NCBI GenBank assembly: GCA_938038445.1
Contig: CALHRZ010000017.1
Location: 12,065-76,064, forward strand
From: an uncultured bacterium
Lineage (GTDB): Bacteria > Verrucomicrobiota > Kiritimatiellia > CAIKKV01
Length of the DNA stretch: 64,000 bases
Reading direction: 5' to 3'
Part shown: positions 1 to 64,000 of the stretch, one piece after another
How positions within the stretch are numbered: the stretch's first letter is position 1
How the letters are laid out: every line of letters begins with the position of its first letter
Notes under the pieces: model-generated
Told to the model about the DNA's origin: nothing
Seen by the model: the letters and a program-made list of their open reading frames with translations, nothing else
The model's database searches: none
Position numbers and translations under genes: made by a program

Positions 1-1928
1 AGCGGGCCGGCATCAATCGGACACGGCTTGTTCGTGGACGAAACCCCCGCCCGCCCTTCGAGATCACTCGTCAGGGCCCGACCTTCCTCAGCCGTTGACA
101 CAACTCGGGGGGTAACAAAAACCAGAAGATTGGTGCGTTCCCGTCCGTCCGCCGTTCGCCGGAACAGCCTCCCGATTAGGGGGATGGCACTCAAAACCGG
201 AATCCGCCGTTCTGTACGGACCTGATCTTCACGGATCAAGCCGCTGAGCACAATCGTCTCGCCGTTGGCCACGGTGACGGTCGTCGAAACTTCACGCCGG
301 GCAATTGTCGGCGTAAAGGGAGTCCCTGAAGGACCGGGATCCACAATGGCCTCGATGCTGGGATTCAGGGTCATGCGAACCAAACCATCCGGGGTGATAT
401 GGGGTGTCAGTTTGAGCTTGATCCCCACATCCATACGCTCAATGTTTTGTATGACATCCCGAGCCGTTCCGGTCCCCGCTTGAATGGTGGACCGTAGGAT
501 GGGAATGTTGTTCACCACGCTCACACTGGCATCCCGATTGTTCTGCGCAAGCAGCGGCACGTTCGAGAGAATCTTGAACCGTCCTTCCTTCCGCAACGCC
601 TGAATGTTGACGAGCGCCGGAAGCGCCGTCTGAAGCGTACCGTCCGCTGCCAGGCGCATGCCCCGTGCAAGGCCGATCGTCAAGCCCTGGGGAAACAGCC
701 CCCCTTCGACGGCCCTCATAATGGCCTCGGCGGATTCATTAAGCATTCCGCTCCCCTGAAACGCATACCGCCCCACGTCGCCGGGCGCCCCTAATGCCGC
801 CCATTCCACGCCCCATTCGCCCCCCTCGCTGGCCGAGACTTCCGCAATCAGCACTTCGATCAAGACTTGACCGGGAAACTGATCCAATTGCCGGACAAGG
901 GCTTCCACCTGCTCGAAGTCGCGAGGGGCAGCGTCCACCAGCAGTGCATTGTTGGCCGGATTCGCTTCGAGAAACACAGCGCCGGTTGGCCCAGCTCCTT
1001 TCGGACTCGAGGCGGAGGCCGCCAGAAGCGCTTTCAGGCTGGCCGCCGCTTCCTCAGCCGGCAAATGCTTCAGAAAGATGGCACGCAGCCGTCCCCGCCC
1101 TGCTTCCGGCTCCGAATCCAAACGGGCCACAAGGGTTTTCATTTCCTCGACGGCCGCCCGAGATCCCACAAGGATCAACCCGTTAATCTGCGGCGCTGCG
1201 ACAGCCTTGACCGCCCCGGTTCGCTCTCCAGGCGCAATCTGGCGACGAATGCGATCCGCTTCGGTTTCCAGAACGGCCATGGCTTCCGTCAGTTGGCGGG
1301 CTGCCTCTTCGGCCGAAGCGTGCCGCAAAGGGACTACCTCGACAACCCGAGCCAGCCCTGGCCGGTCTACGTTCGCCGCAATCTGTTCGACTCGAATGAC
1401 CCAATCGGCCGGCCCGCCGGCCACCAACATGTTGGCCGACGGAAGAACTCCAACGTAGCCTTTCCTCTCGCCACCGCCCATTTCGTTCAGCGCATTGCGT
1501 AACTCCTGGGCAGGAATGTGTTCCAACCGAAAGACCTTGGTGACCCACCCCGCCCCCGCCGGAGACTCGTCGGGACCTGCCACACGCCCCAAGACGCCGG
1601 CGGCATCCGCACGCGCGGTCACACGCGTAAGGCCGTCTTCCCCCTCCCAGACCACGCACCCCGCCGATTCCAAAACAGCCGCCAAGAGAGGATATAAATC
1701 CCCCACCGGAACATTCGCGGCCGTCAGCGAAACCCGCCCCTTGATCCCTTCAGCCACCAGGATCCGCCGACCGATCATCTCCCCCATCGTCGTGACAAAT
1801 GCCGGAATTTCTACCCCTTCGAAATGAAGGTCCACGCGCCCTTCGTTCATGGTTTGGGCGGGCAACAACGCGATGAACGACAACAGATAGACTATACCCG
1901 CTGTTCCAGTGATCCGAACGCGTTTCAT
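1..1928 (-). CDS. Secretin (GspD/PilQ family; type II secretion / type IV pilus outer-membrane channel). The 3' end runs off the window start.
   Basis: I translated the minus strand by hand from the ATG at 1928..1926: MKRVRITGTAGIVYLLSFIALLPAQT (signal peptide), then an N0-like domain (VDLHFEGVEIPAFVTTMGEMIGRRILVAEGIKGRVSL), then the C-terminal secretin core (VPLLAQNNRDASVSVVNNIPIL...TVTVANGETIVLSGLIREDQ...IPVLSAIPLIGRLFRR...LLVFVTPRVV). No stop occurs before position 1, which is why it is missing from the ORF track. The start overlaps the lptF/G stop (TAATG). Confidence 0.75.
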   Translation of the reverse strand, partial: MKRVRITGTAGIVYLLSFIALLPAQTMNEGRVDLHFEGVEIPAFVTTMGEMIGRRILVAEGIKGRVSLTAANVPVGDLYPLLAAVLESAGCVVWEGEDGLTRVTARADAAGVLGRVAGPDESPAGAGWVTKVFRLEHIPAQELRNALNEMGGGERKGYVGVLPSANMLVAGGPADWVIRVEQIAANVDRPGLARVVEVVPLRHASAEEAARQLTEAMAVLETEADRIRRQIAPGERTGAVKAVAAPQINGLILVGSRAAVEEMKTLVARLDSEPEAGRGRLRAIFLKHLPAEEAAASLKALLAASASSPKGAGPTGAVFLEANPANNALLVDAAPRDFEQVEALVRQLDQFPGQVLIEVLIAEVSASEGGEWGVEWAALGAPGDVGRYAFQGSGMLNESAEAIMRAVEGGLFPQGLTIGLARGMRLAADGTLQTALPALVNIQALRKEGRFKILSNVPLLAQNNRDASVSVVNNIPILRSTIQAGTGTARDVIQNIERMDVGIKLKLTPHITPDGLVRMTLNPSIEAIVDPGPSGTPFTPTIARREVSTTVTVANGETIVLSGLIREDQVRTERRIPVLSAIPLIGRLFRRTADGRERTNLLVFVTPRVVSTAEEGRALTSDLEGRAGVSSTNKPCPIDAGP

Positions 1929-3001
1929 TAGTTCAACCGACGCATCAGCCATGTTCCCAGAATAAGAGAAACCAGAATGGGAAGCCAGACCAAAAGATGA
2001 GGCCGATATTCGGGATGATCGCCCAGGGACTTGGGAATAATGATCGCCATGTAAAAGAGAACAGCCACCAGAAGACTGAGGCCAAGACTGATCGAAGACT
2101 CCTTGCGGGGATTAAACACCGCAAGGGGAACGCCAAGTAGAACAAAAACCACCGCCGCCAGCGCCATGACTATCCGTTTATGGATTTCCACCAAAAGCCG
2201 GTAGCGGCGGAGCGGGGCGGCGGCGGTTGCCGCCATCTCCTCTACGATCTCCGTCAGCGTCAGGGTGGTGGGCTTCTTTTCATCCGAAAGGGTAGCGGTA
2301 CTTCGGATCGGAAGCCGAATCGGCCACCGCTGAACAAACCCACCAGCGGCTCCCCCTTCGAGGAAGGGCGTGATCTTGACCTCTCGCAGATCCATTTCAG
2401 CATAATCGCCTTCGGGAGAAAGAGCCAGGTGGCCCGAGCGCGCCTCGATCCGCCGCAGCGAACCGTTCCGAAGGGTCTGCAAAATCAGGACATCGTAAAT
2501 GGCATCCCCCTCCCGTTTCCCGATCCGGACGGAAAGGGTCGGCCCAAGCGCGATAAACTGGCCTTCTTCCAACAGGCTAAGGGCCAGCGAGGACCGCATC
2601 TGGGAGAGCAGTTCCCGCTGCCGTGTCTCAATGCGGGGCGCAATTTCGAAATTGACAGTCAACTCGACGGCGGCAAGAAACGCGCCAATCAGCATGGGCA
2701 TCCGGATCGCCTGCCAAAGGCTGATTCCGCAGGACTTCATCGCCGTCAGCTCCTGATCCCTGGCCAACCGGCCAAACAGTAAAAGAGTGGCCGTCAGCAG
2801 ACTTATCGGAATCGAAAAGGAAAGAAAAATCAGAAAGGAAAGCCCGAAAAACCGCACAATATCCTGAGAAGGAGCCCCCCGCGCCAGAAGATCGGTCAGT
2901 TTAAACAGGCTGAGCAGGGACATGACAAACGTCATCACGACGAGCACGGCCGCCACGGTCGCCAGAAAAGAGAGACCGATGTAACGTTGAAGAATTCGCA
3001 T
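1928..3001 (-). CDS. LptF/LptG family LPS export permease (YjgP/YjgQ)
   Basis: The 357-aa product begins at MRILQRYIGLSFL (ATG at 3001). It has multi-TM N- and C-terminal halves around a periplasmic beta-jellyroll-like middle, the typical LptF/G architecture. The ORF-track start at 3223 is a spurious N-terminal extension. Confidence 0.75.
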   Translation of the reverse strand: MRILQRYIGLSFLATVAAVLVVMTFVMSLLSLFKLTDLLARGAPSQDIVRFFGLSFLIFLSFSIPISLLTATLLLFGRLARDQELTAMKSCGISLWQAIRMPMLIGAFLAAVELTVNFEIAPRIETRQRELLSQMRSSLALSLLEEGQFIALGPTLSVRIGKREGDAIYDVLILQTLRNGSLRRIEARSGHLALSPEGDYAEMDLREVKITPFLEGGAAGGFVQRWPIRLPIRSTATLSDEKKPTTLTLTEIVEEMAATAAAPLRRYRLLVEIHKRIVMALAAVVFVLLGVPLAVFNPRKESSISLGLSLLVAVLFYMAIIIPKSLGDHPEYRPHLLVWLPILVSLILGTWLMRRLN

Positions 3002-3039
3002 AAATAAATTAACCGGGCCGCCGAAACCGTTTCCGGTCT

Positions 3040-4458
3040 TCAATACCGGTAATGGTCCGGCTTGAAAGGTCCGTCGGGCGACACACCGAGATAGACCGCC
3101 TGGCGGCGCGTGAGACGGTCCAGTTTCACACCCAATTGGGCCAGATGAAGCCGGGCCACCTCCTCGTCCAGACGTTTGGGGAGAACATAAACGCCGGGCG
3201 CATACTGGCCCCGCCGAGTCCAAAGTTCAATCTGAGCAAGGACCTGATTCGTGAAACTGTTGGACATGACAAAGCTCGGGTGCCCGGTCGCGCATCCCAG
3301 ATTAACCAACCGCCCCTGCGCCAACAGGATAATGCTTTTCCCATTCGGAAAGGTGATTTTATCCACTTGCGGTTTAATATTTTCCCAGCGGTATTTTCGG
3401 AGGCGCTCCACCTGGATCTCATCATCGAAGTGGCCAATGTTGCACACAATCGCCATGTCCTTCATGCGCCGCATGTGCCGCTCTGTGATGACGTCGCAAC
3501 AGCCCGTCGCCGTCACAAAAATATCTCCAATCCGGCAGGCTTCCTCCATCGGCATGATTTCATATCCCTCCATGGCGGCCTGAAGCGCGCAAATGGGATC
3601 AATCTCCGTGACGATGACTCGGGCACCCTGGCCGCGAAGCGCGGCGCAACAGCCTTTGCCGACATCCCCGTATCCCGCCACAACGGCGATTTTTCCTGCA
3701 ATCATAACGTCCGTCGCGCGGTTCAGACCATCTACGATGGAATGACGGCAGCCGTAGAGGTTGTCGAACTTGGATTTCGTGACCGAATCATTGACATTAA
3801 AGGCGGGAAATCGGAGCCGCTTTTCCCGGTGCATCTGCAGCAAACGCCGAACCCCCGTCGTGGTTTCTTCGGAAACGCCCACCAGTCGCGCCGCCATCCG
3901 ATGAAAACGGCCGGGATCGCGTTCGAGCACCGACCGAATCCGCTTCAAAAGGGCCGCTTCGTCCCCACCCCGGGGACGCCGTTGGAGTACGGCGGGATCC
4001 TCCTCCGCTTGGCAACCGAGATGGAGGAACAGCGTAGCATCCCCCCCGTCGTCCACAATGAGGTCAGGCCCCCCCTCGGCCCCCCAGTCTAGGGCGCGAT
4101 CGGTAAACTCCCAGTATTCATCCAGCGTCTCGCCCTTGCGGGCAAACACCGGAACCCCTTTGACGGCAAGAGCCGCCGCCGCATGATCCTGAGTGGAAAA
4201 GATGTTGCAGCTTGCCCATCGAACGCGAGCGCCCAACGCGAGAAGGGTCTCAATGAGAACAGCCGTCTGAATGGTCATGTGAAGCGAGCCGCTGATGTGC
4301 GCTCCCTTCAAAGGTTTCGCTCCCGCATAGCGGCGCCGGATCTCCATCAAACCGGGCATTTCCTTTTCCGCCCACGCGATCTCTCGGCGGCCCCATCCCG
4401 CCAGCTCGAGATCCGCCACCACATAATCCGCTATATCGCGCGTTCGCTTCGCACCCAT
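3040..4458 (-). CDS. ahcY: S-adenosyl-L-homocysteine hydrolase (adenosylhomocysteinase)
   Basis: Start is [27 protein letters not shown]. It carries the NAD-binding motif [19 protein letters not shown] and the tail [17 protein letters not shown]. The 472-aa length is typical. Confidence 0.9.
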
Positions 4459-4474
4459 GATTATCCCTCCCCCC

Positions 4475-5641
4475 TCACACGGCTTCCCGCAAAGCCTCAA
4501 GACGGTCCGTCCGTTCCCATGTAAAGACTTCCGCCGGCGTTGTGCGCCCAAAATGCCCATACGAGGTCGTGTGGGTAAAGATCGGCCTGAGGAGATCAAG
4601 CGTCCGGATGATCTCGGCAGGCTTGAGCGGAAAAACACGCCGAACTGCCGCCTCAATTCGCGCTTCGTCCAGATGGCCTGTGCCAAACGTTTCCACCCGG
4701 ACCGAAACGGGATCGGGATATCCAATCGCATAGGCAAGCTGCACTTCGCACCGCCGCGCCAGACGGGCGGCCACAATGTTCTTGGCAATGTAGCGCGCCA
4801 TGTATGCGGCGCTCCGGTCCACCTTGGAAGGATCCTTCCCGGAAAATGCGCCGCCCCCGTGCCGCCCCATGCCCCCGTACGTGTCCACAATGATCTTGCG
4901 CCCCGTCAACCCGCAGTCGCCCTTAGGACCCCCCAGGACGAATCGCCCCGTAGGATTGACGAGTATCCGCGTTTTCCGGGTTAGAAGATCCGCGGGAACA
5001 GTCGGGCGGATGATCGTCTCGATAATCCCTTCCCGAAGCGTCCGGTACCCAACTTCGGGCGCATGCTGGGACGAAACGACCACCGTGGTCACTTCCCGAG
5101 GGCGTCCCTCTTCATAAGCCACCGTAACCTGCGTTTTGCCGTCGGGGCGAAGAAACGGCAGCGTTTTTTTGCGACGAGCCGTCGCCAGCGCTTGACTCAG
5201 CCGATGGGCCAGCATGATGGGCATCGGCATCAACTGGGGCGTTTCGTCGCATGCATACCCAAACATCATCCCCTGATCCCCAGCCCCCTGCTCCCGATTG
5301 TACAATCCCTGACCGGGAGTCACGCCCCGCGCAATGTCCGGAGACTGGCGTTCGATCGCCACCAACACCGCAACCGTCTCGTCCGAAAAGCCCAGTTCCG
5401 GGTCCGTATATCCGATCCGCCGAATCTGGGCGCGGGCCACATCCCCGTAATTCACCTGGACCGCACTGGTGATTTCACCGGCGATGACCACCATACCGGA
5501 TTTGACAAGCGTTTCGCAGGCAACTCGGCTTCCCGGATCCCCCGCAAGATGCGCATCCAGCACAGCATCTGAAATCGCATCCGCCACCTTGTCCGGATGC
5601 CCCTCCGTAACCGATTCTGAAGAAAATAGACGTTGTTTCAT
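4475..5641 (-). CDS. metK: S-adenosylmethionine synthetase
   Basis: Hallmark motifs are [30 protein letters not shown] and [19 protein letters not shown]. The product is 388 aa. Confidence 0.92.
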
Positions 5642-5667
5642 CACAGCTCCCTGAAAACCGAATAGTA

Positions 5668-7452
5668 TCATGAAAAGGCGCCAATAAGGTCAAGCAATTC
5701 GGGCGCCACCCGGCGAATCATTCCCCGGCACATGGCGAGAACTGCGTCGGCCGTTTCCGCCGCAAGCGCCTCTTCCGCCAACGCACGGCATTCCGACGAC
5801 GAGCATTTGAGAAGGTAATGCTTGACGAGCGGAATGTTCGCCGGATTCATGCTCAGCCGGCGGACGCCTAATCCCACCAGCAGAGGGGTCAAGACCGGAT
5901 CGCCCGCCATTTCGCCGCAAACCCCCGTCCAAATACCCGCGTGGCGTCCTCCTTCCACGGTCGTTCGAATGAGTCGAAGGATCGCCGGATGGGTCGGCGC
6001 ATAAAGCGACGCCACCCGATCGTTTACCCGATCCACGGCCAGGGTGTATTGGATGAGATCGTTGGTCCCCAGACTGAAAAACGCAACCTCCTTCGCCAGG
6101 ATATCCGCCGCGACCGCAGCCGCCGGCGTTTCAATCATGATCCCAACCGGCATGCGTTCACCAAAGGGCATGCCTTCCCGGTGGAGTTCTTCGCGGACCT
6201 CCTGAAGCAGCGCATTGGCTCGCCGGACTTCCTCGACCGTCGTGATCATCGGATACATCAAGAGGACATTTCCTCCCACAGCCGCACGCAAGATGGCCCG
6301 CAGCTGGATTTTAAAGATTTCAGGATAGGCAAGACAAAACCGGATCGCGCGGAACCCAAGGAACGGATTGGCTTCTATAGGAGTTCGAAAGGCGGGCAGA
6401 ACTTTGTCCCCCCCACTGTCCAGGGTCCGAATGATCAGGGATGCCGGCGCAACAGCCTCCGCCGCCTTCCGGTAGGCTGCATATTGTGTCGCTTCGTCCG
6501 GTAACGTATCGGCTTTCATAAACAGATATTCCGACCGCATCAGGCCGACCCCTTCGGCCCCGTGCCGACGAACCTCCCGGGCTTCCTCCGGCGTCTCAAT
6601 GTTTGCCTCCACCGCAATGTCAACGCCGTCGGCCGTCCGTCCCTTCTCGTGTTGATGGCGAACCGCCAAATCCCGCCGAATCTTCTGCCGCCATTCGACC
6701 AGTTTCCCATATTCCCGCAGCCGGGACGCCGCAGGATGAATGACCACCAGCCCTTTGTCGCCATCCACCAGCAGTTCATCCCCCGGCGCGACCGATCGGC
6801 AAACGTCCCGAAGCCCAACCACAGCCGGTATTTCGAGCCCCCGCGCCATGATCGCCGTATGCGAAAGGGGGCTGCCCCCTTCCGTCACAAACCCCAACAC
6901 TTGATCTTTTCGAAACATGGCGGTTTCCGACGGCCCCAAATCATTCGCGACCACCACACATTTCGTCTGAACCCCCGAAAGCGAAGGAACCTGACGGCCC
7001 ATGAGATTCCGGATCAAACGCCGCGCGACGTCTCGAATGTCGGCAACGCGCTCCTTCAAATAATCGTCTTGCAAAGCCGAAAGCGCTTTGGAATATTCGA
7101 CCGCCGCTTCCTGCGTCGCCTGCTCGGCGTTCATCCCCTGCTCGCGGATTTTTCGGACAACCCGGTCAATAAATAAACCGTCTTCCAACACCATCTGATG
7201 CATCTCGAAAATGCCTGCGTCGGCACGCCCAATCGTCTCGGTGGCATGGGATTGAATCTCGCGCAACTGCCGCCGCGTTTCGATGACCGCCCGCTCAAAA
7301 CGCGCGATCTCCTTCATAATCTCGCTCTCGGCAATCGCCCGAACGGGCACCTCCTCGTCCTCTCGAGAAAGGACAACCGCAGGGCCTACCGCCACTCCGC
7401 TGGAAACCCCCATGCCTTGCAGCAAAATCTCCGGTTTTTCCCTTCCCGGCAT
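5668..7452 (-). CDS. ptsI: Phosphoenolpyruvate-protein phosphotransferase (PTS Enzyme I)
   Basis: 594 aa. It has the active-site-His region [22 protein letters not shown] and a PEP-utilising C-terminal domain ([16 protein letters not shown]). Confidence 0.88.
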
Positions 7453-7459
7453 CCGACGC

Positions 7460-7759
7460 CTACTCCTCGTAAAACTTGTTCTCGATCAACTGCTCAAGTT
7501 CCTGGAGTACGCGATCGGCATCGGTTCCGATCGCCGTCACCTTCATTTTGGAGCCCAACCCCGCTTCCAATGTCATGAGCCCCATGATGCTTTTCCCCGA
7601 AACCGTATTCCCGTCTTTTTCCACCAACACATCGGAATCGTATTTCGATGCAATCTTGACAAAAAGCGCCGACGGCCGGGCATGCAGACCGAATTTGTTC
7701 TTGATCGTGAACACTTTCAGCCGTGTAAGAGGCTTTTGCGAATCCGAATTCTGGCTCAC
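7460..7759 (-). CDS. ptsH: Phosphocarrier protein HPr
   Basis: 99 aa. The KNKFGLHARPSA motif places the His15-equivalent correctly, and GKSIMGLMTL places Ser46 correctly. Confidence 0.85.
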   Translation of the reverse strand: MSQNSDSQKPLTRLKVFTIKNKFGLHARPSALFVKIASKYDSDVLVEKDGNTVSGKSIMGLMTLEAGLGSKMKVTAIGTDADRVLQELEQLIENKFYEE

Positions 7760-8715
7760 GAAGGACGTTCTCCCGTCAGTATGGCTTTCAGTTTGCGATC
7801 CAATTCAGCCCCCGCATCATGTCCCTGCAGCCTCAACCGATGGACAAGAGCCGCCGTTTCCACCACATTGGCCAGATCGCGGCCCGGCGCCACAGGAATC
7901 TCCACAAACGGAATTTCAACCCCAAGCACGTTGCGAGTCGGCTGCTCCTGTCCGTCTCGTATCAGCTCGGTTTCGACTTGGCTGTCCGGAGAAAGATGGA
8001 TGATCAAATCGAGAGTCTTTTCGTCCCGAACAGCCGCAATCCCATACAAGCTGGGAACATGGATGATTCCGACGCCTCGAATTTCCATGTGGTGCCGCGT
8101 CACCTCGGAAGGCGTTCCAATCACCGACCCTGTACTGTCACGGCGCATCCACGTCACGTCGTCTGAAACCAACCGATGGCCGCGTTTGATAAGGGAAAGC
8201 GCCAGTTCGCTCTTCCCCATCCCCGCCTTACCTTGCAGAAGAACCCCCAGCCCAAACACCTCCAACAGCGTCCCTTGCATCAGCAGACGAGGCGCAATGA
8301 GATTCTCCATCAGCACCGTCGCCGAATTGATGAAATTCATCGTCACCATCGGACTCCGCAAAGCCGGCGTTTGCGTCTGATCGCAGAGCTCCTGGACCTC
8401 CGCCGGCAACCGTCGTCCCCGCGTCACCACAAGGCAGGGGATGTCGCAGGCGAGCACCCGCGCCATACGGTTTCGCCGCTCCGCCAAGGGAAGAGAGGCG
8501 AGATACGCCAGCTCCGCATTGCCCAGGATCTGGACGCGCCGATGCGCAAAATAACTGAAAAAACCCGTCAACGCTAGCCCCAAACGGTTGAGCGAGGGCT
8601 CCTGAATCGGCCGTTTAAGCCCCGCATTCCCGGCCACAAGATCCAACTGAAGGCGGGCTCGACCGCTTTGATAAAAGGTTTCAACCGTCAACGTGGGTTT
8701 TCCAGGCGGAATCAT
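7756..8715 (-). CDS. hprK: HPr kinase/phosphorylase
   Basis: 319 aa. It has the P-loop GKAGMGKSELAL and the HprK signature LVSDDVTWMRR...HMEIRGVGII. A 4-nt overlap joins it to ptsH. Confidence 0.85.
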   Translation of the reverse strand: MIPPGKPTLTVETFYQSGRARLQLDLVAGNAGLKRPIQEPSLNRLGLALTGFFSYFAHRRVQILGNAELAYLASLPLAERRNRMARVLACDIPCLVVTRGRRLPAEVQELCDQTQTPALRSPMVTMNFINSATVLMENLIAPRLLMQGTLLEVFGLGVLLQGKAGMGKSELALSLIKRGHRLVSDDVTWMRRDSTGSVIGTPSEVTRHHMEIRGVGIIHVPSLYGIAAVRDEKTLDLIIHLSPDSQVETELIRDGQEQPTRNVLGVEIPFVEIPVAPGRDLANVVETAALVHRLRLQGHDAGAELDRKLKAILTGERPS

Positions 8716-9068
8716 TCTGAATTCTCTTCCCCTTTCAGGCGCTGGACTTCCAACCGCCCCAGTTTCTCCCCGTTCTGATGCTGGGTGATCCGCTTCTCAC
8801 GAAACCGATTCAGCTGACGCACTATCTTGTCCACCGCCCGATCAATCGAAGCATAAAGATCTTCCGATTCATCTTTCACCTCTGTTTGAAGATGGGAACG
8901 GCCGGTCACGACAATCTCCGCGATGCGGCGAAATTTCGAGACATCCAGGATGACATGGACGGACTGGACGAACGGAAAATCGGCCAGATGATGCTCGACC
9001 CGTTTCCGAGCGTACTCCTTGATGGCATCCGTTACTTCCACGTGGCGTCCCGTGATTTCGATGCGCAT
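8712..9068 (-). CDS. hpf: Ribosome hibernation promoting factor (HPF / RaiA / sigma-54 modulation protein family)
   Basis: Start is MRIEITGRHVEVTDAIKEYARKRVEH..., the classic YfiA/HPF N-terminus. The ATG at 9068 is preferred over the ORF-track start at 9143. Confidence 0.8.
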   Translation of the reverse strand: MRIEITGRHVEVTDAIKEYARKRVEHHLADFPFVQSVHVILDVSKFRRIAEIVVTGRSHLQTEVKDESEDLYASIDRAVDKIVRQLNRFREKRITQHQNGEKLGRLEVQRLKGEENSE

Positions 9069-9093
9069 GGCATCTCCCTTTGGTTGTTCGGTT

Positions 9094-9849
9094 TTACATA
9101 CTAAACCGGGGACCCAGATAGAGCTCCCGGCTAACCGGATCATGAATCAGGAACGAGGCGGAACCCTCCCGTAGGACCTTTCCTTCGCAAATAAGACAGG
9201 CACGGTCCACGATCGAGAGCGTCTCGCGAACATTATGGTCGGTGATCAGAATCCCAAGTCCCCGTTCCCGCAAATCCGAAATGATCTTCTGCACGTCGTA
9301 AACCGCCAACGGATCCACCCCGCTGAAGGGTTCGTCAAGCAAAATCATCGCCGGCTCCGTGACCAGGGCCCGGGTAATCTCCAGGCGGCGCCGCTCCCCA
9401 CCACTCAGGGTGTGAGCCGGCTGTTTCGCCAGCGTCGTCAAACCCAACCGCGCCAGAAGCCGTTCCAGCCGTTCCCGCCGTTCGCGGGCCGTCAACGGCA
9501 GCGTCTCGAGAATCGCCATCACGTTCTCGGCAACCGTCAATTTCCGAAAAATAGAAGGTTCCTGCGACAAATACCCCATTCCGGCCCGCGCACGTCGATA
9601 CATCGGCCACGCGGTCACATCCTTCCCCCGAAACCATACCCGCCCCCCATCCGCACGGATCAACCCCACAATCATGTAAAACGTGGTGGTCTTTCCGGCG
9701 CCATTCGGACCCAACAAGCCCACCACCTCTCCCGGCCGTACGGCCAACGAGACGCCGTCCACCACCCGCCGCCCCCGGTACACCTTCACCAAACCCTCCG
9801 CTCGCAAGAGCTCCCCATTCGATGCTTCGCCTCCGGTCACAACCCCCAT
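9094..9849 (-). CDS. lptB: LPS export ABC transporter ATP-binding protein LptB
   Basis: Walker A is GLLGPNGAGKTT, the signature is LSGGERRRLEI, and Walker B is ILLDEPFSGVD. It sits immediately downstream of lptA/lptC, as in Proteobacteria. Confidence 0.85.
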   Translation of the reverse strand: MGVVTGGEASNGELLRAEGLVKVYRGRRVVDGVSLAVRPGEVVGLLGPNGAGKTTTFYMIVGLIRADGGRVWFRGKDVTAWPMYRRARAGMGYLSQEPSIFRKLTVAENVMAILETLPLTARERRERLERLLARLGLTTLAKQPAHTLSGGERRRLEITRALVTEPAMILLDEPFSGVDPLAVYDVQKIISDLRERGLGILITDHNVRETLSIVDRACLICEGKVLREGSASFLIHDPVSRELYLGPRFSM

Positions 9850-10328
9850 CCCTTCGATCCCTCTTTCCCGGGCGATAGAATCATGACCGGCCGTTCGCAT
9901 TCAACCCGATTGGTGGTTCGCCAGAATGTGATTTTCGTACCACTCAACTGTTCCGTTCCACGCAGGACCATCGCATTGCCGGTCAACACCAACCGACCAT
10001 CCTCAACAGTATACTCCGCCTCGTCCGCCGTGGCAATCCGATCCTGCTCGGTGATCCGCACCCGACCCGTTGCTCGGGCCGACTGAAGCTGCTGGGTCTT
10101 GGAATCCAGCTGAACAACCAACCGCTCGGCCTCGATTCTCATCGTCGGATCCTTCGCGACGACTTCCCCCTCGAAAACCGCCGTCATTTTCCCATAATCG
10201 AAAACCAGCTTTCGGGCCGTGATTTCCGTTCGGTTGGTGCCACTCTCCCCCCCTGAAGCAAGGTCCTGAGCCCGAAGCCCAGGAATGCAAAAAATGATGA
10301 TTAGAATGACCTCCAAAATCCGCTTCAT
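9837..10328 (-). CDS. lptA: LPS transport periplasmic protein LptA (OstA-like N-terminal domain)
   Basis: Start is MKRILEVILIIIFCIPGLRAQ (signal peptide), followed by an OstA_N-like beta-jellyroll (AERLVVQLDSKTQ...ATGRVRITEQDRIATADEAEYTVEDGRLVLTGNAMV). The ATG at 10328 is verified in the sequence. Confidence 0.7.
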   Translation of the reverse strand: MKRILEVILIIIFCIPGLRAQDLASGGESGTNRTEITARKLVFDYGKMTAVFEGEVVAKDPTMRIEAERLVVQLDSKTQQLQSARATGRVRITEQDRIATADEAEYTVEDGRLVLTGNAMVLRGTEQLSGTKITFWRTTNRVECERPVMILSPGKEGSKGWGL

Positions 10329-10792
10329 GGCCTCTTCTCCCGCTCGAACCATTGTGTTCCCAGAGTGGTCACCACCCGGACATTCCGAAGAATGGTCACT
10401 TCGGTTCCGCCATTCTGCCACCGAAGTCCTTCCCCCGTCATTTGAAGTCCCGCACGGGTGACGCGAACTTCGCTCTCGGAAGTCATGCGCCCCGTCCGGA
10501 CATTGTAAAGACACTCCGCCGTCCACATTGTCATGCTCATCCGCCCTTCCTCATACACTTCCACACGGGCGTCGTAAAGGCGAATGAACGCCCCCTCCTT
10601 GACCGCCCTCTGTCCGTACAGTTCCGCCTTGAGTCGCCCCCCCTCGTCATAATGCGGCAAACGAAATTGCTCAAAGGTCATCGGCCCCGTTCCGGCTTCG
10701 GGAACGCGGATTTGGGCACGGGCGGCTCCCAAGACAACCCAAAGGCCAACCCCGGTCGCCAAAAGCCCTTCCCTAACCGGCCACAATCGCAT
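10325..10792 (-). CDS. LptC-like LPS export periplasmic/anchor protein
   Basis: The 155-aa product has an N-terminal hydrophobic anchor (LLATGVGLWVVLGAARA). It lies directly upstream of lptA-lptB, and the start overlaps lptA by 4 nt. The call rests on position and size. I did not see a sequence motif. Confidence 0.5.
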   Translation of the reverse strand: MRLWPVREGLLATGVGLWVVLGAARAQIRVPEAGTGPMTFEQFRLPHYDEGGRLKAELYGQRAVKEGAFIRLYDARVEVYEEGRMSMTMWTAECLYNVRTGRMTSESEVRVTRAGLQMTGEGLRWQNGGTEVTILRNVRVVTTLGTQWFEREKRP

Positions 10793-11597
10793 GGATCCTC
10801 CTAGCCTCTTCCCAAAGAGAGGGAAGGCGCTCAAATGGTAGGGAATTTTCTCGGTCCGACAGCGCCTTCTCAGGCGTCAAATAGGTTTCAAGAAAGAGGG
10901 CATCGCAGGCACCCGTGGCCACTGCAGCACGGGCCAGCGCCGGCGCCCATCGCCCATCTCCCCCCGAATGATCACCCGCTCCACCCGGCCGTTGCACACT
11001 GTGCGTTGCGTCGAAAATAACCGGATAGCCCAGGTCACGAAGCACAAGCAGGCTCCGCATGTCCGCCACAAGATTATGATAACCGAACGACGCCCCACGC
11101 TCCGTAGCCAGAAGACGGCGGTTGCCGGCGCTCTCGGCTTTTGCAAAGACCGCCGCCATATCCTCCGGCGCGAGAAATTGCCCTTTCTTAACGTTCACCA
11201 CCCGGCCCGTTTTCGCCGCAGCCACAATCAGATCGGTCTGCCGGCAAAGAAAAGCAGGAATCTGAAGAATATCGGCAACCGCAGCCGCAGCTTCCACGTG
11301 AATGGTTTCGTGAACATCCGTCAAAATCGGCACGCCGAATCGTGCCTTAACCTCCGCAAGAATCGCCAAGCCTTGCTCAAGTCCCGGCCCGCGAAACGAA
11401 GCGCCCGACGTCCGATTGGCTTTGTCATAACTGGCCTTGAAAATAAGAGGAACCCCCGCGCGACGGGCCCAATCCGTCAACGCCTGCGCCAATTCCAGAC
11501 AATCCTCCCGGCTGGAGATGACACACGGCCCCGCCACAAGCGCCAAAGGCCGGCCTTTCCCGATTTCAATTGCACCGATCCGAACGGTGAGCATCAC
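10773..11597 (-). CDS. kdsA: 2-dehydro-3-deoxyphosphooctonate aldolase (KDO-8-phosphate synthase)
   Basis: 274 aa. The N-terminus is IGAIEIGKGRPLALVAGPCVIES-like, and the family motifs are FKASYDKANRTS and VIFDATHSVQ. Confidence 0.85.
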   Translation of the reverse strand: MMLTVRIGAIEIGKGRPLALVAGPCVISSREDCLELAQALTDWARRAGVPLIFKASYDKANRTSGASFRGPGLEQGLAILAEVKARFGVPILTDVHETIHVEAAAAVADILQIPAFLCRQTDLIVAAAKTGRVVNVKKGQFLAPEDMAAVFAKAESAGNRRLLATERGASFGYHNLVADMRSLLVLRDLGYPVIFDATHSVQRPGGAGDHSGGDGRWAPALARAAVATGACDALFLETYLTPEKALSDRENSLPFERLPSLWEEARRIHAIVAG

Positions 11598-12349
11598 ACA
11601 GCCTCCATCGCATTCGGCGCCCCCAACCGCGAGAAAACCTCTTCTGCGGCACAGAGATCTTCCGGCGTGTCGACTCCCAATCCCCTGTAAACGGTTTCCA
11701 GCACCAAAATTCGTCCGCCTGCATGGAGAGCGCGGAGTTGCTCCAGTTTTTCCGCCTGTTCCAGCGCACAGGGGGGAAGACGCACCAGCTGCATCAGAAA
11801 CGGCCGGCGATAGGCATAAATCCCGATGTGCCGCCAGCGGACAAAAGCGCCCGTTCCTTCCCGCTCATACGGAATGGGGAGGCGTGAAAAATACAACGCC
11901 CCGCCGTCCGCCCGGCATACGACTTTAACCACGTTCGGCGACTGGGTCTCTTCGGCCGTTCGAATGGGACAAGCCGCCGTCGCCATATCCCACTCCCCAT
12001 CGCCAAGAAGACGCTCCGCGAGTTCGTCAATCAACCGAGGTTCCACAAACGGTTCGTCCCCTTGGATGTTGACCACCACGTCGGCATCCATTTCCGCCAC
12101 GACCTCGGCCGCCCGATCCGTCCCGCTCGGATGATCGGAACGGGTCATCACAACCCGCCCGCCAAAGGCTCTCACAGCCTTCGCAATCCGCTCATCATCC
12201 GTCGCCACCGCCAGCCAGTCGAGCCGATGAGCGGTGGAGCACCGCTCCCAAACCCACTGAATAAGCGGTTTCCCTCCCAGCCGCGCAAGGGCTTTGCCGG
12301 GAAAACGTGTAGAACCCCATCGGGCCGGAATAACGCCAACCGCCCTCAC
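11594..12349 (-). CDS. kdsB: 3-deoxy-manno-octulosonate cytidylyltransferase (CMP-KDO synthetase)
   Basis: 251 aa. The N-terminus is VIPARWGSTRFPGKALARLGGKPLIQWVWER, and NIQGDEPF is present. Confidence 0.85.
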   Translation of the reverse strand: MRAVGVIPARWGSTRFPGKALARLGGKPLIQWVWERCSTAHRLDWLAVATDDERIAKAVRAFGGRVVMTRSDHPSGTDRAAEVVAEMDADVVVNIQGDEPFVEPRLIDELAERLLGDGEWDMATAACPIRTAEETQSPNVVKVVCRADGGALYFSRLPIPYEREGTGAFVRWRHIGIYAYRRPFLMQLVRLPPCALEQAEKLEQLRALHAGGRILVLETVYRGLGVDTPEDLCAAEEVFSRLGAPNAMEAV

Positions 12350-13365
12350 GACACTCCCCCCTGGTCGTTTCGAATGGTCAAAAGCAATTCCTCAGGCGAA
12401 CAGGAAGCCGTGCCCAGTTTCCCGACCACGACACCCGCCGCATGATTGCCAAGGGAAGCGGCTTCCAAAGCCGTCGCTCCGGCGGACCGGGCCAGAAGGC
12501 AGGTGGCAATCACCGTATCCCCCGCCCCGCTTACGTCAAAAACCTCCCGCGCCCGCGTCGGCAAATGGATCAGAGGCCGCCGTTGTTCGGCAATCACCAT
12601 CCCTTTGGGACCCAGCGTCACGACCAGCGCCTCGGTCTGCCATTTGGCCTTCAAAATCCGTACCGCATGCGCCAGCTCCCGATCCTTTAAGGGATCCTCT
12701 ACTTCCGAGCGCGGCGGAAGCCCCGCGCAGACATGGGCCTCACGACAGTTCGGTGTCGCCAGCGTCACCGGGCGAACCCGTAGGTCGCGATCTTCCTTGG
12801 GATCATAGCCCGTGGGTATGCGAAGGAGTTCAGCCGCGTGCAACAGGGCATCAACAACGGGTTGACGAATCGCTCCCTTGCCGTAGTCCTCAAGGATAGC
12901 CCCCGTGCAACCCCGAATTGCCTTCGAAAGACGGGAGGCCAGCCGTTCGAGATCTTCCCGTCGAACCGGCTGATCGTGCTCCTGGTCGACCCGAACCACC
13001 TGCTGCCGCTCGGCAATGATCCGCGTTTTTTCCGTCGTACACCGATCCCGCAGACGGATGACGCCCGCCGTGGAAAGCCCGCGGCACTCCAGAAGTTCCA
13101 ACAGTTCGTCACCGGCCTTATCGCACCCCACAAAGCCTGCGACAACCGCCTCCCCTCCCAACGCCCGGATGTTCACGGCCACATTCGCCGCCCCGCCCGG
13201 CATGATCGAGACTTCGGCAACGCGTACGATAGGAACCGGCGCCTCCGGGGAAAGCCGTTCCGCATGTCCCCGAATATAGCGATCCAACATCAGGTCACCC
13301 AATACCAAAATCCGTTGACGGGAAAAACAACGCACCAACGCTTCCGCCCGTGCCCGCTCAATCAT
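12346..13365 (-). CDS. D-glycero-beta-D-manno-heptose-7-phosphate kinase (HldE domain I / HldA-type, PfkB carbohydrate kinase). There is no adenylyltransferase domain.
   Basis: The ~340-aa product has the PfkB kinase signature DVSGAGDTVIATCLLA and the GGAANVA motif. It is too short to include the HldE domain II. Confidence 0.75.
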   Translation of the reverse strand: MIERARAEALVRCFSRQRILVLGDLMLDRYIRGHAERLSPEAPVPIVRVAEVSIMPGGAANVAVNIRALGGEAVVAGFVGCDKAGDELLELLECRGLSTAGVIRLRDRCTTEKTRIIAERQQVVRVDQEHDQPVRREDLERLASRLSKAIRGCTGAILEDYGKGAIRQPVVDALLHAAELLRIPTGYDPKEDRDLRVRPVTLATPNCREAHVCAGLPPRSEVEDPLKDRELAHAVRILKAKWQTEALVVTLGPKGMVIAEQRRPLIHLPTRAREVFDVSGAGDTVIATCLLARSAGATALEAASLGNHAAGVVVGKLGTASCSPEELLLTIRNDQGGVS

Positions 13366-14119
13366 GACGATCGTCCTCCTCCGGTCGGCGTTCCACCCCG
13401 GCCAGCCGAATGATTCGTCCATCCATCCATAGCCATTCCCGCGGGAAAACACGGGGAATTGCTCTCAGACCGGTCCCAACAACCGAATCAAGCTTCCAGT
13501 ATATCGCGTCGTGAGCCGGAATGTCCAGACGACACGCCACTCCCCGAATCTTATCAACCCGCCAACGGACTCGCCCTCCCATGTCCATGCTTTCGATCGC
13601 CCCTTCCCGCACTTCCCATCGGCCGGAAGGGATGGGACCTGAAAGGGATTCTTCGATCTCCTCCCAGTGTTCGGCCTTCTCAAGACCGCGCAACCCCTCA
13701 AAGAACGCTCCTCCCCGACCGTCCAACCGAAGCACCGGACGAACTAAAATCCGCTGCGTCCCAATCCGGGGGCGCCACCGAAACCGAACTTCCGGGATCT
13801 GGAGAATCGCCGATCCCCCCTCGGATATTCCCACGTGAACCCCGTGGAAGACTAAATCGCCGTTGAAGGAAAGCCGGCTGGAACCAATATGCGGGCGAAC
13901 ACCCAGCGTCTCGGACCACCGATCCGCAATCAGTTCACGGAAACCCGCTGTGCGGGCAGCAATGAAGAAGAATACCCCCAGAATCACCCCCAGCAAAAGC
14001 ACGACTCCCATGCCTCGAATTCCCCGATAACCCTCGGGGCCCTTTTCGCCATTCGCCGCCTGTCCCTCCTCCAGCGGCCATTCCGAAGTCCGCTCGTCGA
14101 ATCGCCCCCGAAGCGTCAT
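13358..14119 (-). CDS. Hypothetical single-pass membrane protein
   Basis: The 253-aa ORF has one TM (GMGVVLLLGVILGVFFFIAA). It overlaps the yggS stop (ATGA) and the hldE start, so it is embedded in the LPS operon. I recognise no family. Confidence 0.5.
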   Translation of the reverse strand: MTLRGRFDERTSEWPLEEGQAANGEKGPEGYRGIRGMGVVLLLGVILGVFFFIAARTAGFRELIADRWSETLGVRPHIGSSRLSFNGDLVFHGVHVGISEGGSAILQIPEVRFRWRPRIGTQRILVRPVLRLDGRGGAFFEGLRGLEKAEHWEEIEESLSGPIPSGRWEVREGAIESMDMGGRVRWRVDKIRGVACRLDIPAHDAIYWKLDSVVGTGLRAIPRVFPREWLWMDGRIIRLAGVERRPEEDDRHD

Positions 14120-14856
14120 GCCGTCTCCTCCTCTACCGTCCGTCGGGAGCCGAAAAGGGCGGTGCCTACCCGAATCCAGGTGGCGCCTTCTTCGATCGCC
14201 GTCTCAAAATCGTGGGACATTCCCATGGAAAGCTCCGGCAAAGGCGTTCCCGTGGCCGCTTCCGTTTCGTCCCGCAACTGTCTCAGAAGCCGGAAATAGG
14301 GGCGGACCTCTTCGGGGTCGGGGCGAAAAGGAGGAATGGCCATCAGACCCATCACTTCGAGATGGGGGCACGCGTTGGCCGCTCGAACCGCTTCGGAAAC
14401 CTGAGACGGTGCAAACCCAAATTTAGAAGCTTCTCCCGCCACGTTGACCTCAAGTAGAATCCGCATCCGCCGGCCGGCACGGTCACATGCGCTCTCCAGC
14501 GTCCCCATCAGAGAAAGCGAATCCACCGAGTGAATCCACACAAACAGAGGCACCGCCGGCCGAACTTTGTTGGTCTGTAGATGGCCGATCAAATGCCACT
14601 CCACCCCCCCCGGACAGAGTGGAATCTTGCGTCGGGCTTCCTGCACGCGATTTTCCCCAAAGGCCTTTATGCCTGCGGCAACCGCCTCACGGATGCGGTC
14701 AGGTTCCACCGTTTTCGTCACGGGAAGAAGTCGAACGCTTTCCGGCGGCCGATTCGCACGCGCACACGCGCGCCGCATCCGCTCGCGTACCCTCGCAAGC
14801 CGCTGTTCAAATGTGTCCGTCACGCCGCATGCCTCGTCCCCCATGGCTCCCTCCAA
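14116..14856 (-). CDS. yggS: YggS-family pyridoxal-phosphate homeostasis protein
   Basis: Conserved features are LLPVTKTVEPDRIREAVAAGIKAFGENRVQE, HLIGHLQTNK and ELSMGMSHDFETAIEEGAT. The product is 246 aa. Confidence 0.85.
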   Translation of the reverse strand: MEGAMGDEACGVTDTFEQRLARVRERMRRACARANRPPESVRLLPVTKTVEPDRIREAVAAGIKAFGENRVQEARRKIPLCPGGVEWHLIGHLQTNKVRPAVPLFVWIHSVDSLSLMGTLESACDRAGRRMRILLEVNVAGEASKFGFAPSQVSEAVRAANACPHLEVMGLMAIPPFRPDPEEVRPYFRLLRQLRDETEAATGTPLPELSMGMSHDFETAIEEGATWIRVGTALFGSRRTVEEETA

Positions 14857-14860
14857 ACTT

Positions 14861-15463
14861 TCAGAGTTCCTGACGCCCCTGAAGCGCCCGCGCCAGCGTC
14901 AAGGGGTCGGCATACATCAAACCGCTCCCGGCCGGAAGCCCCATCGCCAAGCGGGTGACCCGAATGGGAAACGCCCGTAACTGTTCCCGAATATAGGCGC
15001 AGGTTGCTTCGCTCTCCACATCGGTGTTCAACGCAAGAAGGATCTCCCGAACCGATCCATCTTGCGCACGTTGAATCAGACGGTCGAGCCGGAGATCGGC
15101 AGGACCCATGTTGCCGGCGGCGGAAAGCTTTCCCCCAAGGGCATGGTAGCGGCCATGAAAAACCCCGGTCTTCTCAATCAGTGCGATATCACCGGCATCC
15201 TCCACCACGCATAACAGGCTCGCGTCTCGACGCGCATCCGAACAGAGCGCGCAGGGGTCCTGGCCGCGCGTCGTCAACCCCCCGCAAAGCGAACACACCC
15301 TGGCCTGTTCGGCCACTTTCGCAAGCGCTTCCTGCAGCCCCCTTAACAGACCCTCCGGATCACGCGCCAACCGCCAGGCCATCCGTTCGGCTGTCCGACG
15401 GCCCACCCCCGGCAGCCGCGCGAGCTGCGCCGACAAATGAGCCAGACATTCCTCCGCCTTCAT
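14861..15463 (-). CDS. recR: Recombination protein RecR
   Basis: 200 aa. It has the HhH N-terminus LPGVGRRTAERMAW, the C4 zinc finger CSLCGGLTTRGQDPCALC, and a Toprim domain. Confidence 0.88.
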   Translation of the reverse strand: MKAEECLAHLSAQLARLPGVGRRTAERMAWRLARDPEGLLRGLQEALAKVAEQARVCSLCGGLTTRGQDPCALCSDARRDASLLCVVEDAGDIALIEKTGVFHGRYHALGGKLSAAGNMGPADLRLDRLIQRAQDGSVREILLALNTDVESEATCAYIREQLRAFPIRVTRLAMGLPAGSGLMYADPLTLARALQGRQEL

Positions 15464-15778
15464 TTAGGGACCCATTCCAGGAATCGGAAGACCCGCCGTA
15501 ACCTGACTCATCGCCGCTTGAACCATCGCCCGCGCCTCGGTCAAAGCCCCATTGACCGCCGCAACCACACTATCCTCCAGCATCTCCACATCGCCGGCCG
15601 TCACGGCCCGCGGATCAATTTTCAGAGCCGCTAAAGTTCCATCGCCACGGGCGGTGGCCGTGACCATCCCCCCACCGACCGAATGGGACACGGTCTTTTC
15701 ACTCATCTCCTTCTGAACCCGCTCGATCTCCTTCTGCATCGAAGCAGCCTGTTTCATCAGTTTCATCAGATTTTTCAT
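15464..15778 (-). CDS. ybaB: Nucleoid-associated protein YbaB/EbfC
   Basis: MKNLMKLMKQAASMQKEIERVQKEM is the classic YbaB N-terminus. Its 5' end overlaps the dnaX 3' tail by about 80 nt. Confidence 0.8.
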   Translation of the reverse strand: MKNLMKLMKQAASMQKEIERVQKEMSEKTVSHSVGGGMVTATARGDGTLAALKIDPRAVTAGDVEMLEDSVVAAVNGALTEARAMVQAAMSQVTAGLPIPGMGP

Positions 15779-17501
15779 GGAGGGACTCCTTGGAGCCGGG
15801 GCGCGACGATCCGCCCGATATGGAACGCACATCGCCTTTGAACAATTCCACCGTCTTTCGAACCAACGGATGGTTCAAGAGATCCTGCCGGGAGTAGGCC
15901 GGAACCGCAACGGGGGATGCCGGCTCGCTGGGGCGAACGGACGGTTCGGCTGCAGAGGGAAGCGCTGAGTCCTCCTCCTGCACCGTCCATAAAGGTCGAA
16001 CGGGACGACGCAGGACCTCCTGAAGCGCTACCCGAACGGCTTGTTCGAGGCGGGGAAGGCGGTTTAACCGCGCCAGTTGGGAGGCAAAGGCAGGGTCGAA
16101 GGCAATCTCGACCTCATTTCCTTTGACGCCGATCGGGCGTCCGTGCAGGAGAATCTCACGAACAGTCGGAGCGCGGCGGGCCGCAACCTCGATCAGATCC
16201 GTCCACTGGTTGCGAAGACGCTCCAAGTCTGCCGGAATTTCGAGAGGCGCATCGGTCGTTTCAGAAGGTTCAGCAGCCCGGATCGCGTACGCCGATTCGA
16301 TCGCCCGTTTTTCGGCCACTTGGCCGTTCTCGACAGCAGAACCTCCTCCTCCCTCAATCCGATTTTTCAACTCCTGCAGGCGGACGAGGATATCGTCGAG
16401 CGAGACCGCCGTGGCCCTTCGGGCGCATCGAAGCAGAGTCGTCTCAAGAAGCGTAACGGGAGAAAGCGCATACCGCATCCGACTTTCTGCCTGGCTCAGC
16501 CATTCGATCATCGTGAGGAGATGGTCCGGAGATGTCTGTTCCGCCCATTTTCGGACAACGGCCAGTTCATCATCCGTCAATTCCAGCACCCCTTCCGCCT
16601 TAGACGTCGAGGCAAGAACCAGCACATTCCGCAATCGTTCGATCAGTTCCACGGTCAACCGGTGAATGTCTTTTCCCGCTTCATCCAGTTCATGAACCAG
16701 GCGAACCACCTCGGAAAGATCCCCAGTAAGAATGGCCTCGACCAAACGATCCAGCCTCGCGCGTGCGACCAGCCCGAAAATACCGAGAACGTTCTCCTCC
16801 TCGATGGCGCGGCCGCAAAATGCGATCAACTGGTCGAGCGCGGATTCAGCGTCCCGCAGACCGCCTTCCGCCCCCCGGGCTATCGCCAGGAGGGCATCCG
16901 GTGTCACCTGCACCCCTTCGGCTTCCGCGATTTTTCGGAGTTGGGCCACGATCTCTTTTACCCCGATCCGGCGCAGATCAAACCGCTGACATCGGGAAAC
17001 GATCGTGGCGGGAACTTTGTGGGGTTCCGTGGTGGCAAAGACAAATTTGACGTGTGCGGGCGGTTCCTCCAGCGTCTTGAGCAGCGCGTTGAAGGAACCG
17101 GTCGACAGCATATGGACTTCGTCCACGATGTAGATCTTGAATCGGCAACGCGCTGGAGCGAAGGGAACATGGTCCAGAATGATCTCACGGACTTTCTCCA
17201 CTTGCGTGTTCGATGCCGCGTCGAATTCGATCACATCCAGGCAGGCGCCCGCAGCAATCTCCCGACAGGGGGCGCAGACGCCGCAAGGCGTGACCGTTGG
17301 CCCCTTTTCGCAATTCAGCGCTTTGGCAACAACCCGAGCCAGCGAAGTCTTTCCTACGCCTCGGGGTCCGACAAACAGATACGCATGAGCAACGCGTCCG
17401 GTTGCGATGGCATTTTTCAGGGTCTCCGTGACGGGGCGTTGCCCGATCACTTCATCAAATTGCTGGGGTCGCCACTTGCGCGCCAGGACTTCGTACGCCA
17501 T
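15699..17501 (-). CDS. dnaX: DNA polymerase III subunit gamma/tau
   Basis: The true start is MAYEVLARKWRPQQFDEVIGQ (ATG at 17501, verified). It has a Walker A (FVGPRGVGKTS), a zinc module (CEKGPTVTPCGVCAPC), and the SRC-like VDEVHML. The ORF-track start at 17708 is a spurious extension into the ffs region. Confidence 0.9.
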   Translation of the reverse strand: MAYEVLARKWRPQQFDEVIGQRPVTETLKNAIATGRVAHAYLFVGPRGVGKTSLARVVAKALNCEKGPTVTPCGVCAPCREIAAGACLDVIEFDAASNTQVEKVREIILDHVPFAPARCRFKIYIVDEVHMLSTGSFNALLKTLEEPPAHVKFVFATTEPHKVPATIVSRCQRFDLRRIGVKEIVAQLRKIAEAEGVQVTPDALLAIARGAEGGLRDAESALDQLIAFCGRAIEEENVLGIFGLVARARLDRLVEAILTGDLSEVVRLVHELDEAGKDIHRLTVELIERLRNVLVLASTSKAEGVLELTDDELAVVRKWAEQTSPDHLLTMIEWLSQAESRMRYALSPVTLLETTLLRCARRATAVSLDDILVRLQELKNRIEGGGGSAVENGQVAEKRAIESAYAIRAAEPSETTDAPLEIPADLERLRNQWTDLIEVAARRAPTVREILLHGRPIGVKGNEVEIAFDPAFASQLARLNRLPRLEQAVRVALQEVLRRPVRPLWTVQEEDSALPSAAEPSVRPSEPASPVAVPAYSRQDLLNHPLVRKTVELFKGDVRSISGGSSRPGSKESLHEKSDETDETGCFDAEGDRAGSEGDE

Positions 17502-17541
17502 GATTACGCTTTGGGTTCTTCCATCGTTCAAGTTTTCCCGT

Positions 17542-17657
17542 CCGTTCCGACGCCCAGGGGGTTCCCGGCTCCGCCGGACCTGCCTGCCGTTGCTCCCTTC
17601 CGGGCCTGGCGGGGTTCGGAAGGCCGTACGGCCCGAAAGTCCCGGGCGCCGGAACGG
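17542..17657 (-). ncRNA. ffs: Signal recognition particle RNA (small bacterial 4.5S type, ffs)
   Basis: The minus strand reads ...CCGCCAGGCCCGGAAGGGAGCAACGGCAGGCAGGUCCGG... This matches the conserved domain IV core of E. coli 4.5S RNA (CCAGGUCAGGUCCGGAAGGAAGCAGCCAAGGCAG). A terminal helix can form between CCGUUCCGGCGCCC at the 5' end and GGGCGUCGGAACGG at the 3' end, with one G-U pair. The ~116-nt length matches 4.5S. The position immediately upstream of dnaX-ybaB-recR is conserved synteny. Confidence 0.7.
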
Positions 17658-17697
17658 ACTGGAAAACTCGTTCGTTATTCGGTACTGTAACGGGCCG

Positions 17698-18210
17698 ATG
17701 AAGAACAATCAAGAGAATACACCCGAACTGCCGGACCCCTCCTCTCTCGTGCGCTTCATGCAAATGGCCCTGCAGGAGGCCAAGGCGGCAGCGGAAGAAG
17801 GCGAGGTGCCGTGCGGCGCAGTGATCGTTTGGAGTGGCCGCATCATTGGACGTGCCCATAATCAAGTGGAAACCCTGCGCGACCCCACGGCACATGCCGA
17901 AATACTGGCCATCACGCAGGCCGCAGGAGCGATCGGTGACTGGCGGCTGGACGGGGCAGATCTTTACGTCACCAAAGAACCCTGTCCCATGTGTGCAGGC
18001 GCTCTCGTGCTCGCGCGCGTCCGACGGTTGATCTTCGGCGTGCGAGATCCGGTCCGCGGAGGAGCAGGGTCGGTATTTCCCATCGTGTCGCATCCGTCCT
18101 CCCCGCACCGACTGGAGATTTTGGAAGGCATCCTCGAAGCCGAATGCAAAGCAATCCTTCAGACCTTTTTCCGCCGCCGCCGCCAGGAAGAAAACGAAAG
18201 GCCCTCTTAG
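17698..18210 (+). CDS. tadA: tRNA-specific adenosine deaminase
   Basis: Start is MKNNQ (ATG at 17698, verified). The deaminase zinc motifs are HAEILA and PCPMCAGAL. The ORF-track start at 17407 is an extension over the ffs locus. Confidence 0.85.
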   Translation: MKNNQENTPELPDPSSLVRFMQMALQEAKAAAEEGEVPCGAVIVWSGRIIGRAHNQVETLRDPTAHAEILAITQAAGAIGDWRLDGADLYVTKEPCPMCAGALVLARVRRLIFGVRDPVRGGAGSVFPIVSHPSSPHRLEILEGILEAECKAILQTFFRRRRQEENERPS

Positions 18211-19700
18211 CCGAACCGAATGACAAACTCCTCCTCTTTCGAGGGTTCGGGCGGTTTCTCTTCAACCTTAATCGGCTGATAGGTCGGAAGAAACCGATAG
18301 TAAACGGTCAACATGAGGCAGTTGAGCGCCGTGCAATACACCGGACCGAAGATCGCTTCCGATGAGGCCGGGGCCGGCCCCCAGCTCCCATCAGGATTTT
18401 GCATCGCACAAAGGGTAGGCGCAAATTGACGGTTCCAGGTGACCCATGTCGTCCCGCCCTGATGAAACCGAGCCTGCGTCACGTAATACCAGGAATAGAT
18501 GGGCCAGGCTCCCATCTGCCGCAAATCGAGATTCGGCGTGGCCGGATCGGTTTTGGTCCAACGAAACGGCACGTTCTGAAGCGCGCGCACCCCCGCCCGG
18601 GCTTCCGCATCCATCGCATGCCCCGTCAACTGCATGCACAGAACCGCCACACCGGTCATAGGAACATTGGGCGCCGCATGCCGTTCCCGCGTGCTGTACC
18701 GGAAAAAACCGGAACTGTTGTCAAACAACACCGTCAATCCGCGTATGCCCGTATCAATGGCCGCCCGCAAACCCCGATTTTCCGCTCCCGCATTCAAAGC
18801 GGCTTCCAATGCCTGAAGATGCCAGCCCGCTAGAGAAACGTCCATATGAGCCTCGGGCCCCCGCGCATACCCATAGTCCCAACTGCCCCCCTCATGTTGC
18901 CCATCGAGAATCACCTGAACGGCATCTTCCATCGCGATGCGTAGGTAGGGAATCCCGGTCAGCGCGTAAGCCTCGCTGATCGCATACGTCGCGATGGCAT
19001 GCTCGTAACAGTGAATCTGAGACGGCGCCTGAGCGGGACCCCACTGCGGCCCGCCGGAACGGAACCACCCGTCCTTCTGAAGCCGCAGCAGATAGCGGAG
19101 CCCCCGTCGAATCGCATCGCCAAATTCCGGCGAAGCCGTCGTCTCGCCATGCGCAAGAAACGCCAGCAGGGCCAATCCCGTCATGCTGGCCCGATAGTGG
19201 GGCCCCCAACTGCCATCCGGATACTGATGATCGCGAAGCCATCGGAGCGCCTTGAGAACCGCAATCTCCGTCCGTTCCCCCAACCCGCCGCTGTACTTGG
19301 CCAGCCCTTCCGCTCGCCCGGCAGCGCTACGCCCCGCGATAATTCCGCGAAACTGAACGGGCGAAACAGACTCGAGCATGTTGAATTCCGAAAGATCCAT
19401 CGCCTCACCCGCCGTCCCCAGGACGTCGACAGCCGGTGGCTCCTGATCAAGACTCACGGTCGGCGGAGTCACCACATCTACAGTCTGGGGGAGATCCTCG
19501 AACTTTTGTAGCTCCTCGGTCAACTTTTCCAACTCCTCCATCGGAGTCGGCTCAATCACAATCGCCTCGATCCCCTCATCGGTTCGAGGACGTTCAAACT
19601 GCACGAAGGTCGCCAACAATAGGAGCACTATCAAGTGAATGACGATGGAACCGGTCGGCCCCCAGAGATTGTCGATAATGCGTCTGACTCTCCAGTCCAT
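18207..19700 (-). CDS. Membrane-anchored prenyltransferase/squalene-cyclase-repeat (alpha-alpha toroid) protein
   Basis: 497 aa. It has an N-terminal TM (IVIHLIVLLLLATFV), an acidic linker, and repeated QW-like motifs (YPDGSWG, NPDGSWG, HEGGSWDYG) typical of terpenoid-cyclase/prenyltransferase repeats. It lies last in the TPR-exbB-exbD-exbD module. Confidence 0.6.
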   Translation of the reverse strand: MDWRVRRIIDNLWGPTGSIVIHLIVLLLLATFVQFERPRTDEGIEAIVIEPTPMEELEKLTEELQKFEDLPQTVDVVTPPTVSLDQEPPAVDVLGTAGEAMDLSEFNMLESVSPVQFRGIIAGRSAAGRAEGLAKYSGGLGERTEIAVLKALRWLRDHQYPDGSWGPHYRASMTGLALLAFLAHGETTASPEFGDAIRRGLRYLLRLQKDGWFRSGGPQWGPAQAPSQIHCYEHAIATYAISEAYALTGIPYLRIAMEDAVQVILDGQHEGGSWDYGYARGPEAHMDVSLAGWHLQALEAALNAGAENRGLRAAIDTGIRGLTVLFDNSSGFFRYSTRERHAAPNVPMTGVAVLCMQLTGHAMDAEARAGVRALQNVPFRWTKTDPATPNLDLRQMGAWPIYSWYYVTQARFHQGGTTWVTWNRQFAPTLCAMQNPDGSWGPAPASSEAIFGPVYCTALNCLMLTVYYRFLPTYQPIKVEEKPPEPSKEEEFVIRFG

Positions 19701-19712
19701 GCGCGTCCCCCG

Positions 19713-20123
19713 TCAGTTCATGCTCCCTACGGAAATGTTGGTCAATTTGGAGCGGGCGCAAAGATCAAGCACTTCCACCAGTTCCCGGTGCCGCGAATCG
19801 ATCGAACAGAGGATCATAACCGTCTGTTTTGGGTTCAACGCACCCAGTTGGCCCAGAATCTTCGCCAGTCCCGTCATGTCCACTCCGGAACCGTTGATCA
19901 GAACACCGCCTGGAAAAATTTCGATCTTGATCATGGGCGGCGGAGGGGTTTCGCTTTCCTGAGGTTTGGCGGACGGACTGAACACGTCAAGATGAGCAAA
20001 AACATCCACGGGCCGAATGGTCAATACGAAATAGATGAGGAGTTGAAAGACGACGTCAATCATCGGCGTCATCGAAATCTCCCCCGACTCTTCGCTCTTG
20101 CGCCTTTTCCTGAAATCGGCCAT
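19713..20123 (-). CDS. ExbD/TolR family biopolymer transport protein
   Basis: 136 aa. The N-terminus MTPMIDVVFQLLIYFVLT is the canonical ExbD TM region with its conserved Asp. Confidence 0.8.
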   Translation of the reverse strand: MADFRKRRKSEESGEISMTPMIDVVFQLLIYFVLTIRPVDVFAHLDVFSPSAKPQESETPPPPMIKIEIFPGGVLINGSGVDMTGLAKILGQLGALNPKQTVMILCSIDSRHRELVEVLDLCARSKLTNISVGSMN

Positions 20124-20138
20124 TTCCCGTCCTCCCTT

Positions 20139-20561
20139 TTAATTCGAAGGCGCCTTTTCTTTCAATGCCACGAAGGATACGCGGTACAGCCCCGCCTTTC
20201 CCGCCGCCTGCATCGCCCGGCGGACGAACTCGTGACGTGTGGACTGGTGGGCCCGAATATGGACCGGCGTATCCTGCCGCCCAGCGATCCGGGCCTGGGT
20301 CAAAACCGTCACCAACCGCGCTTCAGAAAGGCGGTTTCGGGCAATGGAAATCGTACCGTCCTCATGCACCTCCACGTAAACCGTCCGCGGATCCCGTTTC
20401 TCGACGGTAGGCCCATGGGGCGAACGGGCCAGGACAATCGTTTCGTCGAAAGCCTGGCGGTCGAGCTCCACGGTCACTACAAAGAAAATGATGAGTTGGA
20501 AGACGATGTCAATCATCGGCGTCATGTTGACGCCAACCTCTTCGGTGGACCGTTTGGCCAT
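20139..20561 (-). CDS. ExbD/TolR family biopolymer transport protein
   Basis: 140 aa. The N-terminus is MTPMIDIVFQLIIFFVVT. It is a paralog of the adjacent exbD. Confidence 0.8.
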   Translation of the reverse strand: MAKRSTEEVGVNMTPMIDIVFQLIIFFVVTVELDRQAFDETIVLARSPHGPTVEKRDPRTVYVEVHEDGTISIARNRLSEARLVTVLTQARIAGRQDTPVHIRAHQSTRHEFVRRAMQAAGKAGLYRVSFVALKEKAPSN

Positions 20562-20601
20562 GACCGTCTCCCCTTCGGCACCCGATCGGGTGCGTTTTCA
20601 G

Positions 20602-21438
20602 TTACTCCTGAACAACCTCGACGTTCCGCAGCGTCTTGATGAGATCGTTCGTCAGGATCACCATGCTCAAAATGATGTTGTTGGCACGGTTGCGGAAAAA
20701 ATAAAAGAAAGCCACGGCGGGAACCGCCACCGAAAGACCGGCGGCCGTCGTGTAGAGCGCCTGGGAGATGTTCTGCGCAAGGAGCGCCTGCTGGGCGGCA
20801 CCGGCTTGCTGCGTTCCAAGGGTCGCAAACGCATAGATCATTCCTTGCACGGTTCCCAGAAGCCCCAGCATTGGGGCCAGGTTGGAGACAACGGAAAGAT
20901 AGGAAACCTTCTGAAGCAGCCTTTCGCTCTCCAAATCCGCAACCGCATTGATGGATTCCTGAATCACGTCGAATCCTTCTTCCACATTTTCAAACCCGGC
21001 GCGCAGAATGTTGGACAAAACCGTCGGCTCCTCCTTGCAGTACTCCAACGCCTTCCCAAGGTCCCCCTCATTCATCGCAGTCCTGACTTTCTCCAGAAGC
21101 GGAGCCGGCATGATCTTGCTCGGCCGGATTTTGACGAACGAATCGATAATCAGGTAGATGCCGGCCAGTGAAGTGGCGAAAAGGCCGGCCCAGAGGAGAA
21201 TTCCCAACGCGCCGCTCCCGGTCACCACATCCCAGAAGTTTGTGGCGCCTGCTTGCTGCTCTGCCTGCGTTTTGCGGGCGGCCGCCTCTTCCGCCGTCAT
21301 GGTTTCCTGGGCAAACGCCGATCCAGAACCGATGATGATCCAGCCTGCCGCGATGGCCGCCACGGCGGCCCGTTTCCACTGTCTGCTCATGGTGTCGACT
21401 CCTCGTTTCAACCGCTCAAGTCCGATGCTCGCCCGCAA
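20602..21438 (-). CDS. MotA/TolQ/ExbB proton-channel family protein
   Basis: A putative signal-peptide-like N-terminus is followed by three TMs and the conserved ExbB C-terminal region (APMLGLLGTVQGMIYAF...TTAAGLSVAVPAVAFFYFF). An alternative start is at 21390. Confidence 0.8.
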   Translation of the reverse strand: MRASIGLERLKRGVDTMSRQWKRAAVAAIAAGWIIIGSGSAFAQETMTAEEAAARKTQAEQQAGATNFWDVVTGSGALGILLWAGLFATSLAGIYLIIDSFVKIRPSKIMPAPLLEKVRTAMNEGDLGKALEYCKEEPTVLSNILRAGFENVEEGFDVIQESINAVADLESERLLQKVSYLSVVSNLAPMLGLLGTVQGMIYAFATLGTQQAGAAQQALLAQNISQALYTTAAGLSVAVPAVAFFYFFRNRANNIILSMVILTNDLIKTLRNVEVVQE

Positions 21439-21440
21439 CT

Positions 21441-22250
21441 TCAGGATCCCTTTTCCAACCGGGTTTTCGCTCGCACTCCAAACTCAGACTCGGGATATTG
21501 CCCGGCTTGCCGATAAAATTCAAGACTCTGTTCCGGTTTCCCCATCCGCTCCAACGTTTCGCCTGCTCGCCAGGCGGCTTCCGGAACCCATTCACGTACC
21601 TCCCGAAAAAACCGAGCGGTGCGCATAAAATCGAACAAACCCCCTTCGATATCGCCATTCTCAAGGCGTACGCGCCCCCGAATAACCTGGGCCGCAGCGG
21701 CTTCCCGCCGCGTCCCCTTGCGGACCATCTCGTCCAACAACGGATCCAGCCGATCCCGGCGTCCCAACCCCGCCAGCGATCGGGCAAGGCCGACCCTCAT
21801 CGCTTCATCACTCGTCAGATCGGCCGCACCTTCCGACGCCGCATCCAGGTTCCGGATCGCCTCGTCCCAGCGTCCGATCTCGACGTGGCAAAGGCCCATA
21901 TATTTCAACGCCTTTAGATCCCAACCCAAAAAGCGATACTGCTCCACAATTCCCTGAAGCAGACGGATGGCTTCGTCGTATTCCTTCTTCCGCATCCGTT
22001 CCAGCGCCTGACCCATGGCCACAGGTTCGTCCATGATTACCCGGGTCCCTTTCGGGTATTCCAGCCGGGCACCCTCCGGCAGGATGAGTATGATCGTACC
22101 ATCCGCCGCCGCACGAACCTCGCGGCCCTCCACCCGGCGTCCGTCAGGCAACACCACGATAGGATTTCCAGCCCATACCCCTTCCCAGGCTCCCTCCAAA
22201 CCCAAAGCGAACACCGCAAACGCCTGCGCGGCCAACCGTCTCACCCTCAT
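21441..22250 (-). CDS. TPR-repeat protein (secreted)
   Basis: 269 aa. It has an N-terminal signal-like segment and TPR-like helical repeats (EYDEAIRLLQGIVEQY...WDEAIRNL). An ATGA overlap joins it to the upstream TPR gene. Confidence 0.6.
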   Translation of the reverse strand: MRVRRLAAQAFAVFALGLEGAWEGVWAGNPIVVLPDGRRVEGREVRAAADGTIILILPEGARLEYPKGTRVIMDEPVAMGQALERMRKKEYDEAIRLLQGIVEQYRFLGWDLKALKYMGLCHVEIGRWDEAIRNLDAASEGAADLTSDEAMRVGLARSLAGLGRRDRLDPLLDEMVRKGTRREAAAAQVIRGRVRLENGDIEGGLFDFMRTARFFREVREWVPEAAWRAGETLERMGKPEQSLEFYRQAGQYPESEFGVRAKTRLEKGS

Positions 22251-25200
22251 GATCCTGAACCTCCCGTGGTTCGGCGCAGAATAGCTTCACTGCGCCACCG
22301 GCGAACCTCCTCGGCACCCCCCGCGTGGGGAAATTCCGAGGTAAACCGGTTGGCGTTTTCGACCACATCATCCCAACGCCCACCCTCCCGGAAGAGACGA
22401 ACGCTTTCATAAAGCGCCTTTTGGTAAAAGGGGCGAATGACCGGATCATCCGGTTTGCTCAAGAGGACAATCCGCTGGTAGGACGCAAGGGCTCCGTCTC
22501 GATCGCCCTGGGCAAGCTGGAGTTCAGCAAGTTCCGTGGTCGCCCGGGTAATCAACCGCTGATCGGTCGCCCGCAAAAAGACATCGCGCAAGACCTCGGT
22601 CGCCTCCTTAAGGCTTCCGGCGCCACGTAACGCCCGTCCAAGAAGGAAACGCGCTTCAAAGAAAAAGGGCGACCGCGGATACTCTTCGATTAGCCGACGC
22701 AACGCTTCAGCCGCTTCCGCCGGCCGATTGAGCGCCAGACGGGATTGCCCTAGCGCCATAAGGACACGCTGTTCCACATCCCCGCGCCGAACTCCCTCGG
22801 TCAGAGCATCCATCCGCTTGAGGGAAGCCTCAAACGCTCGAGCAGCCGCCTCGTGACGACCGCGATCTTGAAACAGAATTCCCGCTCGAAGAAATTGATC
22901 GGCCGGATAGCGGTCCGCCTCCCGAAGCATTTCCTGCAATACCTCCTCCGCCTTTTCCAACCGCTGAATCTCAATCAGACTCCTCAGCATGGCAAGCCGG
23001 GCGTTCTGACCGGCTTCCGACTGGGGATACTGCGTCGCCAGCTCTTGGTAAACCGCAGCCGCCTCATCCGAACGCCCTTCCACCAGCAGGATTGCGCCCA
23101 TCGTGCTGAGCGCGGTCGGCGCAAGCGTCGATTTCGGATAGGTTTCCACAAACCGGCGAAGATGGGCAATCGCTTCCTTACGGGATGCGGCGCCGGCCTC
23201 TCCCGCCCCCGCCATCAACATCTTGCAATATCCAAGATAGAAAAAGGCTTGCTGGTGGATCTCCTCATTCTTGCGCAACGCCTCAATAGATGTACTAAAC
23301 GCCCCACCTTTGTTATCCAGCCAACCCGTCAACTCCGCGTAATGTTGAAAAGCGTCCGCATAAGCGCCCATCTGGCGGTAGGCATCGGCCAGACAAAGCT
23401 TCGCCTGAGCCTTTTCCGTCCCCGCCTGCGCATCCGCCAGAAAGCGGGAGAACCCCTCGACCGCCCGGGGAAAATCACCCCGTAAATAATAAGCCCACCC
23501 GATCCGGTTGAGGGATTGGAGATAGCGGGGGGTCTTCGTGTACCGCTCGACGAGACGCCGGTAATAGACAACGGCACCCTCGTAATCCTCCACTTTCCAA
23601 CGCTGCTCCCCTAACATGAACAGAATTTCAGCCGCACTCGGATGCTCCGGAAACCCTTCCAGATAGCGCTCGTAGAGAAAGAGATAGAGATCCCGATTGT
23701 TTTGCTCGAAGAAATAACGGCCCACCCGAAGAAAAGCCTGGGCCGCAAGGGGATTGCCTCCAAACCGTTCCGCAAGATACTCCGCCGTGACCCGCAAACT
23801 CAACAGATCGCTCACCCGAGCATAACATTCGAGCAGATTCCCCAGCGCCGCAAGAGGCTCTTCTCCCTCGGGAAAATCATTGAGCCCTTTCAAATACTGC
23901 TCAATTGCTTTTTCGTACTCTTTCCGGCTGAACAAATTGTGCCCCTCGCGAAGCACAACGCGGGCGATTTTCTCCCTGCCCCCTTCCCGCGCCTCGATCG
24001 TAACCTCTTTTCCCGTGAGTTCCTTCACTCGGCTCTTGATGCGATCAATCGCTTCCCCCGCATTTTGACTCCAATCCGTCCCCGGATAACCGGAAAAAAC
24101 CCCGTAATAACGCCGAAGCGCTTCCGCATAATGCGAGAGGGCCAATTCCAGCCGTTTTTCCTCCAAGGCGACGTGATTCCGTCCGCGTTCCATCTCCACA
24201 AAACCCGCAAACTTCTCGCCCGGCAACAGGTCGGGCTGGGGAGAAACCCCATGCTTTTTGTCGAAGGAGTCTGCCGTCTGAATCAGTTTCTGAACCCGTT
24301 CCTTGAGTTTATTCTTCCGGTCCGCGACGGCGGGCGTCCATCCGTCTCCGCTTTCCAACTCCAAAAGGACACGCTCGAATTGGCGAGCGCTTTCGAGAAA
24401 ACGGAGAAATGGTTCCTGCCGCGCCTCGGGGGTTCCAGGCAACGTCACAGTCGTTTTTTCCTTCGCGGCCCGATCCAGGATCGCCGCGTCCCGCTGGGCA
24501 ACACGGGCGATCAGGCTCCAGAGTTCTTCAAATTCACCTGCCGCGCGTTCCAGAAACCGAAGGGCTTCCGCTTCCCGCACCTCACGGGAGGCCGTTAAAA
24601 AATCTCCACGGTCCTTATGAATCCGCCCCAAAAGGCTGAGCGCGCCGGCATAAGGGCTCTCGGAAACCAACCCCGCTTCGGACAGCCGTTCATCCAGTTT
24701 CCGAAGCATCTCCATGTTCTTGTTGAGAAGCGCGATCGCCTTGTCTTCATTCCCCTCCAACAATTCCACATGCGCCAACGCAGCAACGGCTCGGCCGAAC
24801 CAAAGGTCCATGCCTCCCCAAACAACCTCGTCACTGTTCGCCCGCGCCTTGCGAATTAAAGACTCCCGTTCCTTGCCGGCCGGAAGGCCACGGGCCGCTC
24901 GCAGAAGAAGTTCGGCCTGCTCCAATTTGAGTTGCCGAAGAGCGTCCCGATCGTCCGGCCCCAGCAGGGGAAAAATGCGGTCGTACATTCCGGCGGCAGC
25001 AAGGGGATCGTTGGCCATCGCCAACATCTGAGAAAACTTGTATGCGGCATCCCGAAAAAAGCGCCGAACATCTGGATCGGTCGGAACGGCATTCGTGTGC
25101 CGATTGAAGAAATCCGCATAGATCGCGCGGGTCTTTTCACGCTCGCCTGCCATGAAATAGCCGTCCGCGAGCGCAAGAAGGATCGCCTGCGCTTTGGGAC

Positions 25201-25522
25201 TATCCTTGGGAACCGTAGCCAACAACTCCTCGGCCTGACGGAAACGACGCCGTTCAATCATCGCCTCCGCTCGAACCACCGTCGTCCGCTCCCGAAGGGT
25301 CGGATACTCCATCTCAATCCGATCCATGACCCGTTCGGCCAGATCGGGCATCTTAAGTTTGTGGATCAGGCCGGACGCAAACTCAAACTCTCGCTCCAAA
25401 AGAGGGTCGGCGATAGAACTCCCCGCAGGCGCCTGCTGACCATGCAACGGGACCGCCAGAACGATCGCAAGCGAAAGCAGAAGAAGCCCTCTGCGCATTC
25501 TTCCGCCGTTTCCGTTCTGCAT
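22247..25522 (-). CDS. Giant secreted TPR-repeat protein (1091 aa)
   Basis: It has an N-terminal signal peptide (LLLLSLAIVLAVPLHGQQ) and more than 20 TPR-like repeats throughout. It lies first in the module. Confidence 0.65.
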   Translation of the reverse strand: MQNGNGGRMRRGLLLLSLAIVLAVPLHGQQAPAGSSIADPLLEREFEFASGLIHKLKMPDLAERVMDRIEMEYPTLRERTTVVRAEAMIERRRFRQAEELLATVPKDSPKAQAILLALADGYFMAGEREKTRAIYADFFNRHTNAVPTDPDVRRFFRDAAYKFSQMLAMANDPLAAAGMYDRIFPLLGPDDRDALRQLKLEQAELLLRAARGLPAGKERESLIRKARANSDEVVWGGMDLWFGRAVAALAHVELLEGNEDKAIALLNKNMEMLRKLDERLSEAGLVSESPYAGALSLLGRIHKDRGDFLTASREVREAEALRFLERAAGEFEELWSLIARVAQRDAAILDRAAKEKTTVTLPGTPEARQEPFLRFLESARQFERVLLELESGDGWTPAVADRKNKLKERVQKLIQTADSFDKKHGVSPQPDLLPGEKFAGFVEMERGRNHVALEEKRLELALSHYAEALRRYYGVFSGYPGTDWSQNAGEAIDRIKSRVKELTGKEVTIEAREGGREKIARVVLREGHNLFSRKEYEKAIEQYLKGLNDFPEGEEPLAALGNLLECYARVSDLLSLRVTAEYLAERFGGNPLAAQAFLRVGRYFFEQNNRDLYLFLYERYLEGFPEHPSAAEILFMLGEQRWKVEDYEGAVVYYRRLVERYTKTPRYLQSLNRIGWAYYLRGDFPRAVEGFSRFLADAQAGTEKAQAKLCLADAYRQMGAYADAFQHYAELTGWLDNKGGAFSTSIEALRKNEEIHQQAFFYLGYCKMLMAGAGEAGAASRKEAIAHLRRFVETYPKSTLAPTALSTMGAILLVEGRSDEAAAVYQELATQYPQSEAGQNARLAMLRSLIEIQRLEKAEEVLQEMLREADRYPADQFLRAGILFQDRGRHEAAARAFEASLKRMDALTEGVRRGDVEQRVLMALGQSRLALNRPAEAAEALRRLIEEYPRSPFFFEARFLLGRALRGAGSLKEATEVLRDVFLRATDQRLITRATTELAELQLAQGDRDGALASYQRIVLLSKPDDPVIRPFYQKALYESVRLFREGGRWDDVVENANRFTSEFPHAGGAEEVRRWRSEAILRRTTGGSGS

Positions 25523-25583
25523 ATATCCACCCTTTCCTTGCCTTTTTATCCGATCGGCACGATTGTTTCAAGTAAAACCTTGC

Positions 25584-27395
25584 TCATTTCGGAACCTCCC
25601 CGCCGAAATTGATCGCCATATACTGGGTAAAGGCATAATAGATGATGTTCACCCCCAGTTTGTAAGCCTGGCTGGCCACGGACTCGGAAGCGCCGGAATG
25701 GCCCGTCTTCCAGGCATCGTTGATATCCCCCTGGTGGTAGAATACAACCCAGCGCCCCTTGTACTTGACCCCCAGCGCTTCCTTGCCGGAGTGATGCCAA
25801 AGAGGGGGCGCTCCGTTGGGGAAATAAAAGGGATATTGGAAGATCACGTCATCCTTGGAAATCACGACCAGAGGAAGATCGGGAAAGACCCGCCGCAACA
25901 TTGTCCGGAAACTCCGGTCGAAATTCCCTCCCCCATTGTCCGCAAAGAGCATCCCTCCCATTTCCAGGCAATACTCCCGAAGAATGTTGACTTCCGACTG
26001 GGAGAGATTGATGCTCCCGCGCAACCCGCCGGTGATATAGACAAAAGGCGGAGCTCGATTCTTTGGAAAACGCTTCAACTGGTGGATGCGGATGGACTCC
26101 GTGTGAGGCCAGATGTCAAAACCGGTAAATTCCCGAAACTTGAGAAGCATGTTGTAATCGGCGCCAAATCCCATGTCCTGATCCCAGTCTCCCCCGTCGT
26201 ATTCCAGACGAATAAACCGGACCCTTGCCCGCTCCATTCCGTTCGGCCACCCCCCTTTCTTCCCGCCTCCCGCCCCGAGCTTGCCGAGCTGCTGCGCTTC
26301 GTAAGTCTGTTCGGTCTGGCGATCGATCTCTTCCAGCACCTCGCTGTCCTCGATGCGGGGTATATAAAAGGATATGGGCGCATTCAGGTTGATAATGAAC
26401 TTCTTTTCCGGCTTCTTCTGAATCCGCCGGACCTTGATCATCTCGATCATCGGCGTTCCGCTGCCTTGCGGAATCCCATACGGCAGTTCCATGCATCCCC
26501 ACCGAAACGCGATCAGGGGGAGAATAAAAATGAAGAAAAGGTGCAGCAGAGAGGAAAGATAGAGCGATTTCCTAAAGGGAGGATCCTCTCCGTGACGGCG
26601 GAGGTTGTCCCAAAGCCAGTCCGCCCAACCCGGTTGTTCCCCCTTCCGCCCGTACCAAGCGCCCGTCCGACAAAGCCATAGCGCCATGGTAAAAGCCGCC
26701 ACACCAACGATCCACGGCAGCACCCGTATCGTGCCCCAGGTCCAAAGTTCATTGCGTACCGTATTCCCATAAGCATCCGGTTGAAAGCGGCGGAGGAGCG
26801 AAGGAATCACCAGAACCCACCGCCAGATCAGGAGAAAGTAGAAAACCAGGGCAAGGGCAACCCCGCGCAGAAAAACAATCACCCCAGGGCGACGATAAAA
26901 CGACGCCAACGCCGCCAAAGGAAGAAGGACCATCAAAACGCCGGAAAAGACCGCCAGAACCCCATAGAACCCTCCCCAACTTTCCCACGGAAGGGTGTTC
27001 AGTGTCGGAACATCCATGTCCAGCAAATGGGCCAGCGCCGCCACGCCGTAACCGGTCACCCGAGAAGGAAGCCAGGCAACCCCAACGAAAAGAATCCCGA
27101 TCACGCACGGGGGAGTGACCCAACGAAGAGACTCCTCCCCAACCGTTCGACACCACGCCCGAAGACGAAGAAAAATTGGCGAAAAAAACCCTTGCAGCAG
27201 AATCGCGGTCCTAAGAGCGAGCTCACGTATCCTTCCCGCCAACGGACGAACTCGTACGGTCGCGAGAGAGAACAGGGCCATCAGGCCGTCATCCACCCGG
27301 CCTGGAAGACGCACCAAAGTCCGAATCGGACCGATGCGCCCGATTCGGTAGATCCATCTCCGCCCTTCGAACCTCACCCGGCCCCCCTTGATCAA
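25584..27395 (-). CDS. Polytopic membrane protein with C-terminal DUF4159-like domain
   Basis: 603 aa. The N-terminal half has many TMs. The C-terminal ~200 aa (VYITGGLRGSINLSQSEVNILREYCLEMGGMLFADNGGGNFDRSFRTMLRRVFPD...KGRWVVFYHQGDINDAW) resembles DUF4159. The match is from memory and not searched. An ATGA overlap joins it to the upstream gene. Confidence 0.55.
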   Translation of the reverse strand: MIKGGRVRFEGRRWIYRIGRIGPIRTLVRLPGRVDDGLMALFSLATVRVRPLAGRIRELALRTAILLQGFFSPIFLRLRAWCRTVGEESLRWVTPPCVIGILFVGVAWLPSRVTGYGVAALAHLLDMDVPTLNTLPWESWGGFYGVLAVFSGVLMVLLPLAALASFYRRPGVIVFLRGVALALVFYFLLIWRWVLVIPSLLRRFQPDAYGNTVRNELWTWGTIRVLPWIVGVAAFTMALWLCRTGAWYGRKGEQPGWADWLWDNLRRHGEDPPFRKSLYLSSLLHLFFIFILPLIAFRWGCMELPYGIPQGSGTPMIEMIKVRRIQKKPEKKFIINLNAPISFYIPRIEDSEVLEEIDRQTEQTYEAQQLGKLGAGGGKKGGWPNGMERARVRFIRLEYDGGDWDQDMGFGADYNMLLKFREFTGFDIWPHTESIRIHQLKRFPKNRAPPFVYITGGLRGSINLSQSEVNILREYCLEMGGMLFADNGGGNFDRSFRTMLRRVFPDLPLVVISKDDVIFQYPFYFPNGAPPLWHHSGKEALGVKYKGRWVVFYHQGDINDAWKTGHSGASESVASQAYKLGVNIIYYAFTQYMAINFGGEVPK

Positions 27396-28426
27396 AGCTT
27401 GAGTTCAATATCAGTAGGCCGGGGCGTTTCGCCCGGCACGGGAAGCGTCTCCCATTCCTGGGTGGACGAAGGAGCCACCGGCGAAGGCGGGGGAGACGTA
27501 GCCGGGGTCGCGGGAATCGGCGCCGTCACGGTGCCCGTTTCCGCGCCCGCCGAACCCGGCGGCGCTTGGGTGACCGATCCGCCCGTCGCAACCGCAGCTG
27601 TCGGAACTTCCGGTTCAGGTTCTTTCGGCCGGATGCGCCGATACAAATATCCCAAAGAGGTCAATCCGAGAACCACAAGATGTATCGCAACCGCCGCCCG
27701 CAAAAAGCGGGCAAACGAAACCTTGCGAAGATCGGACATGGCCACGTCCGCACGAGCGGCCTCCGATTCCCAGTCGATCTCACCCCCGCGCTTCAGAAGG
27801 TCCCGTTCTATGGCGGCGGCCGACACATTCTCCCCGGCAGGAGCCGACGCCCGTTCCCGGAGTTCTTGCTCGAGGCGAGTGATGACGGCTCGCGCCGCCT
27901 CAAGTTCAGCACGGGACTGCGCCGTCCATTCCAGCCGCTGCCGTTCCATGTCCTCCGCATGCCGGGTCTGAACAGACGCCAATTCCCGTTCCGCGCGCTC
28001 CAGACGCAAACGCGATGTCTCAAGCAAGGTTTCGAGTTCCTTGATGCGCTCGGACAACAAGCGAATTTCAGCCTCTTTCCGATCCAACCGTTCCTTCCAA
28101 ACCCGATCCTCACCTGAAACTGAAGAGGACGACAACGCGGAAACCGGAGGCGGAGCCGGCGCAGGCTCTTTCGTTTCCGGCGACGGTGAAAGGGGCGCGG
28201 CCGCAGATTTCGAAGGCTGCTCGGTCATCGCCGCATCCGCAGGAAATGACTTCACCGGCGCCGAAGGGGCAGGAGCTTCGCCCGACATGCGACCGGCAGG
28301 TTCCGTCTCGGTCGGAACAGGCGTCTTTTTGGCGCACCGGGGACAAAGAATGGTCTTTCCCGCAAAGGTTTTGAGCACTTTGAGGGCCGCCCCGCATCGA
28401 GCACAAGAAAAAGCAATCGTATTCAT
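27392..28426 (-). CDS. Zinc-ribbon / coiled-coil / single-TM / Pro-rich protein (candidate TonB/TolA-like coupling protein)
   Basis: Start is MNTIAFSCARCGAALKV...CPRCAKK (CxxC...CxxC zinc ribbon). A long heptad coiled coil follows (EIRLLSERIKELETLLETSRLRLERAERELASVQ), then one TM (AVAIHLVVLGLTSLGYLY), then a Pro/Thr/Ala-rich C-terminus. The ATG at 28426 is verified, and an ATGA overlap joins it to exbD. Confidence 0.55.
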   Translation of the reverse strand: MNTIAFSCARCGAALKVLKTFAGKTILCPRCAKKTPVPTETEPAGRMSGEAPAPSAPVKSFPADAAMTEQPSKSAAAPLSPSPETKEPAPAPPPVSALSSSSVSGEDRVWKERLDRKEAEIRLLSERIKELETLLETSRLRLERAERELASVQTRHAEDMERQRLEWTAQSRAELEAARAVITRLEQELRERASAPAGENVSAAAIERDLLKRGGEIDWESEAARADVAMSDLRKVSFARFLRAAVAIHLVVLGLTSLGYLYRRIRPKEPEPEVPTAAVATGGSVTQAPPGSAGAETGTVTAPIPATPATSPPPSPVAPSSTQEWETLPVPGETPRPTDIELKL

Positions 28427-28830
28427 TGTCCGGATCCCGTCTTTTCGCCGATCAGAACCAGTTCCGCCTCGGATTGGGCCAGGGCGGCGAGCACCCGACC
28501 GAATTCGCGATACCGCCGATCCCGATCCATTTTCAAATACACCCGCCGGTCCTTCCGGTCGCCAAGTAAGGAGGACACCAGCGGCTCCAGCGCATCCAAC
28601 GCGCATTCTTCACCCTGCACCCACAGCCGGCCTTGTTCGTCCAGAACCACGCTGAGGGGTGCCTGCTCGAGAATCTCGATATCGGGCGATTCGGGCGGCC
28701 GGCTTTTAATATGCGCCTCCTTCATGAAGACCGACGCCAGCACAAAGAAAATGATGAGCTGAAAAGCAATATCGCCGAAGGATGTGAGGGGAAGAAGGGG
28801 TTGGCGGCGCCGTCTGCGGGCAATCTTCAC
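28423..28830 (-). CDS. ExbD/TolR family protein
   Basis: 135 aa. The ExbD-like TM is LTSFGDIAFQLIIFFVLASVF. Confidence 0.75.
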   Translation of the reverse strand: MKIARRRRRQPLLPLTSFGDIAFQLIIFFVLASVFMKEAHIKSRPPESPDIEILEQAPLSVVLDEQGRLWVQGEECALDALEPLVSSLLGDRKDRRVYLKMDRDRRYREFGRVLAALAQSEAELVLIGEKTGSGQ

Positions 28831-29300
28831 GAGCCCTCCTTTCCGCCGCCTCCGGAGGGAGGTGAACCCGATGCCCCCCCGCCTCCCTCTCCGCTTTCGG
28901 CGCTTTCCACAAGGGCCAGGATTCCACCCTCGCGGGCAATCGCGGTCACCACCTTGTAGTAGCGATCGTAATCCACGTCAGGAGCGCACTCTACGATCAA
29001 AACCCGCTCGCTCTCAGAACGTTCCCGCAGCTTCATCTGTTTCAGCGCCTCGCGGAACTCTTCGATCGTAAGGGTTTCCTCCTTGAATTGCAGCGTCTCC
29101 GCCGTCAGAGCAACAGTGGGGTATTCCTCCTCCGGTTTCTGGGACTCCTCCTGCGTGCTGGCCGGGATCATGACGGAAACCCCCATGCTTTTGGAAAAGG
29201 TCGTCGTCAGAATGAAGAAAATGATCAGAAGAAACGCGACGTCGGCAAAGGAGGTGACGTCCACGTCTCGGAATTCACGGGGTTTTCGCGCAATACGCAT
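28827..29300 (-). CDS. ExbD/TolR family protein
   Basis: 157 aa. The TM region is VTSFADVAFLLIIFFILTT, and the C-terminal tail is Gly-rich. Confidence 0.75.
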   Translation of the reverse strand: MRIARKPREFRDVDVTSFADVAFLLIIFFILTTTFSKSMGVSVMIPASTQEESQKPEEEYPTVALTAETLQFKEETLTIEEFREALKQMKLRERSESERVLIVECAPDVDYDRYYKVVTAIAREGGILALVESAESGEGGGGASGSPPSGGGGKEGS

Positions 29301-29317
29301 CGGAAAAGCCAGGAATT

Positions 29318-29956
29318 TCAGTCCCGCAAATGCAAAAAGTTAACGAGTTCGTTGGCCGAATCTTCGATCGCGATCGTCAGTTGTTCAACGCGATTGACAA
29401 AGAGGTTGTAGGCAATGACCGCCGGGACCGCGATCAAGAGCCCTGCCGCCGTGGTAATCAACGCCTCCGAGATGCCGGCCGCCACATCGCCGCCTTGCAG
29501 AGTGCCGCCCGCCTTGGCCATTTCGTTGAACGCCTTGATCATACCCGTAACCGTTCCCGTCATGCCAACCAGCGGCGCCGTACTGCCCACCAGCAGCAAC
29601 AGCCCGACCCGTTTCTCCAATTCCGCCAACACATGCGGCGCATAATCCTCCATACATTTGGAGACACTCGCTTCGATTTCCGCTTTCTGTCGCCTCAGCG
29701 CCATTAACGCCCGGTAGCGATTGAGCCCCGCAAGCAAAATCGCCGCCACAGGACCTTTGGTTTCTTCACATAAGCGGATCGCTTCGTCCACCTTGCGCTC
29801 CGCGAGCAATTGCAAAACCATGCGCCGGAGCAATGAGGTATCCCGGCTGGCGGTCGCCAAAACCCTCCAGCGCTCCAAAATCACAGCCAGTCCGGTGATC
29901 GAAAGAGCGAGCAACACCCACATCAGGGGGCCGCCGTCGAGCATGAATTTCAGCAT
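29318..29956 (-). CDS. MotA/TolQ/ExbB proton-channel family protein
   Basis: 212 aa. The three-TM topology ends in the conserved region LVGMTGTVTGMIKAF...ITTAAGLLIAVPAVIAYN. Confidence 0.8.
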   Translation of the reverse strand: MLKFMLDGGPLMWVLLALSITGLAVILERWRVLATASRDTSLLRRMVLQLLAERKVDEAIRLCEETKGPVAAILLAGLNRYRALMALRRQKAEIEASVSKCMEDYAPHVLAELEKRVGLLLLVGSTAPLVGMTGTVTGMIKAFNEMAKAGGTLQGGDVAAGISEALITTAAGLLIAVPAVIAYNLFVNRVEQLTIAIEDSANELVNFLHLRD

Positions 29957-29973
29957 GGGACAGAACTCCGGAG

Positions 29974-32139
29974 TTATCGGTTAATCAGTTCCAACACCTT
30001 GTGCGCCTTGCCTGCAGCGACACTGTTCGGATAATCGCGAATCAGGGCGGTCAGTTTTTCGCGGGCTTCATTCTGCCGGCCAAGGCGGACCAGGACCACG
30101 CCCCATTTCAGGAGCATTTCGTCCAGGAAGGGGGCATCAGGATAATCCTGAAAAACGGTTTGAATCATCTCCAGACAGCGGGCGTAATCTCGTGCTTCCA
30201 GGTGGAAGTCGATCACCTTGCCCAGCGCTTCCCCGGCAAAAGGCGAATCGGGATACTGCTCGGCCACGGAGCGGTAAGCCGCAATCGCCTGCCCCAAGGC
30301 GCGCAGGCGTTCTTCTCGGCTGAGATTGGATCGGATGCTCTGCTCCAGTGTCTGCGCCAGCAAAAATTGGGCCTCCGCCTTCAGATCGGGGGATGTCTTG
30401 AGCCCCAAAATGCCACGCAGGAGTCCCGCGGCTTCGTTCGGCTTTCCCGCGTTGAGATAAGCCCGTGCAATCTGCATCATCGCCACATCGGCCAGCGAAG
30501 AAGTGGGAAAAAGCGCCATGAGCTGGCGGCAGGTGGCGATCGCCCCGCTCAGATCGTCCTTGGCAATCTGAAGTTCCCACTTCAACTGATAGGCCTCTTC
30601 CACCAGTTCGGGCGGAAGCGAGGCGCGGGCATACCGCCGGAGCACATCCTCGACCTTTTCCAACCCTGTATCCGCCTTTTCATGCGACCGAGCCATCAAT
30701 CCCACATCCTTGAAAATCTGGGCTAATCGAAGATAAAACTTGGCCTCCGTCACATTTTTGCGGGCCCGCAGCACCTCCGTCGCCACCTCCCGTTGCGCCA
30801 CCATGACGTCGGGAATCTCGCCGGCCAGAAATTCCGCGCGAGCTGAAACCAAACGCGGTTCCTTCCGGCTCCCAATGTGTGCCTTGTCCTCATATTCGAG
30901 AAAGATGATGTCTTTCTCCGCCGCCGATAGAATGCTGTCAGCCGTGTTCAAGGGCTGGCCTTCCTCCCATTTCTGAATGTTCAAGGTTCCCGTAAACACT
31001 CCCGTCATCGGCCCGCTCTCCCGAAGCGTCAAAGAGAGGCTGTCCCGATCCAATAACTCCTCCACTTCCAACGCAGCCGCCGTTTCCTCGCGCGGGGCCG
31101 GGTAGCGGGCAATAATCCGTACCACGACCGTGTCCGGACCGTCGGTGACATCGGCATCCAAGTCCTTGACCCGAAGAAACGCCGGTTGGCCGACAAAAAG
31201 ACCTCGCACATATTCCCGGTAGGCACCGTCCGTAAAGCCTGCCACGGCCGTCGAAACAGTCCGCGCAAAGGCTTTGCGCTCCACGTTTCGCCCCCCGTCC
31301 TGCGTGTTGGCATCCAGATAGGAAACCGTAATGCGGTCCCCGCCGCGCACTTCCAGAATGCCGTTGGTCGCCACCGCCTTTCCTTGTTCCATTCGGATGC
31401 TGCCCAAATAGAACTCCCCCTCTGCATCAAAGGGTTCCAGCGTCAAACGTTCCCGATCGCCCGAATCGGTTGTGACCGTGACTTCCAACGGGCGGCCCGC
31501 GATTTTGAGAACACGCAGGTCCTTGTCCTGAATCTTGACAAAAAACCGCTGCCCGGCTTCGACAAGGGACTCCTCTTCTCCTTCGTTAGGAGGAACGCTG
31601 GTCCCAACCATTTTGAGGGCTTCAACCGCCTGTCGCCACCGTTTCAACTGGAAATGGCACAGTCCAATATAATAGTAGGCTTCGTTGGCAAAAACGCTCC
31701 ACGGATACTGGTCCGTCACCTTCCGCAAGGTCGAAAGGGCGCGGGGATAATCCCCCAATCCGTAATGAGCGATCCCCATGCGGTAGAGCGCCTCCGCCTT
31801 TTCGTCCGGTCCCGCATCTTCCGCATCCAGCACCGGCTGAAGATTCTTGAGCGCGAGGGCGAAATCGGGCCTGTTCTCGGTGTAATACCGCCCAATTGCC
31901 AGCCAGGCCTGGAGCCGAACGGGCGATTTGGGAAAGGTGGCGGGAATCGAGGCCAACACCTTGAGCCCGCGCTCGTCCTGCCGGTCTTCAATCAGGGCAA
32001 GCCCCTGCCGGAATAACCGCATCGCCGCCGGGTCGCCCGCGCCGGAAGAATCGGTCGGCGTCTGCTGGGCCCTGCCGGCGGCCCCCGCCAGCAGCCCTCC
32101 GATTGTTACTGCCGCCATCACCATCGTTTTCCACTTCAT
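29974..32139 (-). CDS. Secreted TPR-repeat protein (~720 aa) with central beta-rich region
   Basis: It has a signal peptide (MVMAAVTIGGLLAGAAGRAQQ). TPR blocks sit at both the N- and C-termini, flanking a non-TPR middle of about 250 aa. Confidence 0.6.
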   Translation of the reverse strand: MKWKTMVMAAVTIGGLLAGAAGRAQQTPTDSSGAGDPAAMRLFRQGLALIEDRQDERGLKVLASIPATFPKSPVRLQAWLAIGRYYTENRPDFALALKNLQPVLDAEDAGPDEKAEALYRMGIAHYGLGDYPRALSTLRKVTDQYPWSVFANEAYYYIGLCHFQLKRWRQAVEALKMVGTSVPPNEGEEESLVEAGQRFFVKIQDKDLRVLKIAGRPLEVTVTTDSGDRERLTLEPFDAEGEFYLGSIRMEQGKAVATNGILEVRGGDRITVSYLDANTQDGGRNVERKAFARTVSTAVAGFTDGAYREYVRGLFVGQPAFLRVKDLDADVTDGPDTVVVRIIARYPAPREETAAALEVEELLDRDSLSLTLRESGPMTGVFTGTLNIQKWEEGQPLNTADSILSAAEKDIIFLEYEDKAHIGSRKEPRLVSARAEFLAGEIPDVMVAQREVATEVLRARKNVTEAKFYLRLAQIFKDVGLMARSHEKADTGLEKVEDVLRRYARASLPPELVEEAYQLKWELQIAKDDLSGAIATCRQLMALFPTSSLADVAMMQIARAYLNAGKPNEAAGLLRGILGLKTSPDLKAEAQFLLAQTLEQSIRSNLSREERLRALGQAIAAYRSVAEQYPDSPFAGEALGKVIDFHLEARDYARCLEMIQTVFQDYPDAPFLDEMLLKWGVVLVRLGRQNEAREKLTALIRDYPNSVAAGKAHKVLELINR

Positions 32140-32155
32140 GGGCTTGTTGCTCCGC

Positions 32156-33982
32156 TTAGAGGTCCTCATCCAAAATACCGCCTCCCGTCGCCACGCCATA
32201 CCGTTCCAGCCACTGATGCGCCTGAGACGAAACCGGATGCTGAGGATACTTTTTCAGCACAGCCCGCAAGGCCGCAATCGTTTTCTCACGGTTCTTGGCT
32301 CCTTCCCACACCTGCGCTTTGCGCAACGCGGCCTGCGGCGCATCGCGTTCGAAAAAGTTCTCGATTTCCGTAAGGGCTTCCACCGCCTGCTCCGGTTTGC
32401 CCCACCGTTGATAGCATTCGGCCGTAGCCCAGATCGTCGCGGGGGGATCATTGATCATCGCGTAAAGTTTGATCGCCTCTTCATAACGAGCCAGCCGATC
32501 TTTATAGAGGGTGGCGCGCAAACGCAAGGCCCTAAGGGAATAAGTCTTATCGTCCATTTTCTCAAGTTCTTCACATTTTTCGGCTTGAACCGCCCATTTC
32601 TCCTGCGCGCCCAACACTTCGATCTCCTTCCAAAGAGCCAGCGGAGGCGATTCGATCCGTCGAGCCATTTCGATCGCCCGCTCAAACTGCCGAGCGTTTC
32701 GAAATCGATCGCATAGACCCGCAAGACCGTTGTCCCGTTCGGGATTCGGCATGCGGAGATAATGCTCCCGGGCCCGAGCGATCAGGGCGTTCCATACGTC
32801 CGCGTGCGGCTCGGTTCCTGCGATCGGCATCGGAAAGCGATCCAGCGCCGGAAGAATCACCGCCAGTTGGCCCGCAGCATCCAGCCGATCCAACCGTCCC
32901 GCCAGAACTTCCCCAAAGTTTTTCCATTCGGGGGCAACGGTAAACTTCACCTGCCCCCCCTCGACCAGCCGGGGAATCATCCACTGGACCGATGAGCGAA
33001 GCGCGTCGCGGTTCTCCACTCGGCGAAAATCGTCCAGGGCGCTCTTCCAGATTTCCCCCCACTCCCGGCTCAAGCGCGCCCGCGCCGCAAGTGTGAGCAT
33101 GCGATTATACCAGTCGGAAAGACGCCCCGCTTCGGAAAAGACGGTCCTCTTCATCCGAGCCCATTCAAAAAAAACCCGCCGCTGCTTCTCGGGGATCGAA
33201 TCGAAAACGGCAAGTCCCCGATCGAGAATAAAAACCGCCTGGTCGGGCGGCTTGGCTCCAGTTGGAGGAAAACGGCCCAGAAGGCGATCCGCATCCTCGT
33301 ATCGTCCTTGCCGACAGTATAAATCCGTCAGCTTCTGTCGGGCCGTTGTTGCCGCGCTTTCCGGCCTTCCAACGAAGGATTCGAGATAGCCGTCAACAAT
33401 CCGCGTCCAACACCGTTCGGCTTCCCGCCACTTTTCTTGCTGCGCATAAAAGTCGGCCAGCCGGTCCAGCATGAGGTCCGCGACCGGATGGGCCAATGCC
33501 GCATCACGGTCGGTCATCTCCTGCCACACGGCGAAACCTTGCTCGAGATTCCCGTTCTCAATCAACGCAAGCCCCTTTAAATAGGCCGCCGGAACTGCCT
33601 CGTCCATGGACTTGCCGAAAAAGTCGAGCACCTCATTGTACCGCTGAATCGCCTTGTTCCGAAACCGGGCGAGATGATAGCCTAACCCCTGCATGAGAAG
33701 GGCGTGGCCATACACCGGCGTTTGAGGATTGGCGGTCACAAACTTTTCGTATTCGAGCGCCGCCGCCTCGAACTTGCTTTCCCGGATGAGTTTTTCCGCC
33801 GCTTCATACTGAAGCCGTTCCGCCTGGGACAGCAACCCGTACTTTCGCGGCGGGAGAGTCCAGGACCAAACGCCCTTGAAAATATCCTCCGCAGGTCCTG
33901 CACACAGGCGAACAGAAGCCATCCCCCACGTCCACGCCACAAGGATCTGAAGCCACCGACCTTTCACCCTCAATCCCGGCAT
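32156..33982 (-). CDS. Secreted TPR/helical-repeat protein (~608 aa)
   Basis: The start is chosen at MPGLRVKGRWLQILVAWTWGMASVRLCAGP (signal-like), 1 nt after the stop of the 1527-aa TPR gene. The body is alpha-helical repeats. Confidence 0.55.
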   Translation of the reverse strand: MPGLRVKGRWLQILVAWTWGMASVRLCAGPAEDIFKGVWSWTLPPRKYGLLSQAERLQYEAAEKLIRESKFEAAALEYEKFVTANPQTPVYGHALLMQGLGYHLARFRNKAIQRYNEVLDFFGKSMDEAVPAAYLKGLALIENGNLEQGFAVWQEMTDRDAALAHPVADLMLDRLADFYAQQEKWREAERCWTRIVDGYLESFVGRPESAATTARQKLTDLYCRQGRYEDADRLLGRFPPTGAKPPDQAVFILDRGLAVFDSIPEKQRRVFFEWARMKRTVFSEAGRLSDWYNRMLTLAARARLSREWGEIWKSALDDFRRVENRDALRSSVQWMIPRLVEGGQVKFTVAPEWKNFGEVLAGRLDRLDAAGQLAVILPALDRFPMPIAGTEPHADVWNALIARAREHYLRMPNPERDNGLAGLCDRFRNARQFERAIEMARRIESPPLALWKEIEVLGAQEKWAVQAEKCEELEKMDDKTYSLRALRLRATLYKDRLARYEEAIKLYAMINDPPATIWATAECYQRWGKPEQAVEALTEIENFFERDAPQAALRKAQVWEGAKNREKTIAALRAVLKKYPQHPVSSQAHQWLERYGVATGGGILDEDL

Positions 33983-33983
33983 G

Positions 33984-36900
33984 TCAGTTTTCCGTCGCAA
34001 ACTTCCGGAACGCCTGATCGTTTTGAACCAGTTGCCCCCGGGCAAATTTCGCCCATTTACTCTCCGGATAATCCCACGTCAACCGTTTGAATGCGATATA
34101 GGCGTTCTTCATGTCCTGTGTCTTCAGGTAGCAGTCGCCGAGCCAGTACATCGCCTCCGCCCGAAGATCCTTGTCCTCGTACAACGCGAGAAGCCGCTCA
34201 AATTTGGCGATGGCTTCCGTTAGCCAGGACTTCGCTTTCTCATCGTACCGACCCTCCAAAACCGTCTTCCGTTCCTCCGCCCCCTTCATGTAGCTCTGGG
34301 CCGAAAGGAAGAGCGCTTTGGCCGCCAACTCGTGTTCCGGATTGCGGGACTGGAAGTTCCCAAAGATTTTGCCAGCAACCTCGTATTCTTTCGTACGATA
34401 AAAGTATTGCGCCAACCGGAGAATCGCATCGGAAACCAGAGGGCTGCGGGGATAGGCATACGTCAGTTCGACATAGGCATCGAGCGCATTGTCATTGTCC
34501 CCCATTCGCTCCAGACAGATCCCTTTCCGCAGCTGGGCTTTCGGTGCAAACTCGCTATCCGGCCAGTTGCTCAATACCTTGTTGTATCGCTCCAGCGCCT
34601 CTTCAAATTTCTCCAACTCCTGCGCCAGATTGCCGAGCAAAAATTCGGCATGGGGCGCATGAACCGTATCGGGATAATCCGCAATCGCCTCTTCCAAGAT
34701 CTGCTTGCCCTCCGCAATTTCTGCTTCGGCTTGAGATTTCTGCCCGGTTTCGCGATGTTCTTTGGCCAACTCGAACAATGCTTCGGCCATCAACAGGCGC
34801 GTTTTGACCGCAATGTCTTCGTTCGAGAACCGCTTGGTAAACGTTGCCAACCGCCCATCATCACCCATGAAAACCTGAACCTGAGCGGTCACGGCCCGCG
34901 GTTGAGTCGCAATCACGCTGACGGCATCTTGGTAAATCGCCGTGATCGTCTCCCCATATTCGACCGGAAGAACGCCCTCCTGAACGGCCCCAGAGCCTGC
35001 AAGTTCCGTCTTGATCCGCCCCGAAAAGACGCCGGAATGCGGCAGGGTTTCGGTCAAAACCATCGGAAATTCCCCCGCCTTGACGCGCAGACGAACCTCC
35101 ACCGGATCGAGTTCGTCCGTTTGATCCATATCCCGATCCATGAGCAGCAAATGGGCGTAATCCCCCACGAAAATCTGCCGTTCCGGCTCAAGATAGCGTC
35201 GGTCCATAAACCGCATGGAGGCATCGGTCGCAAGCGCAAACCAGCCCCGCGTCGCGGGTTCTTTCCGAACCGTAGGAATCACTACCCGCAACAGGTCAAC
35301 GCTCCGCATGTAAAAACGGGCCCGTCGAGCGTTGAGACGGCCCAGGGCCTCCTCCCGGCTGTCCTCCTCAACATATCCTGAGGAATCGCCAAGCCGCACG
35401 TCCACAAAGACCGAAAACTCCCCGTTCGTCGGGTCGCTCAACGTCATCGGAATCTCCTGATACGGAGGCCGCCTTCCCGCCGCTTCCGCCTCAGCGGCTT
35501 CCCGTTCGGTCGTCAGCCAAGCCACATGGGTGGATTTGGCGCCCAAAGCCGCCGCCGGATAGAGAACCCGGAAATGGACCGATGTGTCCATGCTTGTGAC
35601 CAGGGGCGCTTCGGGTCGTTGCCCCGCGCCCGCCGGGGCTGGACGGATCTGAACAACCGGACCCTTCTTTCCGGTCAGCCCTTCGTCGTCCCTCAAAAAT
35701 ACCGTTTGATAAAGGAGGAGTTCAGGAGGGTCCTGGGGAGCATCCGTGACCGAGGCGGTCCGGACAAGCTGTCCGTCGCTGCTTTCCTCGTCCCGGTACT
35801 CCAGGGTTACGGTGTCGCCCGAGGTCACCGCGATCGTGTCCCCTGCCGTCTGTCGGCCAAGACGAAGAATCGCGACAAAGACCCCAGAGTGAGGTTCCGT
35901 TTCGATCGCCTCCATTTCCAGAGACTCGCCCGAAGCCGTCGTAATCCACACGGGCACCTTGTCATGCTCCCGGCTCACATCGGCGTCATAGTCGGTGATG
36001 TGCACAACGAGCGATTCGGTCTCGCCCGTCCGAAACCGAAAGGCGGGATCATGTACGATCTCCCGTTCGCCTTTGGCATTCATCTCGATCGTTTCATAAG
36101 CAAACATCACTCGCGCATTGAAAAACCCGGATCGCAGCACCGCCGTCAAGCGGTTGTTGTCGCGTCGAATTCGACGTTCGTCCATATAAGAAATTTCGAT
36201 TCGGTCTCCCGGTCCGAGATGCAATACCCCGTCCGCCGCCCCCTTCAACCGTTCGGGCGGGAGAGGCAGAATGGCTTCGCCGCGCGGGCCAACAATGGTG
36301 GCCGTCCGAATGGCCACGTCGTTTCCTTCAAAACCGTCAAATACCCATCGAAGCTTCCGGACGGAAACAGGACGCGTGAAACGGGCCGTCGCCTTCTGCG
36401 ATTCCAACACCAGATGACCCGCGGGCGTCACGTCAACACTCTTCCAGCGAAATATTTGATCCCGGATGCGAACCGGCTTCTCCGTCTGCACCCGCGCGCC
36501 GAATTCGACACTCTCTTCCGGAGTCGGTCGGTTGAAGAGATGCCACTTGAGTACGACTCCTGGCGCCGCCGGCGGCACGGAGGGCATGGAAGCCAAGGGG
36601 TTGTTGGCTTTGTCCAGGACCGTCATGCTGGCTCCCCACGGTCCGCTGATCTGCGCCACCCGTAGTACGACGCCGTTCGTCCCCGCCTTCAATGAGCCCG
36701 TGACCGCATCCTCTTCGGGTTTCCAGATCCGCCCCGCCGGCCGACTATGGATCCGCTGGCCGTTCAGCCAAACCGTCACTCCATCACAACTGCCGATTTT
36801 GAAAACCGCCTCCTGGTCCGTTTCGCTGACGAGTTCCGTATAGAGAAAGGCCGCGGTGTTGCGCAGCGAACCAAAATGAGCGGCCAGATCCACGTAGCCA

Positions 36901-38567
36901 TAAACCTGCTCGCGGGATGGCTTCGTACTGAGAAGCGGCGTAAGCTTGTCGCCCGCCCCGCCCAACAACGTAAGATCGCGGACTGTGCCCCCGCCCGATA
37001 GATCCAACACTGCACTCCCGATCGGTTGGACGTTCATCAGATCCACCTCCCACCACGGCGGTTCACTGCCGCGAGATCCGCTCTTCCAGCCCGCCGATCC
37101 TGTAGCCAGGGGCCCGGCGGGATCCCGGCCGCTTGCCGTGTCGGATGCCGTCGCGCGGGGAGGCGACTTGGCCGTGGGAAGCTCACCGCGAAAGATCCCC
37201 GTATTGGGTCCCGTCTCTGTCAACCGCACCGGGTCAACCACATCCCCCGAGGAGGCGGCGGCACGCACTTCCACGGCATCGGGAGTTGGACTGACGCTCC
37301 GGTCATAGTCCACAACTTGAATGCGGATTGGATTGCCAGGACGAACCAGCCAGGGATCCCGTTCCCGCTCAAATGCGGCCATGGATTTTCCGTCCCGCTG
37401 CAGAAGAATCGCCATCCGTTGGCGAAGCAATGCCTCATCGCGCTGCTCGGCGCTCTGAAATTCCCCCGCTGTTGCGGTCAATTCCCCATCGGAAATCACG
37501 GCCATTTGTTTGGCCTCGTACTTCAGATTGTTCGCTTTTTGAAACGCTTCTTCAATTTGATATGCCACCGCATCGCCCCCCAATACCTGAAGCCGCAAGT
37601 CCCCCGGAACAGCCGGCCCGAGAACCGTGCTGATGGAGCCGCGGAACAAGGTCGGATCCCGCGGCGTAGGCAGGAGATTGAGCTTCTCTCGATCGCCTCC
37701 TTTGAGCGTCCGAATTTCGACCGGAATGCCTGCGCCCCCGCGAACAATCGCAAGATTCGGATCCTGCATCCTCATGGTAACAGGCCGGCCAGGTACCACG
37801 TATGAGGTCAGCACCCGTTCGCCGATTTCGAGTTCAGGATCCTGCAGACGGTCTTCGCGCAGATTGATTTCCGCTTCCAAAAAAATCGCCTCCACATGTT
37901 CGGGCACCCGTTTTTTTACCTCCAGCAGATTGGCCCTCGCCTCCGCATAATCCTCTCGATCAAAGGCAATCCGAGCCGCCAGAAAATACGCTTCCGCCTG
38001 AGCGGCCGCTTCCGGCGCATCCTTCAACCGCTCGATCAGCATGTCTGCGCCATCAAAGTCCCTTGTTAAGCGTAAAATGTCCACCACCCGAAATCTCGCG
38101 TGGCGTCCCGATTCGGTCAGGCGGAGATCCCGGTCCCGATCGAGACTTTCATACTCCAGTTTCGCCGCCGCATAATTTTGCTGATCCCGATACGTATCCC
38201 CCTTGATCAACCGCAGCCGAGCCGTCTGCTCCGGATTCATCCGCCGAGCAGCGAGCACCATATCGGCCACTGCGATCGCCTCTTTGTACTCTTTGTGCCG
38301 ACGATGCTGATCGGCAACCCAGATCACGAAGTCGCTGTCAAGCGAACTCCAGTGCTGCCGCAGCGTCTGCGCCTTGGGAAGATAGAGGTCCCATGCCCGC
38401 GCTTCCTGCCCCTCTTTGTAGGCCTGAGCCGCCGCTTTGAGCGCCTCAAGGGCGGAATCAGATGCTTGCTGCGCACGAACGGCGCTCAACGGAACAAGCA
38501 GCGAAATGATCGCCAGCGCGAGACTCCACGGTTTAGAACGGGAAGACGGGGGGCGGGAAACCATCAT
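33984..38567 (-). CDS. Giant secreted TPR-repeat protein (1527 aa) with internal beta-sandwich/jelly-roll-like regions
   Basis: It has a signal peptide (LALAIISLLVPLSAVRAQQ) and TPR arrays at both termini. The large central non-TPR segments include a ConA/LamG-like stretch (FKIGSCDGVTVWLNGQRIHS...). The ATG pair at 38567 and 38564 is verified. Confidence 0.65.
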   Translation of the reverse strand: MMVSRPPSSRSKPWSLALAIISLLVPLSAVRAQQASDSALEALKAAAQAYKEGQEARAWDLYLPKAQTLRQHWSSLDSDFVIWVADQHRRHKEYKEAIAVADMVLAARRMNPEQTARLRLIKGDTYRDQQNYAAAKLEYESLDRDRDLRLTESGRHARFRVVDILRLTRDFDGADMLIERLKDAPEAAAQAEAYFLAARIAFDREDYAEARANLLEVKKRVPEHVEAIFLEAEINLREDRLQDPELEIGERVLTSYVVPGRPVTMRMQDPNLAIVRGGAGIPVEIRTLKGGDREKLNLLPTPRDPTLFRGSISTVLGPAVPGDLRLQVLGGDAVAYQIEEAFQKANNLKYEAKQMAVISDGELTATAGEFQSAEQRDEALLRQRMAILLQRDGKSMAAFERERDPWLVRPGNPIRIQVVDYDRSVSPTPDAVEVRAAASSGDVVDPVRLTETGPNTGIFRGELPTAKSPPRATASDTASGRDPAGPLATGSAGWKSGSRGSEPPWWEVDLMNVQPIGSAVLDLSGGGTVRDLTLLGGAGDKLTPLLSTKPSREQVYGYVDLAAHFGSLRNTAAFLYTELVSETDQEAVFKIGSCDGVTVWLNGQRIHSRPAGRIWKPEEDAVTGSLKAGTNGVVLRVAQISGPWGASMTVLDKANNPLASMPSVPPAAPGVVLKWHLFNRPTPEESVEFGARVQTEKPVRIRDQIFRWKSVDVTPAGHLVLESQKATARFTRPVSVRKLRWVFDGFEGNDVAIRTATIVGPRGEAILPLPPERLKGAADGVLHLGPGDRIEISYMDERRIRRDNNRLTAVLRSGFFNARVMFAYETIEMNAKGEREIVHDPAFRFRTGETESLVVHITDYDADVSREHDKVPVWITTASGESLEMEAIETEPHSGVFVAILRLGRQTAGDTIAVTSGDTVTLEYRDEESSDGQLVRTASVTDAPQDPPELLLYQTVFLRDDEGLTGKKGPVVQIRPAPAGAGQRPEAPLVTSMDTSVHFRVLYPAAALGAKSTHVAWLTTEREAAEAEAAGRRPPYQEIPMTLSDPTNGEFSVFVDVRLGDSSGYVEEDSREEALGRLNARRARFYMRSVDLLRVVIPTVRKEPATRGWFALATDASMRFMDRRYLEPERQIFVGDYAHLLLMDRDMDQTDELDPVEVRLRVKAGEFPMVLTETLPHSGVFSGRIKTELAGSGAVQEGVLPVEYGETITAIYQDAVSVIATQPRAVTAQVQVFMGDDGRLATFTKRFSNEDIAVKTRLLMAEALFELAKEHRETGQKSQAEAEIAEGKQILEEAIADYPDTVHAPHAEFLLGNLAQELEKFEEALERYNKVLSNWPDSEFAPKAQLRKGICLERMGDNDNALDAYVELTYAYPRSPLVSDAILRLAQYFYRTKEYEVAGKIFGNFQSRNPEHELAAKALFLSAQSYMKGAEERKTVLEGRYDEKAKSWLTEAIAKFERLLALYEDKDLRAEAMYWLGDCYLKTQDMKNAYIAFKRLTWDYPESKWAKFARGQLVQNDQAFRKFATEN

Positions 38568-38654
38568 GGCGCGTCCTGTCAGTTGGGCTTGCGATAACGA
38601 ATGAGAGCTTTTAAGATAACCGAAACCTCAAAAATCATCAATTTGTTTTTCACC

Positions 38655-39374
38655 ATGCCTATTTTCCGCTGTCCATATTGTCGCGGCCTCTTTTCCGAGC
38701 TCCTCCAACACGCCTGCCCCCACTGCGGCCGAACCCCCTTGATGCCGGCCGACCGGCGAAAATCGCCCGCACATTCCTCCACTCCCCCTCTTGCCTCCCG
38801 GCGTCGCCCACCGCCCCCGTTTCTCCTCGGATTTCTCGGTCACAACGGGTTCAAGCTGACCGCTGCTCTCCTGATCCTGCTCGCTGCCGGCAGCGCCCTC
38901 TTGAGCCGCGCCCGCACTCCCCCGGTGGACAGCACGCCAAGAAAAATCGAACGGACACGCCAAAGCCTCGCCAATCTGCGGGTCGCTGTGGAACAGTTCC
39001 GCCTGGATACCGGCCGCTATCCTTCCACCGAGGAAGGACTCGCCGCCCTCGTTCATCCCCCCGACGGAATTCAGAACTGGGACGGCCCCTATATCGTCGT
39101 GCTCAAAAACGACCTCTGGGGGCGTCCCTTTCGCTACCGTCTGAACGGAAATTCACCCTTCCTCGCCGGCGATGGGCCGGACCGCGAAAGCAATACCCAG
39201 GACGATCTCGTGGTTGAGGAAGAACAGACCCGAATCGAGTTTCCAACCGCCGGCGGACTCCGGGCCGTTATCGCTTTCTGGGACGGCTCCCGCCAAGCCA
39301 TTGTGGATGAAACGCTCCCCCCACCCCGCGCCATTCGAACCCGTATCGTGCCGAACCCTCCGGGCACGCCCTAG
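38655..39374 (+). CDS. Type II secretion GspG-like pseudopilin domain protein with N-terminal zinc ribbon
   Basis: Start is MPIFRCPYCRG...CPHCGRTP (C4 zinc ribbon), followed by a basic/Pro-rich linker and a hydrophobic helix (LGFLGHNGFKLTAALLILLAAGSALL). The C-terminal domain matches the T2SS-G fold (LANLRVAVEQFRLDTGRYPSTEEGLAALVHPP...WDGPYI...DLWGRPFRY). The canonical G/FTLxE cleavage motif is absent. It is divergent from the 1527-aa TPR gene. Confidence 0.6.
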   Translation: MPIFRCPYCRGLFSELLQHACPHCGRTPLMPADRRKSPAHSSTPPLASRRRPPPPFLLGFLGHNGFKLTAALLILLAAGSALLSRARTPPVDSTPRKIERTRQSLANLRVAVEQFRLDTGRYPSTEEGLAALVHPPDGIQNWDGPYIVVLKNDLWGRPFRYRLNGNSPFLAGDGPDRESNTQDDLVVEEEQTRIEFPTAGGLRAVIAFWDGSRQAIVDETLPPPRAIRTRIVPNPPGTP

Positions 39375-40621
39375 CATCCGCCTCCAACTTCTTGTTCCAA
39401 CACGTCCCGTGCCAGGGCAGTCCATCGCCGCAGGCGGTCGGGTTCCCCTTGCACCGTTTCGACATCCTTGAGATGGACATGGAAAACCGTTCCTCGTAGG
39501 GCGTTGGCGCCTTCCCGCAGAATTCGTCTGATCCGGTCCTCATCCCAGCTCGTGCAGACCATGTCGGACGGGTTTGGCCGCCACGAGATCACATAATCCC
39601 GCCCGATCGCCTCCGCGCACCGGCCAACGTTTGCACTGGGTGTCACCGCAATGCTTCGGAGATTTGGCAGTTGACGCAACATCCCGATCTTTTCCGTAAG
39701 ATCCTCGCAACACCCGTAATGGACCAGGCCGAACGGTTCCATAATGGGGCGTTGATAACGAAAAAGGAACTCCTCGTGCTGGGCGGGCGAAACCAGTGTA
39801 TACTCCTGCGCGGCGCAGAAACCCCAGAGCGCACTCCGTTTAACCGGTTCGCTGTTCGGCTGTGGACGCGGCAACTCTTCAGCATAGGGTGGCGCCTGCT
39901 GGTTGCCACACGTAAGGGTATAGTGCCCCGCCTCTTCGGCTTGACGGTTGTTTGCCAGTATCCCATCCCGCATGAACGCCAAAACCCGATGCAGTTCCGC
40001 GGGATGCTCATACATGTCGAGCATGATTTCGTTTAAGCCACGCAACCGAATCAGAAAAGTGGAAATGTCCGCTGCAAATCCTGCATAGAATGGACCCCGA
40101 TGGATGTCGATCGGAAGCAGATCGCCCACCGCTTCGGCCAGTTTTTCCACTCGTCGGGCGGTCTCCGCTTCGTCCACGATATGCGGTATCGCCCGCAAGG
40201 CGGACGCATCCACCCATTCCCGAATGGGAGGCTGAAACGTGCGCGCTCCGCCGCGTTCGGGCGCTTCACTCAGATCGGCCACCAGCCCCCAAGGCGCACG
40301 CCAGTCGCCCTGAACCGCCGCCCGCACGGTCAACCACGGCTCCAATACGGAATCATCCCCCGTCTCCACTTGGAATAATGCCATCTTGAGCGTTCGCTCA
40401 TACTCCCGATAAAAAGGATCTTCACACTCCATCGCGGCATCGCCAAACCGGTCGGCGCACCAGACGTTCCACATGCCAAAGGTGGCAAGGATCAAGGGTC
40501 GGGTCGGTTTCAACGAATGATGAGCCGCCCATAGGCGCCGCTTCATTTCCATTTCCGGGGCCAGGGCATGTTCCCGGTACCGTAGGACGAGATCGCGAAG
40601 AAGGGTTCGGTCACGGTTCAT
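39371..40621 (-). CDS. Hypothetical protein (possible TIM-barrel enzyme)
   Basis: 416 aa, starting at MNRDRTLLRDLV (ATG verified). An ATGA overlap joins it to the upstream O-antigen-ligase gene. I recognise no confident family. Confidence 0.45.
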   Translation of the reverse strand: MNRDRTLLRDLVLRYREHALAPEMEMKRRLWAAHHSLKPTRPLILATFGMWNVWCADRFGDAAMECEDPFYREYERTLKMALFQVETGDDSVLEPWLTVRAAVQGDWRAPWGLVADLSEAPERGGARTFQPPIREWVDASALRAIPHIVDEAETARRVEKLAEAVGDLLPIDIHRGPFYAGFAADISTFLIRLRGLNEIMLDMYEHPAELHRVLAFMRDGILANNRQAEEAGHYTLTCGNQQAPPYAEELPRPQPNSEPVKRSALWGFCAAQEYTLVSPAQHEEFLFRYQRPIMEPFGLVHYGCCEDLTEKIGMLRQLPNLRSIAVTPSANVGRCAEAIGRDYVISWRPNPSDMVCTSWDEDRIRRILREGANALRGTVFHVHLKDVETVQGEPDRLRRWTALARDVLEQEVGGGC

Positions 40622-41859
40622 AGAGGCTCTTTTCCTTTCCTTGCACAGGGGAAGGTACCCCCCCCCTCCATGGCAGCGGCTAGTCCAAACGCCAAGAGAA
40701 GTCCGACCCCACGAACCAGCATCGGGCTCCAAACGCCCGCCACCATAAACGCCGCCACGATTCCAACTCCACCCAAACGAAGAGCCCGCGTCCAACCTCC
40801 CTCCCCACTGCGCCCAGAGGTCAGACCGGCTGCCAACGCGGCCCCCAAAAGACCCAGAAAAGCGAGAAGTCCGGGCAACCCGATCGAACCAGCCATTACC
40901 AGATAAAGATTTTGCGAATCAGGCTCCGCCGGTCGGCCTCCCTCGATCGGTAACACCCCGTAGTATTCGCCGATCCGTCTCTGATACATTCCGGCCCCCA
41001 CTCCCAGAACAGGATGATCCGCCGCCATCTCCACCGCCGCCTGCCATTCCGCATACCGCCGGACGGGGTCGCCCTCCCCGTCGAAAACCGCTACCGACTC
41101 CCGCGCCAGTTCCAAATTCGGCCGCGGAAGAAGAGGGGCAATGCCCAGTCCCCAAACCAGCATCAAAAACGCCCACACAACATAAGTCCCCCGTCCCTTC
41201 GCAAAGGCCAAAACACCGGTGGCCACTGCGAGGGCAAGAAGCGCACCACCGGAAAGCAAGGAACATAGACCGATGAGAAAAAGCAAAACGGCCACTCCGC
41301 GCCACCAAAATGGGAACGGCTCGAACGCAAACGCCGCCACAGCCGCAAGCCCCATGGCCATATATCCTCCAAAGACGGTCCGATTGGGAAACGGCCCCCG
41401 AACCTCAAACGGCGGAAGTTCTCTCAGCGCATAATGCCATAACCCCCAGCCGAGCGTTCCAAGAACCGCCAGCAAAACCGCCACCGTCAAGGTACGGCGG
41501 GAGGCCGTCTCGGACAACGCCCAAGCAAAGAGAGGCGCCGCCACTAAAAAATATTCTGCTGCTTGAACCCCCTCTGCCGCTGAACGAAACGGCGCGTCGC
41601 TGTTCAACCCTGAAAGAAGCGTCCAGCCGGTGAAAAGCCCCCCAAATAAAAGAAAAGGACGAAAAAACCGCCAGGCGGTGCCCCATCCCACCGCCCAAAG
41701 CGCAGCCAGTCCCAAAAGCCACACAAGAGGATCCGCAAGGGTCACATGGAGTTTCGGTGCGACTTGAACGCTCACCGGCAACGGAGCCGTCAAAATCAAC
41801 ACGGCAACGCTATGAGGCAAAAACCGTCGAAGCCTCACTCGCAACCGCTCCCATATCAC
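40618..41859 (-). CDS. O-antigen ligase (Wzy_C) family polytopic membrane protein
   Basis: About 10 TMs with a large periplasmic loop resembling the Wzy_C region. There is no in-frame ATG before the upstream gene ends. A GTG at 41859 overlaps the upstream TGA stop (GTGA), and I take that as the start. Confidence 0.55.
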   Translation of the reverse strand: MIWERLRVRLRRFLPHSVAVLILTAPLPVSVQVAPKLHVTLADPLVWLLGLAALWAVGWGTAWRFFRPFLLFGGLFTGWTLLSGLNSDAPFRSAAEGVQAAEYFLVAAPLFAWALSETASRRTLTVAVLLAVLGTLGWGLWHYALRELPPFEVRGPFPNRTVFGGYMAMGLAAVAAFAFEPFPFWWRGVAVLLFLIGLCSLLSGGALLALAVATGVLAFAKGRGTYVVWAFLMLVWGLGIAPLLPRPNLELARESVAVFDGEGDPVRRYAEWQAAVEMAADHPVLGVGAGMYQRRIGEYYGVLPIEGGRPAEPDSQNLYLVMAGSIGLPGLLAFLGLLGAALAAGLTSGRSGEGGWTRALRLGGVGIVAAFMVAGVWSPMLVRGVGLLLAFGLAAAMEGGGTFPCARKGKEPL

Positions 41860-42422
41860 GGCAGCTTCTCCCGCATCACAGGTTCCTCTCCGACCGGCAC
41901 ATAGGTCCGATCGGTGGTCAGCAAAATTTGGCTGATGGCGGCTCCGTCTTCTCGATTTCGGATCACCAGTTTCTGCAGTCCCCTCTCCAACACCAATTGC
42001 TTGAGACGAGCCGGAGCCTTGACCCAATGCCACACTTTGAAGGTCGCATTCTCCCCAAAAACGAACGGCTTTGCGTCATTGAGGGCCATCCAAAAAGAAT
42101 TGCCGCATTCATCGGGCCACCACACCCGGCACCAAAGATAATATTCCCCCGAGGCCGGCACTTCGAAGGTATAAACCGCTTCGCCGGCATTCACAGCCGG
42201 CGGATTTCCCGCACCTTGCGGAATTTCGAGATAGCGCCCGCCGGAAAGTTCACGGCCAAGGCTGGCACGCAAAGCGGGTGGCGCATTGGACACCCAGGCG
42301 ACCGCCATCGGCGGTTCAATCCGATCCGCGGACACGGCATCAAAACAAATCCGCACCCTCTCAGCGTGAACCATCGCCGTAACAGCAAACACTCCCAACC
42401 CAGCAACGACAAAACACTTCAT
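41856..42422 (-). CDS. Secreted hypothetical protein
   Basis: Start is MKCFVVAGLGVFAVTAMVHA (signal peptide). The ~188-aa protein is Trp-rich (YYLWCRVWWPDECGNSFW) and has no recognised family. An ATGA overlap joins it to the ROK kinase gene. Confidence 0.5.
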   Translation of the reverse strand: MKCFVVAGLGVFAVTAMVHAERVRICFDAVSADRIEPPMAVAWVSNAPPALRASLGRELSGGRYLEIPQGAGNPPAVNAGEAVYTFEVPASGEYYLWCRVWWPDECGNSFWMALNDAKPFVFGENATFKVWHWVKAPARLKQLVLERGLQKLVIRNREDGAAISQILLTTDRTYVPVGEEPVMREKLP

Positions 42423-43417
42423 GGCGACAACCTCCTCTTCTCGGAACCCCTCCCCTCCGAAGACTCCCAACCAACCAACGCCACCGCAAGGCCGGCGAGA
42501 TCGCCGATCCGATCCCCCAGCGAAGCCGGCGCTATCCTGCACTTTTCGAGCGGCCATTTCCACGCGTACCGAGGCAGCCTTTCCATCAAAAGGGGCATCA
42601 CGATGTCCGCCTCCCGAATCGCCATGGTGCCCAGAAGAATCACTTGGGGATCCAAAGCCATCAGAATGATGCCGATTCCCTGGGCCAACCGCTCCAAGAC
42701 CTCACTCCAGACCTCCACGGCAAGAGGATCCCCTTTCCGATAGGCCTCTGTGATAGCCCGCATGGAAATCGCCTCGACGTCTCCGCCCGCTTCCGCCACG
42801 ATCTGGGTGCGAATCGCCTCGCGCCGAATGCGCCCCTTCACCTGCTCGCTGACCATCCGCCCCCCCACAAAGGATTCCCAACACCCCCTCAGACCACAGC
42901 CACAGGACGGGCCGCTCGGATCGAGAACCATGTGGCCGAACTCCCCGGCGCTGTCGGTCTTCCCCTGCACAAGTCGGCCGTTCGTAATGACGCCACCACC
43001 CATGCCAGTGCTAAAGGTCAGATAAACCAGATCCGGCGTTCCTCGAAAGGCTCCAAATCGCCATTCCGCGAGCGCAGCCGCATTCGCATCATTGTTGAAA
43101 TAAACTGGAACGTTCACCCCTTCCTGCACAATGCGCACAATGGGTAAATTGGCAAACCCCGGATTATTCGGAGGCGCAAGCAGCAGGCCATCCTGCACCG
43201 AAAGAGGACCAGGAGCGGAAATGCCGACCGCTCCCACATCCCCCAGTCGCCAGCCCGCCTCCTCCGCCGTCCGCCGGCAGGCGATCAGAAGATTCCGACG
43301 ATAGGTATCGGCATCCTGAGGCGTCGCCATCCGTTGGGAAGCAAACAAGCGCCCCGTTTCGTCCCCCGCACATACCGCGGTTTTGGTTCCCCCGATGTCA
43401 ATCCCCAGCAATTTCAT
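42419..43417 (-). CDS. ROK family sugar kinase (glucokinase/N-acetylglucosamine kinase-like)
   Basis: The N-terminal ATPase motif is LGIDIGGTKTAV. It has the DNDANAAALAE motif and the zinc motif GHMVLDPSGPSCGCGLRGCWE. Confidence 0.8.
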   Translation of the reverse strand: MKLLGIDIGGTKTAVCAGDETGRLFASQRMATPQDADTYRRNLLIACRRTAEEAGWRLGDVGAVGISAPGPLSVQDGLLLAPPNNPGFANLPIVRIVQEGVNVPVYFNNDANAAALAEWRFGAFRGTPDLVYLTFSTGMGGGVITNGRLVQGKTDSAGEFGHMVLDPSGPSCGCGLRGCWESFVGGRMVSEQVKGRIRREAIRTQIVAEAGGDVEAISMRAITEAYRKGDPLAVEVWSEVLERLAQGIGIILMALDPQVILLGTMAIREADIVMPLLMERLPRYAWKWPLEKCRIAPASLGDRIGDLAGLAVALVGWESSEGRGSEKRRLSP

Positions 43418-43450
43418 TGCTGCCTGCTCCTCCGTAAGAACTCCCCTCGT

Positions 43451-44719
43451 TCATCCCCATTCGAGATGAGTGGCCGCCAGAACGGCCAGCAATCCCAATA
43501 TGCCACCCCGAAGGACCACCAGTTGAAAAAAACCCCGTAGGAGATTCTGGACCTCAATACGGCTACTTTCGGCTGCCTGTTCAACGGGATCGAAATCGCG
43601 CACAGCCCCCACCGCCCGATCGAGAAAGCGGTACATTCCCTTCAGACCTCGTTCGACCGCTTCGCGCAGGGGAGTGGAATGATGCTCCGTACACGGTTCG
43701 CCTCCATGGGTATGGGGAGGTTCGACAAGCTGCCCCGTTCGGACCACCCACCCAATCTGACCGCTCAACAGGATCAGCAGAAGCAAAAAGGTGGACATGA
43801 AGATCGCCACGGGCGTCGAAAAAAGCGTCCCCATCGTGAGCCCCGCCGCGGCTAACAAAAGGAGACGAAACCAAATCAGCGCCAGTCCTCGAAGCAGGTT
43901 GGTCGCAAAGCAGCCCGCTTCGCTCCATAGCGTCACGCTCTTCTCCTCATCAAAAAGAATCGTATCGCGGTCCAAGTTCCTGTACCGGACCTCCCAAACC
44001 CCAGCTGCTATCGTGTCCGAAGGCGCCGGAAGGGAAATTTCCTGCACCACGCCCGGTCGAAGCTCCAGCCGTTCGTAATAATACATACGCCCTTCGGGGT
44101 CCCGAATCTCCCACTCCCCCGGAATCGTCCACCGGGAGACAACCGCCGGCGAGAAAAATCGAGCCCGAAGCAACAACGGCTTTCCGGCGGAAACAGTCGG
44201 CATCTCCAACCGCCATACCCCCATTCCTTCCCCTTCGACCCATCGGGTGCCTGCAACAGGACGCGTCAGCCGGCGGACAGTCCAAACGCGATTCCGCAGC
44301 TCGGTTTGATCACTCGGCAAACGGCCGCTTCCAAATGACCGAACCATCATGAAAAAAAACAGCCCAAAACTGCCCAACAGCAAAACACCGTTGATCAAGC
44401 AAAGGGCCAACCATTTTCCAAGCCACACCGCGACAAAAGGGACGGGCTTGACCAAAATTTGCTGAAGATGCCGGCGCTCGCGCTCCCCAGCCACAAGACC
44501 CGGCCCTGCGCCCAATGTCGCCACAGAGAGCCCCAGCAGCATCAGATGGAATTGGTACTGGATCCAGACCCGCGCACGCCCCACCGCCGTCCCGTCGTCA
44601 CGCAGCATCCAGGGTAGAATCAGGGTAAAGCCCAGAAGGAAAATCGCCGTCACCACAACCCAACGGGACCGAATCAACGCGCGAACGGTGAGTCCAACGA
44701 CTGCAAACGTTGCCTTCAT
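43451..44719 (-). CDS. ABC-2 type transporter permease with large extracytoplasmic loop
   Basis: Start is MKATFAVVGLTV. N- and C-terminal TM clusters are separated by a soluble region of about 160 aa. An ATGA overlap joins it to the ATPase gene. Confidence 0.55.
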   Translation of the reverse strand: MKATFAVVGLTVRALIRSRWVVVTAIFLLGFTLILPWMLRDDGTAVGRARVWIQYQFHLMLLGLSVATLGAGPGLVAGERERRHLQQILVKPVPFVAVWLGKWLALCLINGVLLLGSFGLFFFMMVRSFGSGRLPSDQTELRNRVWTVRRLTRPVAGTRWVEGEGMGVWRLEMPTVSAGKPLLLRARFFSPAVVSRWTIPGEWEIRDPEGRMYYYERLELRPGVVQEISLPAPSDTIAAGVWEVRYRNLDRDTILFDEEKSVTLWSEAGCFATNLLRGLALIWFRLLLLAAAGLTMGTLFSTPVAIFMSTFLLLLILLSGQIGWVVRTGQLVEPPHTHGGEPCTEHHSTPLREAVERGLKGMYRFLDRAVGAVRDFDPVEQAAESSRIEVQNLLRGFFQLVVLRGGILGLLAVLAATHLEWG

Positions 44720-45654
44720 GGCGGCGCGCTTTCTCCCTTCCCTTTCAGAAATGGAGCCAAAGGCGCCTCCTCCTCCACAGCAGCACCACTCGCGCCCTCC
44801 GGCGGCGGAGGCGCGTGACGGATCGTTTCGAGAAAAACGGTCTCCAGGTCCTTCCTCGGATGTTCCCACAGGGGGACTGCGCCCGTCCGCCGGCGAAGCC
44901 ATTCCAGCGATTCCTCCCGCACCGCTGGGTCCAGCGCCGGAAGGAGAATCCGAATCTGACCATGTTCCTCGAGCAAATCATTCACACAGCCGAGCGCACA
45001 GAGCAAGCCATGATACAGAATGGCAATCCGGTCGCATACATCCTCCACATCGGCCAGCAAGTGGGAGGAAAGAATGACGGTGCGTCCCCGCTGTGCAAGG
45101 GCCCGAATCATCTCTTTGACCTGCCGACTTCCCACGGGATCCAATCCCGCCGTCGGTTCGTCGAGCAGTATCAGATCGGGATCGTTAATCAGCGTCTGGG
45201 CCAAACAGACACGGCGCGCCATCCCCTTGGAAAATTCCCCCACCCGCCGACATCGAGCATGTGCCAAGCCTGTCATCGCCAACAGTTCTTCCACCCGCCG
45301 CGCGCGTTCCGCCGCCTCCAGCCCGAACAGCTGGCCAAAAAAGTCCAGCGTCTCTTCAGCCGTCAAAAAAGGATAAAGAGAGGACTCCTCCGGCATGTAA
45401 CCGATCCGAGCCCGAATCGCCGTCGTGTCGGGCGATTGCCCGAGAACCCTAATTTGACCGGCCGTGGGACGCAACAGACCCAGCATCATCTTCATCAGCG
45501 TGCTCTTGCCCGAGCCATTCGGTCCCAACAAGCCAAACACCTCACCAGCGGCCACATCAAAACTCACCCCCCGGACCGCCCGGACCCGCGCCCGTCCCCA
45601 GAAATCTCGAAACGTCTTCTCCACCTTTTCGATTTGGACTCGGCACTCGGTCAT
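44716..45654 (-). CDS. ABC transporter ATP-binding protein
   Basis: Walker A is GLLGPNGSGKST, the signature is FSKGMARRVCLAQ, and Walker B is ILLDEPTAGLD. Confidence 0.85.
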   Translation of the reverse strand: MTECRVQIEKVEKTFRDFWGRARVRAVRGVSFDVAAGEVFGLLGPNGSGKSTLMKMMLGLLRPTAGQIRVLGQSPDTTAIRARIGYMPEESSLYPFLTAEETLDFFGQLFGLEAAERARRVEELLAMTGLAHARCRRVGEFSKGMARRVCLAQTLINDPDLILLDEPTAGLDPVGSRQVKEMIRALAQRGRTVILSSHLLADVEDVCDRIAILYHGLLCALGCVNDLLEEHGQIRILLPALDPAVREESLEWLRRRTGAVPLWEHPRKDLETVFLETIRHAPPPPEGASGAAVEEEAPLAPFLKGKGESAPP

Positions 45655-45667
45655 CGAACATCGCCTT

Positions 45668-46651
45668 TCATCCGAGTTCCCGTTCCGCGAACCACGCCGT
45701 GCCGACCGATAAAAAAAACGCCGTCCATGTCACGGAATAAAGAGCAGCCCAACCCAAATAAGTGAGCGGAAGCGACCGACCCGCATACAACGCATCGGCC
45801 GGCCAAAAAAGGGACCAGGAAGGCATCAGCCAGGCAATCCCCATCACCCGAAGGCTTTCCGCAACTGCGCCCCTCCATTCATGAATCAACGGCTCGAGGG
45901 ACAGCCCCAATACGAGAAGCAGAGTCATGAACCCCGCAAGAACAGGCGCTGAACTGAAACGAGCCGCCAGCGTATGGGCAGCGGCTGCAAGAACCCCCAA
46001 CCCCAGATAGACCAAACCAAAGGCGGGAAGCAACCGAACCCCCGAAGCCAAAACCCTTCCGGCCGAAGCGACATCCGCGCGAAGATCCCGTATCAGAAGA
46101 AAGGACAGCGCCATCCCCAGCGCAATGGGCAACAGGAAAAAAGACCACTCGGCATAAGGTGATCCCCGCCGATAGTTGATCATACCGGAGATTCCATGAG
46201 CCGCCGCAACAGCGGCCAAAATAATCAAACCGGCCCGTTCGTCCTCCCCATGTTCCAAAGGCCCGATTTGTTGGCTTAACACCGCGGCGGTCCAAAGACA
46301 GAACGAAAAAAGCGCAAGCACGACGAGAACCCCCGTAAAGCGCGCGAGGAAAAATTCCGCGCGCCGAACTGGCTTGCATAGAATCAGCCCGGCCGCACGC
46401 CCTTGAAGGTCCAACCCCAAACCGAGTTGACTGACTGCCCCGGCGAGATAAGCACCCAAAAGGAAGTGAAGCGCCAGAATTCCGTCCATAACCAACCGAT
46501 TCTCTTCTCCAAATTGAAAGGCCGTCATAAAAGGCATAAGGGCCGCCAGGAGAATCGCCACGGTCGTCACCAACAGAATCACCGGCTGCCGGAGGGATTC
46601 TCGGACCGACTGAACCACCAACGCGTGAAATATGTCAAGCCGGAAAGCCAT
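45668..46651 (-). CDS. ABC-2 type transporter permease
   Basis: 328 aa with 6 or more TMs. Start is MAFRLDIFHALVVQSV. Confidence 0.55.
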   Translation of the reverse strand: MAFRLDIFHALVVQSVRESLRQPVILLVTTVAILLAALMPFMTAFQFGEENRLVMDGILALHFLLGAYLAGAVSQLGLGLDLQGRAAGLILCKPVRRAEFFLARFTGVLVVLALFSFCLWTAAVLSQQIGPLEHGEDERAGLIILAAVAAAHGISGMINYRRGSPYAEWSFFLLPIALGMALSFLLIRDLRADVASAGRVLASGVRLLPAFGLVYLGLGVLAAAAHTLAARFSSAPVLAGFMTLLLVLGLSLEPLIHEWRGAVAESLRVMGIAWLMPSWSLFWPADALYAGRSLPLTYLGWAALYSVTWTAFFLSVGTAWFAERELG

Positions 46652-46743
46652 GAACTTTTCATGATACGAGAATATCCCCCTTCGGAAAAGATTCTTTTTC
46701 CCCCCTTTACGAAACGAGATACAAGTCCTATCCTGTACAGACG

Positions 46744-47412
46744 ATGCATGACGTAGCCTCCAGCGGCCTGATGGGCCGAGTGTTCTCCGCCCTTCTCCTG
46801 CTCTTAATAATGGAAGGAACGACCGACCTCGTCGCCGGGGTTTCATTCCTCCCGGCAGGCAAGAAACGCGTTCTCATCCTGCATCACGGCGAACCCATCT
46901 CATCGAAATCGGCGTCCGCAGCCCGCCAACCAACCGCCTTCTCAGAAGCCGTTACCCATGCCACAACCCCGGGGGTCAATGTGGAACGCTTGGCCAGAGC
47001 GTTGGAAGAAGGGTTCACACAAAAGGGGTGTCAGGTTGCTCGAAAAACACCCGCCGATCTTGCCTCCTTCCGAGATTTGTTGGGTTACGACGCAATTCTG
47101 ATCGGTTCCCCCGTCTGGTTCAGCAACATGTCCTGGCCGATGAAAAAACTATTCGACACCTACTTCTTCACCATTTATGAACATCATCCCGGCCGGCTTC
47201 AGGGAATCGTGATGAGCGCGTTTTGTACGGTGATGGAATCGGGGAATAGCGGCCCCCGCGCCCTGCAGGCCATGCAGGCGGGTTTGGAACATCTCACGGA
47301 TCGCGTGGTACCCGGACTTGTGATTCAAACCACTATGTCCGAAGCCCAATGGCGCCCCCTGCTCCACACGTTCATCGAGCAAATCCATAACGCCTTCCCT
47401 CAAAAACCATGA
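46744..47412 (+). CDS. Flavodoxin-like fold protein (NAD(P)H-dependent FMN reductase-like)
   Basis: It has KRVLILHHGEP...YDAILIGSPVWFSNMSWPMKKLFD, the flavodoxin-like FMN-binding loops. The start is uncertain, with an alternative at 46810. An ATGA overlap joins it to the downstream gene. Confidence 0.55.
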   Translation: MHDVASSGLMGRVFSALLLLLIMEGTTDLVAGVSFLPAGKKRVLILHHGEPISSKSASAARQPTAFSEAVTHATTPGVNVERLARALEEGFTQKGCQVARKTPADLASFRDLLGYDAILIGSPVWFSNMSWPMKKLFDTYFFTIYEHHPGRLQGIVMSAFCTVMESGNSGPRALQAMQAGLEHLTDRVVPGLVIQTTMSEAQWRPLLHTFIEQIHNAFPQKP

Positions 47413-48152
47413 CGGATGGGAATCCCTTCTCTCCTCCCCGCCCCGTTTCGTTTTCCGCCGTCCCGTTCTCTCTTGCGGACGCTTTCCTCGCCGGAGCAAT
47501 GGCCCTCGTCCTCCATCGCCTCCTTTCTCACTTGCTCCCCGCCCTCTTCCCCCAAATTCCCCTCAGTGTTAATATCGCCCTGTCCGCCTGGATCCTCCCC
47601 GCCTGCCTGGCGCTTCCCGTCTGGCTCGTCGTCCGGCGAAAGGGACTTTCCCTCGTCACCGCCTTCCGGCTCCAACGGTCCGCCTGGCCCCGATCGCTTC
47701 TGATCGCCTTTGCCGTCACTCTCGTTCTGCAGCCCATTTGCAGACTTCTGTTCCAACTCAATTTGGCCCTGAGTTCCCTCGCGCCGCTTCCTCGTCCCCC
47801 TCTGCCGAGCTTTGAAATCCTTGCCCTCCGCGCTTCTCCAACGGCTTTGGCGCTCGCCTTGCTCTCCGCTGTGCTTTTCGCACCTTTTTGCGAAGAACTT
47901 TTCTTCCGCGGCATCCTTTTTTCCTCCTTTCGCTCCTTCCTTTCCGCTCCCTGTGCACTGGTCGTTACCTCCGCCTTTTTCGCCTGGATTCACGGCCAAC
48001 CGATGGATTCGATTTCGTTGACCGTCTCGTCCATCGGTTTTACGCTCGCCGCGCTTTGGGCCCGCTCCCTCGCCGCTGCAATTCTCGTTCATGTCTTCTC
48101 CAACCTATTGGCCACTGCCACCCTTCTCTTCTTTCAGATCCCCTCCTCCTGA
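47409..48152 (+). CDS. CPBP family intramembrane glutamic endopeptidase (CAAX protease-like)
   Basis: A multi-TM protein with the motifs EELFFRG and FAWIHG. Confidence 0.7.
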   Translation: MTDGNPFSPPRPVSFSAVPFSLADAFLAGAMALVLHRLLSHLLPALFPQIPLSVNIALSAWILPACLALPVWLVVRRKGLSLVTAFRLQRSAWPRSLLIAFAVTLVLQPICRLLFQLNLALSSLAPLPRPPLPSFEILALRASPTALALALLSAVLFAPFCEELFFRGILFSSFRSFLSAPCALVVTSAFFAWIHGQPMDSISLTVSSIGFTLAALWARSLAAAILVHVFSNLLATATLLFFQIPSS

Positions 48153-48169
48153 AACCCTCGGAGATTTCC

Positions 48170-49246
48170 ATGCCCCCTGCAATCCGAACCCTCGAATGGA
48201 TCCCCAAACAGCCGGACCGTCTTCTCCCCGGGTTCATCCGACTGCTGGACCAAACCCGGCTGCCCGAAACGCTCACGTTCCGCGAAGTGCGCGACCCAAC
48301 CGACCTTTGGCTGGCCATCCGTACCCTCCAAGTCCGTGGCGCGCCCGCGATCGGCGTCGCCGCGGCAATGGGGCTCTTGTTGAGCCTCCAAAACACACCG
48401 TTTCATTCGGCAAACGAGTTGCTGGCGGCCGTGCGGAAGACCGCCCAGTATCTCGCCACCGCTCGCCCCACAGCGGTCAACCTCTTTTGGGCGCTCGACC
48501 GCATGAGCCGGGCCGCTGAACACCTCGCTTCGACTTTCGCAGACCCTCCGGCTCTCGCCGAAGCCATCGCACGCGAAGCCCTCGCCATCCAAAACGAAGA
48601 CATCGCGATGGGCCGAGCGATCGGCGAACACGGCGTCCGGCTCCTCGACGGCGTCGACGCCATCCTCACCCATTGCAACGCGGGAAGCCTTGCAACCGCC
48701 GGGTACGGCACTGCCCTCGCCCCCCTTTATGTGGCCCAAGAACAGGGCCGTTCCGTCGCCGTCTATGTGGATGAAACACGCCCCCTCCTTCAAGGCGCCC
48801 GCCTCACGGCATGGGAACTCATCCAATCAGGGTTTTCCGTTACCCTCCTGTGCGACAACATGGCCGCTTGGCTCATGCGCCAGGGAAAGATCGGTGCCGT
48901 GCTAGTCGGAGCCGACCGCATCGCATCCAACGGAGACACCGCCAACAAAATAGGCACCTATGCCCTCGCCCTCCTCGCCGCGGCTCATCGCATCCCATTC
49001 TATGTCCTGGCCCCAACTTCAACCTTCGACCGCGCCCTCCCCGACGGAACCGCCATTCCGATCGAGCATCGCCCAGCCGAGGAAATCACTCAGTTCGCCG
49101 GTCGCGGTATCGCCCCGGAAGGGGTTTCCGTTTTCAACCCCGCCTTTGATGTCACGCCCGCGGCACTCATCACGGCGATCGTCTGCGAAAAAGGCCTTGC
49201 ACGACCGCCATTCGAAGAATCGCTCCGAATTTTTTCCGCCGGATAA
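48170..49246 (+). CDS. mtnA: S-methyl-5-thioribose-1-phosphate isomerase
   Basis: Start is MPPAIRTLEW (ATG at 48170, verified). It belongs to the eIF-2B/MtnA family (VRGAPAIGVAAAMG...THCNAGSLATAGYGTALA...VLVGADRIASNGDTANKIGTY) and is 358 aa. Confidence 0.8.
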   Translation: MPPAIRTLEWIPKQPDRLLPGFIRLLDQTRLPETLTFREVRDPTDLWLAIRTLQVRGAPAIGVAAAMGLLLSLQNTPFHSANELLAAVRKTAQYLATARPTAVNLFWALDRMSRAAEHLASTFADPPALAEAIAREALAIQNEDIAMGRAIGEHGVRLLDGVDAILTHCNAGSLATAGYGTALAPLYVAQEQGRSVAVYVDETRPLLQGARLTAWELIQSGFSVTLLCDNMAAWLMRQGKIGAVLVGADRIASNGDTANKIGTYALALLAAAHRIPFYVLAPTSTFDRALPDGTAIPIEHRPAEEITQFAGRGIAPEGVSVFNPAFDVTPAALITAIVCEKGLARPPFEESLRIFSAG

Positions 49247-49249
49247 CCT

Positions 49250-50194
49250 CTACGGCTGGACCTTCAACGACTGAATGGCTTCCCAGACGGTTTCAACCGA
49301 AAGATGCGCCAGCGCTTCGGTCGTTCGGACCGGCGTCTGCACAATTCGGACCGTGGAAGCACGGGATGCCCATACCTGAGGGTCGGAAGGACCAAAAATC
49401 ACCACGGTCGGCGTTCCCGTGGCGGCGGCAATATGCGTCACTCCGGAATCGTTCCCCACATAAAGGCGAACTGCTGAACAGACCGCCGCAAGACCCGGGA
49501 GATCCACGGGCGGCAGAACCGGAAAGGGAGCCTTCTTTGTGGCATAGAGGGCCGCCTCCCGATCATCCGCTTCCCCGAAACTGAAGAGGGGGTTGAACCC
49601 AGCACCTTGGAGACGATCGGCGATTTCAAGAAAGCAGCCGAAAGGCCAATTTTTGTTCGGACTGCCACTTCCGGGATGGATGAGAACGGGAGCCGAACCC
49701 GCTTGACATGCCAGTTGGCGACCTCGTACCCGGAGGATCTCGGGAAGCACAAGACGAGGAACCGGCTCCTCCTCCGGATAAAGAGCCAGCGTTTCCAGAG
49801 GCTTCATGAGTTGCCGGGCCGCCGGCTGATCGGACATGCGCGGCGAACCCGTTAGGACTAAACGCGCTCCCGCCCGTTCAAGCGACGTTCGAACGGAATC
49901 GTCCGGATCGTAAAGATAACTGAGGATGACGTCGAACCCCCGAATGTAGTCGGCCAGCGGCCCGCGCAACGGTCGCTCCGGAACGAACAGCATCGCCACC
50001 TGTGCCTCGTCCAACGAACGAATTCGGTCCACCAGCCCTGCCGCCAGCGCCAGCGAGGCGATATGGGGATATCCGATGAGTTCAATTCGTCCTGAAGGCC
50101 ATCGCCGCCGCAGCGCCTCGAAGACCGGCAACGTCATGACAAAATCGCCGATCGCGCCCCCGCGAAGTATCAAAAACCGAGGCGTGGAATTCAT
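49250..50194 (-). CDS. Glycosyltransferase family 9 (LPS heptosyltransferase-like)
   Basis: The N-terminus RFLILRGGAIGDFVMTLPVFEALRRRWP is the GT9 signature, and the C-terminal block is YVGNDSGVTHIAAATGTPTVVIFGPSDP. Confidence 0.8.
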   Translation of the reverse strand: MNSTPRFLILRGGAIGDFVMTLPVFEALRRRWPSGRIELIGYPHIASLALAAGLVDRIRSLDEAQVAMLFVPERPLRGPLADYIRGFDVILSYLYDPDDSVRTSLERAGARLVLTGSPRMSDQPAARQLMKPLETLALYPEEEPVPRLVLPEILRVRGRQLACQAGSAPVLIHPGSGSPNKNWPFGCFLEIADRLQGAGFNPLFSFGEADDREAALYATKKAPFPVLPPVDLPGLAAVCSAVRLYVGNDSGVTHIAAATGTPTVVIFGPSDPQVWASRASTVRIVQTPVRTTEALAHLSVETVWEAIQSLKVQP

Positions 50195-50254
50195 GAGCAT
50201 ACCGAGGGTTTAAAGATTGACCCCTTTGTCTTCAATTTCTACCATGAAGTTCCG

Positions 50255-51262
50255 ATGAAACGAATCTTTTTCCTTCTGTTGTTCGCAATGCTTGGACTTC
50301 CGTTGACTCCCCTTCGGGCGCAACAAGAAAGCGGCGAACCTATCATTTCCACGGGTCGAAGTGCTCAGGGCACATTCCGGGGACCCAGCCTTTGGGGGCG
50401 TTTGTTCGGAAAGCCCGCAGCACCGACGCCCTCCGAACAGTTCGCACTGGCCGAACGGCTCGAAACCGAAGGACAGTTCAAGGCAGCACGCCGTGCCTGG
50501 GAATCCCTCTTCCTGTGGTGGCCCCTTGCGCCCGAAGCGCCCGAAGCAGTTCAACGTCTGGCAGAACTCCTGGCGGCTGCCGGAAAAAATGAGGCCGCGT
50601 TTCAGGAATATCAATATCTCCTCGATCTCTATGGAAGCAACCTGAAGGATCTTGCCGCCGTGATTGCCCGCCAAATGGAACTCGCCAACACCGTGGCCGC
50701 CGCCCGCTCGGCTCGTTGGCTCCTCGGGGGATTCCCCAAACGGGAAACCGCCATTCCCCTCTATCTCCAAATCGCCAGCAACGCCCCACGTTCTTCGCTT
50801 GCATTCGAAGCCGGCTTCAAAGCAGCCCAACTCTATGAAATCGAACGGGAGCCGCAACAGGCCATCGCCCTCTACTACGACCTTTTGACACGACATCCCT
50901 CTGCGGCGCAAGCGGCCGACATCCCTTTTCGGATTCTCCAGGCCCAGGTGGCCCTATGCCGACGCTATCCCCATGACCAGAATCTGGCCGCCACCGTTTA
51001 TACGGATGCTCGCCGCTACCTCCAGCAGAACCCCCAAACTCCCCACGCCGAGTGGTTGCGCGAAACGATCGCCTGGCTCGAAAACCGCCTGGCCCACGCC
51101 CTAATAGACCGCGCCCGTATCTATGAACGGGCCGGACGGACGGCCCTCGCCATCCCCTTGTACGAACAATGCATCCAGCAATTTCCCAAAACCACGCCGG
51201 CGGAAAAGGCCCGCCTGCGACTTGAAACAATTCGTCCACTGGTCCAGGAGCCCCGCCCATGA
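50255..51262 (+). CDS. Secreted TPR-like helical-repeat protein
   Basis: The signal peptide is MKRIFFLLLFAMLGLPLTPLRAQQ, with no lipobox. The body is TPR-like helices. An ATGA overlap joins it to the downstream lipoprotein gene. Confidence 0.55.
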   Translation: MKRIFFLLLFAMLGLPLTPLRAQQESGEPIISTGRSAQGTFRGPSLWGRLFGKPAAPTPSEQFALAERLETEGQFKAARRAWESLFLWWPLAPEAPEAVQRLAELLAAAGKNEAAFQEYQYLLDLYGSNLKDLAAVIARQMELANTVAAARSARWLLGGFPKRETAIPLYLQIASNAPRSSLAFEAGFKAAQLYEIEREPQQAIALYYDLLTRHPSAAQAADIPFRILQAQVALCRRYPHDQNLAATVYTDARRYLQQNPQTPHAEWLRETIAWLENRLAHALIDRARIYERAGRTALAIPLYEQCIQQFPKTTPAEKARLRLETIRPLVQEPRP

Positions 51263-51774
51263 TCCCCGCTCGTATCTCCCGCCTCCTGCTTGCGCTCGTT
51301 CTGCTCGCTGCCGTCGCTTCAGGCTGTGCCACCTACTACCTCGGCTCGACCCTCCGGGGCTATGCCACCGTTGCCGTAGCCCCCTTCGTAAACCAGACGG
51401 GCGAACCGAACCTCGAATTCACCGCAACACAGGAAACTCTCGCCGCCTTTCAGCGGGATGGCACGTTGGATGTCGCAGATCCTGCATCCGCCGATCTGCT
51501 TGTTGAAGTCGTGCTCCAAGAGGCGCAATTCGAAGCCGTAGGTTTTGTCCGCCGCCGTTCCGCAACGGCCAACGAATTCCGCTATACGCTCACGGCCCGA
51601 ATGACGGTCACCGATCGAAAAACGGGACAAAAATTGTTCGACAACCGTCTCGTGCGGGGAGAATACACCTTTCAAACGGAAGGCGACGCCCAGCAGGCCC
51701 GACTTTCCGCCCAGCAGGGCGTGACGCGCGACCTGGCTCAACGGCTGGTGCGTGTGATCGTCGAATACTGGTAA
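51259..51774 (+). CDS. Lipoprotein (LptE-like is speculative)
   Basis: The lipobox is LLAAVASGC. The 171-aa protein has LptE-like size. It is translationally coupled to the preceding TPR protein gene. Confidence 0.45.
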   Translation: MIPARISRLLLALVLLAAVASGCATYYLGSTLRGYATVAVAPFVNQTGEPNLEFTATQETLAAFQRDGTLDVADPASADLLVEVVLQEAQFEAVGFVRRRSATANEFRYTLTARMTVTDRKTGQKLFDNRLVRGEYTFQTEGDAQQARLSAQQGVTRDLAQRLVRVIVEYW

Positions 51775-52053
51775 TCAGGCCGGAACCGTCGGCAGCGCCT
51801 TCTGCATACGAAGCGCTCCACGGCTTTTGTTGCGGTCGGCTGTGTTTTTTTTGAGAATGCCCCGTTTCACGGCCTTGTCCAGTTCCGAACAATAGGCCCG
51901 GTACTGGGTTTCCATCGCTTCCCGGTTGCCGGTCGCGAGGCTTTCGTCGAATTTGCGGCGAAGCGTCCGCAGCTTATTCTTCTCCGCCACGTTTCGCTGA
52001 TGATGCTTGCGGTTCTGACGTAACCGCTTGGCGGCGCTTTTCGTCGTGGGCAT
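51775..52053 (-). CDS. rpsT: 30S ribosomal protein S20
   Basis: 92 aa. MPTTKSAAKRLRQNRKHHQRNVAEKNKLRT is the canonical S20 N-terminus. Confidence 0.85.
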   Translation of the reverse strand: MPTTKSAAKRLRQNRKHHQRNVAEKNKLRTLRRKFDESLATGNREAMETQYRAYCSELDKAVKRGILKKNTADRNKSRGALRMQKALPTVPA

Positions 52054-52152
52054 GAATAATCCCTTCTGCTGATAACAATTGAGGGGATGATCTTAGGGAA
52101 ACCAGCGAAATTGTCAAGCACATCGCAGCAGGTTCCGCCTGCGGCGGAGCCG

Positions 52153-52857
52153 CTACACCCCTTCGATGACAACTTCCCGAACGTAGGAACGCATCAGCGC
52201 GCGGATCTCTTCCATCCGGCGGGCAGGGGTCCGGGGCCGAGTTCGATAGGCCGGGTCGGGAAGATCGGGTCGCGGGACAAACGGTTGAAGGCGATAGTGA
52301 CTTGCCCCACGAATCCACTCGCCCACCGCATGCATCACCTCGTCTGTGTGCTCCGGAACAAGAACAGTGGTCCGAAAAATTCCCCGTCCCTCCATGCCCC
52401 GCACCAACGCAATCGAGCGGCCAATGGCGGCCACATCGTCCCACCCCGTCAAGTCGGGATAAAGCGCCGGGGATGCCTTGACGTCCATCGCCACACAGTC
52501 GGCCCATTCGGCGAGTTTCTGCACAACCGCAGGTATCGTCCCGTTCGTATCCACCTTCACGGCGAAACCCAACCCTCGAAAAAAGGAAATAAGATCTCCC
52601 AGATCGTCAACCAGGGTAGGTTCTCCCCCCGTGATTACCACGCCCGTCACCCAGTTCTCGCGGAACGCACGGCAGACCTCCTCCAGCCGGCTCCAAGGCA
52701 ATCCCGGCTGAGGCGCCCCCATCAAGGCGGCATTATGACAGAATCGGCACCGCAAATTGCAACCCGAAACGAAAAAAACAGCCGCCAACCGCCCCGGCCA
52801 GTCGGTCAAGGTCGGTTGCCGTTGAAAACCCAACACCGGCGATGGATCTTCCCTCAT
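52153..52857 (-). CDS. nrdG: Anaerobic ribonucleoside-triphosphate reductase activating protein (radical SAM)
   Basis: The radical-SAM motif is CNLRCRFCHN, and VITGGEPT is present. An ATGA overlap joins it to the upstream glutaredoxin-like gene. Confidence 0.8.
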   Translation of the reverse strand: MREDPSPVLGFQRQPTLTDWPGRLAAVFFVSGCNLRCRFCHNAALMGAPQPGLPWSRLEEVCRAFRENWVTGVVITGGEPTLVDDLGDLISFFRGLGFAVKVDTNGTIPAVVQKLAEWADCVAMDVKASPALYPDLTGWDDVAAIGRSIALVRGMEGRGIFRTTVLVPEHTDEVMHAVGEWIRGASHYRLQPFVPRPDLPDPAYRTRPRTPARRMEEIRALMRSYVREVVIEGV

Positions 52858-53270
52858 GAGGCGCTCGCAAGGGATTCGGCTAGAACGGCCTCGATCATCG
52901 CCTTGGTAAGGATCCCCTTGCCAACCTCACTGTAATCGGTCTGGAGCCCGAAATATTGATACAGCTTGCGGGAACCGCAAACGGGGTCCGGCTTCCCCGG
53001 CGAAGGATTCGGGACCGGCTCCATCCGGCCCGTCTGAGGGTCCCGCTTCAGGATCAAAAAGGCCGGAATTCTCTGGGGATTAAGACATTCCGCCTTGCAG
53101 AAGGCGACAATCCCTTCCTCCGTCTCGACATCCACATACTCTTTTTCGAACCGATCACGCCAATCCGGCCGGTTGAGTACGTCCTCCAAACGATCCTGAA
53201 GAATCTTGCATTTCGGGCAACCGGCTTTGCCGAAAACACGGATGACAAGCTTTCCATTCGTTCCCGTCAT
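52854..53270 (-). CDS. Glutaredoxin/NrdH-like thioredoxin-fold protein
   Basis: Start is MTGTNGKLVIRVFGKAGCPKCK (CxxC, ATG verified). The 138-aa gene sits between nrdD and nrdG, with ATGA overlaps to both. Confidence 0.65.
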   Translation of the reverse strand: MTGTNGKLVIRVFGKAGCPKCKILQDRLEDVLNRPDWRDRFEKEYVDVETEEGIVAFCKAECLNPQRIPAFLILKRDPQTGRMEPVPNPSPGKPDPVCGSRKLYQYFGLQTDYSEVGKGILTKAMIEAVLAESLASAS

Positions 53271-56029
53271 GCGTGCGTCTCCCCTTCCCCATCCGAAACG
53301 AACATCCTCACGGCGCCTTCTACGCCGCCCTTTTCTTCCGCTGCAGCCGTCATCGTCACCGCTTCCACCGCATAGGTTCCTCGCTGCCGGGCCGGCAGTT
53401 CTCCAAAGCGTTTGGACTTGTTCCAGTTCTGAATCTTGCTGAAGTATCCCACCACGCGGGTTTCCCCCACCACGTTCTTCGAACCACAATGGCGGCAGAC
53501 TTCCTGAAGCCCCCGATCGGTCTGATAGCAGTCGTTGCAATACGTGAACTCCGGCGAAATCGTGACCTGCGCCGCCTGGGTCCGGGAAAACACCTCGCGA
53601 ATGAGCACCCCGATCGAATCGGGATCCGGCCGTTGTTCGCCCACGAAAGCATGAATGATGGCCCCCGACTCAATCATGCTGTGAAACATGCTCTGTTTGC
53701 GGATCCGCTCAATGAGAGAAACGGGCGCGTCGGCCGCGAGATGGATGGAATTCGTATAGTAGGCGTAGTCTTCATCGCCGCCCTTGACGACTTGCATTGC
53801 CTCCTCGCGGAAATAGATGAGATCCGCCTTCGCCAACCGACGGGCCGCGCTCTCCGCCGGCGATTCCTCGAGCGAAAATTTCATCCCGTGCTTTTTCGAA
53901 AGCTTGCGCGCCCGCTGATACATGTGGGCGCAAATTCGAAGAGCCAAATCAAAGGCTGCCTCCGACTCATGCATCTGAGCGCCCGTGAGAAACTGAACGG
54001 CATCGTTAAGCCCGATCAGGCCCAGAATATACGTGCTGCTTTCGAGCGAGACATACGGCTTGCCGTCGCAGGCATTCTTCCCAATCTGGTAGAGTGGCCA
54101 ACCAGGACCGCTCATGAGTTGACGCACCTTTGCCTGCTTCTGGAGGTGGGCCTGGACCGCAAGGTCCATCGTCGCATCCAACTGCTCGAAGAGTCCTTCC
54201 AGACTCTTCTTCCCAACCCGCGCCGCCCGGTACGCCGCCTGCGGAATATTGATCGTCACATTCTGGAAACCGCAGAATCGCAAGGACTCGGGGTGTTTCA
54301 ACATCCGATTGTCATGAATGGTAGTCCGAAGACGACAGCAAGCGGAAAGGGTTACCTCGTCCCGGTCAAAGATAAAATAGGTCGAACCGTTCCGACTGGC
54401 CAGTTCGCACGCCTTTCGGAAGATCGCATATTGAGCCGGATCCCCAAACGTTTCTTCACTGACATGAAAATCGCACTTCGGAAATTCGAATACCCGGCCA
54501 TGTCGGTCCCCCTCCCCCCATACTTCGAGAAGCGCCACGGCAAACCGCTGCGCCTCCCGCTCAAAATCTCCGTACGTCACAATCGCTTCGCCGCGCGACT
54601 GAAGATCCGCCGCGACTTGCTCATCATACCGAATGTTTTCGACTTTGTCCGCCAGTTCGCGCAAAACCAGTCGCCGCGTTCCGTCAGCTTCCCGAACATA
54701 CAGGTCCATCAGCCGATAGCCCGCGGGGTCCTTATCCTCACGCGGAACCTCTTCCAATTCGACAATCCGGCCGTCGGCCCGGCGGAGCAGATAGTGCCCT
54801 CCCGGCCCAATGGCAGGAACCTTCTTCAGATAGCGGGGTACGCCGGTGTGAATGTTGAAATCCAGAAAGAGGGTCTGACCCCCGCGCGAAAAGGCGTTTT
54901 GCGAACCGTTGAAAATCAGTTCCTGGGCAATCTGCTTGATCTCCCGGTCACTCATACCCACAAGAAACGGCGCATACATGATGTTGATGTACGCCAGGCC
55001 GAGTGCGCCCGCGTAGTTCGCCTGCATCGAGGCGAGAAAGGTGTTGATATGGCCCGTAAGAACCGATGCGCTCCGAGCGGGGCGTGACTCCGTGTTGAGA
55101 TTCGCCAGCCCCGTCAGGCCATACTTCTTCACATATTCCACCGAATGAGAAGAGCAATACACCCGATGCGGATACCCCAAATCATGCAGATGAATCGCCC
55201 CCGTATCGTGGGCCCGCTTGACCTCGGGGGAGAAAATCGTATCCAGCGCCCACTGCTTGAGCACCAATTCCGCAATGCCCAGATTGACCGCCTCGGGGTT
55301 GTTGTTCACGATGTTGCTGTTCTCGGTGGACTTCGTGAACATCAGGCTTTCCACAAACTCCTTCGGAACCGCATAGAGCGAAAGATCCCGCAGCTGGGCG
55401 TGATAACCCCTTTCTTCCAGTTCGTTGTTGACCAACGCCCGGATCAGCGCAGTGCTGATCGTCTTGAGTTGACTGGTAATGATCCGATTTTCGACCGCTT
55501 TCGCAATACTCTCCGCCACATCCAAGGACAGATCCGTCTTCTGCACCAGCTGTTTGACAATCCGAGTCCGATCCCAGGGCATCGTCTCGTTCCGGGTGGC
55601 CGATTCCACCAGCAGAAGACTCGCGTCCGTCACATCCACCGAGCGTTTGTGGAGATCCCGTACCCGAATCCGTTGCCGTGCAAGTTCCCGTTGCTTGCGG
55701 TAGCGCTTGTACGCCGAAACAATCGCCGTCTGCCCCTCTTCCGCCAACACAATCTCCACCAAATCTTGCACGTCCTCAATCTGGGGAATCCGCTTGCCGC
55801 CGTCCGAGGGAGAAGGATAGACGTAATACTCACTCTGTGGAGTGTCAAGTTGACGCAAAACCTCATCGGTAATCCGCACCGGAAGCGTCGAATCGAACGG
55901 AACCCCCTCTTTGCGGGCAACCTCCTCCGCCGCACGCTGGATCGCTGTCTCGATCTTCACTCGCTGAAACGGAACCACATTTCCATCCCGCTTCCGGAAC
56001 CCATCGAAATGAACCTCTACTGTCGCCAT
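53267..56029 (-). CDS. nrdD: Anaerobic ribonucleoside-triphosphate reductase (class III) with N-terminal ATP-cone
   Basis: Start is MATVEVHFDGFRKRDGNVVPFQRVKIETAIQRA (ATP-cone), verified by hand translation at 56029. The C-terminal glycyl-radical/zinc region has a CxxC...CxxC cluster (CNDCYQTDRGLQEVCRHCGS) and a glycyl-radical-like G in VVGYFSKI. The 920-aa length is unusually long. Confidence 0.85.
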   Translation of the reverse strand: MATVEVHFDGFRKRDGNVVPFQRVKIETAIQRAAEEVARKEGVPFDSTLPVRITDEVLRQLDTPQSEYYVYPSPSDGGKRIPQIEDVQDLVEIVLAEEGQTAIVSAYKRYRKQRELARQRIRVRDLHKRSVDVTDASLLLVESATRNETMPWDRTRIVKQLVQKTDLSLDVAESIAKAVENRIITSQLKTISTALIRALVNNELEERGYHAQLRDLSLYAVPKEFVESLMFTKSTENSNIVNNNPEAVNLGIAELVLKQWALDTIFSPEVKRAHDTGAIHLHDLGYPHRVYCSSHSVEYVKKYGLTGLANLNTESRPARSASVLTGHINTFLASMQANYAGALGLAYINIMYAPFLVGMSDREIKQIAQELIFNGSQNAFSRGGQTLFLDFNIHTGVPRYLKKVPAIGPGGHYLLRRADGRIVELEEVPREDKDPAGYRLMDLYVREADGTRRLVLRELADKVENIRYDEQVAADLQSRGEAIVTYGDFEREAQRFAVALLEVWGEGDRHGRVFEFPKCDFHVSEETFGDPAQYAIFRKACELASRNGSTYFIFDRDEVTLSACCRLRTTIHDNRMLKHPESLRFCGFQNVTINIPQAAYRAARVGKKSLEGLFEQLDATMDLAVQAHLQKQAKVRQLMSGPGWPLYQIGKNACDGKPYVSLESSTYILGLIGLNDAVQFLTGAQMHESEAAFDLALRICAHMYQRARKLSKKHGMKFSLEESPAESAARRLAKADLIYFREEAMQVVKGGDEDYAYYTNSIHLAADAPVSLIERIRKQSMFHSMIESGAIIHAFVGEQRPDPDSIGVLIREVFSRTQAAQVTISPEFTYCNDCYQTDRGLQEVCRHCGSKNVVGETRVVGYFSKIQNWNKSKRFGELPARQRGTYAVEAVTMTAAAEEKGGVEGAVRMFVSDGEGETHA

Positions 56030-56102
56030 TGAAATCTCTCCACTTTGATCGCTTCCACCCTCTATCTCCTCCCAAATGAAACCCTCACTGTTATCTTCAA
56101 TA

Positions 56103-56118
56103 CCACTATATATTGTGT
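56103..56118. promoter_or_regulatory. Candidate NrdR box (CCACTATATATTGTGT) in the nrdD upstream AT-rich island
   Basis: It resembles the NrdR consensus acaCwAtATaTwGtgt and is near-palindromic. It lies 74-89 nt upstream of the nrdD start. I could not find a second tandem box. Confidence 0.35.
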
Positions 56119-56337
56119 TGTTATGGTTGTCAACCCCCCTATGTTGCTTTTTTCTTTTTGTTTCCCCTATGATGGCGAAGAGCATTTCAAGGGTCAAGTC
56201 TTTCCCTGTTTCCCACTCCCAAAACACTCTTTTTACAAGGTTTTTATGCTTAAATAACTTTCCGAATTTTTACTTTTTTCTTGCGTTCACCCCCGCGGCC
56301 GTTAGAGTATTTCCACGTACACCAAAAGGAGTACACC

Positions 56338-57309
56338 GTGAAGCGATCCCTCCTTCTTCTCGTCTCGCTGATGTTGGTCTTCTCTTCCACCCCCAGCCGG
56401 GCCCTCTGGGGAAAGGCCGAAACAAAAACCGAGTCCGGAAATGCCGATCTCAAACTGGGGACATACAAAGGACTCAAACATGCCATCGGCTGCAAAGAGT
56501 TCGAAAACGAAGCCGGATGGCGCGGAGAATGGGACCTCGGCCGAAATCTCACCACGATGCTCGAGTCTGCCCTTTACGACTCGGGCCGATTCATTATCGT
56601 TGAACGTGAAAAACTTAAGGATGTCATCGCGGAGCAAGACCTCATAACCTCCGGCCGCGCAGCCAAGGCAAAAAACGTCGCGCAAACGGGACTCATCCGA
56701 CCCGCCCGTTATATCGCCGCCGGCGCAATCACAGAAGTCTCCCATAACCAGTCGGGTGGCGGAGCCGGAGTGAACATCGGAGGATTCCGAATCGGCGGCA
56801 GCCGCTCGGAAGCCCAGATCGCCCTCATCGTCAAACTGGTGGACACCACGACAGGCGAAATTGTGGCCAAGGAACGGATCGTCGGAAAGGCCGGCGCTAC
56901 CGGCCTTAACGTCGGCCTAACCTCGGGCTCCGTGGGCGTGGATCTCGGCGGATTCAAAAAGACCCCCATCGGACAAGCCGCTCAAGATTGCATCAACCAG
57001 GCCGCCGCCTTCATCGCCAAAAAAATGGAAACGTTCCCATTCGAAGGCAGTGTCGTCCGCGCCGCCGGCGGCAAAATCTATATCAACCGCGGCGCCGAAT
57101 TCGGAGTCGAACCGGGTCAAATTCTTGTCATGATGACGGAAGGCGAATTGCTGACAGATCCTGACACGGGAGCCATCCTGGGCCGAACCGAGAGCGAAAC
57201 CATCGGAAAAATCAAAGTCGTGCGGGTAGAGGAAAAAATTGCAGTCTGCGAGGTGCTCGAGGGCGAAAAAAATCCCTCAATCGGTGTTCGAGTCATTCCC
57301 GGCAGCTGA
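56338..57309 (+). CDS. CsgG family (curli production assembly/transport component-like) periplasmic/OM protein
   Basis: A GTG start at 56338 follows an AAAAGGAG RBS. The signal peptide is VKRSLLLLVSLMLVFSSTPSRA. The CsgG-like core is GEWDLGRNLTTMLESALYDSGRFIIVEREKL...AGAITEV. There is no lipobox cysteine. Confidence 0.65.
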   Translation: MKRSLLLLVSLMLVFSSTPSRALWGKAETKTESGNADLKLGTYKGLKHAIGCKEFENEAGWRGEWDLGRNLTTMLESALYDSGRFIIVEREKLKDVIAEQDLITSGRAAKAKNVAQTGLIRPARYIAAGAITEVSHNQSGGGAGVNIGGFRIGGSRSEAQIALIVKLVDTTTGEIVAKERIVGKAGATGLNVGLTSGSVGVDLGGFKKTPIGQAAQDCINQAAAFIAKKMETFPFEGSVVRAAGGKIYINRGAEFGVEPGQILVMMTEGELLTDPDTGAILGRTESETIGKIKVVRVEEKIAVCEVLEGEKNPSIGVRVIPGS

Positions 57310-57459
57310 ACCCCACGGTTTGCGACGTCGTGCCAGTTCCTCCATTAGCCGCTTCAATTCCCGCTCTTGGCATGCCGGGCAAAGCCCATGAGAAATGAGA
57401 TGCAACCCACCCGGCTTGACGCCCAGCCATTCGCCACACACCGAACACCGAACGTACAT
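57277..57459 (-). CDS. Small zinc-ribbon protein (hypothetical)
   Basis: MYVRCSVCGEWLGV...GLCPACQERELKRL has two CxxC pairs. It is convergent with the csgG-like gene and overlaps its 3' end. It may be spurious. Confidence 0.3.
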   Translation of the reverse strand: MYVRCSVCGEWLGVKPGGLHLISHGLCPACQERELKRLMEELARRRKPWGSAAGNDSNTD

Positions 57460-57591
57460 AAGTTCGCCGCTCTCTTCCGGTTCCGAAGCGGGCGGATTGG
57501 CAGATTCTTCCGGCATTCCCACACCCATACCTTATTTTCCATTGTAAGCGTTCCCTCCTTAAATGCAACATCCTAACGCCTATTTCTTTTT

Positions 57592-58500
57592 ATGGCCGAT
57601 TTAACCCTCGTCGTCCTCGCCGCCGGCATCGGCAGCCGCTACGGCGGTCTCAAACAGATCGAAGCCGTCGGACCTGCGGGTGAGCTCGTGATTGATTACT
57701 CGCTCTTCGACGCAAAAAATGCCGGCTTTCAAAAGGTCGTGTTTGTGATTCGGCGCGAAATCGAACCGTCCTTCCGAGAGGCGATCGGCCGGCGAATCGA
57801 ACGCCTGATGAACGTCGCCTATGTTTTCCAATCTCTTGACGACCTGCCGCCTCCCTTTACCCCCCCTTCTCCTCGATCCAAACCCTGGGGAACCGGCCAC
57901 GCCGTCTGGTCAGCCCGCTCCGCCGTTACAACCCCTTTCGCCGTCATCAATGCCGACGACTTCTATGGCCGAAACGCTTACCGTTTGCTCGCCGAGTTTC
58001 TCACCGCTACTCCCCCCCTCTCCCCCCATTTCGCCCTGGCCGCCTATACCCTCCGCAATACGCTTTCCGACCACGGATCGGTCGCCCGCGGCGTCTGCCG
58101 TGTAACCCCCGATGGCTTCCTGGCCGGTGTCACGGAATATACCCACATCACGCGAGATGGACGCGGCGCCCGCGCCGAAGACGCGCAAGGCCAAAAATTT
58201 TGTTTCACAGGAGACGAACCCGTCTCGATGAATATCTGGGGCTTCACCCCCACCCTCTTCCCCCTGCTCGAAAGCGCGTTCCGTTCTTTTCTCGCTGAAC
58301 GAGGAACCGACCCAAAGGCCGAGTTCTTTCTCCCCACCGCCGTCGATGGGTTTATCCGGAATGGCCGGGCTTCCGTCCGGGTGCTCGCCACCGCCGACCC
58401 TTGGTTCGGTATAACCTACCCCGCCGACCGCGAAACGGTCCGCGAAGCCATTCGCCATCTCGTCCGGCGCGGGGAATACCCCGCACCCCTCTGGCGTTGA
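57592..58500 (+). CDS. Sugar-phosphate nucleotidyltransferase family protein
   Basis: The N-terminus LVVLAAGIGSRYGGLKQ is the NTP-transferase glycine-rich loop. The product is 302 aa. Confidence 0.65.
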   Translation: MADLTLVVLAAGIGSRYGGLKQIEAVGPAGELVIDYSLFDAKNAGFQKVVFVIRREIEPSFREAIGRRIERLMNVAYVFQSLDDLPPPFTPPSPRSKPWGTGHAVWSARSAVTTPFAVINADDFYGRNAYRLLAEFLTATPPLSPHFALAAYTLRNTLSDHGSVARGVCRVTPDGFLAGVTEYTHITRDGRGARAEDAQGQKFCFTGDEPVSMNIWGFTPTLFPLLESAFRSFLAERGTDPKAEFFLPTAVDGFIRNGRASVRVLATADPWFGITYPADRETVREAIRHLVRRGEYPAPLWR

Positions 58501-58518
58501 CCCCCCCTCCAGCCCGAA

Positions 58519-59550
58519 CTACGGATGCTTGGCTCGAAGGGCCCTCCCCTGTGCCGCACTGCGGCAGGCAAGATCCAGAATATGAATCGGCCGACGCGCC
58601 CACTCGGGGGTGATGATCAGGGGCTGGCCTTGGACCAAGTGATCGGCGATATTCTGATACAACCGCCACCCTTCACTGGGCGGATTCGCGCCTCGCGTGA
58701 TCACGGTTTCCCCATCTCGATGCTGAATCAATTGGAACGTCCCTCCCTCCATCACGTAAGAACCCTCAGTCCCCGTGATCTCCAACCAACCTTCCTTGGG
58801 TTTGGAATCAAGATGAGAGATGATTAATGTGGACCACTGACCACTCGCGTACCGAACAACCGCAAACGCCTCGTCCTCGTTCGTATCCTCCTTCCAAGCC
58901 GTCCGCGGGGCCCAGAATCCCCGCCGGGCAAACCCGCTGACCTCGCGGATTTCGGCCCGAATCAGCTGCAGGGTGTACTCCAACAGATGCACCCCCCAAT
59001 CGTAGAGGATGCCGCCGGAAATCGTCTTGCTCGACCGCCACCAGTCACGGGGCTGCCCCCACCCACCCATGTGCGCTTCGATCCGCACAATCTCCCCAAT
59101 GGCCCCCGCCCCGATCCGTTTGACCGCCTCCAGAATGCACCCATCCCAATGGCGGTTGTGGTAGGTGGAGAGGACGACCCCACTCCTCCGCGCCGCCGCA
59201 ATCATTGCATCACACTCCGCCGTCGTCACCGCCATCGGCTTTTCAACTACAACATGACGGCCCGCCTTCAAACACTGCAGCGCCAGCTTCGCGTGCGTGT
59301 TATGAGGCGTAATAACCGCGAGCAATTGAACGTCGCTCTTTTTCAACATCTCGGAGAGGTTCGCAAACGTCTTAATGCCCGGAAACTCCTGCTCCGCGAC
59401 CTTGCGCCGCTCCGGATCAATCTCACATACAGCCGTAGGGGTCATTCCCGCCTTCGCCATCTCGTTCAGATGATGGCGGCCCATGTTGAACGCCCCGCCA
59501 TATCCGACAACACCCACCTTGATCGCCGATGCTTGTGCGTACCGTTTCAT
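58519..59550 (-). CDS. Gfo/Idh/MocA family oxidoreductase
   Basis: The Rossmann N-terminus is IKVGVVGYGGAFNMGRHH. EKPMA and a C-terminal alpha/beta domain are present. Confidence 0.75.
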   Translation of the reverse strand: MKRYAQASAIKVGVVGYGGAFNMGRHHLNEMAKAGMTPTAVCEIDPERRKVAEQEFPGIKTFANLSEMLKKSDVQLLAVITPHNTHAKLALQCLKAGRHVVVEKPMAVTTAECDAMIAAARRSGVVLSTYHNRHWDGCILEAVKRIGAGAIGEIVRIEAHMGGWGQPRDWWRSSKTISGGILYDWGVHLLEYTLQLIRAEIREVSGFARRGFWAPRTAWKEDTNEDEAFAVVRYASGQWSTLIISHLDSKPKEGWLEITGTEGSYVMEGGTFQLIQHRDGETVITRGANPPSEGWRLYQNIADHLVQGQPLIITPEWARRPIHILDLACRSAAQGRALRAKHP

Positions 59551-59597
59551 TGGATCTCCTTTCCGAATAATCTTCGGAATATAAAAGGGTAAACCGA

Positions 59598-60254
59598 TCA
59601 GCAGGCCGCCCACGCCATGCCACGGCGAAGAAGAGCCCGGACTTCCGGCACTTCAAAATCTTTGGCCACGTGACCAAGTGACATGTAAAATACACGTCCC
59701 TCCCCCCATCGCCGTTTCCACACCACCGGCATAACCGTCCCCTTGATCCACGGCGTGCCGTACTCCCCCGTGAACGTGGTGGTCGCCAAAACCTCGTTGC
59801 CTGGATCCACATGCATGTAATACTGCTCGGATTTCATCTTGAAATCCTTAAGCCCTTCTGTGATGGGATCGGTGTGGTTTGTGATGTTGACTGTGTACTC
59901 GACAATCCCCCCCGGATGCGCCACCCATTGGCCGCCGGTCATGAACTGATACGATGTGTTCTGACGGAACGCATCGCACATCCCGCCATGCCAACCCGCA
60001 ATCCCAACGCCCGCGGCGATCGCCTCCAGCAGCCCTTTTTCCTGCTCAGGGGTAATCTGCCCCATCGTCCAACAAGGCACAACAAGACTCAGTCCCTTCA
60101 TCTTCTGCCCGTCACAGTAAACATCCATCGTGTCGAACACCTCGACCTCAAATCCCATCTGACGAAGGTCTTCAGCCGCAAGAGCCGTCGTTTCCTTCGG
60201 TTCGTGCCCCTTCCACCCCCCCCATACAACCAACGCCTTCTTTGCCATGTCCAT
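59598..60254 (-). CDS. ThuA-like (trehalose utilisation / class-I glutamine amidotransferase-like) protein
   Basis: [15 protein letters not shown] and WHGGMCDAF point to the ThuA family fold. Confidence 0.6.
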
Positions 60255-60281
60255 CCCTTTCGTTTGTGTGTCGTGTCTTCC

Positions 60282-61547
60282 CTATCCAACCCGTTCCGGC
60301 ACGGCCAAATCCCGAAACAACCGATGCGCATACATCCGATCGCGAAACCCCGCCCGATCCGGCTTCAGGTCCGCCGGCAAGGCGATTTCACAAAACGTTC
60401 GCGTGGCCGCGCTTTCTTTCGCCTTGAGGCACATGAGAGCACTCAGCAGCCCGGCACTCAGTGGCGCTGCGGAATCCGCTTCCTTTCGCAATATTTGAAG
60501 AAAGTTCCACACGAGAATCGCATCACCCCCTCCATGACCCGCCTTCCCCGGCTCGATCGTATGAACCGCCGACCGCGTCTGATGATGATAAAAAATCCTT
60601 ACCTCGTTTGTGTACCAGTCAAACTCCAGCGTCCCCTTGTACCCAAAAAACCGTGCCCCCCGCGCCCCCGCCCCCCGTCGAGCAAAAAAGTTCTGGCTGT
60701 ATGCCACATGCATTCCCGTCTCGTATTCCACCAGCGCGCTCCCGGAATCCTCATTCCCCGTGTCCACCGCAAAGCCGCATCGCAAAAGACGGCCCCCCTC
60801 CCGCTCCACCCTTTCGGTGATTCCCCGGCTTAGGTAGCGGTGCAACGAACTCTCCGGACACTCTTCGTCCAGGCCGCATTCACCACACCGAAGCCCGGCT
60901 TTCATCGGCCCTTTGTAAACCTGCTTGGCCGTCATCGCCGCCACCTGGACCGGACGCAGCCCCAATAGACGGGTGATGTAATCGAAATCGTGGGTCGCCT
61001 TTTGAAGAAACAACCCCTGTGTCTCCTGTTCGTCCCGATACCAACCAAGATAATAACAGTCGCCATACGGCACATTATTCCAGGCTTGCACATGATGCAC
61101 GGTCCCAATCTCCCCCGCCCGAATCAATTTCTCCGCCAGCCGGGCATGAGCCGTGACACGCAGGGGGAACGACACGACCACGGGACTCTTCGACCGCTTC
61201 CATGCAGCATACAATCGCCGCCAATCCGTTGCGTTCGTACACACCGGTTTTTCAAGAAACAAAGGAAGATTCCGCCGAAGCACCGGCACGGCATACCGCG
61301 TATGGAGAGAACAGCGCGTACCGATCATCACCCCATCCAATTCTTCTTCGGCCAACAGCCGGTCCCCCTCGGAATAAAATCGGATGGCCTCGACAGACCT
61401 GCCGTCCTTTCGAACTTGCTCCCGAACCTCCTCAACACGGGGATCCGCAATCGCGACAATCCGCACATCCTCCGGCCGAAACTGGTCCATCTGCCAAAGA
61501 AGACCGCGCATCCTTCTGCCATACCCGATCAACCCGATCTTTTTCAT
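60282..61547 (-). CDS. Gfo/Idh/MocA family oxidoreductase
   Basis: The Rossmann N-terminus is MKKIGLIGYGRRMRG, and EKPV is present. Confidence 0.7.
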   Translation of the reverse strand: MKKIGLIGYGRRMRGLLWQMDQFRPEDVRIVAIADPRVEEVREQVRKDGRSVEAIRFYSEGDRLLAEEELDGVMIGTRCSLHTRYAVPVLRRNLPLFLEKPVCTNATDWRRLYAAWKRSKSPVVVSFPLRVTAHARLAEKLIRAGEIGTVHHVQAWNNVPYGDCYYLGWYRDEQETQGLFLQKATHDFDYITRLLGLRPVQVAAMTAKQVYKGPMKAGLRCGECGLDEECPESSLHRYLSRGITERVEREGGRLLRCGFAVDTGNEDSGSALVEYETGMHVAYSQNFFARRGAGARGARFFGYKGTLEFDWYTNEVRIFYHHQTRSAVHTIEPGKAGHGGGDAILVWNFLQILRKEADSAAPLSAGLLSALMCLKAKESAATRTFCEIALPADLKPDRAGFRDRMYAHRLFRDLAVPERVG

Positions 61548-61745
61548 GAAACCAACGCCTCGCGAGAAAGAAAATTCGCGTTATCATGAGGTCGTCTCCC
61601 CTTCCAAGTCAAGCCCTCTTGCCGTTTCCAACCTCCGTTCCGGCAGCCTGCAAGTTCCGAAAACATCAGCGGAAAGTTCCCTTTCGTCTTTTGACTTTTA
61701 CCCTGAAATCGCCTAGGATACCTCTGCAAAAGGAAGAATGAATCC

Positions 61746-62105
61746 ATGCACCTCATCATGCTGAAAAGCAAACTCCACATGGCGCGTGTGACGGATGCCC
61801 AACTCGATTACCACGGCAGCCTCACCATCGATTCGCGCTTGATGAAGGAGGCGGAAATCTTGCCCTTCGAAAAGATCCTCGTCGCGAACGTCGAAAACGG
61901 GGAACGGTTTGAAACCTACGCAATCCCCGGCAAAGCCGGGAGCGGAGAAATTTGCTTGAACGGCGCTGCGGCCCGAAAAGGAAAAGTCGGCGATCGGTTG
62001 ATCATCTTCGCCTTTGCCCTCATGACCCGCAAAGAGGCCGCCCGTGCCAAACCCGTCATTCTCTGCCTCAACGCCCAAAATCAGGTCGCCGAAGTCCTCC
62101 ACTAA
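61746..62105 (+). CDS. panD: Aspartate 1-decarboxylase
   Basis: 119 aa. MLKSKLHMARVTDAQLDYHGSLTIDSRLMKEA is present, and the pyruvoyl-forming Ser falls within GSLT. Confidence 0.88.
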   Translation: MHLIMLKSKLHMARVTDAQLDYHGSLTIDSRLMKEAEILPFEKILVANVENGERFETYAIPGKAGSGEICLNGAAARKGKVGDRLIIFAFALMTRKEAARAKPVILCLNAQNQVAEVLH

Positions 62106-62114
62106 ACCCGCCGT

Positions 62115-63359
62115 TCAGGCCGCGCGGGTCTTCCCTTCGACGCGGGAAAAATGCCGGCTAATGACCGCCTGGGTAATCTTGACCGGTCGAGGATTCGCTT
62201 GGCGCGGCGTCTCAAACATTACGTCCAACATCAACTGCTCAAGAATCGCCCGCAGCCCCCGCGCTCCCGTGCGCTTCCGATGGGCAATCCGAGCCAACTC
62301 GCGGAGCGCCCCCTCGGTGAAGGTCAATTCCACTCCCTCCATCGCCAGTAACTTCTGATACTGCTTGACCATGCTGTTCTTCGGATCCGTCAGAATATGA
62401 ACCAGATCCTCCACCGTCAGCGGGTCCAAAACAGCCACCACGGGAAGCCGCCCGATGAACTCCGGAATCATGCCGTATTTAAGAAGATCTTCCGGCGCCA
62501 CCTGGAAGCCGGGCGCGTCCTCCGCCCCAGCAGCGGCCGGACGGAAACCCAAATTCTGCTTTTCAATCCGGCGGCGAATGATGTCCTCCAGCCCCACAAA
62601 AGCCCCGCCGCATATAAACAAAATGTGCTCCGTGTTGATCTTGATGAATTCCTGCTGGGGATGTTTGCGCCCCCCCTGAGGTGGAACATTCGCGACCGTC
62701 CCCTCTAAAATCTTAAGTAACGCCTGCTGTACCCCTTCCCCCGAAACGTCTCGCGTAATGGAAACGTTCTCCGTCTTTCGGGCAATCTTGTCAATCTCGT
62801 CAATGTACACGATCCCCCGTTCGGCACGCCGAACATTCCCGTCCGCCGCCTGAATCAGCCGGAGCAACACATTCTCGACATCCTCCCCCACATACCCCGC
62901 CTCCGTCAGCGTCGTCGCATCCGAAATGCTAAAGGGCACATCCAGACAGCGGGCCAGCGTCCGCGCAAGCAACGTCTTGCCGCTTCCGGTCGGCCCAATG
63001 AGAAGGACATTACTTTTTTCGATCTCCACATCCGCAAATTCGGGACGATCTTGCAACACCTCGCCCTGTTGAAGCCGCTTGTAGTGGTTATGAACGGCCA
63101 CCGAGAGAATTTTCTTCGCCTGCTCCTGGCCAATCACATACTGATCGAGAAAGCCCTTGATCTCGTGCGGCTTCGGCACCCGAAGCGGACCGGAAGAAAC
63201 CTGCTCCTTCGCCGAAGAGTCCTCTGCCCCCAGAATTTCCCGGCATAACCCCACGCATTGCTCGCAAATCGCCACGCCGGGTCCCGTCACCATCCGCCCC
63301 GCCTCCCGGCGGGGCCGACCGCAAAAGGAACACCGCGAAACTCCTTCCTCTCGGGGCAT
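62115..63359 (-). CDS. clpX: ATP-dependent Clp protease ATP-binding subunit ClpX
   Basis: The zinc finger is CSFCGRP...CEQC, Walker A is [14 protein letters not shown], and the IGF-like loop is present. The product is 414 aa. Confidence 0.92.
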
Positions 63360-63368
63360 GCCTCCTCC

Positions 63369-63995
63369 CTATCCCTTCGAACGTCCCACCGCAACGGTCT
63401 TCCGCGGATGCACCACCTCGTCCACCAGCCCGTAAGCCTTCGCTTCCTCCGCCGACATGAAATAGTCCCGATCGGTATCTTTCTCTACCGTCTCAACCGG
63501 TTTTCCCGTATGGGCGGCCAGAATCGCGTTCAACCGTTCCCGTAGTCGTAAAATCTCACGCGCTTGAATGCCCACGTCGGTCGCCTGCCCCTGCGCCCCA
63601 CCCCATGGCTGATGAATCATGATTCGCGCGTTCGGAAGCGCATATCGCTTGCCTTTTGTACCCGCCGCCAGCAACAACGCCCCCATGCTCGCCGCCTGCC
63701 CGACACAGTAGGTCGCGACGTCGCATTTCAGATACTGCATCGTGTCGTACACGGCCAAGCCCGCCGTTACGGATCCTCCCGGCGAGTTGATGTAAAGGCT
63801 GATCTCTTTCTCCGCATCCTCGCTCTGCAAAAAAAGCATCTGCGCGATCAGGAGATTGCTCACCTCATCGTCAATGGCCGTGCCGACAAAAATGATCCGT
63901 TCCTTCAGCAGGCGAGAGTAAATGTCGTAGGCCCGCTCGCCACGCCCCGTCTGCTCCACCACCATCGGGATAAGGATCTGATTATGACTGCGCAT
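63369..63995 (-). CDS. clpP: ATP-dependent Clp protease proteolytic subunit ClpP
   Basis: [28 protein letters not shown] is present, and the catalytic Ser is in [14 protein letters not shown]. It lies upstream of clpX. Confidence 0.9.
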
Positions 63996-64000
63996 CCGTG

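Follow-up and report, generated by a model that had tools for sequence, protein, structure and literature searches.

Proton-driven 5:2 motors of the ExbB/TolQ/MotA type power many processes of the bacterial envelope, and the partner that docks onto the pentamer from outside decides the job of such a motor. TonB and TolA, which transmit force from a proton motor in the inner membrane through the envelope, are encoded with an ExbB/TolQ-ExbD/TolR motor, cross the membrane with one helix whose N-terminus is cytoplasmic, and carry a Ser-x3-His pair near the cytoplasmic helix end (S16/H20 and S18/H22, respectively). Within the SHLS motif, Ser and His make up the part that is conserved in structure and contacts the motor, and one TolQR motor binds two TolA helices (PMC12215075). 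In the Agl-Glt gliding machinery of Myxococcus xanthus, a TolQ-like pentamer is combined with large periplasmic TPR (tetratricopeptide-repeat) proteins and with two helix proteins, GltJ and GltG (PMC11135422, PMC11761067); the motor AglR5QS contains two different TolR-like subunits (PMC11761067). GltJ is built from a cytoplasmic C4 zinc ribbon of ~40 residues (C5, C8, C28, C31) that works as a switch element, a flexible linker, one transmembrane helix, and a long disordered periplasmic segment (PMC11135422); in the published Myxococcus model, this helix has no confident placement on the motor (PMC11761067). GltG has a cytoplasmic domain of its own, and its disordered segment wraps a TPR protein in a structural model (PMC11761067). 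In bacteria of the PVC group (Planctomycetota, Verrucomicrobiota, and relatives), transducers with an SHLS helix and non-TonB heads have been described near TPR-tolQ-tolR-tolR genes, with mention of neither a small partner that lacks a head nor a variant with a zinc ribbon (PMC12204202). Two further proteins are of relevance: SjdR from Anabaena (formerly TonB1), a short protein with TonB-like annotation and a role in septal structure (PMC8262864), and ZitP from Caulobacter, in which a zinc ribbon at the N-terminus precedes a membrane helix (PMC11135422).

Here, we analyzed a stretch of 64,000 nucleotides from an uncultured PVC bacterium (GCA_938038445.1 CALHRZ010000017.1:12065-76064, hereafter referred to as the window), in which a possible TonB/TolA surrogate had been proposed from the DNA alone. 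The predicted reading frame was borne out by translation and encodes a protein of 344 residues, termed X (Table 1). The start codon of X and the TGA that ends the upstream 135-aa ExbD gene overlap in ATGA, which confirms the start/stop overlap behind the proposed coupling to the second exbD. A longer ORF of 404 aa (to 28606) was discarded; it overlaps ExbD2 and had no support from homologues. A homologue with 57% identity was identified (E = 6e-110), and searching 1.84 billion representatives yielded 26 more proteins at E ≤ 1e-10. Identity to the 57%-identical homologue amounted to 97% in the ribbon, 71% in the long helix, 74% in the juxtamembrane segment, 71% in the transmembrane helix, and 90% in the C-terminal motif, as opposed to 33% in the linker and 45% in the tail. 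This segment-wise pattern shows that selection acts on the ribbon, on the long and the transmembrane helix, and on the C-terminal motif, and that the linkers are exempt.

Table 1. Features of X and of the neighboring genes in the window.
Feature	Position	Strand	Evidence
X, whole CDS, 344 aa	27392..28426	-	ORF and translation; stop codon 27392-27394
C4 zinc ribbon, residues 1-38, predicted cytoplasmic	28313..28426	-	conservation, AF2
Disordered Pro/Ala/Ser-rich linker, residues 39-102, predicted cytoplasmic	28121..28312	-	composition, AF2
Long helix with heptad stretches, residues 103-194, predicted cytoplasmic	27845..28120	-	AF2, heptads, conservation
Juxtamembrane segment, residues 195-237	27716..27844	-	conserved; PDxLL-type motif
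Transmembrane helix, residues 238-265, A245-x3-H249-x6-T256-S257	27632..27715	-	hydropathy, AF2, invariant residues
Disordered Pro/Thr/Ala-rich tail, residues 266-323, putative periplasmic spacer	27458..27631	-	composition, AF2
C-terminal motif, residues 324-344, EWETLPVPGETPRPTDIELKL	27395..27457	-	conservation
ExbD paralogue 2, 135 aa	28423..28830	-	PF02472 E = 1.3e-16; transmembrane Asp kept (FGDIAFQLIIFF)
ExbD paralogue 1, 157 aa	28827..29300	-	PF02472 E = 1.6e-18; transmembrane Asp kept (FADVAFLLIIFF)
ExbB/TolQ-type proton-channel subunit, 212 aa	29318..29956	-	PF01618 E = 1e-29
DUF4159 membrane protein, 603 aa (ORF)	25584..27395	-	PF13709 E = 1e-30
Three exported TPR proteins (741, 629, 1527 aa), upstream	29974..38567	-	TPR and YbgF-like matches
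Two exported TPR proteins (1091, 269 aa), downstream	21441..25522	-	TPR and YbgF-like matches

X belongs to an undescribed family that adjoins ExbB-ExbD motors in PVC bacteria and for which neither Pfam nor NCBIfam holds a model. We found 58 members in Kiritimatiellia, Lentisphaerae, Verrucomicrobiota, and Planctomycetota. In every locus examined, X follows directly after exbB-exbD-exbD, and family members lie between these genes and that of a DUF4159 membrane protein, flanked by giant exported TPR proteins. The order exbB-exbD-exbD-X-DUF4159 was found in the window and five further distinct metagenome loci (full-length X 27-57% identical to the window protein; the contig ends before DUF4159 in two), and in 34 of 71 genome loci from the four lineages named. 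Spacing in these operons is often 1-5 bases or a 4-base overlap, and the position of X between ExbD2 and DUF4159 is constant in all four lineages at core identities of 15-45%. Most members comprise ~145 aa with only the helix, tail, and motif. The cytoplasmic modules vary by member (none, ribbon only, ribbon plus helix, or two ribbons), and the gain of the zinc ribbon and the long helix was lineage-specific. The shared core is recognized by a PDxLL-type motif, an [S/A]-x3-H-x6-TS helix, a tail of ~94 aa, an LPxPGExP...V-x-L-D-L-type C-terminus, and the location between exbD2 and DUF4159; X of the window has all of these features, the juxtamembrane motif in degenerate form.

The N-terminal C4 zinc ribbon had been predicted correctly: its four cysteines (C8, C11, C28, and C31 in CARCGAAL...CPRCAKK) are near-invariant across the family, and AlphaFold2 (AF2) gave a four-stranded ribbon with pLDDT values of 89-94. 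Homology to a known unrelated zinc-finger family, which would speak against a TonB/TolA-like protein, was looked for and not found. The best PDB sequence match had E = 0.08, the best Foldseek match E = 0.18, and Pfam and NCBIfam yielded only sub-threshold generic zinc-ribbon matches, so that no specific family could be assigned. In the comparison with the related architectures, the ZitP ribbon (2nb9) ranked 12th with a non-significant E = 1.3, and the GltJ ribbon was outside the best 50. FmdB/Zn_ribbon_8 was rejected (PF09723, 16.5 bits at a cut-off of 34.4; TIGR02605, 18.9 bits at a cut-off of 31.3), and so was a zinc-binding anti-sigma factor: the CxxC...CxxC ribbon has no His and thus no H-x3-C-x2-C motif.

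A coiled coil of ~120 aa had been expected to follow the ribbon directly. A long helix indeed exists (one helix in AF2, residues 103-194, pLDDT 97-98), but it spans 92 residues, with clean heptads (hydrophobic a/d) only at ~110-152 and 175-189, and is separated from the ribbon by a linker of 64 residues. This linker varies in length across the family and has pLDDT values of 41-55; among the 67 residues from 39 to 105, Pro occurs 14 times and Ala and Ser 13 times each. In the juxtamembrane segment, AF2 placed helices at 203-214 and 219-235. The PDxLL-type motif is found there family-wide, in short and long forms, and reads RADVAMSDL in X. The linker 39-102, the segment 195-237, and the C-terminal motif 324-344 had been overlooked in the earlier reading of X, as had the invariant His249 of the transmembrane helix. 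The AF2 model of X is that of a monomer and as such uninformative on partners.

As predicted, X has a single transmembrane segment: one hydrophobic stretch with a peak at 241-262 coincides with an AF2 helix at 238-265 (pLDDT 93-95). We infer an N-in/C-out orientation with a periplasmic tail as the sole plausible topology because the N-terminal region of 237 residues is highly charged (17 Arg and 19 Glu in residues 106-195), carries a Cys4-zinc site, and has no signal peptide. Export of such a region is mechanistically implausible. Family-wide, the helix is flanked by a net charge of +1.0 towards the N-terminus and of 0.0 towards the C-terminus, which favors the same orientation. The flanks of X itself are balanced with four Lys/Arg on each side, so that the positive-inside rule carries little information here and the flanks of X alone leave the topology unsettled. 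This balance would fit a reversed topology with a cytoplasmic tail; given the N-terminal region, the family-wide charges, and, with regard to the ORF not being a gene, the segment-wise conservation and 58 homologues, we regard either of these explanations as hardly credible.

R243, H249, and S257 of X are invariant in the alignment of long forms. The transmembrane His is invariant in all 58 members and is preceded at position -4 by Ser (41/58) or Ala (17/58, X included). The family profile puts this [S/A]-x3-H pair in register with S18/H22 of TolA and S16/H20 of TonB from E. coli (sequences checked against PDB chains 9k49_H and 9ddo_F). In comparison to 1000 controls with permuted residues of the family helix, the alignment score beat 98.6% for TolA (14/1000 as high) and 97.2% for TonB (28/1000 as high). 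A PDB search with the helix-region profile did not retrieve chains of TonB or TolA. The family differs from the SHLS motif in having Thr-Ser at +7/+8 from the His; TonB and TolA have Leu at +7 and Ser at +11. The Ala of X at a position where most relatives have Ser speaks against docking in the TonB/TolA manner.

Scaffolds and anti-sigma factors often combine a cytoplasmic domain with a single helix and a periplasmic tail of low complexity. X could accordingly be a generic membrane-anchored scaffold (RodZ, ZipA, or anti-sigma type) that is functionally unrelated to the motor and linked to it just by the common operon, as the absence of significant TonB/TolA homology would allow. We consider this very improbable: the place between ExbD2 and DUF4159 is fixed in four PVC lineages, an invariant intramembrane His is unexpected in a passive anchor, the ribbon lacks HxxxCxxC, and the 20-kb co-directional cluster around X contains no sigma-factor gene.

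The predicted Pro/Thr/Ala-rich C-terminus without a folded domain was likewise recovered. Of the last 82 residues, 18 are Pro, 12 Thr, and 10 Ala; AF2 modeled residues 266-344 as disordered (tail pLDDT below 50). The distance from the helix to the C-terminus is 94 ± 10 aa (57 members) at differing composition: short forms have 5% Pro and 54% Lys+Glu+Ala, long forms 18% Pro, and the terminal motif is kept in both. This motif of 21 residues (consensus EWETLPxPGETPxPTDIELKL) closes the chain in short and long forms alike. Its prolines P329 and P335 do not vary, and L328, E333, and L342 are near-invariant. In the 20 residues after the helix, no conserved column indicative of a D-box or motor box was found in long forms, which also speaks against an exact TonB/TolA equivalent; short forms have a conserved YG-x-[HK]-SPS-x-I segment just after the helix.

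The terminal motif resembles the TonB D-box (QPISVTMVTPAD), which is captured as a strand by the ExbD dimer (PMC10907165). X might thus act as a motor regulator or assembly aid at the TonB-type ExbB site, with its C-terminal strand folded back onto the ExbD dimer; we regard this as improbable, and likewise the more specific proposal that the tethered pseudo-D-box holds a motor state under the control of the zinc ribbon and helix. The tail would be long enough to loop back, and variable add-ons such as the cytoplasmic modules are a typical trait of regulatory inputs. A precedent for a switch is set by the ribbon of GltJ (PMC11135422). Against such a role, the D-box of TonB and TolA follows 10-25 residues after the helix and the X motif only after about 65-100, and a tail of constant length is more in keeping with a spacer than with a loop.

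The motor encoded next to X is of the ExbB/TolQ type. Its ExbB matched the TolQ model with E = 9e-37, is 32% identical to E. coli TolQ, and keeps Ser28 and Pro187 of the contact network as well as the pore threonines Thr145 and Thr178. Trp32 of the contact network is replaced by Leu, an observation at odds with an identical docking mode. The DUF4159 protein, whose database copy begins 38 residues later than the 603-aa ORF, has in AF2 a helix at 272-297 with S281/H285, a disordered conserved linker at 310-389 (~90 residues with highly conserved strand-like segments), and an α/β domain at 390-600 similar to PDB 4i66 (E = 5.6e-9). Certain DUF4159 homologues bear FHA domains, like GltG. The three upstream TPR proteins have signal-like N-termini and occupy the same positions in five loci fetched via X homologues; the downstream TPR pair is found in the same order in loci L001-L005. 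Neither TolB nor Pal was found with Pfam/NCBIfam among the scanned ORFs of the 18.2-38.6 kb cluster.

Taken together, we favor, with slightly better than even confidence, that X is a single-pass, head-less inner-membrane protein and serves, in the manner of TonB/TolA, as an accessory partner to an ExbB-ExbD1-ExbD2 proton motor specific to PVC bacteria. Its helix would dock outside the ExbB pentamer via the [Ser/Ala]-x3-His face, as in TonB and TolA. The C-terminal peptide would bind a periplasmic partner, probably by strand addition or groove filling, with one of the large exported TPR proteins from the operon, the domain of the DUF4159 protein, or the dimeric ExbD as candidates. The zinc ribbon and the 92-residue helix may serve as a cytoplasmic handle for self-association or for some cytoplasmic factor. 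X and the DUF4159 protein would then form a two-partner set and, as two TolA helices bind per TolQR motor, could share one motor.

The proposal of a TonB/TolA surrogate therefore stands in part. X resembles both proteins in anchor and spacer, in being encoded with the motor, and apparently in the S/A-x3-H pair; after the helix it is Pro-rich like TonB, and its short relatives are Lys/Glu/Ala-rich like TolA. It differs in that a conserved 21-residue peptide takes the place of a globular C-terminal domain, in the lack of a detectable D-box after the helix of long forms, and in a cytoplasmic N-terminal region of 237 residues (~10 in TonB and TolA), so that the helix is not N-terminal. Pfam and NCBIfam gave no match to the TonB_C or TolA domains (including domain III), and searches with Pfam, NCBIfam, PDB, and Foldseek gave neither a sequence nor a fold match of statistical significance to TonB, TolA, or GltJ. 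The resemblance rests on a short motif, architecture, and gene context, and homology is not demonstrable. X is unlikely to be the only TonB surrogate: the DUF4159 protein, with its S-x3-H helix, linker, and folded periplasmic domain, fits the transducer model better.

This three-part layout next door also bears on the idea that X is a complete force transducer, a TonB without a head, whose tail is pulled by the motor and whose C-terminal peptide is the working end that engages by strand addition. The S/A-x3-H helix, the place after exbB-exbD-exbD, the near-constant tail length, and the D-box likeness of the motif fit this idea, and TonB-like proteins without TonB head are known, e.g. SjdR (PMC8262864). 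Besides the DUF4159 protein, the missing D-box beside the helix in long forms and the short span of the tail argue against it: ~79 extended residues cover at most ~240 Å and the helical Lys/Glu/Ala tails of short forms ~150 Å, which makes a reach to the outer membrane doubtful. We therefore consider this explanation rather unlikely.

Among known systems, X as the accessory partner favored here and the DUF4159 protein come closest to GltJ with its zinc ribbon and GltG with its FHA domain, a pair that sits on the Myxococcus motor AglRQS. X shares with GltJ the ~40-residue C4 ribbon, flexible linker, one helix, and long disordered segment, and the loci share a TolQ-like subunit, two different TolR-like subunits, large TPR proteins, and a second helix protein alongside. 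X differs from GltJ in having the 92-residue helix in place of a GYF domain (no Pfam/NCBIfam match), a disordered tail without a TonB-like C-terminal domain, and a PVC rather than a myxobacterial host. We know of no link of X to MglA/MglB. From the vWA-head SHLS transducers of Tichowtungia and further PVC bacteria (Mol Biol Evol 2025, PMC12204202), X is distinguished by the lack of a vWA-type head and motor box, and its DUF4159 neighbor is 4i66-like, with no vWA fold shown by the search. SjdR, likened here by description, is similar in its single helix and in a periplasmic part that is rich in Pro, Ser, and Thr and lacks a TonB C-terminal domain (PMC8262864); it has no zinc ribbon or long helix, and, unlike for X, no DUF4159 gene or TPR neighbors have been reported. 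ZitP differs by a periplasmic DUF3426 domain, PopZ binding, and no motor context.

The family constitutes a putative new type of partner for such motors, with a peptide end instead of a head and with or without a cytoplasmic zinc-ribbon/helix module, paired with the head-bearing DUF4159 protein and TPR proteins in a superphylum where classic TonB/TolA are often unrecognizable. It is conceivable, though we advance this only tentatively, that PVC bacteria without recognizable TonB/TolA run two transducer partners on a single hetero-ExbD motor, in which DUF4159 provides the folded head and X a short peptide that docks on giant periplasmic TPR scaffolds, while in certain lineages the ribbon and helix let a cytoplasmic factor position or gate the proton-driven machine; the module would then correspond, in PVC bacteria, to the Agl-Glt core of Myxococcus. 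With GltJ/GltG as a model, X suggests a possible route from a cytoplasmic signal to a periplasmic machine. The module may be identical to the Akkermansia mucin-uptake locus MUL1, in which case a phenotype would already be on hand. The invariant His, the Thr-Ser at +7/+8, and the terminal motif provide a signature for annotating this nameless PVC gene. The 18.2-38.6 kb cluster additionally contains a second ExbB' and two ExbD', recognized only by reading of the sequence and with our own HMMs.

The gene encoding X, a protein of 344 amino acids, is translationally coupled to the second exbD as originally predicted, its ATG at 28426 overlapping the TGA of the 135-aa gene (ExbD2) as ATGA. A 404-aa version of the ORF (to 28606) was rejected because it overlaps ExbD2 and its extension is missing from all homologues. 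ExbD2 is preceded by a distinct exbD (ExbD1) and an exbB, and X is followed by a DUF4159 membrane protein whose start codon could be either the TTG at 27395 or, 38 residues further on, the Met used in the database copy P0153. This core is flanked by five exported TPR proteins (1527, 629, 741, 1091 and 269 aa), followed by a second ExbB-ExbD-ExbD set and a 497-aa protein; the whole cluster comprises 14 genes on one strand with few-base gaps. A promoter/terminator scan of the 20-kb cluster gave the same counts as shuffled sequence. The largest TPR protein is mostly devoid of recognised domains, with TPR repeats confined to the last ~250 residues and, at 472-526, a weak match of the F5/8 type C (galactose-binding-like) kind.

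Table. Genes of the motor clusters (window positions) and segments of X (residue numbers)
Feature	Position	Strand	Details
TPR protein, 1527 aa	33984-38567	-	
ExbB/TolQ	29318-29956	-	PF01618, E = 1e-29
ExbD1, 157 aa	28827-29300	-	PF02472
ExbD2, 135 aa	28423-28830	-	PF02472
X, 344 aa	27392-28426	-	
DUF4159 protein, 603 aa	25584-27395	-	PF13709, E = 1e-30
Second motor	18207-21438	-	ExbB (278 aa), two ExbD, then 497-aa protein
X, four-strand C4 zinc ribbon	1-38		C8, C11, C28, C31; pLDDT 89-94
X, disordered Pro/Ala/Ser-rich linker	39-102		pLDDT 41-55
X, single continuous helix	103-194		pLDDT 97-98; heptad a/d positions filled in about 110-152 and 175-189
X, juxtamembrane segment	195-237		two short helices (AlphaFold2 model)
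X, transmembrane helix	238-265		hydrophobic core 241-262; pLDDT 93-95
X, disordered tail	266-344		18 Pro, 12 Thr and 10 Ala in 263-344

The remaining window carries housekeeping genes (LptF/G, MetK, AdoHcy hydrolase, PtsI, NrdD and DnaX), so the DNA as a whole is chromosomal and comes from a diderm bacterium, probably an anaerobe. NrdD (anaerobic ribonucleotide reductase) and an LptF/LptG permease (53267-56227 and 1928-3223 (-)) point to an anaerobic, LPS-bearing diderm. The closest genomic relatives of the DUF4159 protein (55-59% identity) were found in Kiritimatiellia, unclassified Verrucomicrobiota and one Victivallales bin.

The anatomy of X was derived from composition, hydropathy, heptad count and an AlphaFold2 model (22-sequence family alignment, mean pLDDT 74), all of which agreed with each other. 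The zinc ribbon, helix, membrane helix and tail named in the original prediction were all present in the model and composition. The coiled coil placed after the ribbon corresponds to a long helix with heptads, but its length had been overestimated, and the domain order proposed had left out four features: the first linker, the juxtamembrane segment, an invariant His and a terminal motif. In comparison with the closest relative (57% overall identity), the segments diverged unevenly: identity was 97% in the ribbon, 33% in the linker, 71% in the long helix, 74% in the juxtamembrane segment, 71% in the transmembrane helix and 45% in the tail, but 90% in the last 21 residues (EWETLPVPGETPRPTDIELKL). 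Thus, the ribbon, helix, membrane region and C-terminal 21 residues are under selection, and the two linkers are not. In the 22-sequence alignment R243, H249, S257, P329 and P335 were invariant; the four cysteines, L15, L185, T256, G259, L328, E333 and L342 were nearly so. Pfam and NCBIfam contain no family for X (generic zinc-ribbon matches only, below threshold), and a PDB sequence search with the ribbon and a Foldseek search with the whole model returned generic small zinc ribbons, none significant. A DnaJ-like, FtsK-like or anti-sigma zinc finger was rejected, as the respective motifs are absent.

Word-indexed homologue searches gave only two matches with the protein and six with the family alignment because the candidate list fills up with low-complexity words. 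Homologues were collected by running a profile exhaustively with HMMER against 1.84 billion representative proteins, which yielded 26 matches at E ≤ 1e-10. About 25 matches are full-length relatives (300-440 aa), and many weaker ones cover the ribbon alone. All five relatives that were looked up (27-57% full-length identity) share one gene order: TPR (~1530 aa), TPR (~620), TPR (~730), ExbB, ExbD, ExbD, X and DUF4159; two of the contigs end short of the DUF4159 gene. A search of representative genomes with the X protein alone gave no matches, and the exact window sequence of X had no record in the contig index. Since the family alignment is too variable (no conserved stretch of 7-10 columns), the genome scan used DUF4159, the conserved neighbour, as its query. 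The 71 loci obtained, from Kiritimatiellia, Lentisphaerae, Verrucomicrobiota and Planctomycetota, were annotated with purpose-built HMMs. An X-profile match lay immediately upstream of DUF4159 in 34 of them under a strict filter, which missed two further loci with X (L015 and L040) that are not counted here; ExbB and two ExbD genes were found upstream, inside the fetched DNA, in 31 of the 34. ExbD2 and X typically lie 1-5 bases apart or overlap by 4. The family is unnamed and widespread in PVC bacteria (Planctomycetota, Verrucomicrobiota and relatives).

One locus with a PVC-type module (L031, contig CAVGIZ010000129.1) is labelled Anaerovoracaceae (Firmicutes) and is probably mis-binned. An exbB-exbD-exbD-slot-DUF4159 locus also occurs in lake metagenomes, in several bins that bear the label Akkermansia muciniphila or Prosthecobacter debontii (L055, L062). 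In the loci L048-L077 from Verrucomicrobiales and Planctomycetia, the slot between ExbD2 and DUF4159 is occupied by a different protein of ~150 aa (e.g. L052 9096-9545, L062 9023-9493 and L049 8911-9435). Its N-terminal motif is ELREF..MRGKSPQEMLG, its one helix lacks the His, its tail is of the Pro/Ala/Ser type and its C-terminal motif is NPLD..DDLLK.L; it is apparently an analogue of X that bears another signature. The mucin utilisation locus MUL1 of Akkermansia (Amuc_0543-0550, mul1A = Amuc_0544) may be the same TPR-ExbB-ExbD-ExbD-small protein-DUF4159 module as in the window, in which case its published transposon phenotype, lost mucin uptake, would hold for the module.

Most genomic members of the X family are short (135-165 aa) and consist of ~25 N-terminal residues with a PDxLL motif, the helix, the tail and the C-terminal motif (e.g. 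PLPPKKEFEYGDDLSLD). A form with the zinc ribbon and without the long helix was found in L016, L043 and L044, and both elements are present in the clade nearest the window (L012, L014, L039). From this distribution, helix, tail and terminal motif form the family core, and the cytoplasmic ribbon and long helix are a lineage-specific addition. A Pfam search with the short-form core gave no matching family. Two tandem ribbons occur in some long-form members (P0004 and L012 3306-4631), and the ribbon alone matches many unrelated proteins, with up to eight repeated stretches; the ribbon is therefore a mobile module. The distance from helix to C-terminus is 94 ± 10 residues (57 members). Tails of short forms contain 5% Pro and 54% Lys+Glu+Ala, those of long forms 18% Pro, a split in composition that matches the one between the TolA and TonB middle domains (PMC12204202).

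Four Lys/Arg residues lie on each flank of the membrane helix of X, and the family-wide net flank charge (+1.0 on the N side, 0.0 on the C side) is a weak vote for N-in. A stronger argument comes from what is established about membrane insertion: export of a 237-residue N-terminal region that contains a Cys4 zinc site and a very highly charged helix and lacks a signal peptide is implausible. An N-in/C-out topology is thus very probable, and would place the Ser/Ala-His pair at the helix end that faces the cytoplasm, the position it also has in TonB and TolA.

This pair comprises a His that is invariant in 58 members and, four residues before it, Ser (41/58) or Ala (17/58; Ala245 in the window protein); Thr-Ser follows at +7/+8 after the His. 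The motor-binding motif of TonB and TolA is Ser-x3-His-x6-Leu-x3-Ser, and cryo-EM shows its Ser-His pair to be structurally conserved; the pair touches a Ser and a Trp of ExbB/TolQ TM1, and the Trp touches a TM3 Pro (PMC12215075). In a 48-column profile of the X helix, the Ser/His of E. coli TolA and TonB (sequences confirmed against PDB chains 9k49_H and 9ddo_F) fell in the family Ser/His columns, with scores that 14 and 28, respectively, of 1000 controls per protein also reached when permutation was restricted to the helix residues. The SSLLH helix of the DUF4159 protein and the SIVIH helix of the 497-aa protein behaved likewise, with 13/1000 and 26/1000 controls scoring as high. A PDB search with the same profile recovered no TonB/TolA chain (best match a light-harvesting helix, E = 2.8), and Pfam/NCBIfam searches of X gave neither a TonB_C nor a TolA domain. 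The TonB/TolA surrogate originally predicted is thus supported in part: X resembles TonB/TolA in anchor, spacer and context, but the evidence is at the level of motif and context, and homology is not demonstrable.

The window ExbB shares 32% identity with E. coli TolQ (sequence verified against 8odt_A) and keeps Ser28, Pro187 and the pore residues Thr145/Thr178; it has Leu in place of Trp32, a residue of the network of contacts published for the Ser-His pair of TolA/TonB (PMC12215075). The transmembrane Asp is kept in both window ExbDs. One TolQR motor binds two TolA helices (PMC12215075), so X and the DUF4159 protein could share one motor.

The AlphaFold2 model of the DUF4159 protein (30 sequences, mean pLDDT 74) consists of several N-terminal helices, a membrane helix (272-297) bearing S281 and H285, the His being conserved in at least 90% of sequences, an 80-residue segment (310-389) and an alpha/beta domain (390-600). 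The segment is disordered in the model and very highly conserved in sequence, with strand-like runs (IKVRKIQKKPEKKFI-NLNAPISFY-PKIEDS). The sole significant fold match of the domain was PDB 4i66, an uncharacterised Haliangium protein (E = 5.6e-9). The protein is thus predicted to have the complete helix-linker-head layout of a force transducer. It resembles the non-canonical transducers of PVC bacteria described in 2025, with an SHLS helix, a ~100-residue linker and a non-TonB head called vWA-like (PMC12204202). The fold search gave no link between the DUF4159 head and that vWA family. A small head-less partner such as X is not mentioned in that study. X is a putative head-less partner of 5:2 motors, of a type that occurs with or without a zinc ribbon, and its motor probably has another transducer that is at least as important.

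The closest parallel to the X module is the Agl-Glt gliding machine of Myxococcus. It combines a TolQ-like pentamer and a heterodimer of two TolR-like proteins with two single-helix partners, GltG and GltJ, that carry cytoplasmic N-terminal domains: FHA domains in GltG, and in GltJ a C4 zinc ribbon (1-42), a 95-residue flexible linker and a GYF domain (PMC11135422, PMC11761067). In the published model, large periplasmic TPR proteins bind the periplasmic parts of the partners, and the TPR protein GltD has a groove into which a disordered segment of GltG wraps (PMC11135422, PMC11761067). N-terminal FHA domains, as in GltG, also occur in some DUF4159 homologues (P0261, P0264). Unlike GltJ, X has neither a GYF domain nor a TonB-like head, and its ribbon showed no specific similarity to those of GltJ or ZitP by PDB sequence search and Foldseek.

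In the mechanism we propose, the helix of X would dock on ExbB via its Ser/Ala-His face, and the tail would lie in the periplasm and serve as a spacer whose length is roughly fixed. Binding would fall to the terminal peptide, with a TPR protein, the DUF4159 domain or the ExbD dimer as candidate targets, and the ribbon and long helix may provide cytoplasmic input or self-association. The ~79 tail residues would reach ~240 Å when fully extended, the helical tails of short forms ~150 Å, which favours a target in the periplasm over one in the outer membrane.

The 497-aa protein encoded after the second motor has an N-terminal helix, GSIVIHLIVLLLL, that contains Ser-x3-His; its other parts are a linker rich in Glu and Pro and a domain of DGSWG repeats, for which weak squalene-cyclase-like matches were obtained. 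The protein looks like a further non-canonical motor partner with an alpha/alpha-toroid head, and the same arrangement of second motor and 497-aa protein is present in four of the related loci (L001-L004).

What the first reader, a model, noticed from the sequence alone, without database searches (positions are those of the whole stretch)
38568..39374. Pseudopilin (GspG-like) domain fused to a cytoplasmic zinc-ribbon leader, with a degenerate prepilin-peptidase motif, divergent from the 1527-aa TPR gene
The C-terminal ~120 aa match the T2SS-G pseudopilin fold (EQFRLDTGRYPSTEEGLAALV...WDGPYI...WGRPFRY). The N-terminus is instead a ~70-aa segment with a C4 zinc ribbon and an Arg/Pro-rich linker before the hydrophobic helix. 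The expected G/FTLxE cleavage-methylation motif is absent: the sequence reads GHNGFKLTAALL, with no Glu at +5. If the leader is uncleaved, the protein is an inner-membrane-anchored pseudopilin-like module with a cytoplasmic metal-binding domain. It shares an 87-nt divergent promoter region with the module-B TPR genes, and a secretin gene lies at the other end of the minus-strand block.
Basis: partly seen in the sequence, partly recalled or inferred. Interest (0 to 1): 0.65.

Follow-up and report, generated by a model that had tools for sequence, protein, structure and literature searches.

The report
Membrane-anchored pseudopilin with zinc-ribbon tail
This gene belongs to a conserved, undescribed family in Kiritimatiellia and Lentisphaerae bacteria in which a type II secretion pilin (GspG) has lost its processing site, gained a cytoplasmic zinc-binding domain, and sits next to Tol/Ton-like proton motors rather than secretion genes.

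Summary
The real CDS is 38655-39374 (+), 239 aa. It has four parts: an N-terminal C4 zinc ribbon (CPYC-x11-CPHC), a basic/proline-rich linker, one TM helix, and a GspG-type pseudopilin head (Pfam PF08334, E=2.9e-18; Foldseek top hits GspG/PulG/EpsG). The PulG Ca2+ ligands are retained.

The TM helix aligns in register with the pilin N-terminal helix. No family member has Glu at +5, and most have Pro where the cleavage Gly(-1) belongs. The architecture defines a large family: 235 clusters at 50% identity, seen only in Lentisphaerae, Victivallales, Kiritimatiellia and Verrucomicrobiota MAGs. Databases call it "GspG" or hypothetical.

I found no secretin, GspE, GspF or prepilin-motif gene in the window. 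None of 57 family loci carries a GspE-type ATPase, against 38 of 106 canonical GspG loci. Instead, 13 of 57 family loci carry ExbB (0 of 106 controls), in many arrangements. Some are same-strand, with the gene directly after exbB-exbD, where tonB usually lies.

Best reading: an uncleaved, non-polymerising, inner-membrane-anchored pilin-derived protein that works with ExbB/ExbD-TPR envelope modules. Its biochemical role is unknown.

The parts
38568..38654 (.). 87-nt divergent intergenic spacer between the 1527-aa TPR gene (-) and the zinc-ribbon pseudopilin gene (+); 43% GC
   Evidence: No sigma-70-like promoter was found by the consensus scan. Only patchy conservation with L001 and L002.
38655..39374 (+). 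CDS of the zinc-ribbon/TM/GspG-like protein (239 aa plus stop)
   Evidence: Start fixed by homologue alignment and the GC step. Family of 235 clusters at 50% identity.
38655..38750 (+). Residues 1-32: C4 zinc ribbon MPIFRCPYCRGLFSELLQHACPHCGRTPLMPA (CxxC-x11-CxxC); inferred to be cytoplasmic
   Evidence: Four Cys invariant in 123/123; P7, Y8, P22, P31 at 89-95%. Model pLDDT 81-86. Only sub-threshold matches to many Pfam zinc-ribbon families. No significant fold match.
38751..38846 (+). Residues 33-64: basic, Pro-rich, disordered linker
   Evidence: pLDDT below 50 for residues 33-51. The family's N-terminal region averages 15.6 K+R against 5.3 D+E over about 71 residues.
38847..38915 (+). Residues 65-87: TM helix homologous to pilin alpha1-N (GFKLTAALLILLAAGSALLSRAR). 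Gly(-1)/Phe(+1) remnant, Ala at +5, pilin Gly14 equivalent (G79) retained
   Evidence: hhalign register against canonical GspG. G79 conserved in 105/123; position -1 is Pro in 82/123; no Glu at +5; acidic residue in the TM in only 2/123.
38934..39212 (+). Residues 94-186: GspG-type pseudopilin head (alpha1-C helix plus beta sheet); inferred to be periplasmic
   Evidence: PF08334 E=2.9e-18. Foldseek top hits GspG/PulG/EpsG. hhalign against canonical GspG: probability 99.9%, E=1.8e-33.
39174..39206 (+). Residues 174-184: GPDRESNTQDD, the Ca2+-binding loop of major pseudopilins
   Evidence: D176, D183 and D184 align with PulG D117, D124 and D125. These are the Ca2+ ligands reported in PMC13081927. 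Conserved in 122, 118 and 122 of 123 sequences.
39213..39371 (+). Residues 187-239: C-terminal beta-strand extension specific to the window's subclade
   Evidence: Present in about 10-12 of 123 sequences. Model strands 185-195, 202-208 and 213-218. No Pfam match.
27392..38567 (-). Adjacent module A: TPR 1527 aa (33984-38567), TPR 629 aa (32156-34045), TPR 741 aa (29974-32199), ExbB/TolQ-like (29318-29956), ExbD/TolR-like x2 (28827-29300, 28423-28830), and a zinc-ribbon/coiled-coil/TM/Pro-rich protein (27392-28426)
   Evidence: Pfam and NCBIfam scans. Syntenic in L001 and L002.
18207..25522 (-). Paralogous module B: TPR 1091 aa, TPR 269 aa, ExbB/TolQ-like 278 aa, ExbD/TolR-like 140 and 136 aa, and a 497-aa TM-anchored protein with weak squalene-cyclase-like matches. 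This is the module type next to which family members lie in most other lineages
   Evidence: neighbourhood analysis.

Best explanation
The gene encodes a bitopic inner-membrane protein derived from a major pseudopilin. The N-terminal zinc ribbon and basic linker stay in the cytoplasm. The former pilin alpha1-N helix acts as an uncleaved signal anchor. A Ca2+-binding GspG-type head sits in the periplasm at the membrane surface.

Three features mean it cannot be processed and extracted into a filament like GspG. The family lacks the prepilin-peptidase site (Pro at -1 in most members). It lacks Glu5. It carries a folded cytoplasmic domain. It is therefore a permanently anchored pilin-fold module.

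Its genes have left the gspE/F/G clusters. They recur next to, or inside, TPR-ExbB-ExbD-ExbD modules that include a TM-anchored partner with weak squalene-cyclase-like matches. I therefore propose that it is an accessory membrane partner of these Tol/Ton-like proton-motive-force motors. Its TM helix would dock on the ExbB/ExbD complex, and its head would engage a periplasmic (TPR) component. The zinc ribbon would provide a cytoplasmic handle for localisation or regulation, as in the bitopic zinc-finger proteins GltJ and ZitP.

Shown: the architecture, the family, the loss of the motif, the retained Ca2+ site, and the gene-neighbourhood shift. Inferred: the topology, the absence of cleavage, and the partnership with ExbB/ExbD. 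The actual output is unknown.
For: Architecture.

Family size: 235 clusters at 50% identity with E<=1e-30. Of 166 sequences examined, 124 have CxxC...CxxC within the first 60 residues. Family members carry PF08334 but never PF07963 in the precomputed domain lists, whereas canonical hits carry both.

Motif loss: Pro at -1 in 82/123, Gly in 13/123, Glu5 in 0/123.

Neighbourhood, all 58 family loci (including the window) scored by BLAST:
- 26 loci have homologues of the window's TPR, ExbB, ExbD or 497-aa module genes within the flanks.
- At least 8 different arrangements occur.
- Same-strand, operon-like cases include L112 (TPR, TPR, an 816-aa unknown, ExbB, ExbD, ExbD, 66-nt gap, family gene, 497-aa gene), L099 (ExbB, ExbD, 142-nt gap, family gene), L108 and L168 (family gene first, then the TPR gene), L114 and L117.

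Controls, 57 fetched family loci versus 106 canonical GspG loci retrieved by the same scans:
- ExbB HMM hits: 13/57 versus 0/106 (Fisher p=4e-7).
- ExbD hits: 16/57 versus 1/106.
- GspE-type ATPase: 0/57 versus 38/106 (p=7e-9). Nine of ten sampled control ORFs are PF00437.

None of nine Pfam-annotated contexts holds T2SSE, T2SSF, Secretin or Peptidase_A24.

Precedents for zinc-finger/TM/periplasmic-domain proteins controlling envelope machines: GltJ in the Agl-Glt machinery (PMC11135422) and ZitP for Caulobacter pili (PMC5182063).
Against: - No experiment exists, and the physical link to ExbB/ExbD rests on gene neighbourhood only.
- In the window and several other loci the gene lies on the opposite strand from the module.
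- One large clade (21 of 58 loci) has hisI upstream and no module within about 8-10 kb.
- The TM helix lacks the His-containing TonB/TolA-type anchor motif, so it is not a TonB analogue in the strict sense.
- The family loci are phylogenetically related and some are duplicates, so the Fisher tests overstate independence.
- The control loci come mostly from other phyla.
- Positive-charge counts on the two TM flanks do not by themselves fix the topology (2.6 versus 3.2 K+R).
- The window's subclade keeps Gly(-1)/Phe(+1), so cleavage there is not excluded by sequence.
Confidence: 0.5

Rival explanations
1. It is a long-leader prepilin. In the window's subclade the prepilin peptidase cuts at Gly65|Phe66. 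This removes a 65-residue zinc-ribbon pro-domain and releases a Glu5-less pseudopilin, which would act like the Glu5-less tip subunit GspK or as a non-polymerising periplasmic pilin.
For: All close relatives (P0001, P0004-P0011) keep G-[FAV]-K at the exact register of G(-1)/F(+1). From established knowledge of prepilin peptidases, Gly(-1) is the main cleavage determinant and Glu5 is not needed for cleavage.
Against: Across the family, position -1 is Pro in 82/123 and Gly in only 13/123. The 'leader' is a strongly conserved folded domain with four invariant Cys, unlike any class III signal peptide I know of. No peptidase A24 family was found in the window ORFs scanned or in nine annotated contexts, and no other prepilin-motif ORF in the window.
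Confidence: 0.1
2. It is still a T2SS or type IV filament component encoded away from the main cluster. As a fixed basal or anchor subunit, its pilin head and helix would dock on a pseudopilus or assembly platform, while the zinc ribbon holds it in the membrane or contacts the cytoplasmic ATPase. This would cap or regulate filament growth.
For: The head is very close to canonical GspG (hhalign probability 99.9%, 36% identity). The Ca2+ ligands are retained. Gly14 of alpha1-N is retained. ZitP shows that a zinc-finger bitopic protein can control pilus biogenesis.
Against: None of 57 family loci is near a GspE-type ATPase, and only 1 of 57 is near any canonical prepilin gene, against 38 and 54 of 106 controls. 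A subunit docking under a filament would be expected to need Glu5 (established model of pilin assembly), and Glu5 is absent in all members.
Confidence: 0.2
3. It is a transmembrane signalling protein. The GspG-like head would sense a periplasmic ligand or protein, and the zinc ribbon with its basic linker would relay this to a cytoplasmic partner or nucleic acid, in the manner of an anti-sigma factor.
For: The architecture (cytoplasmic metal-binding domain, one TM helix, periplasmic domain) resembles zinc-binding anti-sigma factors and one-component membrane regulators. The N-terminal region is very basic.
Against: No sigma factor or regulator is a conserved neighbour. The ribbon matches no anti-sigma (zf-HC2) or DNA-binding family.
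Confidence: 0.1
4. It is an ordinary GspG with a mis-called start, and the zinc ribbon is untranslated upstream sequence.
For: Databases name it GspG. Some gene calls start downstream of the ribbon: P0012 is called at 161 aa, and many representatives begin at profile position 27.
Against: There is no in-frame ATG, GTG or TTG between the ribbon and the TM helix. The ribbon is conserved in frame in 123 sequences with invariant Cys. In P0012's contig the ribbon lies in frame upstream of the called start. Even without the ribbon, Glu5 is missing.
Confidence: 0.02

Closest known systems
GspG / PulG / EpsG, the major pseudopilin of the type II secretion system (PF08334, TIGR01710)
   Same: Homologous alpha1 helix and globular head. 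Ca2+-binding loop with the PulG D117/D124/D125 equivalents. Gly14 of alpha1-N retained. Best sequence and fold matches.
   Different: A 64-residue N-terminal zinc ribbon and linker replace a short basic leader. No Glu5, and Pro at -1 in most members. No PF07963 motif. Scores below the TIGR01710 cut-off (56.5 against 88.85). Never seen next to gspE/F, but often next to exbB/exbD.
GltJ (AgmX) of the Myxococcus xanthus Agl-Glt gliding machinery
   Same: A membrane protein with an N-terminal cytoplasmic C4 zinc-finger domain. It is part of an envelope machine in which that domain acts in a regulatory switch (PMC11135422). From my own knowledge, not from the passages I read, the Agl motor is TolQR/ExbBD-like and the machine includes large TPR proteins.
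   Different: The GltJ zinc finger has Cys at positions 5, 8, 28 and 31 (x19 spacing) and is followed by a GYF domain. Its periplasmic part is not pilin-like. No sequence relationship was shown here.
ZitP of Caulobacter crescentus
   Same: A bitopic protein with a cytoplasmic zinc ribbon, one TM helix and a periplasmic domain. It controls assembly of a type IV (Cpa) pilus (PMC5182063).
   Different: The ZitP ribbon is PF13719 (CXXC-X19-CXXC) and its periplasmic domain is DUF3426. Here the ribbon is x11 and unassigned, and the periplasmic domain is itself a pilin fold. No link to pilus genes was found.
TonB / TolA energy transducers
   Same: Inferred N-in bitopic topology. In L099 and L112 the gene sits directly after exbB-exbD, the usual tonB position.
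   Different: No His-containing TM motif, no Pro-rich periplasmic spacer and no TonB_C domain. In the modules seen here, the 497-aa protein with an S-x3-H motif in its TM helix looks more TonB-like (motif comparison from memory).
Glu5-less minor pseudopilins (GspK / PilX-type tip subunits)
   Same: A pilin-family member without Glu5.
   Different: Those proteins keep a cleavable class III signal peptide and have their own head domains. This one has a GspG head and an uncleavable-looking junction in most members.

Membership tests
T2SS major pseudopilin GspG | GspG-type globular domain (PF08334) and fold | tested here: met
   PF08334 E=2.9e-18, 66.4 bits against a cut-off of 21. Foldseek top 13 hits are GspG/PulG/EpsG. 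hhalign probability 99.9%.
T2SS major pseudopilin GspG | Class III signal peptide: short basic leader, Gly(-1), Phe/Met(+1), Glu(+5) (PF07963 N_methyl) | tested here: not met
   The leader is 64-65 residues with a folded zinc ribbon. Position +5 is Ala here and never Glu in 123 members. Position -1 is Pro in 82/123. PF07963 is absent from all family entries and present in canonical hits.
T2SS major pseudopilin GspG | Reaches the NCBIfam equivalog cut-off (TIGR01710) | tested here: not met
   56.5 bits against a cut-off of 88.85.
T2SS major pseudopilin GspG | Ca2+-binding loop (PulG D117, D124/D125) | tested here: met
   D176, D183 and D184 align with these residues and are conserved in 122, 118 and 122 of 123.
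T2SS major pseudopilin GspG | Encoded with gspE/gspF/other pseudopilins | tested here: not met
   GspE-type ATPase in 0/57 family loci against 38/106 canonical loci. Prepilin-motif ORFs in 1/57 against 54/106. None in the window.
T2SS major pseudopilin GspG | Polymerises into a pseudopilus after cleavage and N-methylation | not testable with these tools
   Needs biochemistry. The sequence features argue against it.
ZitP/GltJ-type zinc-finger bitopic regulators | N-terminal cytoplasmic C4 zinc finger, single TM helix, periplasmic domain | tested here: met
   Model and alignment. Topology is inferred, not measured.
ZitP/GltJ-type zinc-finger bitopic regulators | Zinc ribbon of the PF13717/PF13719 type (CXXC-X19-CXXC) | tested here: not met
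   Spacing is x11. For a family-like ribbon sequence, PF13717 scores 19.6 bits (cut-off 30.3) and PF13719 13.8 bits (cut-off 29.3), each over one knuckle only. Neither family appears for the window's own ribbon. No fold match to ZitP or GltJ.
ZitP/GltJ-type zinc-finger bitopic regulators | Periplasmic DUF3426 (ZitP) or cytoplasmic GYF domain (GltJ) | tested here: not met
   The only domain above threshold is PF08334.
TonB/TolA energy transducers | Encoded with exbB-exbD / tolQ-tolR | tested here: inconclusive
   Adjacent to such genes in many loci, and in the tonB position in L099 and L112. On the opposite strand in the window, and absent from the flanks in the hisI clade.
TonB/TolA energy transducers | TM helix with the conserved Ser/His anchor motif; Pro-rich spacer; TonB_C or TolA C-terminal domain | tested here: not met
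   The TM helix GFKLTAALLILLAAGSALL has no His. There is no TonB_C or TolA match.

The most novel reading that the evidence does not exclude
A pilin fold has been recruited as a dedicated membrane partner of Tol/Ton-like proton-motive-force motors. In Kiritimatiellia and Lentisphaerae, ExbB/ExbD-TPR modules would act on, or through, a non-polymerising GspG-derived protein whose cytoplasmic zinc ribbon sets where and when the machine works. That would be a previously unrecognised type of envelope machine. It would combine parts of the two great families of bacterial envelope nanomachines: type IV filament subunits and Tol/Ton/Mot stators.
Probability: 0.3. Interest if true: 0.8.

Novelty: new variant of a known kind. 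Interest (0 to 1): 0.6.

Why it matters
Pseudopilins are defined by their processing site and by assembly into filaments driven by a cytoplasmic ATPase. Here a whole conserved family keeps the GspG head and Ca2+ site but has lost processing and Glu5. It has gained a cytoplasmic zinc ribbon and has moved, genomically, from gsp clusters to ExbB/ExbD-TPR clusters.

There are three consequences.
- Current automatic annotation of these genes as "GspG / general secretion pathway protein G" is misleading. It can inflate T2SS calls in PVC genomes, and gene callers often clip the ribbon.
- The family is a clear case of a pilin fold put to a non-filament use.
- It marks the poorly understood TPR-ExbB-ExbD modules of Kiritimatiellia and Lentisphaerae, polysaccharide-degrading bacteria that are hard to culture, as a machine worth studying, and gives testable partners for it.

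Tried and rejected
- Locus search with the broad alignments A2 and A1 failed because no stretch was conserved enough. A subset sharing DCGRYPT was used instead, so the loci sample only part of the family.
- A profile of the zinc ribbon alone (A5) against 5.8 billion proteins gave nothing significant. I therefore could not tell whether the same ribbon is fused to other periplasmic domains.
- The AF2 model of the ribbon alone (pLDDT 67) gave only non-significant generic zinc-knuckle matches.
- The consensus promoter/terminator scan of 38300-39700 found no promoter-like site, and the one terminator-like site is within shuffle expectation. The spacer alignment showed little.
- Positive-inside counting does not decide the topology.
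- I considered hisI a possible functional partner because it lies directly upstream in 21 loci. I rejected this as the main lead because the arrangement is confined to one clade and hisI is a housekeeping enzyme.
- The convergent 412-aa neighbour in the window is not related to the ~490-aa protein encoded directly upstream in another clade.
- Literature searches for pseudopilin plus zinc ribbon, PF08334/T2SSG, and GspG in Lentisphaerae or Kiritimatiellia found no description of this architecture.
Full report
**What is at the coordinates**

The finding spans an 87-nt spacer (38568-38654) and one ORF on the + strand. The mechanical ORF list starts it at 38601. Three observations place the real start at the ATG at 38655 (MPIFRCPYC...):
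- In an alignment of 123 homologues, 85 have Met four residues before the first Cys, and nothing upstream is conserved.
- The stretch 38601-38654 is 31% GC, against 64% for the CDS.
- Close relatives on other contigs are called from the equivalent Met.

The product is 239 aa.

**Anatomy**

The AlphaFold2 model, built on an 18-sequence alignment (mean pLDDT 78), and the family alignment give four parts.

1. Residues 1-32 form a C4 zinc ribbon, RCPYC-x11-CPHCG. All four Cys are invariant in 123 of 123 sequences, and P7, Y8, P22 and P31 are 89-95% conserved. It reaches no Pfam or NCBIfam threshold and gives only weak matches to many zinc-ribbon families. A separate model of the ribbon has no significant structural neighbour.
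2. Residues 33-64 form a disordered, Arg/Pro-rich linker.
3. Residues 65-87 form a TM helix.
4. Residues 94-186 form a GspG-type pseudopilin head. Pfam PF08334 scores E=2.9e-18. PDB sequence matches are to GspG/PulG/EpsG only. Foldseek top hits are 3g20, 5wda and 4lw9, with target TM-scores 0.64-0.72.

D176, D183 and D184 align with PulG D117, D124 and D125. PMC13081927 reports D117 and D125, and potentially D124, as the main Ca2+-coordinating residues. They are conserved in 122, 118 and 122 of 123 family members. Residues 187-239 form a beta-strand extension found only in the window's subclade.

**The prepilin motif**

A profile-profile comparison of the family with 30 canonical GspG sequences (probability 99.9%, E=1.8e-33) aligns the TM helix in register with pilin alpha1-N. 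G65-F66-K67-L68-T69-A70 falls opposite G(-1)-F1-T2-L3-I4-E5, and G79 falls opposite pilin Gly14. The helix is therefore a former class III signal anchor.

Across the family, position -1 is Pro in 82 of 123 and Gly in 13. Position +5 is never Glu. Only 2 of 123 sequences have any acidic residue in the helix. In the precomputed domain lists, family members carry PF08334 but never PF07963 (N_methyl). Canonical hits from the same searches carry both.

No in-frame start codon lies between the ribbon and the helix, so no shorter canonical prepilin can be made. The window's subclade still has Gly(-1)/Phe(+1), so cleavage there cannot be excluded from sequence alone. Family-wide, the site is gone.

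**A family, not a one-off**

An exhaustive HMM search of 1.84 billion representatives found 235 clusters (50% identity) at E<=1e-30. Most of the top 150 align from profile position 1. Of 166 sequences examined, 124 have the CxxC...CxxC pair within the first 60 residues. Many of the rest begin at profile position 27, which suggests N-terminally clipped gene calls. P0012 is called at 161 aa, yet its ribbon lies in frame upstream on the contig.

Named sources are all MAGs: Victivallales, Lentisphaerae, Kiritimatiellia/Kiritimatiellae and Verrucomicrobiota. Source names are "general secretion pathway protein G", "GspG" or "hypothetical protein". Full-text searches found no paper combining pseudopilin with zinc ribbon, and none describing this architecture.

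**Context in the window**

Pfam scans of the ORFs of at least 200 aa that I tested in the window found no secretin, T2SSE, T2SSF or peptidase A24.

The minus-strand block consists of two paralogous modules.
- Module A (27392-38567): three TPR proteins, an ExbB/TolQ-like protein, two ExbD/TolR-like proteins, and a zinc-ribbon/coiled-coil/TM/Pro-rich protein.
- Module B (18207-25522): two TPR proteins, ExbB-like, two ExbD-like, and a 497-aa TM-anchored protein with weak squalene-cyclase-like matches.

**Context elsewhere**

I collected 57 further family loci from genomes and metagenomes. With the window that makes 58 loci, scored by BLAST against the window's module proteins.
- 26 loci have module homologues within the flanks, in at least eight arrangements.
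- Opposite-strand arrangements include: divergent from the first TPR gene (window, L001-3, L012, L097); between the second ExbD and the 497-aa gene (L018, L020, L021, L104).
- Same-strand, operon-like arrangements include: L112 (TPR, TPR, an 816-aa unknown, ExbB, ExbD, ExbD, 66-nt gap, family gene, 497-aa gene); L099 (ExbB, ExbD, 142-nt gap, family gene); L117; L108 and L168 (family gene first, then the large TPR gene); L114/L118 (downstream of the 497-aa gene).
- 21 loci, forming one clade, have hisI (PF01502) directly upstream and no module in the flanks.
- 11 loci, several of them on short contigs, show neither.

As a control I used the 106 canonical GspG loci pulled out by the same pattern scans, compared with the 57 fetched family loci:

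| Feature within flanks | Family loci | Canonical GspG loci | Fisher p |
|---|---|---|---|
| ExbB HMM hit | 13/57 | 0/106 | 4e-7 |
| ExbD HMM hit | 16/57 | 1/106 | not computed |
| GspE-type ATPase ORF | 0/57 | 38/106 | 7e-9 |
| Canonical prepilin-motif ORF | 1/57 | 54/106 | not computed |

Nine of ten sampled control ATPase ORFs are PF00437 T2SSE; the tenth is ClpX. The family loci are related to each other and some are duplicates, and the controls come mostly from other phyla, so the p-values are generous. The direction is still unambiguous. This pseudopilin-derived family has left gsp clusters and associates with Tol/Ton-like motor modules.

**Mechanism proposed**

Shown:
- the architecture and the family;
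- loss of the processing and assembly determinants;
- retention of the Ca2+ site;
- the neighbourhood shift.

Inferred:
- N-in/C-out topology, for three reasons. A Cys4 zinc site without a signal peptide should stay in the cytoplasm. The helix is homologous to a pilin signal anchor. The head is a periplasmic fold. Flank charges alone do not decide it.
- No cleavage, and therefore no extraction into a filament.
- A working partnership with ExbB/ExbD-TPR modules.

In this model the TM helix would associate with the motor, the head with periplasmic components, and the ribbon with a cytoplasmic partner. Two precedents support the last point. GltJ has an N-terminal cytoplasmic zinc finger that acts in a regulatory switch within the Agl-Glt gliding machine (PMC11135422). 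ZitP is a zinc-ribbon/TM/periplasmic-domain protein needed for Cpa pilus biogenesis (PMC5182063).

I put about 0.9 on the architecture and non-canonical status, about 0.75 on a real genomic association with the modules, and about 0.45-0.5 on the protein being a working component of them. What the machine does is unknown.

**Rivals**

- A cleaved long-leader prepilin in this subclade (0.1).
- A remote T2SS or T4P basal or regulatory subunit (0.2). The absence of Glu5 and of any gsp neighbour argues against it.
- A transmembrane signalling protein (0.1).
- A mis-called start (refuted).

**Comparison and novelty**

By homology it is a GspG derivative. It fails three defining GspG features that I tested: the class III signal peptide, the equivalog score, and gsp clustering. 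It should not be filed as GspG. By architecture it resembles GltJ and ZitP, but its ribbon is of a different, unassigned type and its periplasmic domain differs. It is not a TonB.

I rate it a new variant of a known kind: a conserved, undescribed domain fusion with a changed genomic partnership. It would become more than that if the coupling between a pilin fold and a proton-motive-force motor is confirmed.

Noticed in passing
window 27392-28426 (-) (ORF listed as 27392-28606): The gene after ExbB-ExbD-ExbD of module A encodes another N-terminal C4 zinc ribbon (MNTIAFSCARCGAALKVLKTFAGKTILCPRCAKKTPVP, x16 spacing). An Ala/Pro linker, a coiled coil, a TM helix and a Pro-rich tail (PKEPEPEVP...) follow. 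The layout is GltJ/TonB-like. No family reaches threshold. In L007 the gene divergent from the family member has a ribbon 63% identical to it over 35 aa.
   Followed up: partly
window 18207-19700 (-): The 497-aa last gene of module B has an N-terminal TM helix with a conserved LWGPxGS-x3-H motif, then a short I/V-x-V-x-hydrophobic-E segment and a Glu/Pro-rich linker. This recalls the TonB/TolA anchor (comparison from memory). A region with only weak squalene-cyclase/GlcNAc-epimerase-type matches replaces TonB_C. The motif is conserved in homologues from L097, L105, L106, L108 and L114.
   Followed up: partly
window 18207-25522 and 27392-38567 (-): There are two paralogous TPR-ExbB-ExbD-ExbD modules, separated by a DUF4159 protein (25584-27395). 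The motor proteins match TolQ/ExbB and TolR/ExbD models only below the equivalog cut-offs. The 269-aa TPR protein weakly matches YbgF/CpoB. I found no description of this system, though I did not search the literature for it specifically.
   Followed up: partly
window 39371-39374: The family gene and the convergent 412-aa gene (39371-40609, no Pfam match) overlap at a shared CTAG that holds both stop codons. No terminator lies between them. The same 4-nt overlap occurs in L001 and L002.
   Followed up: no
L008-L011, L013, L014, L017, L019, L022, L087-L090, L093-L096, L098, L100-L102, L167: In one clade of the family a stand-alone hisI (PRA-CH, PF01502) lies directly upstream on the same strand, with gaps of 5-272 nt. 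The pairing is conserved across MAGs labelled Victivallales, Lentisphaerae and Kiritimatiellia.
   Followed up: partly
L004 8532-10001, L107, L114 4534-6027, L115, L118, L119; P0235 context: In another clade a protein of about 490 aa with a hydrophobic, signal-peptide-like N-terminus and no match in my Pfam copy lies directly upstream. In L004 its end overlaps the family gene's start. L004 and L114 share 36% identity (E=2e-61). For P0235 the upstream 475-aa gene is tagged PF27149 (YdjY) in the precomputed table. No homologue is present in the window.
   Followed up: partly
L007 4055-4765; many database entries: Gene callers often clip the zinc ribbon. P0012 is annotated as a 161-aa 'GspG', yet the ribbon lies in frame upstream. 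Many cluster representatives begin at profile position 27.
   Followed up: yes
window 15699-17708 (-), 56281-57309 (+): The gene at the far end of the minus-strand region is DnaX (DNA polymerase III gamma/tau), followed by RecR. It is not a secretin. The only outer-membrane secretion-type hit among the window ORFs I scanned is a CsgG-family protein at 56281-57309.
   Followed up: yes
L097 7935-9939; L099 1416-4309: In two metagenome contigs the family gene lies between two different ExbB/ExbD modules. In L097 it is divergent from a TPR1091-like gene and convergent with an ExbB212/ExbD135-like pair. In L099 it follows ExbB-ExbD on one strand and faces ExbD-ExbD on the other.
   Followed up: partly
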